Origin: Paraspadella gotoi
Lineage: Eukaryota; Animalia; Chaetognatha
Reading direction: 5' to 3'
Assembly: GCA_051294375.1 (NCBI GenBank)
Contig: CM119264.1
Span: forward strand, 8,926,764-8,990,763
Length of the DNA: 64,000 bases
Position 1 is the stretch's first letter, and each line of letters begins with the position of its first letter. A model generated the notes under the pieces. It was not told the origin of the DNA. It saw only the letters and a program-made list of their open reading frames with translations, and did not search any database. Positions 1 through 64,000 of the stretch are shown here, piece after piece. The translations under genes and the position numbers were made by a program.

Positions 1-46
1 TTCAAGAAAACATCAGAAACATCAGTTAACGATTTAGAGTTTAGAC

Positions 47-200
47 GTATTGTATTGTATTGTATTTATTCATACAGCTGGTCCAAGGACCATGGGCCAC
101 AGTGGTTTTACAAAACACAAAGTAGATAACAGTAATGCAAACAATAACACGATCAGTAGAGCATCAAAAATAGGTTTTAAAGAACACAGTAAGTTTAAAC
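47..200 (-). mobile_element. 3' end fragment of a non-LTR retroelement (LINE/SINE tail), copy 1
   Basis: Minus strand ends ...GAATAAATACAATACAATACAATAC (polyA signal plus CAATA tail) after a GGTCC-nn-GGACC hairpin; ~150 bp repeated, diverged, at 417-572. Confidence 0.55.
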
Positions 201-416
201 ACTAAATATGATAGAATTAATTCCCAAATTGAGGGGTAACTAAACGTGTTGTCAATATAGATTGAACATAGTTCAATAATAAAAATCATCTGAGTTAGAT
301 TCTATTTCGTAAATCGCAGTATTTTGTAACAAAAATGTTTAAGAAAGAATAAAAGAATAAAAGAATAAAAGAATAAAAGAATAAAAGAATAAAAATAATA
401 AAAGCTACGCAATCTC

Positions 417-572
417 GTATTGTATTGTATTGTTTTTATTCACACAGCGGGTCCGAGGACCATGGGCCACAGTGGTTTTACAAAAACACAAAGCAGATAA
501 CAGAGATGCAAGCAGTAATACAATAAGTATGACATCAGAAAATTAGATTTCCAGGAACTCAGTAAATTTAAG
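417..572 (-). mobile_element. 3' end fragment of a non-LTR retroelement (LINE/SINE tail), copy 2
   Basis: Diverged direct repeat of 47-200, including (GTATT)n and ggtccgaggaccatgggccacagtggttttac. Confidence 0.55.
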
Positions 573-1042
573 CAATGAATAAATTTTTCCTCATAGAAAA
601 AAGACGTTTAATTCATATATGCATTGATCATTTGTTTTTGTTTCCTAGACGGCTGCGCTTTTTCGGAAAGCGAAGGAAAATCCGTTTCACTTATCGAAAA
701 AAAATAGCAAATATTTTAAATGTCTAAAATTTAGACTAAATTTACGTAAATTGTCAATGTTTTAAAATCTTCTCTGTCATAAGCTTTTAATACAGCATGG
801 ATGTAGTAGAATGTAAGTTCAGTGAAGTTAAAAATATTATTTATTGACACTTATCATGAGATAATCTGAATAACAGAAATTAATTTAATTATTGTCTACG
901 TTCCAAAAATATTAATTCTACATTAAGATAACCTGAGTTTACACAACTATAAAAATTGACAATTGTCTAAACTTTGAAAGTCAACAAAATTGACTTGTTT
1001 TTTTTTTTATTTTGCTGGAAGAATAATTTCTCATTGGCTTTA

Positions 1043-1050
<8 letters not shown>

Positions 1051-1140
<90 letters not shown>

Positions 1141-1168
1141 TCTCTCTCTTCTCTCTCTCTCTCTCTCT
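1051..1168. repeat. (CT)n microsatellite
   Basis: Directly visible; source of the SLSL/ERER pseudo-ORFs. Confidence 0.97.
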
Positions 1169-2000
1169 GTCCCAAGATTTCGCTTTTTTTGTTGGTTTCT
1201 ACTTGTTTCCCTTTAAACAAATCCTTAATTCCATCTTCTATCCTTTTTTTTTTAAATTCTGTAATTCAAAAAAAAAGTAAATAAATGAATAGAGATTATA
1301 AAAAAATTCTTAACTATATTTTATTTAAAAAATCATTTATTTTTTAAATTCGAAGTTATAAGACTGATTTCATATTTTTAATTAAACAAACATTACTTGC
1401 TGTAAGTGGGATAAAATTGTATTGAAATATTTAAAAATAATTTGGACAAGATAATCAAGTCATGCTTGAGCAATTTAGCATTCGTTATTAACAAAGATTT
1501 AGTAAAATAATGAAAAGATTTAAAATCAAAAGAAAAAAAATTAAATGCAAACGAGATGATTCAGAAACGAGTGGGACAGACGTGAGGCCAACACCTTTAG
1601 ATTCCACTTGATTATTTGGAAACGGTTCCTTTTAAAACAAAAAACTGCTATTTTTTTTAAATTTTAAAATATATTTTTATTGTTTTTTTTTCTTATTAAT
1701 TTAGCACATTCAAAAAATAAATCTTAATTTTTAAAAAAACTAAAACTTTTTTTATGAAATGATCCCCTTTGTATTTTTACAAGTTTTCGTCGGCCGGTGG
1801 TTCTTCCTCTCCGTCTGGAAACGCCTTGGCCTTTGAGGCTGTCATCCTATTGGTCCATAATTTCTAACCAAGATGTGATTGGTCGGCAAAAGGAGATAAG
1901 TGAAAATTGAGTTCGTGTCTTGTGTCTCAACGTCGCAAATGGAATCCGACGTTTAGAAAGCGGGGCATTGCTGAAAAGGTAAGTTCTGCTGGGGCTTTTT

Positions 2001-2122
<122 letters not shown>

Positions 2123-2535
2123 ATTTGCCGTGTGATGACAAATTCTCGGCTCCTCGACGAATATAATACTTCTATTAGAGACAAGTACAATTCTTTTAAG
2201 CCAGAAATAATAATTTTTATTTTCTAACGCATTAAATTTTAATCCGTTCTAAAATATTTGTTGGACATTTCGACCGTTCAACGAGATCTTTTTGAAAAGA
2301 AAATTTCATCTCTTTTGCATTCGCCCGAAATTCTTCTGAAATTTTTTTTGGGGGGGGGGTTTAGGCTGGTATTTTCATTTTTCAAAAAAATAAAAAAAAT
2401 GTTTTCCTTTGTTGGTTTATTAGCTTTCGTTCGCTAAAATGATTGAATTTTTTAAACCGAATATTGCATATCAATTTCAGTTGTTTTATTAAAATCACTC
2501 CACTAAAAAACAAAAGTTCATTTCTTTGTCGCCAG

Positions 2536-4415
2536 CCAAGAAATTTCCGACAATGGCCCAACCAACTTTCAACAATCAACAATCAACAGCGAGGTCAACG
2601 GATTCGGGTGAGACGCCACCCATCCGGCAGCCACGCCCTTCGCCGGACTTTCCGGCGAGAACCTCGCCACTCGCTTCGCCTCGATTTCTTTCTCGCTGGA
2701 CTTCGTCTCGCCCGTCGTCAACCTACCCAATTAGAACTCGCCCACGCCTGACCTCCGCTTTGGAGACCTACCTCCGAACGACGATGAAGGCTCAAGCGCG
2801 ACCGTGGACGGCGACTGCGGGGAATTCCACGCAGCTGCAGAAGCGGCACCCGTTGAAGCTCGGCCTAGGGAGGGGACGGGGCCAAGGTCAGGGGCGGACG
2901 CCCGGTCGAGCACTCGTGAAAGGAAAATCGTCTCAGGCGACGGAGGAGTCGGACCACGAGGTATTGGAAGACAAATGTGAATTTCTTAACAGTTAAAAAA
3001 GTCATTTTGCATTGTGGTGAGTTAAAATCAAACATCTTGGTCATTGGACCTTCCTCATTCTAAAGTCCGAAGTTCGAGCCACATATTCGATAACGGTTAT
3101 CTTTATATAGCACGGTCCAGGGATCCAGGGATCCAGGGACTGCTAAAATAAGTATGAATGGGTTCATATCTTTATCATTAATAATTAATTATTATATTCC
3201 TCATTATCTTCCGCTCTGACTTTTGAGGTGTTCAAATTAATAAATTTGCATCTACTATCTGTATACTTTCTGTTCCTTATGTTTCCATTATGTTTACATA
3301 ATACCATGTTTTTCCCCATAACTGATGGCAACAACACTCCCTTTTTCCTCGGCCCCAAACGCTAGCCCCACCCAACGGTCCTCGTCGTTGGCGTCGTCAT
3401 CGCCGTGGCCGTCGTCGTCATCTTCGTCGTCCTCACCGTCAAACGCTACGCGGATTCTCGACGAAAGCGGACGTGGCGTCGAGCGGAGGCGGAGGCGCGC
3501 TACGACCGTCTGCACGATCTGGAGAAGCCGGAAAGGAGGAAGCGGATGATGAGGAGGCTGCCGTCGGAGAATGAGCCGATGACGACGACAATAGCTGCTA
3601 TAGAATCGCGATCGAATTCTGACGCCGATAAAAGAGGATCGATAAGATCGCCTTTGGATTCGTCACACGGTTTGAACGACTTGAACGTATCCGCTTCCAA
3701 CGAATTTCGTTATCACTCCAACGAAGGTTCTCCCGGATTTAACGAACTTGCTTGTAACGGTCCACCGGGCAATCATCGCTCATGGACTAATCACGACTCA
3801 ACATCCAAACACCGCTCTTCGGCCAATCATCGTTCGCCGTCGCGAGCCAATCGACATCCCGAGTTTCGCGATATTTACTTAAGGTGCCAGACGCCCACTG
3901 ATGCAGACGCCACTTCTGGCTTCTCTAGCGCCGCTTATCGAGACCGCTGCCATCCAAGCGGCGCCATTCCCAAACGGCCGATGGGAAACGACGCCGTCCA
4001 CGGGTCGCCAACAAAAATAGACGCTCGTTTCGTCGGCGCCGAGGAACCGAGAGACTCGGGCGTGTCCAGCGTCTCCACGGCGTCATCCAAGACGTTCGTA
4101 GCGAGGATTCGAGGTTCCGAGGATGAGGCAGAATCGAGACGTCCCATGGCTCCGGTGACGGCGTCATCAATGGCGAATCGATTCAACGCCGTAGAAGCGG
4201 CGCCGGTTGATGTCGAGATGCGTCTCTTTACCCGGGACGTAGCGCCGAAGCGACCGGCGCTAAGAGGAGACGCCTTCGCGCCGCCGTCATCATTGATGTC
4301 TCAGGAGCTGGTGAAAGGAATTGAACAAAAGAACAGCGAACAAAATGGAAACGATCATTGGGAATCTGGGGAAAAACGTTTGACTGAATATGTTGTTGAA
4401 ACCACTACGATATAA
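2536..4415 (+). CDS. Single-pass membrane protein with S/T/P/R-rich N-terminal region and long disordered tail (last two exons; 5' end uncertain)
   Basis: Exon ~2536-2960 (GAG|GTATTG) joins in phase 0 to exon 3366-4415 (CTAG|CCC); hydrophobic VLVVGVVIAVAVVVIFVVLTV followed by basic KRYADSRRKR; AATAAA ~40 bp after the stop. Confidence 0.65.
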
Positions 4416-5039
4416 AGGAAATTTTCATGAATGCGAAATGTTTGTGAACATTTAACAATAAATTATTTAACCAAATTAACATTCAATCAATCAATCAATC
4501 AGAGAGAGCTAGAGAGAAAGAAACTTTAAAAAATTCAAATGTTTCTTTTGGTTTTCTAATTTATATCCAGCTTACCCCTACACAAAATTACATTTCAATT
4601 TATCTATCCAATTTTTAAAAAATATAATACTTATGAGTAAATATAAGTAAAAAAAACTTTAAATAAATGTTTCTTTTCTTCATCTCAATCTATTCATCTA
4701 ATTATGATTAATTAGAGTAATTATGGGTTAAAATTAGTAAAAAGATCTTAGTAAATGTGACATTTTTTTTTTTTTCATATAAACTCATTTCCACTAGCAC
4801 GATTCCATCGAAACTTTATATCCAGCTCAATCACACACTTTGCTACCCTCACACAAAATTTCATTTCAATGCATCCATCCAATCAAGTAATTGGAGTTTA
4901 TAGCGAACGGGGGACGGACGGACGGACGGACGGATTCCTTATAATTTTAGGATTTCCTGAATGCGGCGCTAGGAGTTCCTTAGATTTGAGTTTTTTTTTA
5001 TCTTAAAAAATGAGCAATCAACCATAGGCAAATTATATG

Positions 5040-5143
5040 CGACAGACCGAGGGACTTACATACCGACGGGCCGACCGACCGACAGACCGACCGTAAAGTG
5101 ACTTAAAGAGTTGCTTCGCGAGTACACGCGGCGCAACTAAAAA
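5040..5143. mobile_element. Non-autonomous Helentron/Helitron2-like (HINE/DINE-type) element end
   Basis: (CCGA)n microsatellite, subterminal inverted repeat AGTTGC...GCAACT and AAAAA end; homologous inverted copy at 10881-10975. Confidence 0.5.
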
Positions 5144-6498
5144 TTAAAATTCAGTTAGAGGAAGAGACTACCCAGATGTTTATTTGTTAAACCAAAAAAT
5201 CATGACAGTCAAACGCTTTTAGGGTTTGGGTTATTTCTCCTCTGCTCTTTTGTTAACATAATTTTTTTGTCAATCTAAAAAATATATGGAAACGATAACA
5301 TTTTAAGGTTTTAACGTAACGACAAAAGCGCAAATCGATCACTTGTACAATGTACACTGCACTGGGGTAGTTTTTGGTCGAGTTCGAGCAGACGCTTCAC
5401 TTAAAAATTATATACGTATTTTCATAAGTTAACATCAGTCACTTGATTTACCAAATTAATGAGATTTATCCAGGAATATCGTCTTTCACGGAATGATATT
5501 CGCCATTGAATTCATCATTTGATTTTGAATTTTAAAATGAATCAATTTAAATTGTCCTTAACTACCATCTAAAACGGAGATAAATAGTAGTAAAATAATT
5601 GATTTCGAGAGTCTTCCTATTTTTTTCCCACCCTCGATCTCGTGGGACCCTCTCTATCGCTCCCGCAACCCTCTTCAATAAATACAGCAAAACTTTTCGC
5701 TAAAAGTTTTTTGAGGATAAAACGTATGATTTTGTTTATTTTCTTAACCAGTTAAAATAGTAATTGTTTTTTAAACCATAAATCCCCAAATCAACTCATT
5801 CCCTTGTTTATTTCATCGTCTCCCTGCTCACACAGTCCCCTACCCCACCCCTCTTTCCCTATCTGTTTTCGCCGCCCGAATTCTCGCTGCCCAAAACAGG
5901 ATCGAGTCCTGTGTTTTCGCACGTCGAGCTTTAAGACAAAAACGCTTCAAACAAAAACCTGACGACAAAATTTATAATAATTTCATGTGTACAATTTACC
6001 TCTTCGTAGATTATTATTCACTTATTTGTAAACACAGCAAATAATGGTATTCCTTAAAATGTGGGATCAAAATCAAAGCTCTTAACATTATATTTCAATG
6101 TTTTGTTAGATCGACGTTCGGGGTGCTGAGGATTTTTCACCGTAAAGCATCGAGAATCACACACTCGTACTGTTCAACTCGAAAGTCACTTGAAAGAAAA
6201 GCAATTCTCTCATCTCCGCTTTTGTTAGCTAGACGTTGAACTATTTATAGTCAATGCTGACATTTCGAGACAATTACGTATTTTCGAGTTTATGAGTAAC
6301 AATTATTCCTTAAATGGCGAACTTTTTTTATGAAACGATTAATTTCTCTGTGAATAATTTGTTTAAAAAATCCTTTCACAAATAATGAACCTTTTTTTTT
6401 CACTTTGCGCAACATTACTCCAAAATGTTCCTTCTTTTCCTCCAAGGTCCTGCAAATTCGCGTTTTTGACATAGAGTTTTAAGTCGAAGAGGAAAAAA

Positions 6499-8594
6499 AT
6501 GTTTCCTCGTCTGGGAAATTTGATTCTCCTCGCGATTTTTTCACATTTTTTTCGGGAAACTTTAGCTCAAATCGACGGTGAGATAACATTACAAAAAAAA
6601 AAAAAAAAAAAAAAAAAAACAACGAAAGAACCCCCCCCCAAAAAAAAAAGAATTTAATTTTTGAATTTTACTTTTAGAGAGGTCTTACGAAGAATTGTAC
6701 GACTACTATGCGGGCAAACTAGACAATCTGCCCGACGATTATTCGGAACTTTACGATTACTACAATTATTACAACGAAAAGGTTTTAATTATTATATTTC
6801 TTCGTCCGTATTTTGAAATTTATGAGTTGTTTCTTTTCATAGGAAATTAAGGAGAACGAGAACGGTCGGTCAAGTCCCGGAGAAAACCTCGTCGAGGGGT
6901 CGTACGAAGCTCGTAAGTTCCTTCATTATATTATCGTGCCAATAATATTATATATTATATATATATATTATTGGTTGTACCAATTTCATTTAATGTACAT
7001 AGTTTATTTCTCATTTCAACACGGCACCCATTAAACAACGATGCGTCCGACTATCCTATATTGAGTAAATACATAACTTTTATTGTCAAACATAATCATA
7101 TTTTCTTATTGAAGTAAAAATATTAGATTATTTTAATTGAGTATTCGATTTGTTCACTTGTTTCCCAAAACCAGCAGCAACGGCCTACAACGGGCGAAGA
7201 GACGAAAATCGGGAATCCCAACCACCTCCAGAGAGGAATGAAATAAATGAGGTAAAGAAGGGAAAAAAGGAATTTAACCGTTGAATAATTCAATTAAATA
7301 ATTATCAAATCTATCAAATTATTAAAAATCAATTGACTGACAGTTCAACCAATTATTGAATCAATCAAAAACACGCCGATCACATCAATCTATTTAATAT
7401 TTAGCCAAAAAAATTGTTTCGATTCTGACGCAGTATTTTTTATTAAAAAAAAATTTCAAATGATCAACACAGTCGCAAAACCTTAAATTTTAAAAATACG
7501 TCAATCGTTCTAATGAGCCAATAAGCGAATCGGAATCTCATTTAAAGGGCGAATCCCGAGGCGACAACGAAAAGGACGACGACAACGAATGGAGACGCGA
7601 TCTCGTCTATAAAACTTATCGAGAACAACGTGAGTAGGAATCCTACTAGGATCTTAGGAGAAAATGAAATAAGCGGATGAGGTGTATTCATGACGATAGC
7701 CTCTTCCAATTTAACAATATATTGTCGTTTTACTTCTTTCAAACTATTTCCTAGTCGAATCCTACAACAAGATGATTCGCGAACAACACGCGGCGCGCTA
7801 CAGCACCCGAGCGCCTTCGACGACGACGACGACGACAACAACTACGAAATCGCGATCGGCGGAAGAGGGAGGAAAACTCAGCGATTCGGGTCGGTTCGAG
7901 AAAGAGGTTTCGGGGGAAAAGATTGAGCGAGGAAAACTTACTTTTGATTGTGGATTTTTAATTGAAGAAAAAAAAGGAATGTTACCCAATCCTTTGAGCA
8001 GAATGCCGCGATACTGACAGCCGTTGCGAGAGGTGGGCGCTCAACGGTTGGTGCGGCCTCTGGAAATCCATCACTCAAGTCTACTGCGGACTTTCTTGCG
8101 GCTTTTGCGGTGAAAACAATGTCAACTTTTGTTTTATATTTAATTAATTACTTATTTATGTTTGATTTATCTATTGATCAAAAAGTCCGATGAATGAACG
8201 AATAAATATTATTAAAAAAATAATTAATTAATTAATAAAATTCTACACCTTAAAAATGACTTATATTTTTATCATTGACAGAGGGAATGGCGGCTCCATG
8301 CACCGACGATGCTGACGTTGCGAGTTTTTGCAAAACTTGGATGAAAAATGGAGATTGTGAATCAGACTATGATTATATGTATCAGGTTAAAAAGAACTCG
8401 TAGTAAAGACTAATGAGAAAATGGGAGAAATGGAGAAAAGGGGGAAAAGAACAGATAAACCAAGATTAAGCGAAATAAAACCTAAATGTAACGAAGTATC
8501 GATTTTTTTTTCTCTCTCTCTTCAGAGATGCCCGGCCACTTGCGGCTTCTGCGACCAGAACGGCCTCAAGTTAGTCAAACGCAAAAGACGATGA
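6499..8594 (+). CDS. Secreted protein with Tyr/acidic N-terminal region and two C-terminal ShKT domains (about 9 exons)
   Basis: Signal peptide MFPRLGNLILLAIFSHFFRETLA-Q; phase-consistent GT-AG exons; ShKT1 CRDTDSRCERWALNGWCGLWKSITQVYCGLSCGFC and ShKT2 CTDDADVASFCKTWMKNGDCESDYDYMYQRCPATCGFC; stop at 8592-8594. Confidence 0.85.
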
Positions 8595-8936
8595 GGAATA
8601 CGACAACGGAGCCGTCGAAAATGATGACAAAGTTAAACAGAGATGACAAAGAGCGCAAAGACCATTGTTTAAACAAAAAAGTGACCAAAAAAGGACTTCA
8701 ATTTGACGACTATCGATTTGTTTCATCCGCTTTTCCATTTATTTCATTACAAAATATCTCTATCCAATTTATTCGCCGTATCATATTTACAATTTACATG
8801 CTGTAACAAAACCAAGCCGAACTTGCCTTGAAATTGCGTTGATATTAAATCCAATTGTAGTTTTCTTTCTCTTTCGAAATCGTTTCTTCGCTTCCCGTCA
8901 GAGTTTAGACAGTATTTATATTAATATGAAAACAAA

Positions 8937-9303
8937 ATGACATCGTCTGAGAAGGTAACACAATTAAACAAATTACTGATTACAAATTACTGTGGCGGTA
9001 TATTCACACCGCCTCACATCCACTTTCCTTCGGCCAATACCATTGGCTCACAGGGGGAACAGACCTTCTTAGGCGTTGTGTTCCATCCACAGTCCTAACG
9101 ACTTCCCTCTGACCGTCCTAGGGTTACCGCGCCAGTGACTGGATCCGTCACTGAGGGTCGGAAGCCCCCAAAGCCAACAGTGAGATTCCCCATCCCAATG
9201 GGCATCACAGGCAGCCCGGCTGCTGCCATAATACGCTAAAATAACCTAAAATAACCTAAAATAACCTAGCGTTTTATATAACAAGTATTCGTCACTGACT
9301 TCA

Positions 9304-9337
<34 letters not shown>

Positions 9338-12300
9338 AAGAAACAAGTACAGTCCACCGGACAACAACCAAACAGGACCCAGACGACTTCATCAAAGTTG
9401 TCGGCCATATTACGGTCTTTCGCGCTGGAGACGTCGACTCACGGTTTCGCTCGTGTCGTTGGCCCAATTTCTCCTTGCGCCAGATTCTTTTGGATTTGCT
9501 CGCTTCTCTTCGCTGTCACTCTCGCTTACCTCAGTGTGAAGGACAATATCTCGGTAAGTTCAGGAAATTAATTTTACCCGAATAAACCAGCTCCTTTTCC
9601 TTTTGAAATAATCTGTTTTCTAACTCTCTTAATTAATATTCTCTTTCGATTTCTCCGTGGCTCAGACTTACTTTGACGGAGCGAGCGTCTCCAAAGTGGA
9701 ATATCCTCACGACCAAGAATTGACCTTTCCCGCTGTCACCGTTTGCAACATCAATCCCTTCAGAAAAAGTTTGCTCTCGTTAATCATTCCCACATCAGAG
9801 TAAATTCAAACAATAGATTTCAGTTTGATATTAACATTTCCAGCGATTTCAAAAGTTTCCCTCATTTTCAATCTTTAACCAAGCATAAATATCACCTCGA
9901 ATGGCTCGTCCACTCAAACTTTCGAAGAGCTCGAAGCCTCGGTCGTAGAAGCCTTCGCGTTTGTCGAGCGAGAAATCGTCCAACGCCGTCAAGACTTCGA
10001 CGAAAATCTCCATGCGACCGACAAACTTTGGATTCCCTCGATACTCAAGTAACAAATTTATTTTTTAAAATCTAATCTAATCTAATCTTTATCTTTATTG
10101 TAGTAAAATAATGTTTGTCTAATACCTAGTAATTTCTGAAAGAGGTCTCAGCTATGTAACTGAAAAGACACTAATAATTGTTATGAGTTAGTGACAGAAC
10201 CGTTTAATATAAGCAGTCCTGAGCGTCGGATCGCCATGTTACAGGCGACCACCAGGCTAGAACCCCGGACCTTGGGATGGTAGGGGAGGCGAATGACTTG
10301 CCTTCTGCCTCAATGTCCGCTAATGAACGGTTGGTGGATTTTAGTCCACCATATAACAAACTTAACGATCACTTGCAGTTACAACCGCTTGGGGGCCCAA
10401 CTGGCGGGTCATCAACGGCAACGACTCGTCCGGAATTGTCGCTTCAAGGGTTTAGAGTGCGCGGACGAACAATGGGAGGAAAGCTTCTCTCTGCTGCACG
10501 GAAACTGCTTCACATTCAACGGAAATTCGTGTGAGCATGAAAAATGAATTGCAAAATTTCTTAACGATTTCGTAATCATCGCGGGAGTATCAGCCTCACC
10601 CGAAACGATCTCCATAGGAATCATGATTGGTCGAACTTGAACCGACATCGACCATTCAGTGTGCGAGATCGATGGAACTGTCATAAATAGTTTTGCTTTC
10701 GATCCTCCTCCTTTGCTTTGAGTAATGCGTATATAGACGGAGCATTCCTTTGTTTCAGTAACATTGATCAAGACTCCTGCCTGCGTCTCCCCTCACATCT
10801 ATTCTCAAAAAATATCTATGTACTTTATGTATTTCGTTAAATGTGGTGGTAGACGTAGGATTTGAACTCACGCCTCCGCGTTTTTAGTTGCGACGCGAGT
10901 ACTCGCGGAGTAACTCTATAAGTCACTTTTCGGGTCGGTCGGTCGGTATGTCTCTCCGCCAGTCTGTCTCACATACGTTATTTTTTTGAACAAACGAACG
11001 AGACCAACATCCCGTCGTCAAAAAAAAAAAAACGAATTTGTTTTCGTAATTTAGCCAATGCGTCCCGCGTCGCTCACCCGGGAAGAACTCAGGCACTCGA
11101 ACTGATACTCGACGCAGAGATCGAAGAGTACATCGGAACTGCAAACGCCATTCATGGCTTCGTCGTTCGAATCCACAATCAGACCGAGACGCCCCTACCG
11201 GAGGACAGAGGTGAGACGCAGAAGAGGTTTCCTGCATCCTTTTTTTTAACGGTTTCGCGCGCCTGATTTATTTATTTATTATATCGAGTCTGTATTGATT
11301 CGCTCTTAATTTGTGAATGAGCTACAATCTTGCCCAGGCGACCCTATCCCCACTGGTGCCAAAACAGAGATGGCGCTGAGGAAATTTCGCCGCGTCGGGC
11401 TCGGTGTTCAACGGAGAAAACTGTTCACTATTCGCTTCGGCAAGTGCGTCCGTTTCCAAGGAGACGACGACGAAGAATGGAGGATGAGGGATTCCTTCCG
11501 CGGGGTTCTTTATCCGTTTCCCAGGTAAGTCAGGACTGCTCCGTAACAATCAACTTGGATTTGACGTTTTTGTTCAGTTAAATATAACTTTTTATAAGTT
11601 ATTAAATTCTTTAGAAATACGAAACATTATTTGTAAATTACTTATTTGGTATAATTAGAACATTTCATTTGACTTTTATTGCGAAATGTAATCTTTTCCA
11701 AATCAACGTCTCTCGGATTTAATATTTTAGGAAAATTTTTTTCATCTACCGTACTAGTTCACATTCGCAAAGCAGCTAAGTACCTTTAATGATATTGATT
11801 AAAATCTTCTCTTCCTTTACTTTTTACTCCCACAGTTACAGCGTTACCTCTTGCGTGTACGAGTGTGTGCAGCGTCACATGCGTGCCCAACGCGGGTGCA
11901 GCCTCGTTATCTATCCCGACTCACCGCGGCACGAACGTCGCCGCGAGAGCTTGAACTTCACGCAGAACTTACGCTGTCTGACGGAATGGGTACAGGATCA
12001 CCAGGAGACTGAACGCATGAAGCGCGCATGCTTGGAGGAATGCCCGCCCTTGTGCGACTACACCGTGTACGACGTTAGGAAGTCACAGATCCCCTGGCCC
12101 ATGGGACAATGGTAAACGAAAGTGGCGAGAATAGGGGCGAGAAACATGGTTGCTATGGAAAACTCGGAGTTTGAATCGGAGAACGATTCAACCAAAAAGT
12201 GATAACCGTCGGATTTAAGCCTCTTTCTTCTCCCCAGGTATAGAGATGTTCTTCGCGAAAAACTAAACTTTACCTCCAACGAAGGGTTGGATGCCAACCT

Positions 12301-12612
12301 CGCTAAGATCCTCATCTATTTGGACAGCTCTGCCGGAACCGTCATCGAACAGGAGCCAGTCGTCCGTGATTTATCCGAGGTTTCTTTGTTATTTATGTAG
12401 AATTCTATTGAGTACAATAAACATTGGGTTCTTTACCTCAGGCGTTGAGCAACGTGGGCGGCGTGCTCGGTCTTTGGCTGGGAATGTCTATCTTCAGTTT
12501 TCTTGAATTGGCGCAATTGATCGTCGAATGCAGCAAGGTCGTTTGCTGTAGCTTCACGTATTCGGGAAAAAAAATAGAGAACGGCGAGAATGCGGGGCCT
12601 CACAAATCATAA
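8937..12612 (+). CDS. DEG/ENaC/ASIC-family sodium channel subunit (multi-exon)
   Basis: FALETSTHG (HG motif) plus TM1 at 9341-9552; FPAVTVCNINPF; HGNCFTFN; Cys-rich thumb (CVYEC...CLEECPPLC); TM2 LSNVGGVLGLWLGMSIFSFLE with GxS filter. The start exon MTSSEK|GT at 8937 is tentative. Confidence 0.92.
8991..9230. mobile_element. Structured TGTGGC...GCCATA element, copy A (DEG/ENaC intron 1)
   Basis: Closely similar to 16282-16536; flanks TTAC/ATAC form an imperfect 4-bp TSD. Confidence 0.85.
10844..10880 (-). pseudogene. tRNA-Leu-like 3' half ending in CCA
   Basis: Minus strand CGGAGGCGTGAGTTCAAATCCTACGTCTACCA-CCA resembles a Leu tRNA variable arm, T-arm and acceptor; truncated by the adjacent element. 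Confidence 0.5.
10881..10975. mobile_element. Non-autonomous Helentron-like element end, second copy
   Basis: TTTTTAGTTGCG...TAACTCTATAAGTCAC...(GTCG)n; reverse complement of the 5040-5143 element. Confidence 0.5.
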
Positions 12613-12947
12613 TGTGGGAATCAGCTCTCTTTCAAATTAGTATCGGCGATCTGATTCGGTTCGCGGTTTTCTCGCGTGTTGTCGCCGACGTTTAGAAGCC
12701 AGGATTGGTTCTACTCATGCCTTTCATTCTCTATAGACTTCAGTACATTTTTATATTTTACGAAATTGTAACAGATCCATAGTTTAAAGAAACTCCAATG
12801 TCAAAGTTGATAATTTTCGTTATGGCGATTTTTCAGCATTTATACACTTTCACTTTTAACATTCATAAAAAAATAAAAAGTACTATTTTTTTTTTAGTGT
12901 CAACAAAAGAGCAATTCACTTTTTTTGTCAGTTTCTCAGTTTCGCCA

Positions 12948-15900
12948 TCACCGAGGCGGTATGTTCCGTCTCCCAGGTGGTACGGTTCGCGTCATCCTAG
13001 AATCTCTTTTAGATTCAGTCTCCTTTAATCGTGGCTCGCTCGGCGCCGTGGTCCTATCGCCGGATCTCTTTCTGTTCGTCACGACCGACGGCGTCGTCGA
13101 CCGTCTGCTTCCCAAATCCGCCGAAGACGATTTTCTGCTATTCTGCGCCGCACTGTGGTCGTTAACGACGCCGGCGCTTTCGAGAGCGCCTTTGAATACG
13201 ACTCCGGCGTTCAAGGCGCCATCTCCCTCCGACGCTCTTCCCACGCTTAACTCAGTGGCTTGATGGGCGAGACTTTTGGTGAAGCGATAGAAGACGACGA
13301 GAGGTCGCGAGCTGTGGAGAACGTCCTTGCGGTCCACGCCAGAGAGGCAGCGAAGAGCGGAGAGGCTGCAAACCGGATCTGCAATACCATAGGGATGAAG
13401 GGCTTCCTTTTTTCTCTGTGATTACGTATATTTTTTTTATTTGTGTTTAGTTTATTTTCGCCTTGTTACTTGAACCAACAAGGACAATAATTTAAAGTTT
13501 ATCGTTTCAAAGACGAGTAAACGACCGCTCAATCACCAATATCCTGGGCCTTGATTTGCGAGAGTTCCCTCCTGGCCACGAGACCCATTTTCATCTTCAG
13601 CAGTTGTTTAATCTTATCCCACGTCGCCAGCGACTTTGCAGTCTGCCCAAGCAGCAGCAAGAACGAGCGAAGAACTAGTTCGGTACAGTGGGGCGGTTTG
13701 GTGTAGCTGCAGACTTCAGAAATTTCCTAGATTTAAGTTAGTATAATATTGAATAACATAAATATAAAATTAAACCACGCTTTCAATAATTCAAAAAATC
13801 AACCCACATCTCAGTGATACACAATAGAATTTTATCGAAATTATAAAATTAACATTCTGAAGCAATCAGGATTTACTTGATCCACGTTCATGGATATTAT
13901 CTCACATCCTCACCAACCATACCTTGATTGAAATTATCTCCAAGTCGTGGTACACGTTCCGCAGAGTGAGCCACTGACCCAGTAAATTTTCCATGCCGAT
14001 AAAGAATCCCCAGAAAAATTTGGGCGGAAGGAATGGCGCTTCAAATGCGGCGAAGTTGCGGTTACGCGCGCGGAAGAGTTCGCGGTCGAGAGTATCAACG
14101 TCGAAGCGCGAGACGGCTCGCTCACTCTCCGCCTTGCACGTGAGTAGGCGGAGGTACTGAGATAAACGAGGGAAAATATGACGACACAAAAAAAATGTTC
14201 TTTTATTCGAGAAGGGGAAAAAATAGATTTTAACATATAAAGCCTTTACTAAATGCTTGTCAATAAATCAATTAAGTAAAAAACCAAAAAAAAAAACAAC
14301 TCTTGTCACAAATGACTCGTTAAGAGCTTCAAAGAAATATAGGGGTAAGTAGTAAATCGCTAAGGTGATTATTTTACGAATGACTACGCCCTATACATGT
14401 AAATCACTTTCATACTATGATAAAATGGAATAAATTTAAAAGAATACGCGGAAGGAACGAAAAGGCTTTTTTTAATTTAGTAACTTTTTCTTGTTACTGA
14501 CCTTCCGTAGTTTATTTTGCCAAGTAGGACATATATTTTAAAACTTTAGTTTAACAATTAATATAGACAGAAATGATAATAAAATTTTTTTATCTCATTC
14601 CTTGGATTAATATAATTTCCTAATTACTGCAATATGCAAATAAGACTTTTTTCACACACTATAGTTCAACCTCTAAGGCCTGTTTAACTTCGTCATCGTC
14701 GTCGATTCCGTGGAATTTGAGTCGAGCAAGCGCTTTTTCGATCTTCTCCGGGTCGCCCGAGAGCAGAGCCGCCTTGAAGAGGAACTTGGCGCGCTGCTTT
14801 TGGTCGCGGAGTCGTCGAGAAGTCAACTCCAATTCGTCGCTCGCCTTCTGATTCTGAAGGAAAAGCGGATAAAGACGGTAAAGCAAAATAAATTTAATTC
14901 AAAAATGTACACAATACACTATGTACCTTGTACATTGTACAATACTTTATTTTTTTCAAATAAAATTATATATGTACCCATTGATGACCAACCTGAATCC
15001 ATTTCCTGTGGCCCTGCTTATCGGCCTGTTTGCTCCGATGGACGAGATTGTGGATGGCGTGGTCAGCCTCCACCAGTGCCGGGAACTCGTTCTTGGTGAT
15101 GCCGCAGACGTCGCAGATGTCGACGAGCTGATGAAGGAGGCGGAGATCTTCCTCTTTTATGGCGGCGAGGATGTGGCTTCGTAGTTGAAGACGATGATCC
15201 GCGGAATTCTTTGTGGGGGAAGAGGAAGGGTTGTTTTTACTTACTCGAAAACTTATTGCTTTTACCAAGAAACAAATGATTGATAAATATATTTGGATAC
15301 TTCGATAAATAGATTAGACAGAATAGATAGATGGATAAATAGATTAGATAGATAAATATATAGATAAATACTAAATAAATATTAAATAGGTAGATAGATA
15401 AAAAAAATAAATGGATAGATAATTAGATATAATCGAGAGAAAAAAAAAATTACCGCAGAAAGATTGATCTGTCCCAGCGGTTCAGGCTCTGCGGAGTCTC
15501 GACTCCAATAAAAGCAGGAGTAGACGGACTCGGTGTCAGCCTTGTCGTTGTCGTTGGCGTCATCGATATCCTGGACTTCGATGGCGCCGTCTTCTTCGTC
15601 CTCGTCGACGGGATCAAAAGGGACGTTCTCTTTCTGTTCCCTCAATAGCTCGTCGTTCAAGAGTTCCTCCAGGCTCTCGGATCTAGGGAACCGAAGGAGG
15701 TGAAGTCAAAGGAGATCCAGATCGCGAACAAACGAACTCATGTCATGAGTCCTGACAGTTAAGAATGCGCACCGGAAAGTAATGAAGGAAAAATAAAATA
15801 TTACTTATGCCTTATGGCCACTTTTAACTATTCGTCCCGAAGAAAAAAGCCAAAGCCAAAGCCAAAGTCACAAATTTGAATAAATCAACCGGTTAAATGG

Positions 15901-18900
15901 CAACAGGGAGACGTGTGATGCCCGTGGTGTGAGGCATCTCCCGACAGCTGGCGCTCAGGGGTTTGGACCTGGAGTTACGTCCGAAAATTCTTAAAGTCAA
16001 TTATGAACAACATACCATCAGTGAACATTAATTTGTAAACAAAAAAAAATTATGTTATTTAATTTTTGCAGTAAGCTATATTTATATATAGTACTATTCT
16101 TATAAAATCTAAAAAATTCGTCAAATGTTGATAGAAGAAAATATAAATCATTTTTCAAAATTATTTCATTAAGTGGGTTAAAAATTAAAAAAACGATATT
16201 TAACATATAAAATTTTAATTTTCTGCTTAAAATATAGGTGTTTCTAATATTTTACCAACTTAATGAGAGAATATAGAAAGTTGTGGCGGTATATTCACAC
16301 CGCCTCACGTCCACCATCTGTCAGCCAAATCCATTGGCTCAGAGGGGGAACACACCATCCCAGGCGTAGTGTTCCATCCACAGTCCTAACGACTTCCCTC
16401 TTCGTTGGCAAAGCGAGACCGTCCTAGGGTAACCGCGCCAGTGACTGGAGGCGTCACTGAGGGTCGGAAGCCCCCAAAGCCAACAGTGAGATGCCCCATC
16501 CCAATGGGCATCACAGGCAACCCGGCTGTTGCCATAAAGTTATATTTCTTCATATCAACTTTTCGTGACGAATCCAAATCTGAAAAAAAATCTGAAAAAA
16601 AACTATTTAAAAATTTTAACATTTATTGGATTTGTCCTATGTATAAATACGGCCTACTGTGTAAATTGTAAAATTTACATTTATTTTTTTTTATACGCAA
16701 ATGTTCATTAGTAAAATGTTGTTGGTTCCTCACTTTTAAAATTAATGTTAATGTTTATGTCAACACCATCGGCATCACACTTTAACCAGCGTGACCGTGA
16801 AGGTATTGAACCCGGTACTAACGGTTGTTGAACGAGTACTTAGGTGTCCAAGATATCCGGGAGGCAAATTTAGGATACGCCTCACAGTAACATTATTGCA
16901 CCGACTCACCGCTCAGGTGTCCCCTCCACGGCCTCCTCTTCCTCCTCGTCACTCCCCGCCGCTTCCAGCGCCTGGCGCTTCAAAGAATCCCTGTACTTGC
17001 GCAGTTGCTTGGGTTTCATTTTCTGAAGCTGCTGATCGATGGAGGCGAGGGTCTTGCAACGCGCAGCAACGGTACGATTTTTGAAGGCGACGAATCCTTC
17101 TTCGATGAGACAGTTAACGAGGACGAGCGACTCCAAAATGGAGAGCAGGGACGTTACGTCGACGCCGCCCTGGTTTTCCTCTCCGACGCTGCCGAGTGAA
17201 ACGGGAGAGGTTCGACTTAATTTCACAAGGTCACAATTCAAAAGGATCAGAAAGAGACAGAGAGAGAGAGAGAGGGAGAGGATTCTCTTTCTTACACCGT
17301 CGGCGTCGATACGATTCTCTTTAACTCCTCAACGGCGTCTTTCAACGCTTCGGCGTCGTCCGTTTTGACAGCGCGCTTGGCGTCCTGGATGCAGGCTCTC
17401 TGTCTCTCGGACCGTTCGCGGTCGGCCTTGTCCATCTTTGCCCTGACTTCTGGAGAGAGACGTGTTTCGGAGCCGAGAAGCGTCCCGTGGTCGGTCAGTT
17501 GCAGCAGGTCGTCGAGGTCACCACGTCGTTCTCGTCGACGTCCCGATGGTCGTCCTGGTCGTCGCCGAGACGGTTGCCCGTCCGCTCGACCTTCTCGCTC
17601 CAACGTCTCGTCCGTTTCCTTCAAGAAGGCGTCGATTAACGCCGCCTCCGCCTCTTCGATCGGCCCGTCCTCCGAGCAGAGTCCGATCACCTGCCAGAGC
17701 AAGGAGCAAAACGAGCAAAAGTTTTTGTTTTACAGATGAGCTGATGGCTTTACTCAATGAGCCACCGGGTCAGGACTGAAGGTGTCATGCTTATAGGCGG
17801 GGTGAACCTAGACAATGCCCGACTACAATAATCATAAATACAACTCAACCCGATTAATTTTTTTTGCAAAAAAGAGCTAAAACCCTTTTCCCCCATAATC
17901 TCCTCGCCTTAAACTGCTCGGCAGCCGACTCCAACGATTTCGGGTCGCCGAGCTCTAGCGCCATCGTGAGGCGTCCCTTGGCGATCTCATCTCGTTGGCG
18001 GAGAGAGAAGAAGAGAGAGTTGGAAGCGGTGCCGTCGTCGTCGAAGGCGGCGCGGTGCGACTCCAGACTACAGTGGTCGTTGGGGGAGATAATCGTCGTC
18101 GTCGTCGTCGTCGACGACTTTCCGCCTTCGCTTCCCCTCCGGATTATTTCTCGCTCCCTGGCAGCGATCTCCCGTCTCGATTCTTGCTGGAGGAAGAAGC
18201 CCACCTTTTTGGCATCGACCAACGCCGCCGTCAACCGCTCGTCGTCTTCAGCCGTCGACAGTCGCGTCAAGACCCGGCGATCGCGTTCCCTCGCCGACTT
18301 GACGACGCGTTGGAGGCGTCGGCGATCTTCTTCGCTTATTGATTCGTCGCCGGTCGCGCGGACAAGCGAGGCTAGGGTCACGTGATCCAGGAGACGACGA
18401 GCGCCTCTTCCACCATCTCCGCCGATCCCACCGCCCCCACCGCCGCCGCCTTTACCTCCCTTACCAAAGACAACGGAAACGCGCTTCAGTTCTGACACCA
18501 TCCCTGAGTCAACGGAGAGTTCCGACTCGGCCCGCTCAAGCATTCGGAACAATCCCCAATTCATTGGTGGGGACGACGTCGTCGACTTCTTTTCATTTAA
18601 CTCGGCGTCACTTTCTCGGCGCTCTTCCCCAAGAGCGTCAAACAATTCGTCACGGAACCGGCGTCGCCGATCAACGGCGTCGGTCAGTAGCGTCGAATAT
18701 GTTGGCGCAGCGTCCACCAGGGCCGCAAAACGTTCGAACTTCTCCACGTGCCCCGCGGCCTCGATGGAGCTTCGGCGGACCCGGGCCTCAAAAATACGGA
18801 GAAGGGCGTCGAGGGCCTGTCCCGCCAAGGCGGCGTCTTCGGAGTCGGTCTTGGGCTCCACCAGTTTGAAGCTCGTGAGGATCCCTTCGAGGTTTTCGAA

Positions 18901-21900
18901 TTCCAACGCCGTCTTGAGCCCCTCGCGAGTTGATTCGCGCATCTCAGTGGATCGGTCGCGGGCTTCGTCGACAGTGCGGAGAACGTCCTTTAGAAGCGGA
19001 GGAGGGAGGGAAAAAGAGAGAGTCTTAATGTTGGTGTGAATGAGAGAAAGAGTGAAAGACTGAAAGAAATATAGGGTGATCAAGAGTATTTATATATTTC
19101 TGCTTATAAAAGCATAAACGACCCTCTTGGAAAATGAATAAGTTGCAATTCTTTTTCTAGTTTCAGTAACTTTTGTAGCTTTTAATTTAAAGTTTAAAAA
19201 AACATATAAGCGTATCAAAAAATAAGCTTTTTCTGATTAAATTGAACCTATTTTGAGCGAAATATTATTAAAAATACCAGAGATAGGAATTTAAAAAAGC
19301 GGTAAATAATAACATTCTGCTACAATTTTTTTTAATATTATGATTTAATTTTGTTTTGTGTAAATAATTTTTTTTTATTAATATGATATAGCTTAATACT
19401 AAAATCAAATGGTGCATAAATCAAAACCCCCAGAGGTTTTTTTTGGTATAAATATAATAATATATCAAAAATATATATTGGTGGTACCAATTTCATATTA
19501 TCATAATATGATAAATGAATGTTTTTAAAAAAATTTTAATAAAAAATAAAAAAGGCACATTTTTCTTAACATGCTTTTTTTCATTTGAACCTCATAACTG
19601 TGTTTTTAATCGTTTTGTAGAAGTATTTTAGCCCATTCGAATTATAAAAAACTAAATTTTTTAGATATATCATTTTCTCTTAGCTATTTTAATATTGAAG
19701 GAGGTCAGGAGTTTGTCACAAGATTAGGCGACTTATTCATTTTCCAAGACGGTAATTCAGGGTGAGTTCTTATACTGAAGAAAAATTTACCTGCAATTCT
19801 TGAACGTTGCTTTTCAGCAGCTTTTGGTGCACCAACTTGAGAACTAACGGGTCGAGATGGCTCAGGTCCCAGGAGCCAGGTCGGCTCCCGCGGTCGAAAG
19901 TTCTTGTCTCCCGGTCAATCGCCTCGAGCAGCGCCTGGACGCCGCGCTGAATCCGCACGTCAGCTCCGTGAAGTCGCGCTGCGAGGCATTTATGGATGGC
20001 CAGTTGGAGGGCGTCCACGTCTTTGTCAAGGGTCGCCACCTAAGAAAGGCTCGAGTCGTTGAGTTTGAAGTCTTATCTATTAATTTCCTTTTCATTAATT
20101 TCAATTTCAGCTTGCTAGTGCATCATTCCTTCGGCTGCCTATCTCGGACCCCACCTCCAATGCGTGAAAGGCCTTTCGTTTTTTCTCCAACAGTCCGTCG
20201 ATCTTCTCGTCGATAAGGTGTTTTGTCTCCTCTTTGTCCGCCCTCAGTTGCGCCCTCTTTAGAGACCTCACAGACAGGAGATCCAGGTGAGGCTCCAGCT
20301 TGGACGCATCCTCTAGTTTGTCTGAAGATCTAAAAAGATGACAGTTTGTTAGAAAACTGGAATTCAATCAAATTTTCGATATGACAATAATGCAGCCCAG
20401 CGGCATACAAAAAACGACCAAAAAATGCTCATAAAAAATTAAATGTAAAGCATCAAACTTTTTGTCTCTTGATCTTTACTTTTTTCTAAATTTTCAGCTT
20501 TGCTTTTATAGTTTACATTATACATTTATACGAATTTTTTGCAACCTTTCCTGTAATTATTGCTTTCTTTTCCCTTTCAAAAAAAACTGTCGTCATGATG
20601 AAAATCATAATCATCATCATCAACATCATTATTATCATCCTCGTCGTCATCATCATCATTATCACTATCATCATCATCATTATCATCATCAATTCATCAT
20701 CACCATTTTTCTAACTTAGAGTAAAGCTCCTCGGCGTAGTTGAAGTCAACGAGGTCATCGGCGGCGAATCCCTCGCGTCTCACGACCCGAAAGGCGTCGT
20801 GGAAGACCTCAACGCCGCCGTTGACGATCGCCGCCTCCAACTTGGCGTCGATCTCCGCGCGGACGAGCGCTTTGCGACTTAACTCGGCCGTCAAGACTTT
20901 AGTCAGATCGGGATCCGTGTATCTGGAGGAAAGACGGATCAAATATAACAATTTTAGTTAACAAAGTGGCCCGCTCACCACAAAAATAGGAATTAGATAG
21001 ACATTACACAAATTAACAATCAATGAAATCAATTTATGAGGCTTTTTGACCACAATTAATTCATAGAAGAGAAGGTAACTTCTGGAATATGTAATCTGGC
21101 GATTCTATGATCATATTTTATATTTATCGACCTGGAAAACCTCTATCAACCATCAACCATCAAAGCAGAAATCCGAATCCCGAGACCTGACGCTCAACTC
21201 CTTGGCGTAATCGACCGCCGTGAAGGGCATCGAGGTAAAGATCTTCCTCAGCCTCTCCTCCCGATCGATGGGCGTCTTGTTGCGCCCCCGCACGCGAAGA
21301 TGCTTCTCCGCCGCCGCCTTCACCAACGCCTTCTCCGCAGTCCGCAGTGTTGAGCAAATGGAACCGATCTTGCGGCAAGTTGAGATCGCTTCCTTGTAGG
21401 GGATGGAATGTCAGAGAAATTCATTTTGTGAACAAAAAATGTGTGTGTGTCTGAATGTGTGTGCGTGTATAAGAGAGGAACTTTTGATTCAGCCAAAAAT
21501 TAGATTGAGCTTATCAATCTCATTTGCATGTTGTCGTGTTGAATTTGACTTGTCATAAATTCTATTCCTGAATCGTTTAATGGTCTCATATCACGAATTC
21601 ACTCTTTTCATTCTCTCTAGTCTTAGTCCTTACTCAGTGGATTAGGAATTATGTCAGATATATTATATGTATATTGGTTAATAAATACTTTTTTCTCCGT
21701 TTCTATGTTTATGACTTTACTTCTCTTAGGAGCTGACTTTTGTTTTTACAGGTTTTTATGAAGTAGTTTCCAATGTTTTAGTAATGTTATAAATTTTATG
21801 TTAGTGTCTATTGTTATATTTCTTGTTATCAGTGTAGTTTTACTTGTTTACCCTGTTCGACTCCTTTTACGCTGTTGTTTTCGATTATGTTAATATCGTT

Positions 21901-24900
21901 TTTGTAAATAATAAAAATAAGTTAGCATCTCTTCTTAGCAAGTAAGTTATTTGATATATTAAACAGGGACGTTAGTTGCTAAGTATTATGGTAACAACCC
22001 GCTGTTGGCTATAGGGGCTGTGACGCCACCTGTCACTGGCGTTTCCCCTCTGAGCCAATGAGTTTGGCTTAAAGATGCAGGAGGTGAGGTGGTGGGAATA
22101 TACCGCCACAGTATAATGTTATCGAGAGGGATAGAGAAAGAGAGAGAGAGAGGGGGGGGGAAGAAAACAATATTATGCTTAACGACCAAAACGTTAGAAT
22201 TTATCCATTTTGACAATGTGTTTTTTATTGAGACTTTCACATAATCATCACTCACTTTTTTATGAAACATCTTTCCACCTTCAGAAAAGCGACGTTCCTC
22301 ATTTCCACGGCCGCTTCGAGGTCCTCGATGGCGTCGGCCTCGGCATGCCGCTTCCGCCGCATCAGATCGTCGACGCGGCGAAGCTGCTCGGCGTTGAAGG
22401 GTGGCGGGTGGCTTTCGAGGTAGCGCTCTGCGACGCGAACAGAGGCGATCTCGAGGGCTTCGATGAAGGAGTCGAAACCGGCCTGAAGGCCCCGACTTAA
22501 GAGAGCCACCTCCGCGATTCGGACGGTCGGGTTCTTAGCGTTAAGGCCTTGAAAAGAAAAGAGCGAAGATCATTTCGAACCGCAACATTACTCTTTTAAT
22601 CTCATCCATAATTTTTAAAATTCTCTTTTTCCTTGTTTTTATTAGTTGAACTTTCTAATTCCATGTATTTCATTTCTTTTTATTTTCGAGATATATCTTT
22701 TATACATACAATTCTACTTGGAAGTCTTATCCATATTGGTAAAAAAATCATATATAACTTTGGTCCCCCCTCAAAAAATTATCCATTCTCACCTCTTTCT
22801 GTTCAGCCTCTTAGATATTATGATTTTTCATTAATGACTTTCTAACTGAAATGATGTGTGATATCTATTAGAAAACTAGGACAGATTGTAATCTAACCTT
22901 GTGTTGTATAGATGCTCCCTCTATTTCCAGAAGACAACACTGACTGGCCCTTCCCGAATTAAATTATTAAATAAATAAAATATTTTTTAAGAAAAATATA
23001 TATTTGATTAAATGATATAGATTAAATACTAAATCCTTCATAAAATATAAAAATAGAAAATAGTGAAACAAGTAATTTGCAAATTTTCATATATAATTAA
23101 TATATAGATGAAATTGGTACAATCAATATAAAAATTTTTTTTAAAAATATTATATATATATATATATATATCTTATATCTTATTAGTCCTTCTCTCTCCT
23201 TACCCAAATGCCTGGCATTTTCGATCTCCTTCCCAACGTCTTCGTCCGCGGTCGCAGGGAGGTTGTCGCCCAGCGCCTCTAGAACGAAATCGCGCTTTCG
23301 GCGCAGCCTCTCCGCGATTCTGGAGAGAGGCTCCATCACGTTCTCAAGCGGACCCTCGATGTGAAGCTCACGCTCTACTTCTTTGCTCTTGGCGCGATCC
23401 TCGACCCACTGGAGGGTGTCCACGCTGATCGTCCACAGAGTCGAGATCAGCTGCCAGTTAGTCGATTCCGTCGGCCTTAGGAGTCGTAGTGGCAGAGTAA
23501 TAAGCCCAATTTGGTGAACAAATAAAACTATCCAACTTACAGGTGAAGACTGAACTGATGCATGATAACCCAAAAAGCCATATGTGGCTCATATATATAA
23601 CCTTTCCGCAACCGCGAGCGTTTTATCACGATTTTTCTCGCCCCTCCCCCCTCAAAACCTGGTTGTCGTGTCCGCCGTCATAATATCGACCAGTTTGGAA
23701 GCGAATGACTCCAACTCTTTGGCAGTGAGTTTCGATTGGAATTTGGCGAGGGCATCGACCGCTACCTCGAGGATCCCCGAGTCAAAGGCTTCGGAAACCC
23801 GCGTCCGAGCCTCTCGTCGATCCTTTTCTTCCGCCTCGAGGATGCGGCGGAGAACCTGGAGAAGGGGCGTTCGTCAATTTGTTGTCATCCATACATTCAT
23901 CCTCCTTCACTCTCACCTCCCCGTCGATCCCCGCGTCCATCAATCGCCTAGTCGACTCCTCCTCGCCAATGGGATGCTCCGCCTTGGCCGCGACCAACTG
24001 GGCTATCTCCTGCAGCAATTTCGTGATGTGGCACGACTCTTTGCGCAGCGTCTCTTGACGGGTCATCTTCGACGTCTTCGTCAAATCGTCGACGGCGTCG
24101 ACGGTGTCCACGCTGGCGTCCTCTCTGCATAGATAAAGGGGAAAGATGATATCAAGGAGAGAGAGACGTATATATTATATATACATATATTATATATATA
24201 AATCCACGCCCAATCCCATCACCCCATTCCTCTCACATCTCCCACTTCTCCACGTCCCCATTGAAGTTATCATTGTCTTCTTCATCGTCGTCGTCGCCTC
24301 CATCGTCGCCTTCAGCATAATCGTCGAAGCCCAACTCCTTCAATCGCCTCGTCGTCTCGTCGGCGACGAGCAGCCGCGTCAGCACCTCCAACTCATCCTC
24401 CGGCATATCCACGCCGAGGATCCTGGCCTCCATGAGCGCCGATTTGACGCCTACCGCGTCACCTGCGTCCATGGCCTTCCGCAGCCAGCGCCGCAACCTT
24501 TCAGCGTCTTCGTCGCGCCGGTTTAGCGCCGTACGGAGGGCGTCGCGCCCCCGGTGGAGACGATAGGAGTCCGACGTGCCCGTCCCTCTGTTGTCCGGGG
24601 GCACAATGAACGTAGATTGAATGAATACAAGATTTTGGGCTGTTATTCTTATTTTTGTTATTAGAGTACTTAATAACCTTTTAGTTTAATATTTTATTTC
24701 CTTTTAATTAAGAGTGGAATTGATCGCAGTTACACGGATGGTTGGAGGTATAACAGTCTGATTATGGCGATTAAGATCACGGTAAGGGCTTCTTTTCGGT
24801 AGAGGTTGTGGCGGTGTGAATATACCGCCACACACTTTCCGCCTCAAATCACCCCATAACACTCTTCCCAGTTGTCATGGCGACCTGGAGATCGTGTCCG

Positions 24901-25189
24901 TCCCCGATTCGGTCGACGACGCCGTCCGCACTTCTCCGTCGGTCATCGTCCACTTTGAGAACTTGACGCCCACGTGGAAATCCGCGTCGGTCGCGGCGTC
25001 GGTCGCGGCGTCGGCCATTTTGGCGGCGACGACGGCTGATCCGTCGGAAGACGAGAAATCGGCGTTGACGGTTTCATTGGAACGGATCGCCGGAGTGTGT
25101 TCTTGAGAAAGTCCGTGATCGGAGTGAGTTGGGAGAAAAAAGGCTGACGGAAAGATCGAGAAAATTTTAAAAAGGGCTCGAAATTCGAA

Positions 25190-25239
<50 letters not shown>

Positions 25240-25285
25240 GTCTCGTCTCTCTCTGTCTCTCGTCTCTCTGTCTCTCGTGTCTCTC

Positions 25286-25376
<91 letters not shown>

Positions 25377-27467
25377 TTCCGCATCGGCGTTGCCCTTCAC
25401 CCTCTCTTCCTTTTCTTCCTTCGATATTTTCTCTTCTTCCTCATAATTCCTCTCATCTTCCCCCCACTCGTCCCACTCCTCCCACTCCTCCCTCTCCGCC
25501 CCCCGTCTCTTCTTCTGATTCATCAGATTCAAGACCTCCGGCATGAGGAAGTCGTCTCCCTCCATTGCCGCCTCCTCTTCTCCTCCCGCTCCTCCCCAGT
25601 CTCGGCCGTTTCTCCTCGTCGCCGTCGTCCCCATCTCGAGGAGAGACCGGAGGAACGATTCGGAGGCGGGGAAGGCCATGGTGGTGCGGAGGAGCTCGGC
25701 CGCGGTCGGTCGGTCGGGATGTTCTTCGGAGAGAAATCTCTTGAGCCACTGGAGTTCGACCAATTTCATCTCGTTCAATTCCACCTTCGGGAGGGAGTGG
25801 GAGGGAGGTGGAGGGAGAGAGGGAGTGGGGGGAGTAAGGCCGAGAAGACAAGCGATTAGAAGAGAATCTCGCGAACGGCGTCTATGTAGTCAACCTAATA
25901 AGTTAATTATAAACTTAAGAATTCGTATGCTAATGTCCTACATCGTAACCGAAAGCGCTGCAATAACATTAATCAAGAAAATGTTATGGTTTTAAAAGGT
26001 TCGCTTATGAAAATTATTTTATATATAATTGCCTTGCCCGATGACCACGCACCGAATCTGTTCCTCCCCTCCCCTCTCAGCATCTGCCACAAACATCCGC
26101 TCTCGGCACCTGCCACACTCCAGCGTGCATCTCCTTGATGGCGGATTTGAGGTGAGACATGCTTCCGGTCCGCAGCAGCCGATTGTACTCGACCTTGCTT
26201 CGCTTGTCCCTCTCCTCGTATTGGCGCGAGAGGCGTCGACAGGCGTCTCGCGTTGGCGGCGCCGTGGAAGGATGATGCCGAATTTCTTCCAGCGCCGCGC
26301 GGGAGAGGCGCGGCAGCACCGACGGCAGAGTCTTTGAGGCGACGGAGCCGGCGTCGTCGAGGACGGCTTCGAGGAAGCGCCGCTCCGCCTCCGAGGCGAA
26401 TGAACCTGTTGTTGTTGGTATGGTTGGCGATGATTGTTTCGTTTGATTGGTAGCTGTTGTAATTATCATTTGCCATGATTGTTTAGTCAGAAATAAAGGG
26501 AGAGAGAAAGGAAAGAAAGGAAAAGAGAGTGATTGGCGAAGCGACAAAAGAATCGTGAATGGAATAGGTAAAGAAAGAGTGCAAAAAAAAAAAGAACAAG
26601 AAAACGAGAGAAAGAGAGAGAAAATAAGTTGAAACTTCATGTACCTCATATACTAGTAAAATCAATATTTTTCTCCTCATAAATAGCACACTAACATACA
26701 TACATACAAACAAACAACCCCTAACCATTTTCCTTGACGATCTGCAATCCTTCGACGATGCCGTCCCAGTCTTTTCTCTTGACGGCGTCATCGAACCGCT
26801 CCAGACTTTCCTCGTCCAGGACATGCCTGCCACAAGAGGGATTTTCGTTTTTACATAAACTTGGCATCGATCGGCACCAATTTTGCAACGACAAAAAAAA
26901 TGAAATGTTCATCTACAAATATTTTTTCTGTACATTTTCAGCCATCGCTTGAGCACCTGTAACCCTGCAACTTGTTGAAATCGTCGACGAGCTCCTCCGG
27001 GATCACGTCCGAGTTTTGGTTGACGAGATGATCGATCAGATCCGAACTGATCACGTCTAGAATCTCCGTCACTTGGAAACGAATCGTGAAGTTATAAGTG
27101 AATTTTTATATTTTTTTTCTTTGTGGTTTTGTAATTTTTAGTTCAAATGTTTATTATTTTGTTTTATGTAAATTTAATTGTATTTTGACTTTCTTTTTTG
27201 CTATTTAGAATAGTTAGAGATGAAACGAAAAATTCGTTGTAATAGCAATTTTTATTTTATTAATGTACATGTTTCGACTCTTAGTTTTTGCGAGTCTTCA
27301 TCAGCAAGTGAATTCAATAGACCAAAATTTTTAACATTAGTTTGAGAGAGAGAGAGAAAGAGAGAGAGAGAAGTTTCCAACAAAGAATTGAGCAAGGATA
27401 GTGGTCAGATGTGAGGACAGGTGAAAGTAGGAAAGAGAGAGTAAATGATTTTTGAAATGGTGAAAAG

Positions 27468-27498
<31 letters not shown>

Positions 27499-27969
27499 CA
27501 CACAGGGATCAATACATTAGGCAATGTACAACAGTGAAAATTTTTTTAGAAAAACTAAATATTTAACAAAAGTAATAATAAATTAAGAGAGGAGGGCCTT
27601 CGGCAGGCCTATCAGGTCAGAGAGATATTCGAGTGGCACTAGGCATTTTTCCAGCCGGATCATTACCAGATCCAGCCCTGTCCCATTCCACCACAATATC
27701 ATCTCAGCCTATGACAGGCCAATGACCCGACTACATCGTTAACGTCCCACATTTGCCCGGCTGGGGGGGGCAGCTCATTTTTGAGCTCTTTTTCTTACCT
27801 TACTATTTCACTTATCTTTAACTTATCTATCCCTCATCACTTATTCTTCTATTTCATTTTCTCTTACTAACAATCATCAGCTAACAATTAATTTATTATT
27901 ACTTTTGTTAAATATTTAGTTTTTCTAAAAAATTTTCACTGTTGTACATTGCCTAATGTATTGATCCCT

Positions 27970-28004
<35 letters not shown>

Positions 28005-28100
28005 CTTTTCACCAATTTCAAAAATCATTTACTCTCTCTTTCCCTACTTTCACCTGTCCTCACATCTGACCACTATCCTTGCTCAATTCTTTGTTGGAAA

Positions 28101-28131
<31 letters not shown>

Positions 28132-29152
28132 AAACTAATGTTAAAAATTTTGGTCTATTGAATTCACTTGCTGATGAAGACTCGCAAAAACTAAGAGTCG
28201 AAACATGTACATTAATAAAATAAAATTGCTATTACAACGAATTTTTCGTAAATTTAATTAAAAATGGACACAAAATTATTTATGACGCGGATTTATATAC
28301 ACGAAAAGCGGAGCAGCGTGGCGCAGTGGGAGCGTGCTGGGCCCGTGCTGGGCCCATAACCCAGAGGTCGATGGATCGAAACCATCCGCTGCTACGAATT
28401 TTTTTTTAATGTTAAATTTTGATTCCGATTGAAAGGCTATTTTTGGCTGTGAATTCGCCTCATCTATTTCTTTGGTGTGAGTCATAAAATCACTTTTTAG
28501 GTTAAATCCACTTCGCACCAAGTCAGTGGTCACTTTCCACCTTGTGTCGGTTCCAGCGACGCACGACGTCGATCGCTCTCGATGCTGAGCTTCAGCGTCT
28601 TCTCCTCCTCTCCCAAATCCTCCTCTTCTTGCTCCCACTTCATTTCCTGGCTATCTTCCTCTTCTTCGTCCGGCTCCTCCAATATTTTCGGCGGATCTTG
28701 TGGAGCGGCGCTACCGAGAGGCGCCATCATCGACGCTGACCAAAACAACGCCTGTAATAAATGCAGAGAGTTCAAATCTAAATGATCTTTATGCTACTCA
28801 CTTTGCAAGCAGGAAGATTCTCCCTCCACAATAAACATAGAACAGTGGCAGACAGTTAATCTGGCCTTAATAACAACACAATCATCGCTCGAATATTTAT
28901 AAAATGGTGATTTGGTTTTAGAACCTTTGACGCCGGTTCAAATGTCGACGCCTTCTTCGGATCCGTGAATGAGACGGTCGGTCGACCGTAAGCGCCGTTC
29001 GAAACAGACGCGGCACCGACAGCTCGTCGGTAGGCGTCTCCCTTGACGGGCGCATGGCCGTAACGGCGGGCGGCGGAAGGCATGGAGAACGCCACGGAGT
29101 CTGTAGCGGAATCGGCGGGAGACGCGTATCGCCTAGAAGACTCCGCCGCCAT
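12948..29152 (-). CDS. Very large multi-exon alpha-helical repeat protein with a C-terminal dynein-stalk/MTBD-like module (KY/hillarin C-terminal type)
   Basis: About 20 or more GC-rich minus-strand exons with recurring LxxA(I/L)xxxDxxxLxxA units (LKDAVEEL, LTMALELGDPKSLESA, LRKAMDAGDAVGVKSAL); C-terminal EISEVCSYTKPPHCTELVLRSFLLLLG...TWDKIKQLL...VDRKDVLHSSRPLVVFYRF. Junctions at both ends checked in phase; not every internal junction verified; start ATG 29152 tentative. Confidence 0.7.
15897..15960. mobile_element. Divergent terminal fragment of the TGTGGC...GCCATA family
   Basis: ATGGCAACAG...TGTGATGCC(n10)GGCATCTC matches one end of copies A/B read on the opposite strand. Confidence 0.45.
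16282..16536. mobile_element. Structured TGTGGC...GCCATA element, copy B (255 bp)
   Basis: Perfect 4-bp TSD AAGT (16278-16281 / 16537-16540); multiple GC-rich hairpins. Confidence 0.9.
21987..22110. mobile_element. Structured element copy C (internally deleted, opposite orientation)
   Basis: TATGGT...CCGCCACA ends; perfect TSD GTAT (21983-21986 / 22111-22114); retains GTGAC..GTCAC and AGCCAA..TTGGCT hairpins. Confidence 0.85.
24763..24832. mobile_element. Minimal remnant of the structured element (terminal hairpin)
   Basis: TATGGCG...TGTGGCGGTGTGAATATACCGCCACA; no clear TSD. Confidence 0.55.
25193..25372. repeat. (CT)n compound microsatellite in intron
   Basis: Directly visible. Confidence 0.95.
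27258..27319 (-). ncRNA. Minimal type I hammerhead ribozyme motif (left arm)
   Basis: Reverse complement of the 28156-28217 motif. Confidence 0.65.
28156..28217 (+). ncRNA. Minimal type I hammerhead ribozyme motif (right arm)
   Basis: CTGATGA(28171)-A-GACTC-loop-GAGTC-GAAA-CAT-GTA; palindromic ACATGT stem III; stem I is weak or bulged. Confidence 0.65.
28312..28394 (+). tRNA. Initiator tRNA-Met(CAT) with an 11-nt internal tandem duplication (pseudogene or sequence error)
   Basis: A1:T72 AGCAGCG/CGCTGCT acceptor, GGG/CCC anticodon stem, GATCGAAA T-loop, downstream T-run; GTGCTGGGCCC is present twice. Confidence 0.85.
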
Positions 29153-29159
29153 GGACAAC

Positions 29160-29965
29160 CTTTGGACGGGGCGGATATTTGGGGCGTGGTAACTTGGTAA
29201 GTTCGTCGATAGAAGGATAGATTGGAGGAGTCGGTCGAGTCATCGAAGAAGCGGGACGGTTCGTGGGAGCGACGAGAATATCTAGGCACCCGGGGAACCT
29301 AGTTTTTTGAGGAGCTATGCTGAGAGTTTGGACAGCTATTCTCTGGTTTAAAGGAGCGAGGCGATGAAAGGCCGAGTTTGCGGGAGCGAGGAAAGGAATC
29401 ATTTTTATTGAAAGTACGAATTACAGGGATTCGTTTTTCAGCGGAAATAGAGGAAATTCTTGGTTGATAGGAGCGAGGAGCTGAAGGACGAAGATTAATG
29501 GTGCGAGAGGAGATGGTGCTTGTTTTGGAGGAGAGAGACGAGGTGCGATCTCTATTGGAACTGACTATGAGAGAAGATTCCAGCTCGGAAGAAGTCGTGG
29601 AATCGGATGAATCTGTGAGCGCCATTTCTCTCGAATCAGCAGGGTCGGTTGAAATAGATTCAGAACGGTTCATCGCCAGAGGTCGTGGATGTGCGCGGCG
29701 CTCCCGGTTACGCTCTTCCATCGACTCACGATAATATTTCCGTTAAGATTAACTTTTAGCCAAATTAATTAGCGATGGAATTCGTTCGGGAACTTTGGCG
29801 ATCGAAAAACTCTTTCTACTAAAATTCGTTGATTAAATATCAGCTGAGAAATGATTTATTAACTGGAAGAATATTTCTAGATCTGTGACGAGTATTTAAG
29901 TTAGCGAGGCAGATATCAAGAAAGTTTTACTGAAGAGGTGTGAAAACGTTTTAAAAGTCTGCCTG

Positions 29966-30059
<94 letters not shown>

Positions 30060-30950
30060 TCTACCTAATTTTTCGGTGGGCGCGCCCCCGTCTTTTGATG
30101 CGGTGGCCCCCCAGTTGCGCCGGCCGAAAATCGTCCTCCGTCGATTCGAACGGAAATGAAGTGACGCTGGAGTCGAAGGCCCGATCCCGAAAGGTCGCCG
30201 GCGACCAACGATGCACACGCCGGCGCCGTAAAGGCGACCGGCGCTGATTGGTCGGCGTCGTCGTCGAGACAGCGTCGTCATCCTCGGAAGAGACGAGAGT
30301 CGACGCCGAATCAGACGCGGACCTCTGCGTCGTTGTAGTTATAGTTCCCGTGGAATCGCGAGACGCGTTTGTCAACGACGAAAAAGATGCGGAACTTAAT
30401 TTGGAGGATGGGGGAGCGGTAGAGAGGAATATCTTTGTCTGGACATTTGGTTTTGACGAGTATCAGTGTCTGTTTAGTGTCATTATCTCTCTCTCTTTCT
30501 CTCTCTTTCTACTATTTCTCTTAACTATTTTCGTTTTATGATAGTTTTATAGTTGTGGAGTCTGTTGTGGAAATCTAATTTTCCGAAATCTGTTTACAGT
30601 ACCGTTACTTTAATTTTGAAGTCCTTCTAATTTTACTGTAACCTTTGTACGACGACTAAAAGGTCGTTGAGGCCGCTGAGTGTGTGTTCATGACCGTATC
30701 AGTATATTCATTCATTCATTTATTCATTCATTCATTCTTTCTCTCTCTCTCCGTCTCTCACTCTCTATCCCTTTCCGTCGCCGAGGTTAACGACGACGCC
30801 GACGACGACGGCGTCGCAGTCGAGGGGCTGGGAAGGCGGCGATACTCGAGGACGCGGACGAACGGCTTCCGTCTCCGTGTCGAAGGCCTCTGAAGGGGCC
30901 TAAGGGGCGAAGGGCGGAGGACGAGGGTCTCCGACCTCGATGGGCTGTTG
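29160..30950 (-). other. Probable low-complexity S/T/R-rich coding exons (5' extension of the helical-repeat gene or a separate gene)
   Basis: Exon-like composition and open frames 29299-29721 and 30061-30375 (AG|GTAG donor), but no consistent model could be built. Confidence 0.35.
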
Positions 30951-32598
30951 GACCATGGGGCAAATTCAAATCATGCTGTCTCAAAGATTTTTTTACTTTT
31001 GTAATTTTTAAAACAAAAATGTCAGACGTTTAACTACGCACCTTGATAGACCATTTTTAATAATTTAAACTCCTCCTTATTCGTGCTACTCACCCTTCGT
31101 CAAAGGCCGTCATCCCTGACAGCAGTCGATAATCTCCCCACATGATTTCTTAGTTGAGTTTAAACAGGACAAATTCGATCAACCTTACACCTAACAAAAA
31201 AGTCTCACGATCGAGCTACGTTTATGGACAAGCTTTAATTTCCCCATCGCTAAATAATTACGTAAGAACGTATTCTAAACAATCGCCTTAAGAATTACCA
31301 GCAACGTTGTAACTTAATTAACGGTCAATCGCTTTTTATATCATCTGATTGATTAAATTAATAGATCAAAATGCTTGATAATTTCCCGATTAGATAGGGT
31401 GACTGACATTAGTTCGACAGCTAAGCGTAATGTTTCGTATTTTTATACTACTCGAGAATAACTCTTTGCACCTCTATTTTACATCGATGTTGTCTGACAC
31501 GTGACGCCCTCAATTTAAGTAATTTCCCCTTCCTCTAATTACTTTTTGTTTCTTCTAGTTCTAATTACTTTTCGATTTTTAAACTTAAATTTTTTTTCAT
31601 TCCCATAATTTTTAAGATCGAAATTTCTGTCAAAAATCTGGAAAAATCATGAGCCGAAGAAACGAAATGGTCGTTAGTATCAGTTCGCTTCGATCCTTGC
31701 GAAAAGTAATGAGAATCATGGGAGGAAAAAAAGAGACGATTAATGGTTTAATATAAAAAAAAAAAACATCTGTCACTTATTGTTGATTTTATTTTATTTT
31801 TTTTTTAAATTGTATTTTTTTTCGTGAAATCATGTCATAGTTTTGCTTCATTTGTTACACGATACTGTCAATCTAAGGTCATTGCCAAAGCTCGGGCAAA
31901 GTGACCGTGTGGATTGACCGGCTCGGAGAAAGAGGAGAGAGAAAGGGTTTAGACAAAAGTCCGGTGGTAAGTCGCCTCAATAACAATAAAAAATAAGAAT
32001 AAATTTTCTATTTTTTTCTCATTATTTCATTTCGCGTTTTCGAGTTATATATAATTCGGCTGATGCCAAGGTAATCGTATGATAAGGCCAAGAAGAAACC
32101 GAACTCAAAACTTTAATAAAGCTTAATCTCAAATTGAGCACAAGATTCGATGACCTTTTTTAATTAGGAGGTGAACAAGGCTGCTGCAGCGGAGTGAGAC
32201 AAAGAGATGATTTTTTTGCACCCAACGTTTTTTTTTTTTCGACGACCGTTGATCTCATTAAGCATTAGGCGCCACGATATAAGAATAGTATCTATTATGA
32301 ATGTATTATTTTATTAGTAATGCCTCTCTCTCTCTCTCTCATAATTCATTCATAATATTTTTTAATTTTGCTAATGAATTACAAAGAAGTAATTATTTTA
32401 ACTTCATTAAAAAACAATTAAAAATTAGCAAATTAATATATACTTTTAAACGATTTATTTCAAAGAGAAATAAAAAAGCAGAAAATTCTAAGACATCGAA
32501 AAAGGAAGGAAAAAACGTTTCAACGTCTTCAAAGAAAAAAGATATCAATCCGTAGCAGCGTTTGGTCCTAAACGGGAACCTTCACGAGTCCGATTTCC

Positions 32599-33899
32599 TC
32601 AGCTTCCAACCCGACTTCTCCATCCGCTCGTCGACTCCCCCCTTCTCTTCTCGGTAATGCTGCGGATGAGGCCGTCGTTATTGCGTATCTTGCGAATGGC
32701 CTCCAATGCCTCGTCCAGACTCTGAACTCCCTTGAAGTAGAGTTTGCGGCGAAGTCGATCTTCGCGAAGACCATCGAGGAAGACGTCGAGCAGTCGGTCG
32801 CGGAAGGCCCTCGATTTTATTCGCTCTGGTGACGGTTATGCATAACATACTTATAAAAATTTAAAAGAACCAGAAAAAGTTAACTATTTGTCTTTTATAT
32901 ATATAACTCGCTTTAAGCCTCATTTACGCATTTTTTCTAAATCTAAATCATTTTTTTTAAAATCTAATTTAAATTTTTTTTTTCATTTTTAAAAACTATT
33001 TATCATTACCCGGTGAGTTCATGACTTCACACATGAATTAAAAAGTTTCCTTAAGCCTCTCACCCGCTCCTCCGTCATCGATGGCCAAAAACTCCAAGAG
33101 ATTCTTGCATCTGTGGCCAAAAGCGAATGTCGTCTCGTTGTCCACTTGTTTCACCGTTTCCGCCAATCGGAGCCACTCGTCGCGACTCCTGCCGTCGAAC
33201 AACATGTCGAGTTTGGCGCCGAAATCGCGGAGACTGTCGCCGGGGAATTGGCGCATCAGAGTCTTGGCCGAGTTTCTAATGGTTAAAAATGGGGAGGACG
33301 AATGTGATGAAGAAAATGGTGAACGAAAGAAAGAATAAGTAGCTGTCGGTGAAGGTCGTAAATACTACTGCAGCCACATCGGGTATATCTAGACTGTTAT
33401 AGCAACATTATAGCCCATTATAGCCCATTGGCCAACACCGAGGGAAGTCATTGGGACTATAGTTAGAATGCACGGTTGGGATGGTACTGTTCCCCCTCTA
33501 AGCAATTGCGACGTGAGGCGGTGCGAAAATACCGCCATACTGTCACAATTTGCCCTAGAATATAAAATTTTTACAAAAGGCAAACCTACATTTACGACAG
33601 ATGAGAAATTTATTACTTTATTTTAATCCTAGTCCACAACCTTCCCAGCCCTCTCGCTAACCCCAACCTCGACCCTTCCAGTACCTTTGTTTCTGATCTT
33701 CAATGGCGTCGATGATGACCCTCTTCCCGGCGACCTGATCCAAATAAGGGTCTTTAGAGTAGACGCCGAGAAAGTCGCGGAACCAGTCGTCAAATTTCAT
33801 GGAGGACGTGAACATTTGGAAGAGCTCCTCGCCCTCGTCGTCCACGTCGAACTCGCCGGGCGGCGGGGCCTTCGACGACGTGGGCGCCGGTGACGACAT
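32599..33899 (-). CDS. Retrotransposon Gag capsid-like protein, 3 exons, 217 aa (candidate domesticated gag)
   Basis: Exons 33899-33685, 33275-33064 and 32825-32599 join in phase (654 nt); FTSSMKFDDWFRDF, KQVDNETTFAFGHRCKNLL and RDRLLDVFLDGLREDRLRRKLYFKGVQSLDEALEAI follow the Ty3/gypsy capsid pattern; no pol, zinc knuckle or flanking LTR pair. Confidence 0.75.
33398..33539. mobile_element. Structured element copy D (intron 1 of the gag-like gene)
   Basis: TATAGC...CCGCCATA ends; perfect TSD CTGT (33394-33397 / 33540-33543); shares GAGGGAAGTC, TGTTCCCCCTCT and GTGAGGCGGTG motifs. Confidence 0.8.
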
Positions 33900-35531
33900 T
33901 GCCTCGTTGCTTGGGGACGAATCTGTCCTTTTTCTTTTTTCCTTTTCCCTTTTCTTTCTTTATTCTCAACTTTCGTCTTCTGTTCTTTAATAAACGTTTC
34001 TGTTTATGACGTTTTTAATTTAATCCTTAACCTTTCTTTATTTTGAATTAAAAAAAGTATTGAGTCTCGCAAACGTTTAAAAAGTTACTTAAATACGTAT
34101 GCATGGGTAATTATATTGGCATCAGAGTTTAAATACAGTAACAAAAAAATATCGATCCAGAAAGGACTCGGCAGATTAAACCGGCCGAACTCTGCAGAGC
34201 TGTCGAACAATAATAAAACAGTTTTTAAAAAATGGATGACAAGTTTTGAATTCTTTATTTTTTCGCAGCCGAAACTGAAGAATCATATTACATGTATAGT
34301 ATACATATCCTACAAAAGTTGATTTTGAATCTAATCTTAAAATATTCATAAGTATAATTTCTGATATAGTTAAACGTTTAAAAAATTATTAGTGAGCCCT
34401 AATTTGATCCTTTGCAAGGCAGCAAAAAAATGTCGTGAGGTTACTCAATCTTTTAATCGCTCCACCAAAATAGCCACGCCTTTTATAATTATTTTTTTCT
34501 GCAAAAATAATATATTAAATGTTGAATATATTCTCGTTTTTTATTTATTTATTTTTTTTTTGGTGAAAATTGCGACTTCAGAAAAAAATAGTCAGATGAA
34601 AATTATTACTTAGGAAATCGATGAGCTAAACGGATTGATGGGTGAAAAACAGAGAGAAAGAGAGAAAGAGAGAAAGAAAGAGAGCAAACAACTTCTACCT
34701 TCTAACTCGCCGAACGATTTCGATCCAACGAGAGATGTACGATCACCCTGTAACGAAGGACGACTACAGGGAGTAACTATTAATTCTTGGACGAAAGTCA
34801 GCAAAAAATAAAGACATCCTTAATTTTCAAGTAATAATAAAATTCTAGTAAAGCTTTTTAAAAGAACACCGCAAAACAAGAGGAGATATTTGAGAGTATT
34901 CTTTCCCTTGATTCGACAGGCTTTTCTTCGATGTGCTTTCACCAAATTTTAACATTCGTTACAATTTCTCATCATTTGTGAAAAGTAATCAAACCGAAAT
35001 TTAAACGAATGATGACAACTTTTCTCGTTGCTATTGTGGAAAAGAACAACGATGTCGTCGACTGTAGATTCCGTAACGCAATGTCGGTGTCTAACATGCG
35101 AAAAATTACTCGGCAAAATTGTGCCATGTTATGCCAAATCCTTGTCATTTTAAACCATTATACAACAGCAATCATCAAATCGATTCAGCAATTCGACCAA
35201 CTTGCCTTCTTAGTAACTTATATCCGATAGCCATCGAGGGCCATTTCTGTGAACATACAATCCCTCATATACTAACATTAGTGACCCCAAAAAGCTCCCT
35301 TTCTTAGACTATCAAGCACTATTTCAGCATTCAATAGGTCGATTTCCAGGCTGGAAAAACGGGAATGATTTTCAAAACGTTAGTTTCACAAGAACTTCGC
35401 TCGAATGGTAGAGCGCATATTTCGTACCCACGAAGTATAGCGAACCGTCATTCTTAAATTTACTAAAAATTTGTCCGAAGGTTTGAATTCCATAACTATT
35501 TTTGAGAATACTACTACAAACTTAAATTAAA

Positions 35532-35623
35532 TGCAGTTGACAGGAATTGAACTGTGCGCGGAGACCGTAACTGATTTCTAATCAGTTAGCAATCAGTCGC
35601 CTAAACCACTCGCTTACAACTGC
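35532..35623 (-). pseudogene. Degenerate tRNA-Ser with an 11-nt insertion in the anticodon arm
   Basis: Perfect acceptor GCAGTTG/CAACTGC, CGAGTGGTTTAGGCG D region, long variable arm, imperfect T-arm. Confidence 0.65.
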
Positions 35624-36420
35624 TGGTGTTTTTCGAAAGATGTACTTAGGATTTTTCAGGGATTAATTTAATAATTCACTACGGTCAGTTTTGCTTAAGG
35701 TATATAACAACTTCTATTAGGGAAAATTATCTTTGGTGTTGGGTAACTGGATATGTATTTCTCACGGAACTGAACCAAACATTACGTGTTTAATCTGTGA
35801 GCTTTGACGAGGAAAATAACTCTGTAAAACTTCCCTAAGTTATGAAAATAGATATGGAATAAAGTGATTTCAAACTTAGTAGCTAGGCAAAAATATTAAC
35901 TAATAAGTACAGCTTTAAAAACAAAGCAAAAGTAAATGGAGTTTTTGTTTTATTCCAAATATTTTTTGGACATATAAAAATGAACTATAACTTCAATCTT
36001 TCAGACAAACGGGTCAAGGAGTGCTAAAAACTATTCTGTGCACATTCTACATTTAATTCGATATTTTTTATAACGAGATTAAAGAAAAACAGGAATGTAA
36101 ATTAAAAAAATAATAGAAGCACAATTTAATACCAAAAAAGAAAGTTGGGAGGCGACACGAACCGCTTTTGGATAGAGTAAGTAAAATAGGAAAACAGCAT
36201 AAGTCGGAGACGTTTTTATTACACCGCAATGAGAATATAGCGTTACAACGCTGTTATATAAGTGTTAATAACTAAACATGTATAAATAAATATGATTTAT
36301 ATAATACTGTTTATAATTAAACTGAACTAAGAAAAAAGTTTTAACACAATTTTAAGTCATTTGAAAACAGGTAATTATAATCATAGGTTTCAAGATTTTT
36401 AAAGATTACGTGCGTTTCTT

Positions 36421-38182
36421 TTACATATTGTGCCAAATTTTTCGACCCACTTATATGGGCGATTGGATCTCGAAGAGCACAGGGCCAGAGCCAAATTCGC
36501 CTAAAAAAAATAAAGACCGACTATTAGTTCTACCCTAAAGCAAAATTTCATCTCATTGAGAATCCAAAAACAGGAACGACGATAAAAGAAATCTCAAAGA
36601 GAGAACATTACACAGCAACGTTTTCATGAAAAATAATTAGCCAAAAGAAAAGTTTTACCTCCATATCGGATAACTTCATCCGTGTTTCTCCTGAACCTAA
36701 AGGTTGGAGCTCTGGGTTCACGATCCAGGACGCGGTCGGCGTCGTTCGCGGGTTCCAGGGTATAGCTCGCGAGGTTGGAGCAGGCGTTGAAGATGTAGGG
36801 GCCGTACTTTTTTAGCTCCGAACGGCGAAGGGGCCCGTGCGACACGCGCATTGTGCGGCGAATTACTTCTGCCTTAGGCATGTAATCGCCACGCTGCAAA
36901 TTCAAGCACTTGTTTCACAATACGAATATACCATTTTAACTCAAATGCTATTTTTTTTTCCAAAAAAATAAAAAGCAAAAAATAAAAATTCAATTCTTTT
37001 TAAAACTTACAATTTATTCCCATTCATTCTACTCATTCCATTCATACTCATTCATACTATTCAATTCACCCTGAGCTTGACGATGAGCTCCCAAACGGTC
37101 TCCGGTGGTTTGACGACCGACCGATCCAGGTCCATGATGAAGCAGCGCCTCTTGTCGACATCCTCGATCGCCGTCTTGGCGACCTCGAAATCGTGGAGGA
37201 TGCGGGCGCGCTGCCAAGTTCCGATCTTCGGCACCTCAACGATCTCCAACGAGTCAGAAGGGATTTCCACGTGTTCCGTGAAGGCCCCGGAACTAAAAAT
37301 GGTGGGATAGACTCGTAAATAAAGAATAATTTGATGCGTAGGGCGTAGCGCAGATAAATAAATTAATAATTGGATTAAAATTTATACATAACAGCAGTAT
37401 ATGTCTGTGTCAGTGAAGGAGATATTTGTTGTGCTTATACGAGATGACGGGAATTGTGTTTAAAATTATCGACTACATCGTAAGTGACCTACCTGTCACC
37501 ATCCAAGTATCCGACTCCGCAGAATCCACGACGTTTGGCCAAACCGTAATTCTTGTGCCAGAGATAAAGTCCAGTAACGAGGCCGATGGTCACCAAACCT
37601 ATAAAGTGCCAAGAAAAAATTTCAAGACGTTAGAAAATGGGGGAAAAAAAAAAATTAAGATGGCATTTAGCTAGATATTTTTTCCCTTGGATACAAAAAG
37701 CGAAGTTTTAAAAGAATTATCGCAGTAAAAAAAATTTACATTTTACTGCCCACATAACAATTTTTATATTCAATGCTAATATGATCCCAGCCAGACCCCA
37801 GCCCCACCGAACCACTGACCGCAAGCGAGGACAAGCGCCAGCGTGACGCATCCCGAGCAACGGCGTCTTTTTGACGGTTTCCTCACGGAGATGGCGACCG
37901 GAACCGGGAGCGTTTCCCCTTCCGGAAGAGTATCCTTGACCAGAGAGGAAGAGAAGACATTAAAATAAGTGGCAAGAAAAAGTTATAAAATACTAAAAAC
38001 CTCAGATAAAAAGAAAGAGGGAGAGACAGAGATAAATCAATGTGAAAAATGAAGAAAAAAATTGTGAAGGAGAATGACAGGCGGCGTCGCCCGGAGCTTG
38101 CCTCTGGTTTGCACGGGATATCTCCAATTTCCGGATCCGGGGGTTTGTACGGCTTCTCCGGCGCGACTTTTATGATTGTCAT
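36421..38182 (-). CDS. ITM2: Integral membrane protein 2 (ITM2/BRI-like), type II TM plus BRICHOS domain, 6 exons
   Basis: MTIIKV start; TM CVTLALVLACGLVTIGLVTGLYLW; GFCGV; BRICHOS ARILHDFEVAKTAIEDVDKRRCFIMDLDRSVVKPP...GDYMPKAEVIRRTMRV...YGPYIFNAC; furin-like RFRR near the C-terminus. Confidence 0.9.
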
Positions 38183-38577
38183 TTTGTTGAAAAGAATCCG
38201 AGGAAATCAACGGCTGGGCAAGAAAGACAAAAATAGTTATTACTGCGGGTTGTTAGGAAAATGTAATGACGCAATACATAAAGGAAACAACTAACAATTT
38301 ATAATATAAAGGAACTGTTGAAAAAAATATATATAGTGTACCTCAAGAATTTGAGGAAACCCATTTCTCTCAATCAAAGTCGAGAGATATGAGAAGAAAG
38401 ATGAGAAGAAATGAGTGGATGATGAAGAGACGATGAGAAGAGATCAAATATCGGGAGGAATCTATTCACTTTTTATTTCCTCCGCCACAAATTGGGGCCC
38501 CGAGGATCGACACGGCAACGGCGCAACGCGGAACAAATAAAAAAAAAGGGCGTTGGTCTGTAGCGACGCCGACACCG

Positions 38578-38585
38578 TGACGTCA
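38578..38585. promoter_or_regulatory. Palindromic CRE (TGACGTCA) in the CpG-rich region upstream of ITM2
   Basis: Exact 8-bp CRE ~400 bp upstream of the ATG; function not demonstrated. Confidence 0.35.
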
Positions 38586-39676
38586 AACCTCGAGACACCA
38601 GCGACGCGGTGAGAGACCGTAACGCCATTTAGCTATTGATTTTTGCGCGTGCACTTGATCGTGATATACGACGAATGGCGTTCGTGGGAAAAAACGGGCT
38701 CGTTTTAATAATTTAAGAAATAATGGACATGAGATTAAGAACGGCCACTCCCAGCCAAGTAGGGTAGCAAGTGAAGAAATGTGATCATTAACAACTACGA
38801 GTAATTAGCCAAATTTTACTCTACTATTACTCACCTTTTACTTTCCCGTAGCAATGTTTTTGAGAGTGAGAGTGACAGAAAGAGAGTGAGAACGTAATTC
38901 CTCCAAAACACTAGCTGAATCAGAAAGATTTTTTTTTCTTTCGAGAATTTAAGTGGCTGCTGTTGGAGTAGCAGCTGCATCGGGGGCCGCTCCCCGGTTC
39001 CGCGTCGCAGCTTCGGCCCAACCGCCCTGCCGCGGCTTTCTGCTTCCTCAGCTGCTTTTATCCGCCCCACAAAACAATGAAGGTCTGCACTGCAGGAAAC
39101 GGATCACGTCGACGGAGACGGACAAGTCCAATCTCGACCTCAACCGATAGGAATATATAATAGGTGTTGATTTAGAAAGACATATAAATAAATAAATACT
39201 TTTTCACTCCAAAATGTTTTAGCATTTAGTGCGATTGTCAATTTGAGTATCTTTAAATTAAGAAGGTTACTGTGTTATAAATCTGCAAAGGCATACAATT
39301 CGATGACATGCTTGAAAGAGAAGACACAAAGGAAAGAAAATTAAAAAAAAGATTAAATAAATAAATATGGGACTACCTGACGAATTTATCCCTAGCTCTC
39401 TCGTTTTGAGAACGTTTCATGAAGAGTAGAAAAAATTTGGAAGTCAAAAATATGGGAGAAATAAAGATTAAAGTTTAAGTTTATAATGGCATATGTTTAA
39501 GGCGGTCAAGCGATGTCCGCCTTAAGTCTGAAAAATGCAATACTTATTTATAAAGGTGCTTTAACTTCAAAGAATACTTGGCGGAATTACAACCTGTCGA
39601 ATTCTCGTCATTTATAAATAGAACAAAGACCAACTTTGAATGTAACCTCTAAAAATTTATTGGAGGAAAGAAAAAA

Positions 39677-39748
39677 AGGTCCCACCGAGATTCGAACTCG
39701 GGCTGCTGGATTCAAAGTCCAACGTGCTAACCTCTACACCATGGGACC
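39677..39748 (-). tRNA. tRNA-Gln(TTG)
   Basis: 72-nt cloverleaf GGTCCCA...CT-TTG-AA...GTTCGAATC...TGGGACCT followed by an oligo-T terminator. Confidence 0.95.
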
Positions 39749-42220
39749 AACTGTAATTGCCTAATCTTATTGAACATTTTATAACTATTTATTCCGTCGT
39801 GCTTTTATTTATAACGGAGATGTTTTGAATTTATCGAAAGTGCAATATAGAGTTTTATTCGTTTTAGGTTTTATAAGAGAAAGCCTAAAGATTTTTTTTC
39901 GCTTAAACCACGCGGAGTCGCTACAGTAGCTGTCTTTGAAGACATAACAGAGGAACTAAACAAATGCCCCGATACAGAAAATAATTATTCAAATCAATCG
40001 ACTACATTTTATTCTCGTTAAGACACAATAAAAAATAACGTGGCGAAACGGTCTTAATTGTTACTATTGGTAATATGTGCGATGTGCACTTCTGGACATT
40101 ACTGTGTCTGACCATAACCCTTGACCATCAACAAAAAAGCTAGCTAGATTAAAAATATTAAAAAAGATGAAGCAATATAGCTCGAAACGCTTAAAAATTT
40201 TTAGACCATTGCGAATGGAATATTATTATTATTAAAACGGTACTTAAACAATAACTTAATAGTTAACCGAGACCAAGATGAATATTTTTTACCCATCATT
40301 TCCTAAATTTATATGAATCATTAGCTTGTAATTAGTCAATTAATCAGAATAACAATATGACAAATTCATTTTCATTTTTTTTTTATGAATAGGAAGTTTT
40401 CTCTGCTTACTCCCCTTGGGTCTAATTATCTACTATTTTAGAATAATTTTCAAAAACCTTAAATAATTACTATATTTTACCTTTCTTTCAATTCTTTCAA
40501 ACAAAAACAACATCATAAAAATCTACTTCAAGTATATGGTCCGTTTATTTTTGTTTTGAATATTTGTAATACGTTGTCGAAACGTAGAACCTCTTTTGCC
40601 TATGTTATTGACTTTTTAATAGCACTGGTGTAGATCTCTCTGGCTGACCGTCTCCTTTAAAAAAAAAATCACGATTGCACAACTACAGAAACATCACTAA
40701 TTTGTTTAAGATGATGCGATTTGTACATAAAATCAAAACAAATTTTAAATAAAATGTAATCTAAGTTTTTTCTAATAAAAATATTTTACGGGCGCGATGA
40801 TATGTCTCTGCAAAAGTTGCTCGAAAATTTAGTTTATGTTAAAATTGGTGTCGGTTCAGAAGAAGACCAAGGCATTATCCTCACCTTACATTCTTTGGGC
40901 TCATGAACTATCAAAAAAATATTATTTTTTCCAGTAATTTTTTTTTGTCTGAAAATAATTATGGCACAAAGTTGAAAAATATTTGCGGTATGTCATGGTA
41001 TGATAAAAAAGGGAGAAGCAGAACAAAATGGAATTAAAAAGTGATTTGAATGCCATGGCGCGATGTAAAAGTGTTCCGAAGTTTTGTTCACATAATAAAA
41101 TTTTACTTAAATGATCATCTTAAGGAGAACGAAAGGTTTTTAATTATAAAAAAGCGATGGGGGCACGGGGAGAGGGAAAGGTTTAAATCCACTTGACTGA
41201 TACGCGTAATTATAATATAAACGATTGGATTTATGACATTATAACATAATTTATGACAAAAGTGAACGATTCATTTTGTTCATTACGTAGAGATGAGTAC
41301 TAAAAAATGTATTCTTGATGAAATGCGGATAACAATGGTTAATGACAAAAAAAAAAATGAACGATGCTGCGGTGGATCGATTGGGGTGTTGAAAAAGAAA
41401 AGATTTTCCAAAAGTTTCCTTTTAAACCTTTTTCATTGTTTTTCAAAGCAAAGGACTAGTTCATAAAATTATTATTTTATTTACCGCGTTGGGTTTTTTT
41501 TTTTAAAATAACGATTAAAATACAAAATCCAACCTTATTACCAATTTAGAATATTACTGAATATTACTAGAAATTGTCGACATGCGGCCGGGACGGCGAA
41601 AAATAATGTCAGCTAAAAGCTAATAGTAGTAAAAGTAGCACGTGAAGACACTGGGGAGGATTGCGCGGGATGGAGCTAAAAAAAAAAAGACAATTCTTTT
41701 TTTAAATATAAAATCTGTAGAGAGAAATGAAAAGAGTGGGGGGGAGGGAGAAAGAGAAGAGGTAGAGAAAGGGAGAGATACGAGGATTTGTTATGAAAAA
41801 TAATTTCGTACTAATTTTGCACCATGTTTGCGTTTCGATCTTGATTAGTTTTTACTAAGATATTGTTTCCGAGATCTTGTTCTACCTCAAGCACCGATTT
41901 TGATACTGGTATGTTTTTTTTCTAAGCCGACATCAGTGCGAAAGACGAGGCCAAAAAAGGTCGCATAGGATTTTATTTTGAAAATTTTTCTAATTTGCAT
42001 TTTGATCGGGAAAAAGGTTTTTCTAAAACTAAAAGACTATTTGTTCGTCGCATTTTTCGGTTTTTGTTCATTAATAAATATTTTGGAATCGAAATCTTCC
42101 GGTTGGGGGAATGCTCTGCCTGTTTAAAATCGGCGTTGATACCACTGCTTTTTTCACCACTCCAATACCATCTCCACTCCTCCAACTTCTAACTTCACTC
42201 CACCAATTCGCTCCAACTCC

Positions 42221-45200
42221 TCACATGGTGTCGTAGCCAGACTTCTTGGCGTCAGCGTCTTCCCCGTCGACGGCGAGCTGCTCCCTGACTCGACTTCCTC
42301 GCTGCTCGACGATGACGCGACCGTCAGAGTCGATATCGGGGATTGTGGGTAGGGCGTGGCCTGGCGAGTCCAGCCGATGAGCCTGCGGGGTCCGGTGGGG
42401 CGTGTGGGGCGTAGCAGGGGGAGGGGGTAGGGCCGGGCAGGACAAGCGAGTCGATCGGCGTCGGGCGGAGGCGGCGGCGACGGAGGCGGAGGCAGCGTTA
42501 GTGGAAGAGGCGTGGGCGGTGTCGGCTCGCGGATCGGCGCCATTCGCGCCGGTATTTCCGGCCGGCGGCGTCGGATGGTGACCCGCCCACGAAGAGACCC
42601 GCGTCGGAGCCGGTCGTAAAGACGGCGGGGGCGGCGCGGTGGCGGCGGGCGACGGCGTCATTCCCGCCGGAAGAGCGCCGGGAACCTGCGGCGTTGCCGA
42701 TGAGGTGGCGACGGAAGAGGAGGAGCGCAGGTTTTCCGACTGAGTCTCGATAGCTTGCCAGAGGAAGTGGTAGTCGTCCTTGGATCGCCATAAGCCTGGC
42801 CGTTGGTAGTGGTAGAGCTTGGCAATCTTAGGTAGGGNNNNNNNNNNNNNNNNNNNNNNNNNGGAAAGTGAATTGCAGTACTTCAAAGTCCTCTATTATT
42901 TTCATCAAAGTAATGAATAAGCCTTCGGCTGATAAATCGATTTCGATTAATAAACACAATAAAAAATAAATTGGTTTCGATTGGGAATCGAATTGCTGTC
43001 GTCGCGTCGTCCGCACGCGAAGCAAATTTGATTTCTAATCACGTGATTTTTTTTGAGTCACGTGACGAATAAATCGAGTTGGCGAATTCAATTATTCATA
43101 GAATCTAATCTGAAAGGAGGCGTAGCGAGTTTTATTGCCTTTTTTTCTTTGTGTAACTGTAATTTTAAATTAAAGTTTAAAAACCAATATTGACTCACGT
43201 TTTAAATTGTCCGAAAGCAGATCCTCTTCAACGAGTTTTTTTGTTCTCCCAGTTGATTTAATGTACGTCAAAAAAAATATCAATAATCTCAATCTTCCTT
43301 TCTCTCTCTCACCCCGTATCCTTCAAACACCGCATCTTTCTAGGCGAAGTGAACACAACCATCCAGTACGGCTGCATGCTGGTTCGTTCCCTCTCCGTCT
43401 CCAAACTGGCGACGCACACAGTCCGCGTCTTCGCCGTCCGGCACACAAAGCAAAAGAAGAAGCAGGAGACGCTCGTCCAGCAGTTCCACTACACCGAGTG
43501 GCCCGACCACGGAGTCCCCTCCCACGCCCTGCCCCTGCTCGCCTTTGTCAGGAATCGGCCAACGCCAACCGGAGGAAGCGGGCCGATCGGTGAGTTGGGG
43601 CAGCGATGGATCGGGCGGCAGGAGATGCAGTGAGAGAAAGCTTATAACTGTACTATATATAAAGATTATAACTGTACTATCATGAAATTAAAAAGATAAA
43701 CATAACACTGATGTTAGGTAAAGTATTCCACAGCTATCGGAATTTGTTTACGATAGCGAAGATAATTAATATATTAATTAAAAACATAATGATTTAAATC
43801 TCAAAATTTCATCGATTTTCTACGCAGTCATCCATTGTTCGGCCGGCGTCGGCAGAACCGGGACCTACATTTGTATGGACGTCGCCCTCCGTCAGATCGA
43901 AGCCGAAGGAGTCGTCAACATCAAGGGATTCCTCAAGCAAATTCGACAACAGCGGAACTACTTAGGTGCGCGGGACAGCTGCTTAATAATTCATGTGTTG
44001 ATGAAGACTTAGCAGACAACTAATTGTATTCGGAAATGTCCTCTTGTATTTCTAATGCATCATTGAGTAGCTTCCTTTGTTTTTTGTTTTCTTTCTTGTT
44101 CATGCGGTATTTTTTTAATTTTCAACAGTACAAACGGAAGAGCAATACGTCTTCATCCATGACGCCATCTTGGAGGCGATCCAGAGTGGCACACACTCAC
44201 ATCCCCGTCGAACGGGTTGGGGAGTTTATCCATCTTCATTTGCTGGAGAAGAACGCGGCGCTTAACGGAATGTCGCTTCTCCAGCATCAATTCGAACTCA
44301 TAACCAGTTACCGGCCCAAAGGTGAGGTTTAACGGCATAATATTTTGGGAATCGTTGGTAGATGAAGATAAACCTAATCTTGATAAATGAAATTTATGAC
44401 CACCAGAATACAAATACACATCCGCGCGCAAAAACTGCAATCAGTACAAAAACCGGGAAGTCGCTGCCGCCTCGACGCCTACGGAAGATTCCGATTCTGG
44501 AGTTGTTTACATTCAAGGTAATATACAATTTTGTGATAAATTTTATTCATTTACGCTCAAAGTTTGTTCACTTAATTCTTTGTTTATTCAGGAGGCGTGC
44601 TGCCGATAGAGCACACCCGCGTTCCGCTGATTCCCAAACCGGCCGTCGATGGTTCCGATTACATCAACGCGTCGTTTCTTCAAGGTACTAAAAGAACCAC
44701 TTAGGAATTTAGACAAAGATTAATTTTGAGGACGTTTTGTAGATCTTGTTACATTTTTTATTCGCGGTTAGTAAGCGGTCCCATGGTGTAGTGGTTAGCA
44801 CGTTGGACTTTGAATCCAGCAGCCCGAGTTCGAATCTCGGTGGACCTTTTTTAATTATATTTTTTATATTATTGCTTATTTTTTCTCCTCTTTTTTATAT
44901 TCAAAATATGTGATCGTTTTCTCTATAAATAATCCTCTAATTTCATTTATCACCGAATTTTTCATTTTTTCTCTTTTTACGCAATCTTAATTTTGTAGGC
45001 TTCAATGACCGCAACGAGTTCATCGTAACCCAACACCCCTCGACGACACCATCGGTGACTTCTGGCGCCTCGTTTGGGACTACAACATTCGGACTGTCGT
45101 CATGCTGTCTCAGGTCGACCCACAAGCAGGATTCCCGCCTTCTGGCCGGAAAAAGGGGACAAACTCCAATACGAGGTAAAAGAGGGTTTCATTAGTTATT

Positions 45201-46033
45201 TATATCATTTTGTAAATTAATTATAAATTAATTACATAAAGATCCTTCACTAAAACGGTTGAACCGAATTCAATTTCCCTATTTTCTTCAGTCTTTCACC
45301 GTCGAACTGAAGGAAGAGATTCACCATCTCAACTGCATCTTCCGCGACGTTCAGTTGGAGTCGGGGGAAGAGGAGGACGGCCTCTTCGTTCGCATCGTCT
45401 ACTCCTCTTATTGGCCAGAAAGCTGCACTCCGCTTAGGTGAGCTTGCTGAGGCTTGTTGTAGCTAGAATGCAGTACTCTGCGCTGGCGATGTTGCTGAGA
45501 ATCTTAGTCTCTAACATTAATCGTAAGTGAGATTGCCAAATATTTTTATTAAATCACTAAATCACTTAACTTGAACATTTAGCTTGGGCGGATTCACTAG
45601 TTTTGAGGTTGCGAGAATGCTGCATCTTGCTCAGGTGATCTGACGCGTTGCTAGTTTGGCTTTTGAATTGCCCTCCAGAGTCCAGACGAGTATAAAAAGA
45701 TATTTAGAAGCAATCATTCCCGCGAACCAACTCCTTTGATTAATGATCACTCCTCGACCTCCACACAGCACGTGCTACGAGCTGATCCACACTGTTCGGC
45801 AACACCATGGCGGCGTAGGTGAAGGTCCCATCGTCGTCCTCGACAAGTTCGGCGCCACTGAAGCGGGTTGGTTCTGCGCGCTGTTCACTCTCTGGGATCA
45901 GCTGCAGCAGGACGAGTTTGTCGACGTTTATCAGGTGAGACGGATCTAATTAAAAGGAGTGATATATGTTCACTTATTGGTATTTTTAACATAGTATTGT
46001 GGTCCAATTGTTTAGTAAAGTCTCTCATATTGT

Positions 46034-46114
<81 letters not shown>

Positions 46115-49100
46115 CTCTCTCTCTCGCGAGTAACAATATGAGAGACTTTACTAAACAATTGGACCACAATACTATGTTAAAAATACCAATAAGTGAACAT
46201 ATATCACTCCTTTTAATTAGATCCGTCTCACCTGATAAACGTCGACAAACTCGTCCTGCTGCAGCTGATCCCAGAGAGTGAACAGCGCGCAGAACCAACC
46301 CGCTTCAGTGGCGCCGAACTTGTCGAGGACGACGATGGGACCTTCACCTACGCCGCCATGGTGTTGCCGAACAGTGTGGATCAGCTCGTAGCACGTGCTG
46401 TGTGGAGGTCGAGGAGTGATCATTAATCAAAGGAGTTGGTTCGCGGGAATGATTGCTTCTAAATATCTTTTTATACTCGTCTGGACTCTGGAGGGCAATT
46501 CAAAAGCCAAACTAGCAACGCGTCAGATCACCTGAGCAAGATGCAGCATTCTCGCAACCTCAAAACTAGTGAATCCGCCCAAGCTAAATGTTCAAGTTAA
46601 GTGATTTAGTGATTTAATAAAAATATTTGGCAATCTCACTTACGATTAATGTTAGAGACTAAGATTCTCAGCAACATCGCCAGCGCAGAGTACTGCATTC
46701 TAGCTACAACAAGCCTCAGCAAGCTCACCTAAGCGGAGTGCAGCTTTCTGGCCAATAAGAGGAGTAGACGATGCGAACGAAGAGGCCGTCCTCCTCTTCC
46801 CCCGACTCCAACTGAACGTCGCGGAAGATGCAGTTGAGATGGTGAATCTCTTCCTTCAGTTCGACGGTGAAAGACTGAAGAAAATAGGGAAATTGAATTC
46901 GGTTCAACCGTTTTAGTGAAGGATCTTTATGTAATTAATTTATAATTAATTTACAAAATGATATAAATAACTAATGAAACCCTCTTTTACCTCGTATTGG
47001 AGTTTGTCCCCTTTTTCCGGCCAGAAGGCGGGGAATCCTGCTTGTGGGTCGAAGACAGCATGACGACAGTCCGAATGTTGTAGTCCCAAACGAGGCGCCA
47101 GAAGTCACCGATGGTGTCGTCGAGGGGGTGTTGGGTTCATGAACTCGTTGCGGTCATTGAAGCCTACAAAATTAAGATTGCGTAAAAAAGAGAAAAAATG
47201 AAAAATTCGGTGATAAATGAAATTAGAGGATTATTTATAGAGAAAACGATCACATATTTTGAATATAAAAAAGAGGAGAAAAAATAAGCAATAAATATAA
47301 AAAATATAATTAAAAAAAGGTCCCACCGAGATTCGAACTCGGGCTGCTGGATTCAAAGTCCAACGTGCTAACCACTACACCATGGGACCGCTTACTAACC
47401 GCGAATAAAAAATGTAACAAGATCTACAAAACGTCCTCAAAAATTAATCTTTGTCTAAATTCCTAAGTGGTTCTTTAGTACCTTGAAGAAACGACGCGTT
47501 GATGTAATCGGAACCATCGACGGCCGGTTTGGGAATCAGCGGAACGCGGGTGTGCTCTATCGGCAGCACGCCTCCTGAATAAACAAAGAATTAAGTGAAC
47601 AAACTTTGAGCGTAAATGAATAAAATTTATCACAAAATTGTATATTACCTTGAATGTAAACAACTCCAGAATCGGAATCTTCCGTAGGCGTCGAGGCGGC
47701 AGCGACTTCCCGGTTTTTGTACTGATTGCAGTTTTTGCGCGCGGATGTGTATTTGTATTCTGGTGGTCATAAATTTCATTTATCAAGATTAGGTTTATCT
47801 TCATCTACCAACGATTCCCAAAATATTATGAGAATACCTATATGGGCCGGTAACTGGTTAATTTTCGAATTGATGCTGGAGAAGCGACATTCCGTTAAGC
47901 GCCGCGTTCTTCTCCAGCAAATGAAGATGGATAAACTCCCAACCCGTTCGACGGGGATGTGAGTTGTTGCCATCTGGAATCGACCTCCAAGATGGCGTCA
48001 TGGATGAAGACGTATTGCTCTTCCGTTTGTACTGTTGAAAAATTAAAAAAATACCGCATGAACAAAGAAAGAAAACAAAAAACAAAGGAAGCTACTCAAT
48101 GATGCATTAGAAATACAAGAGGACATTTCCGAATACAATTAGTTGTCTGCTAAGTCTTCATCAACACATGAATTATTAAGCAGCTGTCCCGCGCACCTAA
48201 GTAGTTCCGCTGTTGTCGAATTTGCTTGAGGAATCCCTTGATGTTGACGACTCCTTCGGCTTCGATCTGACGGAGGGCGACGTCCATACAAATGTAGGTC
48301 CCGGTTCTGCCGACGCCGGCCGAACAATGGATGACTGCGTAGAAAATCGATGAAATTTTGAGATTTAAATCATTATGTTTTTAATTAATATATTAATTAT
48401 CTTCGCTATCGTAAACAAATTCCGATAGCTGTGGAATACTTTACCTAACATCAGTGTTATGTTTATCTTTTTAATTTCATGATAGTACAGTTATAATCTT
48501 TATATATAGTACAGTTATAAGCTTTCTCTCACTGCATCCCTGCCGCCCGATCCATCGCTGCCCCAACTCACCGATCGGCCCGCTTCCCTCCGGGTTGGCG
48601 TTGGCCGATTTCCTGACAAAGGCGAGCAGGGGCAGGGCGTGGGAGGGGACTCCGTGGTCGGGCCACTCGGTGTAGTGGAACTGCTGGACGAGCGTCTCCT
48701 GCTTCTTCTTTTGCTTTGTGTGCCGGACGGCGAAGACGCGGACTGTGTGCGTCGCCAGTTTGGAGACGGAGAGGGAACGAACCAGCATGCAGCCGTACTG
48801 GATGGTTGTGTTCACTTCGCCTAGAAAGATGCGGTGTTTGAAGGATACGGGGTGAGAGAGAGAAAGGAAGATTGAGATTATTGATATTTTTTTTGACGTA
48901 CATTAAATCAACTGGGAGAACAAAAAAACTCGTTGAAGAGGATCTGCTTTCGGACAATTTAAAACGTGAGTCAATATTGGTTTTTAAACTTTAATTTAAA
49001 ATTACAGTTACACAAAGAAAAAAAGGCAATAAAACTCGCTACGCCTCCTTTCAGATTAGATTCTATGAATAATTGAATTCGCCAACTCGATTTATTCGTC

Positions 49101-52100
49101 ACGTGACTCAAAAAAAATCACGTGATTAGAAATCAAATTTGCTTCGCGTGCGGACGACGCGACGACAGCAATTCGATTCCCAATCGAAACCAATTTATTT
49201 TTTATTGTGTTTATTAATCGAAATCGATTTATCAGCCGAAGGCTTATTCATTACTTTGATGAAAATAATAGAGGACTTTGAAGTACTTGCCAATTCACTT
49301 TCCCATTATTGATGCAATTGAAGGCGATCGTTCTCCGCTCACCTGGCCAGTACTGATGACACTTGAGGCGGCCACGCTCAACCAGATTCGTAACCATGAC
49401 GATAACGGTAGAGTTATTCTCGTAGACCATCCGCCAGAAATCCTCGAAGGTACTGGGGATAGGTCCTTGGGTAGCGATGTAGGCGCGAGGTCTGTGGACA
49501 TAATGGATGAAATGATACGCATGCATAAAATAGACAGTGAAATACTTAGAGCGCACCAATATTGTCAGATCAAGATTTTAAAGTATGAAAAAATCAACAT
49601 TTCTGAAAAAAAAAAAACTAAGGACGACTGACTTGCAGTATCCGTCGACGAAGTTGGCGTTGATGTAGTCGCCGCCGCTGCCGACGCCGACGCCCGAGTG
49701 TTTTGTCGACGCCACTGATTTCCCGCCGGCGCCCTGGCCGCCACCTAGAACCACGCGACTGTGGTCATACGCCATGATGTTGAGGTACCGGTTTTTGTCT
49801 TTGTTAGTTGGATCCGTGCTGGCGTAGAAAGTGAGATCCGCCGCCACCTGCCATCAAAAAAAAATATGACAGTGTGAGAAGAAGAAATATATCAATCAAT
49901 CAATCAATCAATCAAATAATCAATCAATCAATCATTCAATCAATCAATCAATCAATCGATCTATCAGAGACAAAGACTAACGAACAAACCTGACAGCAGA
50001 TTTCGTCGTAGTCTTCGGCGAAACCCAAATTGTCGTCGAGGTGTTGACGGTGAACGTATTCGCCGAACTCTTCAACCGGAATCGCCTTCTCTTCGTTCGT
50101 AGTGATGATTTGAGACTCGCGGACAGAGGGAGTGTGGTGTCCAGGGCCTCCTGGGTAGGGAGGGAGGTGATAAATCAATCAGCCTCTCAACTATTTCGTT
50201 TAAAAATCAAAAATCAAAAACCAATCAATCACTCAACCTAAACAATCAAACAAATTAATTTATCGATGAAGCAATAGATAAAAAAAAACTCTAAACACAA
50301 AATAGCGATAGAATTGAGTAACTCAATCAGTCAATCAATCGGAACCGTTTAATCAACAGCATTTTCACGAGTTTATCAGATTGACGGAAAACACACTCAT
50401 TTTCCCGAACCACGTTTTTCCCAATTTACCCGTGGGAGTGGGCGTGGCAAGTCCCGATCCGAAACCCGACCCGAGATTGGAAAGGCCAGACTTGACGCGA
50501 ATCTTCGTCTTGGGGTTGAGATCGTAGGTGGTGTCGGCGGCGGCGGAGGCGGAGTCGTCGCCGCCGCCGAGGGAGCGGCTTTTACCGGCGATGCACGCGT
50601 CGCTGAAGGTCACGGGCGCGAGGGAGGAATCAGAGGCGGGGCAAGGAGGAGAAAATAAAGGGGCGATTATCTTTCTTGCTAAAATTTGATTCATTTGATC
50701 CACACGAAGATATTAAATAATAAATAATATCATTAACACCGCCGCCGTTCTCACCCGTCGCAGTATCTCCTGAAAACCGCCAAAAAGAGAAGCAGGAAAA
50801 CCATCATGAGAGTTGAGATGACGATGCCTGCCATCACGCCCGGAGAAAAGGTCCCGTCGGCGGCCATGCCGGGTTCCGGGCCCGCGGGCTCCACCAGCAC
50901 GGCGCCGCCCCCTTCGCCCACGGCGGCGCCAGAGTCGAAATCGCGGACGGAGCCGCCGACGCCGTTTTCGACGCCGCCGCGTAGCCGCGCCACCGCCGGG
51001 AGCGAAAAGACGCCGCGATGGAATTTTTCCGGATAGACGACGGATCTGGTGGCGGCGGCGATCTTGACCTGGAATCGAAATGGGGGGGGGGGAGAAATTA
51101 GGAAAAAAAGAAAATCTATTCGTACATAGAATTCGACGGAATTTACGTACAATTAGGAAAATGTAAATCTAGGTAGAATTGGTTGGACAAAAAAAAACTT
51201 ATTTCGGTTTGGAGGAATTGAAGAAGGATAATTGGTATCGGATGGAAAACAGTGAGAATAGCGTGGAGAGAAATTCCACGACGGTAATTGAAGGAGGGAA
51301 CTAACTTAATAAGAATTGGGACATAGATAATCCTACTGGAGAAAACTTAAAATAAGGGGGAAAGAAAAAAAAACAAACTCATTTGAAAAAGAAATAAATT
51401 CGGTTCTCCTCCTTCGAACCTCGTAGTCCGTCTCGGGATTGAGACCAGTGATGACGGCGCGGCCCGAGCAGTAGTCCACGAATTTGGAGCCGGAGGGGGT
51501 CACGTGGACGAACCCTGGAGTCGTGCGGGGTGTGGAAGAGGTTAGGTTCATACAAATGATCAGAGCGATTTCTTTTGGGCTTATGTTGGTGTATGATGAA
51601 CGTATTTAAACAAAAATGAAACTTAAACATCGAGATGAGCTTCATCAAAACTACAGACAAAATCTTCAAAAAGGATGTTATTAACAACAGCAATAATATC
51701 GTCAGCAGCAACATCATCTTCTGCCTCACCTAATCCGTCCGACGTCATCTCCTCCTCCTCCTCTTCGCAAGGGGCCTCCGTCGTCGTCGTCGTCGTCGGT
51801 CGCCGCTTCATCAGCTCCACTTCGTCCATGTCCATCGCTCTCACTCTCTCCAACCCGTCTCGTGCGCGCACGCGCTCGCCGGCGCCGTCGCGGCATCGAC
51901 GCGGCCAGCCGCCGCCGGGGCCCCGCAGCCCCAGCGGACGCGCCGGGTCCCCGGCGTCGTCGACGAGAGCAGCGTCACCGGCAAAGACGCCTCGCAGCTT
52001 CCGGCGTCGCGCCTCCTCGTCGCAATTGACTTCCTTCCAGAGATTCTCGTTGGTGGAGGGAGAGAAGCAATGGATCCAGTACCTGAGGGGTAGGGTTGGG

Positions 52101-53378
52101 GACGGGGGGGGGAGTGGTGAAGAGAGGAAGGTCGAGTATTGAATTGCAGCAAGACTGCAAGTGCCCCCCTCCTCCACTTGTATCTTTTTCCCTCCCACCG
52201 GCCCTACCTGTCGATGGTGTTGACTACATCAAGGGGTTCATCCCAGGCCACTTTGATCATGTCGTCGTTCTGCTCGACGATGGTGACGTTGACCGGCGCG
52301 CCTGGCGCCCGCACGTCCGTCTGCACGCGCTGGGCGGGCGAAGACTCGGGACCGAAGCCGCGACTCGTTGCCGCGCTCACCGTCACCTTTGATGACGGGT
52401 AGGAGGTGGTCCGGGATTGTGGAGGTGGTGGAGGTGAAAAAGAGAGAGAGGGATGGGAAATAGACAAAGTAAGCGAGGGGAACGGCGAAAAAAATAACAA
52501 TTTCGTCGCCTTGCTCGATCTCTCATCTCTCACCATGTACTCCGTAAAAGGTCTGAGGCCTCTGACAAGCGCCGAAGGGGTCCCGCCCACAAGACGTATG
52601 GCGCCTCTGCCGTCCTCGTTGGCGTCGCGAGCGCCCGATGTTGATGTCGACGAGGAAAGATGAACAGTTTCTGCCGCCGCTAGGAGGCCGTCGTGGTAGA
52701 CGTGAACGCGGTACGCTGTTTCGGTTCAAACAAATGAACATAAAAATTAGCGCCCAAAAGCGTAAAAAATTACGTACATTTTTTAAAAAAATGTTCAAAG
52801 AGACCAATTACCAATTACAAACTATAGGGACAAAGAAAAAACAAGTTTGAGCAAACAAAGTCGGATCTGTCCATGATAATTTAGTGGTAAGCAGCTAATC
52901 AGATGTCTGTCTTTCTTTCTTTGAATGAAAAATAATAATTTTTCTTACAGTAGACGAGATGTTAAAGGTGATGAAAGTCATTTACTGATGCGATCGAAGT
53001 CAATCATAAATAAAATGTTAGTAAATCGTTGATGCGATAATAATCAATAACAATCAATGTGTTATTGAGTGTTATAATATTATAAAATTGATCTTCAATT
53101 AATACAGATCAATAATGCGATAAAAATCATTGATACCATGATAGTGATTCATTGATGTGATTCTAAAAATTCATGGAAGTGATGATATTCATTAGTCATT
53201 CGATGATTCGACGATGATAGTCATATGATAATCATTCATTATTGCAATGATAATGGTTGCGTTGTTAGGGATTTTTCGTGATAGTATAATAGTCGATGCC
53301 ATGGAGATCAATCAATCAACAATCAATCAATCAATCAATCAATCAATTAATCATAGTCGATAAAAAATTATCCGATAA

Positions 53379-53473
<95 letters not shown>

Positions 53474-53714
53474 CCGCCCAAGTTTTTTTGGAATGGATCG
53501 CCGTCGTTGTCGTCGTCATCGTCGTCATCGTCATATCATCGCGTCGGCGGCAAAGGCGGGAAAGGTTGGCCTCGAATCCTCGACTCCGACGCGATGAGGA
53601 TAGAAGGAGGGCGGGAGTTGAAGATATTATAAACTCGAAGGAATTATGCAAAGAAGGAACGACGTGCCCGATGGGGCAAGGAAACATTCCCGGCAAATGA
53701 CCCTAATGGCTCAG

Positions 53715-53797
<83 letters not shown>

Positions 53798-54611
53798 AAT
53801 GTACGATGTGAACCTGGAACCGTGCTCCGGGGGCCTCTTCCCCTCCCATTCGCTCCGCCGCGAACAACAAAAAAAAAAGTGATAAATCGTCTGACCAAAA
53901 ACATTAAAATATTTTACGATCGTCGGTCGCCTCCGTTTCGCGTTCCGAACGTCGTTGTCATGGTCGTCGTTGTTGTCCGCGTCGTGTTTATATCTCCATG
54001 ACGCCGATATGGAAAATTCAAAATGAAGGATGATAAAGAAAAGTCATAAGTCACTGAAGTTTTGTGCCTAATAAGTCCAAAAATAAACTCAATGATTGAC
54101 TCAGGTCTACGTACTGAACAAATGGAAACAGGCCGGTTGTCTGCGATGCCGAGCCCGGCCTGGCATCTCACCTCTTGGCTTTTTCGGGCTTTGGACATTC
54201 AGTGGCTGTGCGAGCAACTGGCGCAGGTACACTACTACTAGTACCGTTTAGCTCTGCCAACCCAGAGGGAAGTCGTTAGGATTTTAGACGGAACGCACCG
54301 CAGGGATGGCGCAGGATTGCATGAGGAAAGTCAGAGGTGAGGCGTTGTGAAATTTCTGTTACACAACGTTTAATGTCCAATATCCTCCGGGTCCTTCGGG
54401 TGACAAGTTTGGTATTCAGTATTATTACTTGCAGTTTTAATTCAACAGCATAAAAACCTTTTAGATCTGCTGAAGTTTTATCAGACTGCGCGTGCATTTG
54501 TGACGCGAATGGGATCTAGATAAGGAAGTTGAGTAGGCATAATCTCGAGGAAGGGAATCCCATAGAGTATATGATAAAGTCATAAAAACGTAACTGGAAG
54601 GGGCTGAAGAT

Positions 54612-54709
<98 letters not shown>

Positions 54710-56101
54710 GGAGAAAAGATAGAGAGAGAGAAAGAGGGGAAGGAGAGAGAGAGAAAAAGAGAGAAAGAGAGAAAGAGAAAGTGAGCGTATAGATCTCTAT
54801 CTCCCCATTCGTCGTATAACTTTGGTGCTTCGCTTTTTTATCTTTGAGTTTTTATTGCAGCCTCGGAAACGAAGACCGGAAGCGTTTCTATGGAAACGTC
54901 CATGTTGCTATGTTTTCAGGACAACAAGAGTTAATCCAAATCACAGAATATGTTTGCATTCATTTAAGCTTCTTCTTTAACCAATACTGAAACCTAGGAT
55001 AATTATCAAGAAACTAGGTTAAAAAGGTGTATGATATTATGATATATTGGTAAATAATTCGATAACTAACGAGAGATATTTGATTCACAGAAAAGTGATA
55101 GAAGTTTCAAGCAACTGTTCTTTTTCTTAAATTGTTCACGTGACACTGTGTGAGACTTTGAGACGTCAATTTTGTCTATAATGAGGTTGAAATACTCGGA
55201 CTCTCGTTTTCCATCTATTCAGACTAGAGTGGCGCCCGGGAACGACTTAAGACGAAAGCCCTCGTCGATAACGACCAGGAAAACTGAGTCATAGAGGCCC
55301 CTTCACTTTGATGGCGAAAACATAAACAAGCGGCTCACAACATTCCTGCCTGAGGGGGAAAAAATGACGTGATATCGAACCAACGCATTGTCATCTAGTC
55401 TGGTGAATGGCTTCAATAATGAAATGGCTTCATTTCGGGAGTCGAATCCGATGGCATCGGGAGAAACGCAAAACCGGCCAAGAAAGGCGCCACGTTGGCA
55501 AAAAACAGCCGGCAACTATGTGCCATCCGGGGCGCCTTTTGACCTCTTAACCTCTAAACATTTCGTTCGCTCTCCGACTTTTCGCCCGCTAAGACTTCGA
55601 CGTCTCCGCCCACAATCCCGCGCAGAGACTGACCGACCGACCGACCGACCCAAACGTTGATCTAGATCTTCACCCGATTTTTAGCTTTACTCTTGATTTT
55701 CTTCTTGCTCTTATCTTGCTTTTCTTCAGTGTCCGTATTGATTTCTTTCTGGATCTCCTAACAAGTCTTGCATTTTTACTGTTTTATATATATTATATAT
55801 CATTTTATAGAATATAATATATATTATTATTGCTCTCCTTCTTTTTAACCCTTTTGATCGTCTCCCTCCCAGTATACATAACCCACCTTTTTCTTTCTAG
55901 AGCCATTTTCTTGCTGCTACTTGTCATGCTCACTCTGACGGTTAAATACTGCTAACGTTGAGGAAGGTACTACGTACTCGTAGTTTTCGATTAAAACAAA
56001 AGATAAAGGTAAAGCAAAGTTAAAGTAAACTAACAGGTAATTAAGGCAGAAGGAAAGAGGAAATACACTTGTCAAAAAAATGACGATATGGAACCAGGCG
56101 A

Positions 56102-56157
<56 letters not shown>

Positions 56158-56611
56158 AGAAAATACCGAGAAACATCTGGCGCTCGATTCGCATCCATTC
56201 AATTCAAAGAAAAAAAAGCCGATAAGAGGAAAAATAACGACGACAAAAACAACAACAACAAAAATGAGGAGAGCGGAATTTGTAAGAAAAGAGAAAAAAA
56301 AACGAGAAAAAAAAAAGGACATTTATTTCCTTCTCCCGCCATCTTTCGTTTCCCTTTTCCATCCCTCGGGGGCGACGAGTCAGGGCAGCCGAGAGCGAGA
56401 GAAGGGAAATTGATGTTTGTTTACACCGTCGTCGTCGTCGTCGTCTTCGTTTGTCGTCGTCTTCGTCTTTGTTCGTGTCGTTGACTTTGTTTTGGCCAGT
56501 GTTTCCCCGAGTGTTTCGCCATCAACGAAGGTAGTACCGACTTAAGTGGGCGACTTTCTTCTCTCGTCAGGGCGACGTCGTCCGTTGACTTCCCTAACGA
56601 CGTGTTCTGTA

Positions 56612-56650
<39 letters not shown>

Positions 56651-57363
56651 ATTCCTCCCCTCTTTCGCCGATGTTTGTTTGGATTTTCGCGCCATTTTGA
56701 GCCGCGAGCTCCGCTTAACGCTCCAATAGGTTTGTTTGTCGCGGGGAAACTGAGCATCGACGGAATTTTGATGTGTATGTTTTATCGAGACTTTCCCAAG
56801 TCGAAAAACTCAACTTTTACAAGTTTCGGGGAATTAGTAGTGTTGTTTTTTTTAATTTCTTATGAGAAGGAAAAGAGAGTATGTATAGACAATATTACAA
56901 CAATGACGTTTGACAACGACGACGACAACGATCGAAAAAAAGTGGACAGAAGGTGACTCCGCGTGAAGATTCGATCGAAGGATCACAAAATTGGGTCAGA
57001 GTCACGTGAACTCGAATTTGGATCGGTTCATTTCACCAACTCACGCTATATTCTTGTTCACCGATTCGGTTTTTTGACCTGTGATCATCTTTCTTGAAAT
57101 TTTTTCCTCTACTAGCTATCGTCACCGGAACAACAAGGCAACAATTCAAAGCTCGGTCACCAGCAAATCTTTCCATCCTATCACAACCTGTACTCTATGC
57201 TGACTTCTCTTTATACCTCACTCCCTCTCTATTCTTGCCTCTCTTTAACCGTGACGATCCCCTCCCGCTTTTCACCAAAACCGAAACTCGATTCACGCAC
57301 GCGATTTCCATGTGACCCTAAAAAAACAGCAACACCGAAGAGCGAGGGAGGGAGGGAGGGAGG

Positions 57364-57440
<77 letters not shown>

Positions 57441-59784
57441 CACGTGAGTTCGTGGCGTCGCTTATGAAGGCTTCGGTTGAGTCTCCTTCGACGTAACTTA
57501 GGCAACGCACAAAATCACCATTGCTACTCGTTTCCGTGGCAACGCAGAGAAAAAAACTCTCGGCTCACGTTTTGGGCATTAAGGGTCAGAGAGCATTATG
57601 CAGGCGCCAGGCATTCTGTATGCCGATAAGTGCTAAAGGATATACACAGTGGTTTTTAGAAAGAAACAAAGAAACAAAGAAAGAATGAAAGGAAAAAAGA
57701 AAGAAAGAAAGCAAAAAAAAAAAAAGAAATAGATTTGTTTGTTTCTCAAACGAAGAACGTTCAACATTAGCTGGCAGAGAAGTAGCACTTTCGGTCCTCA
57801 TCCTTCTCTTTCCTCCCTTATTCTTTCCCCTTTTCCTTTCTCTTTCTCCCTTCTTCAAGCAAACAGCGACGGATCCTAACTTTCGTCCCTTTCTATAGTA
57901 AAAGCCTTAAGTCGCGCCCTTTCTCTCCGGACGCGTTACGCTTTGCCTTCGCACGCACTTCCCTCTCAATTAGCACTCCCAACTTCAGACGTTCGTTTAT
58001 ATTTTGCCCGTACTTCGCCTTCACGTCGCACGCTCGATGCATTCAAATTTAACGCATATAAAGGCATACGATTGGTTAACATAGCCAGACCCACATTTCT
58101 CCCTTTAACTTACTTCCCTCTTAAACCCCATCTTCTAAAGTCTCGTGCTTTTCCTCGGCACGCGCTTTGGGCGAAGGCCCTCTCCTCCCATGAGCGAGAC
58201 GCAATAAAAGATTCCCCCATGGAAAGCCGTCCCGCTAAATTTCCTCGGCGCTTCCGGCGCGGTTATCGGCGCCGGTTTTCCGTCCGGCTATCGGCGAAGC
58301 CTCTCGCCTCCGGTATCGGCGAGGTCTTATTGACGCCAAGCACACACGTCTTCATTCTTCTTTCATTCAACATCGCTTTATTTTGGAAGAAAACCCCAGG
58401 GTTTTTTTTTTTCTGAGCGGGTCAATATTTCTTTATTTCTTTCTTTCTTTCTTTTAGTATAATAATAATATATAAAATATATATATATATACATATTTAT
58501 GCATATAAAATCGTCATAAAATAAAGACTTCACATATCTGACGAAAAGAAGCGCGAGGCCTGGCGAACGGTTTAGTATGTAAAGGTTAGAGTACTGATGG
58601 AAGGCGGAAAAAAGGATAGTTTTTAAAGAGAGCACGAAGGAATGAAAGAGAGAGAGAGAGAGAGAGAGAAAGTTTCTTAAGATATTCTTATTCTTAATGG
58701 TCTTTTTTTCTTTTTCATTCTCTCCTCTCAAGCAATCACTATCACAGCTAAAGAAAGACGATGTAAACATGCTCTCCTAAATGGTAGGATAACTAAATAA
58801 ATGAAACGGCGCGACGCGGGAAATAAGAACCAAACAAAAAAAAAAGAAAAAAGAGACTAAAAGAAAAAAAGAAAGAAGAAAAGGATAAAAGAAATAGAAA
58901 GAGCGTTGAAAACTGGTAGTTGCCGAAAAAAAGGAATGATAATTTTAACATTAAAATAAATGAGAAAAGAAGTAAATAAAAGAACGTGAGACTAGGAGGA
59001 TTGTAAAGGAGAGAAATATTTAAAAGTTCATTGAGCTGCGAACGACCTAAAAGAAAAAAAAAAGAAAGGAGTGAAAAGTAAGTCTCCCAACCTCTAATCG
59101 TTTTTTCCCATCGGAACAAAAGAGACTCATCGTGAAACCTACGAAGACAAAAGAATAAAAGAGAGAAAATGAAAAATTTAAAAAAAAAAAAAAAGAAAAA
59201 AAATTACTAGGATTTTTTTTTCTCTCTCTGTTTATAAGCGTGGAACCAACGGTGGCGAAAATTCGTTCTGACGTGAAACAAATCATTAAAACTTGAACCG
59301 ATTGTCACGCGTCAAGGAACGCGTCACATCGCCTTTTCAACGCCAACGGATCGCAGACTGAGCGAACATTTCGTCAATTGAAAAACGAATTATTAAAACA
59401 TTTTATGCCTCTCATCAAAATTACAAAATCAATATTTTTTGGTCAATTTTTTTTTTCTAATCATTGTTTAGTTTTTTGATTTTATCTTTTTTGGTAGAAA
59501 AAAAATTATTTTGCTTGGCAGAGATTCAAAAGTCGTCAGAGGTTTGGTGAGAAGATGAAGGCTCTCTCTCTCTCTCCCTCTCTCTCTCCTCTCTCTCTCT
59601 CTCTCCTCACCTCTGTTTTAAACTTTAGTATTTTCATGGATGAGGTCGTTCCGCAGGGGAAATCTCTTACTGTGAATTTACTTTAAGTTGTCCTTTCCAA
59701 CTCCGTGTTTAAGCTCCGTTGCACGATGTCGTATTTTAACCAGACACTTCCAGTTCCCCCCGCCCCTCCCCTCTCTCTTCTCTC

Positions 59785-59844
<60 letters not shown>

Positions 59845-60339
59845 ATTAAATGGGAGTCATTCATTGCAGGTTTATTGTTTTCCACCCGACAATTGGCGCC
59901 AGCAACAGACGTTGCATGCAACTTGCATCCTCATTCCTCCGGGGGCGCTGCTGCCAGCAACCATTGCCGCTGCTTACTGCTTACTGACCTGCTGCCCCGC
60001 TTCTGCTCCTTTTGCCTCGAAAAGGGAGGGATTACTTTTTATGACAACGAAAGAAGAAGAGAATGAAAGGCGCGGGGCAAAGATGCCGAGATAAGCGGTA
60101 TGGAGGCGTGGTGTAGGGTTTTGAGGGGCGTCGAGAAGAAAGAAAGAGAGAGAGAGATGAGAGAGAGGAGAGAGAGAGAGAGAGAAGAGAGAAGAGAGAG
60201 AGAGAGAGGATAGAGAGAGAGAGAGAGTGTTAAATCAGAGAAAAAACACACAAGGGAAAAAAACACCAAAACCCACCAATAACTATCTAAGGGAAAGTGA
60301 GCGAAGAACAGGGAAAACTGAGAGAGAAGAGAGAGAGGA

Positions 60340-60393
<54 letters not shown>

Positions 60394-60408
60394 GAGAAAG
60401 AAGAGAGA

Positions 60409-60448
<40 letters not shown>

Positions 60449-61713
60449 AGAGAGACAGAGAGAGAGAGAGAAGAGAGAGAGAAGAGAGAGAAGAGAGAGA
60501 GATACTTATCGCTTTCTCTGACCTTCACTGACTTCTCTAGTTTTCGAAAGTTTTTGTTTTGAGTCGAAAACCTCGAGAAAAAAAAGGTTTGAACTTAAGG
60601 GGATAAAAGGCGGACGGGAAAAAAAAAGAATGAAGAGAATGAAGTGTAATATAAGAAGAAAAGTCAAATTAGGCAATATAAGATAATTTATTTCTTCGAT
60701 CTCGGCATCTAAAGATCTTAAACGTGCTTCCTTCTTGTTCATATATTTCATTATTTGTGAATTGGTGATAACCATGCAGTGATTTAGACAGTGACATTGA
60801 CACTGTCTACAAATTTTCGGGAACATGACATGTCGCCTCACCCCAGAATCTTAGAGAAACTCATCGAGCCCGAAGGATGTTATTTTCTCTTATATCGTAA
60901 AGAAGTCAAAGAGTGGAAGACGGTCGGTCGGTCGATGGTGGCGGTGGAGAAGGAATGACCCGAATTGGGGCGCCGACCCAGAGGCTTAGTGGGAGAGGTG
61001 GACGGGAAGAAAAGGAGGAAAAGAGGATGGATGGGGAGAATAGTAGCTCGGGTTGGTGGGAAAAAATGGGACGATTGGTTAATCACTTTGAAGTAAAGTT
61101 AGATTAAAGAACTTCGCGGAGGGAAGGGGTTGAGCGGGAAATGAGGGAGTTTTGGCGGGAAAAAAAAATCTGGAAGGATTTTTGGAAGATCGTTGACTGA
61201 AAGATTTTGGGAAGGCGAAGTCGTTAAAGGAAAAAAAAAAAGATGATGATCTTAAATCTTCGTCGGAGGAGGAAAAAAAAAAAAGAGAATGCGGAGATCG
61301 AGAATAGATTTCGGCGTCGACGGGCGATTCGAGCGCCGTCCTTGGTGAACGAAAAAACATAAGAACATGAGAGCTGATATAATGGAGTGATGGAGGCCTT
61401 AAACCACCAAAGCCTATCCAAAATGAAAATTAAGAAAGAAATATATAAATATGAAATAAAATGATAAAAAAAATTAAAATTTGCTAATATGATAGAAAGT
61501 CGTGTTATTTATTTATTAAATGGCATTATCAAACAGAACATTGTCGCGAGACCGATCCACCCAACCTTTGGGACAAACATTCAACCATCGGAGTCATACT
61601 TAAAATATTTGAACCGGGAAGAAAATCGATTTGGTGATCAAAACTGATATATATATGTCTCTCTCTAACTCTGTTATCCCAATCCCTTTCTTTCTTTTTT
61701 TATTTTAAGCGCT

Positions 61714-61793
<80 letters not shown>

Positions 61794-61911
61794 TCTTCTC
61801 TCGTATCTCCCTTTTCATCCAATTTTCATTACCTCCCTCTGCCTTTCAGCCGTTAGCGTCCTTGTCAAAATCTGATTTATGCGATCCCTGATAAAAATCC
61901 CACGGCTACGA

Positions 61912-62007
<96 letters not shown>

Positions 62008-64000
62008 GAGCGAACGAGCGAGCGTTGAGCGAGGCAGACCGGAGACAGAGAGTTAGTAATAAATAAACTTCATCCAAAGGAGAAATACCTCAACATTCTA
62101 CTCCCTTTTGGCAGCTTTTTTAAAATCAGTAAATAAATATCTCTTTGTTTTTCTTCAAACGAAAATAGAATAAATTTTCAATTCATCTCCTTCCTTTCTT
62201 TCGCAGTACTTTATTTTCCGATGTCATAAATTCAAATTTCCAAATTTGTTTTCCCTACTTCTCCATCATCTCTCTTTCTCTATCTCTCTTTTTCTTTATT
62301 CTCTACCTCCCCAACCCTTTCCCTCTCTCGCTGCTTCAATTTTCGTGTTTTTTCAATTCGATTTTCTTTTAGCCTTTTATTCATTCGTGGTTGTCACCGC
62401 GGCGGTGGTTTTTTCCTATCTCCTCTTCCGCCTCCGCCTCCTCCTCTTCCTTTTCCCCCTCCTCCTCGTGCACCATGAAAAACGCCCCCCCTCTACCGCA
62501 TCGGGGATTGCCATTGTTCTTTTTTTTTAGTCTTTTAACCGATTCCATTGTTGCGCCCTCGTGCGTGAAGATTCCTCATGAGGTTGTGGCCTTTCGCGTT
62601 TCTATGTTTTTTTTTCTTTCGTGAGATATTTTCTTTCGTCAAAATCCAATTTAGGAAAGAAAAAAAAAACCTTGAAAAGCGTTTTTTTTCTCTTTGTATT
62701 CTTTAGTAGTAAATATGTTAAGAGTCACTGATCTTTTCAAGAATAGACAGAGAAAAGCAAGAAACTTCATTAATTTAAAAAAAAAAACGACTGAAGCTTT
62801 GAAACGAATTGAAGTGAAACAATAAAAACACGATTGAAATGAATAAGATTCAAATGACAAGTAGAAAGAAAAGAGTTTGACCGATTTTTTTCGACTTTCA
62901 TGACTTTCAAAAGAATTTTCCTGATTTAATGATACAATTAGTAATCAAATGGATTTAAAGACCTGACACATTAAGTAATAAGAAAACGAAGGAGAAGCAT
63001 ATCAATAAACCTTATCGTGAAGATTTAAATTTGAGCCTTTCAATCGATCGTGACCTTACCCACTCAACTCGTCGCTCAAAAAAAATAGATAAGAAACTCA
63101 CCCGTCAAGACGCCGTTCTTTCTCTCCGGCGGATTCCACGTGACTCGGAACCGCGAGTGGGTAATTTCGCGGAAGGACGCCACCTCCGGTCGCCCGGGGA
63201 GACTCTCGCCCGTGAAGCAGGTCGCCGATGCCCAGGGGCCGTTGCCGAGACCGTTGCGGGCGGCCACCTTGGGATTGATTGATCGATTCAATTATTTCTT
63301 TATAGAGGCCCAACAATTGACTATCCTTTCTTTCCCCCTTCCGAACACTTCGCTTGTCCTAATTGGCTCACCTGGACCAAATAGTTGGTGTAAACCTCCA
63401 AGTCGTGGATGAGATGCTCCTTCGCCTCCACGTTGTTGATGGGCGTCTCGCGAAGGGGGCCTTTAATGGTCTGGAGGGCCTTGTAGCGTACAACGAAGCC
63501 TGGACCGTGTGGAGAAAAAATGGAGGAAGGTATATTGATCGAAAAGAAAAGGTAAAGTCACCAATGAAATAGAAGGGAGAAAGAAATAATAATAATTTGT
63601 TTTTAATTTCATGACTTTATCATTTTTGATTAAGTGTTTGTGGAATTGGTTATAAAAATAAATCGTTCGACGGTATGTATGTATGTACGCTTCAAAAAAC
63701 GAAACATCCAAAAACCTAAAACTCAATATGATGTTGTGAAATCTTTAAATCGACCTCAATTTATTCCTTTTTCTCACGATCCTTTTTTTAAAAACGACTT
63801 ACCCTTGAGCTCTCCGTTGATGCTGTTCAAGGGGGGCGGGTCCCACTTGACGAGGATCTTGGTGGCGCTCGTGTTGGTCGCCCTCATGTGGAGAGGCGGC
63901 GAGGACGGAAGCTCCTCGAGAGTCTTGACGACGGCCGAACCCGTGGAGGGTCGGGATTCGCCGACGTCGTTGACGGCGATCACGCGGAATTGGTACTGGG
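42221..64000 (-). CDS. Ptp99A: Receptor-type protein tyrosine phosphatase, Ptp99A/PTPRG-like (FN3 repeats, TM, active D1, inactive D2); 5' part outside the window
   Basis: FN3 exons at 63803-64000, 63372-63499, 63102-63267, 52534-52715, 52208-52386, 51730-52082 and 51420-51571; TM exon 50755-51068; D1 [57 protein letters not shown]; D2 with VVLDKFG in place of the catalytic Cys; last exon 42826-42221 [13 protein letters not shown]. Small indels in some D1/D2 exons. Confidence 0.92.
42838..42862. other. Assembly gap (25 N)
   Basis: Directly visible. Confidence 0.99.
44777..44847 (+). tRNA. tRNA-Gln(TTG), mirror copy within the palindrome (one G missing from the acceptor stem)
   Basis: Reverse complement of 47318-47389 except GGTGGACC versus GGTGGGACC. 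Confidence 0.6.
47318..47389 (-). tRNA. tRNA-Gln(TTG), intronic in the phosphatase gene
   Basis: 72-nt cloverleaf, one difference from 39677-39748, oligo-T terminator. Confidence 0.95.
54122..54364. mobile_element. Divergent near-full-length member of the structured element family (copy E)
   Basis: ATGGAAACAG...GATGCC..GGCATCTCAC..TTGGCT...GCCAAC..AGAGGGAAGTCGTTAGGA...GTGAGGCG, in the same order as copy B; TSD not evident. Confidence 0.7.
60144..60502. repeat. Degenerate (AG)n tracts in the 10.4-kb phosphatase intron
   Basis: Directly visible; similar tracts near 53383, 53718, 54611, 56104, 57367, 61716 and 61914. Confidence 0.9.

Follow-up and report, generated by a model that had tools for sequence, protein, structure and literature searches.

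Host genes derived from retrotransposon Gag include tetrapod Arc and the fly genes dArc1 and dArc2, whose products share an extended N-terminal strand, a four-helix N-lobe and a helical C-lobe; in dArc1, the strand is described together with four helices in the N-lobe and five in the C-lobe, the latter having a dimer interface common to retroviral capsids (PMC6938703). PNMA2 is reported to form shells without RNA cargo; its C-terminus lines the lumen, and the authors regard the acidity of this C-terminus as the probable cause of the missing RNA. Some knuckle-less PNMAs are described as having a K-R rich region (PMC10945824). Deep Gag co-options outside the vertebrates include Crtg1 in beetles, Crtg14 in fungi and Gagr in Drosophila, which are compared here by description: Crtg14 is reported as Bel-Pao-derived, fused to PEX14 and putatively interrupted by a GT-AG intron in the part that stems from gag (PMC8321522), and Gagr as having a membrane anchor (PMC8956099). 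Deep domestication of Gag is rare: the main account of the survey by Wang and Han covers 2,011 eukaryotes and arrives at 14 cases, seven of them in animals, all vertebrate or insect; among the 14 as described there, none lies in a spiralian, and an intron in the gag region is given only for the fungal Crtg14 (PMC8321522). According to a mammalian survey, genes with an intron-split capsid region can be detected less readily by genome scans (PMC10516033), so the true count of domestications may be higher.

The gene described here lies on the minus strand of the window (the whole stretch of DNA analysed, 64 kb) and is very probably a domesticated Gag capsid gene, spliced and conserved in related sequences. 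It represents an independent domestication with introns inside the capsid region, in a lineage that is probably spiralian. Like Arc and the dArc genes it is Gag-derived, and the Arc/dArc lobes match the structural model of its family (Z 6.0-7.4), whereas no sequence similarity between them was detected and identity in the structural alignments is only 4-20%, which points to a separate origin. The family protein has neither the matrix coiled coil of Arc nor the zinc knuckles of dArc1, and it carries a basic tail. A basic tail in place of knuckles recalls dArc2, and the dArc proteins are close in size to the 217-residue window protein. Two introns interrupt the capsid region of the window gene, whereas those of Arc are listed as 3'-UTR introns (PMC3257199). 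The best structural matches of the family model are PNMA2 and MOAP1/PNMA4 (Foldseek ranks 1-3). Membership of the PNMA family was rejected: an N-terminal RRM-like domain is absent (only ∼35 residues precede helix 1), and the host is an invertebrate, whereas PNMA is mammalian. The protein likely works like Arc, dArc or PNMA2, to judge by analogy, but belongs to none of them: the searches brought up no link in sequence, and its flanking domains are different. The family is a real and old invertebrate Gag domestication with capsid introns, apparently undescribed, in that the literature searched, with incomplete coverage, gave no prior description of it.

Gene structure and splicing

The coding sequence comprises 654 nt (217 residues plus the stop codon) drawn from three exons. 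The features of the gene, all on the minus strand, are as follows, in the direction of transcription.

34699..34730 (-), 3' end of a non-coding 5' exon; the loose end of X9 behind 33981 has a single match in the window, starting at 34701
33980..34698 (-), 5'-UTR intron, 719 nt, GT-AG; X9 loose end with a unique window match
33685..33979 (-), exon with 80 nt of 5' UTR, the ATG at 33899 and codons 1-72; sequence, X9 and model
33899-33685 (-), coding exon 1, 215 nt; sequence
33276..33684 (-), coding intron 1, 409 nt, GT-AG, phase 2, codon 72, within the capsid N-lobe; skipped in X9, relatives break there too
33064..33275 (-), coding exon 2, 212 nt, codons 72-143; sequence, X9, homologues and model
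32826..33063 (-), coding intron 2, 238 nt, GT-AG, phase 1, codon 143, within the capsid C-lobe; skipped in X9, relatives break there too
32599..32825 (-), coding part of the last exon, 227 nt, codons 143-217 and TGA; sequence and model
32326..32598 (-), 3' UTR, at least 273 nt; X9 contig 28 spans 32326-32825
32315-32310 (-), candidate AATAAA; sequence

Codons 1-72 encode a Pro/Ser-rich acidic arm, the conserved N-terminal strand and, from the N-lobe, helices 1-2 with the beginning of helix 3; codons 72-143 encode the end of the N-lobe, the linker and the first C-lobe helices with the major-homology-like motif; and codons 143-217 encode the remaining C-lobe, the long last helix and the basic tail (the final 32 residues have a net charge of +6). 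GC content is 0.56-0.57 in the coding exons (GC3 0.72), 0.43 in intron 1 and 0.25 in intron 2, and a stop codon lies in frame 5' of the ATG.

An open frame alone is weak proof of this exon model, since 74 of the 152,743 two-intron GT-AG models tried leave an open frame of at least 199 residues to the same stop. The three-exon model is singled out by the joints in sequencing run X9 and by full-length homologues that are free of gaps at both joints. Nine of 11 sequencing runs, none of them recorded as RNA, contain most of the stretch, X10 and X11 almost none of its words, and four of the 11 were compared: X9, from a single study and presumed (a guess) to be RNA, and the DNA runs X6-X8. Contigs of X9 skip exactly 32826-33063 and 33276-33684 (joints 32825|33064 and 33275|33685), and neither coding joint occurs in any of the three DNA runs. 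Spliced as well as unspliced versions of the same homologues occur. The capsid gene is expressed as a host-type spliced transcript (one run, presumed RNA).

The original prediction, made from the letters alone, had proposed three GT-AG exons giving an intact frame of 217 residues and had named RNA evidence for both junctions as a check. Both junctions are seen in X9, with the same reservation about the nature of that run, and the two coding introns stand as proposed; the third GT-AG intron, in the 5' UTR, had been missed. The X9 contig extends 372 letters past its aligned part at the 5' exon, which may include further exons.

Intron 1 also holds a dispersed-repeat relic (68%, ∼33428-33537) with a short GC-rich hairpin, detected by blastn against the window, where at least four other pieces of the same repeat occur (16282-16537, 8991-9231, 22041-22113 and 54122-54309). 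Rfam gave nothing credible inside the capsid gene, the one snoRNA match having an E-value of 0.31.

A conserved family with old introns

A search with exon 2 returned nine protein clusters at 71-76% identity, and 23 family members share 67-74% of their aligned residues with the window protein. Their sources are contigs of 0.6-1.9 kb in Logan, ENA and JGI; they may mix orthologues with paralogues, and no NCBI or UniRef protein is among them. Across the ten proteins compared, a core of 170 residues aligns without a single gap and 96 of its positions are invariant; the substitutions are conservative (mean BLOSUM +0.38 versus -1.32 for random pairs), and the frame is intact in every full-length homologue. 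Such a core, with its conservative changes, is a proxy for selection at the protein level only. Pattern searches for related loci gave 376 and 326 matches in metagenome contigs and 87 in viral contigs, of which none was confirmed.

The age of the introns can be read from ten shorter entries, each of which agrees with a spliced member for the length of one or two exons before diverging, as genomic read-throughs would. The break falls exactly at 72|73 in six of these ten fragments and exactly at 142|143 in six of ten. The matches of P0011 and P0020 end short of the intron 1 break because a substitution near it stops the matching block; P0025 begins at an internal Met, and P0031 diverges early at its far end. 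The residues past the breaks (Tyr or Trp at intron 1, Gly at intron 2) fit GT donors in phase 2 and phase 1, respectively. In the tree, the window protein pairs with P0003 (100/99), on the opposite branch from the sequences that supply the broken fragments. Both coding introns are therefore older than a protein split of ∼30% and, by this comparison of sequences, are old and vertically inherited. The shared intron positions and the gap-free core among relatives bear out the proposal of an old domestication, and the positions themselves clearly exemplify how a formerly intronless gene gains introns. As evidence on shared descent, they are an indirect substitute for synteny or for a tree congruent with that of the hosts. 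In P0031, the frame stays open through intron 1, and retention of this intron would add a peptide to the N-lobe.

Gag ancestry and loss of the remaining element

As judged by profile comparison, the family has credible distant relatives only among the Gag proteins of an LTR retroelement. When a profile built from 15 members was searched against 1.84 billion representatives, nine matches resulted: six family members, two Gag proteins (P0028, E 1.1e-7; P0029, E 3.5e-5) and one repetitive chance match, P0030 (E 4.6e-4), a cysteine-rich repeat that was discarded as a relative. Aligned with hhalign, the family and the Gag proteins match at a probability of 96.1 (E 3.3e-9) over 154 columns, nearly gap-free and at 21% identity. 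P0035, a cluster mate of P0029, carries three CCHC knuckles, as does the overlapping P0040, which adds a DSGS motif. We take this motif to be of protease type, and Pfam did not call it. A search with the joint alignment gave 16 matches and added only further pieces of the same Gag element. P0028, P0029, P0035 and P0040 are thus read, from their sequences, as Gag and Gag-protease pieces of an LTR retroelement, for which no RT or integrase was recovered.

This JGI Gag (P0028, P0029, P0032, P0035, P0036 and P0040) resembles the family along its capsid region but adds an acidic linker, the knuckles and the protease-type motif. It is the nearest relative found, and its status as donor is only putative. 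The gene stems from the capsid part of an LTR-retrotransposon Gag, likely one of the Ty3/gypsy type; between Ty3/gypsy and Copia, the Copia capsid scores Z 6.4, level with the Ty3 N-terminal domain. Pfam Retrotrans_gag (PF03732) was hit by one of eight homologues, below the cut-off (E 0.0072), and none of the three single exons matched Pfam. The kinship with a knuckle-bearing Gag nonetheless agrees with the capsid origin that had been proposed, and the three capsid motifs quoted with that proposal are all present. Beyond the family, the unnamed Gag sequences P0035, P0039 and P0040 have up to three CCHC knuckles, and their capsid region gave no match to a Pfam family.

The capsid gene stands apart from pol and LTRs. 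None of the 30 window frames scanned belongs to an RT, protease or integrase family; no LTR-like direct repeat occurs among the largest 20 of 36 repeat families in 30500-37500; no second copy or other Gag-like frame was found in the 64-kb window; and a CCHC knuckle is missing from all ten family proteins examined. No variant letter appears in the coding exons among the listed contigs at 85% likeness in the three DNA runs, so no close second copy was seen, with contig depth in sequencing runs not being a measure of copy number. The window frames, the repeat families and the ten proteins thus agree with the predicted loss of zinc knuckle, protease, RT and LTR pair. An active LTR retrotransposon was rejected on these absences, to which integrase is added, and on the introns in gag.

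The short basic tail that had been singled out as a possible RNA-binding element is present in all ten family proteins, with a net charge of +4 to +7. Ahead of helix 1, the arm varies across the family and is acidic (-3 to -5); overall, the protein has a slight acidic charge (-1 to -6).

Predicted capsid fold

Structure models were made for the homologues P0003 and P0008 and stand in for the window protein. The P0003 model, built from 15 family rows, has a pLDDT of 52.8, and the capsids of PNMA2, Arc, Ty3 and Copia ranked first against it (Z 5.5). The P0008 model (70% identical; 15 family and six Gag rows) reaches a pLDDT of 79.2 and a pTM of 0.67, with two of five models above 70. It predicts an extended strand, a four-helix N-lobe and then a C-lobe, both lobes being whole and free of gaps in the family. 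In the numbering of the window protein, the N-lobe spans ∼36-97 and the C-lobe ∼103-190; intron 1 sits in helix 3 of the N-lobe and intron 2 within the C-lobe.

When the P0008 model was compared with 48,161 chains by VIA, ranks 1-19 were all retroviral or retrotransposon-type capsids, the first unrelated chain appearing at rank 20 (Z 5.6). The best match was the PNMA2 capsid, with 139 residues aligned over both lobes (rmsd 9.5) at Z 8.6, which falls below the caution level of ∼13 for helical bundles. Taken singly, the lobes superpose more closely: the N-lobe on that of Arc (Z 6.7, 68 aligned, rmsd 2.7) and on the Ty3 NTD (Z 6.4, 72 aligned, rmsd 4.6), and the C-lobe on MOAP1 (Z 7.6, 98 aligned, rmsd 3.2) and dArc2 (Z 6.5, 84 aligned, rmsd 2.6). 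The best ten Foldseek rows were all capsids, with a best E-value of 7.1e-3 and none at 0.001. In a viral structure library, a herpesvirus protein without relation to capsids of this kind took the top row, and most of the rows below it were Gag or pararetrovirus coat proteins. Solved structures, searched twice with profiles, yielded chance matches only, with no capsid, Arc or dArc chain at E <=10; the absence of any Arc or dArc chain led to the rejection of Arc/dArc orthology. A two-copy complex prediction, run without an alignment, scored 0.00 and was counted neither for nor against.

The individual structure scores are modest, and the case is carried by their agreement with the sequence evidence. 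Together they predict a two-lobed capsid fold of the Ty3/gypsy type with a four-helix N-lobe and a C-lobe. The capsid fold that was to be sought with Foldseek and related tools is thus predicted for a homologue. Of the findings named beforehand as contrary to a domesticated capsid (no capsid fold, unspliced introns, dispersed copies), none appeared: there is a predicted capsid fold, both introns are removed by splicing, and close dispersed copies were not seen.

Proposed function and alternative explanations

On balance, we favour the reading of the locus as a Gag-derived host gene whose product makes small, self-assembling shells like those of Arc and PNMA2, with an inward, RNA-binding basic tail. 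By analogy with these systems, dimers of the C-lobe and rings of the N-lobe would assemble into the shell, the acidic Pro-rich arm would lie on its outside, and the basic tail would lie inside and bind RNA, standing in for the lost zinc knuckles. A basic tail placed where PNMA2 has its lumenal C-terminus would bind RNA and could replace knuckles; a capsid fold does not in itself imply RNA cargo, because PNMA2 shells carry none. That the 217-residue protein still forms shells at all is, by the same analogy, somewhat probable. Packaging of RNA by the shell, for storage or for transfer between cells, is a more tentative proposition, which we would place short of probable. More doubtful still is the boldest version, an independent Arc-like, RNA-carrying capsid in a spiralian lineage, of an age sufficient to have gained two capsid introns and exchanged its knuckles for a basic tail. 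If it were true, virus-like transfer of RNA between cells would be a means to which animals have turned repeatedly, outside tetrapods and flies as well, and the 217-residue protein would represent a natural RNA-packaging shell of minimal size. With both lobes and little else, the protein offers a simple test of whether shells and RNA cargo recur in tamed Gag, and it is a candidate small delivery shell.

The alternative nearest to this reading, which we consider unlikely though worth serious attention, keeps the domestication but makes the capsid a non-assembling interaction module, a dimer or peptide scaffold comparable to SCAN, the Arc N-lobe groove or Gagr. The very tight conservation of the family would fit a housekeeping partner interaction, and the protein has no knuckle. 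There is also precedent, in that the rat Arc N-lobe is reported to bind peptides in a cleft that is filled by the N-terminal strand in dArc1 (PMC6938703) and Gagr has been proposed as an adaptor (PMC8956099). However, the two lobes, the distance between them and the strand that precedes helix 1 are all kept free of gaps in the family, with no host domain fused, and in dArc1 the N-terminal strand is described as belonging to the capsid domain itself (PMC6938703). A restriction factor, binding or co-assembling with the Gag of a resident LTR element and poisoning its particles in the manner of Fv1 or Ty1 p22/Drt2, is a distinctly weaker candidate. The capsid-only architecture would suit it, the C-lobes of Ty1 p22 and Drt2 are among the structural matches, and related Gag elements are present in environmental data, their hosts being perhaps other animals; but the nearest Gag is only ∼21% identical, which makes co-assembly doubtful, and change within the family is conservative where rapid divergence would be expected.

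The two remaining explanations question the domestication itself. That the gene still belongs to a mobile element, or is what remains of one in decay, is very improbable. It could draw on the kinship with Gag, on the high-copy repeat ∼350 nt past the 3' end and on the repeat relic in intron 1. Set against these are three spliceosomal introns, two of them common to relatives that have diverged by ∼30%. Such introns would be lost in retrotransposition. The window, moreover, offers neither a further copy or Gag-like frame nor an LTR pair among the largest 20 repeat families, the coding exons are invariant among the listed contigs of the three DNA runs, and all full-length homologues retain the frame. 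Least credible of all is a chance likeness, by which an ordinary small helical protein would merely resemble a capsid: the Z-scores stay below 13, the Foldseek E-values above 0.001 and the Pfam match under its cut-off, but sequence profile and fold concur, and the family-only model, built without Gag rows, already put the PNMA2, Arc, Ty3 and Copia capsids first.

Genomic surroundings

The capsid gene lies downstream of a multi-exon ITM2/BRICHOS gene on the same strand (36627-38182, -). Between the two is a tRNA-like element (35532-35623, -) that scores 35.9 bits in Rfam and was not called by ARAGORN. On the other side, a short high-copy repeat (31867-31980) lies ∼350 nt past the observed 3' end of the capsid gene; each of the four runs stacks many divergent contigs there.

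Further away, a 3.2-kb inverted duplication (42863-46038 and 46128-49303, 98.6% identical) contains PTP99A-like exons and a tRNA-Gln; it adjoins the sole N gap of the window (42838-42862) and is possibly an assembly artefact. The best named matches of a PTP99A-like exon of the window were in molluscs, at 52-55% (one exon, word-limited search), which hints at a divergent spiralian. A second inverted repeat (27225-27586 and 27888-28249), 365 nt long and 98% identical, with arms ∼300 nt apart, is foldback- or MITE-like. Close to it, at 28312-28395 (+), ARAGORN calls a tRNA-Ala(TGC); its CAT triplet is preceded by a tandem duplication of 11 nt, and it resembles an initiator tRNA-Met and is probably a pseudogene. 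Exons of a DEG/ENaC amiloride-sensitive channel gene occupy 9299-12112 (+).
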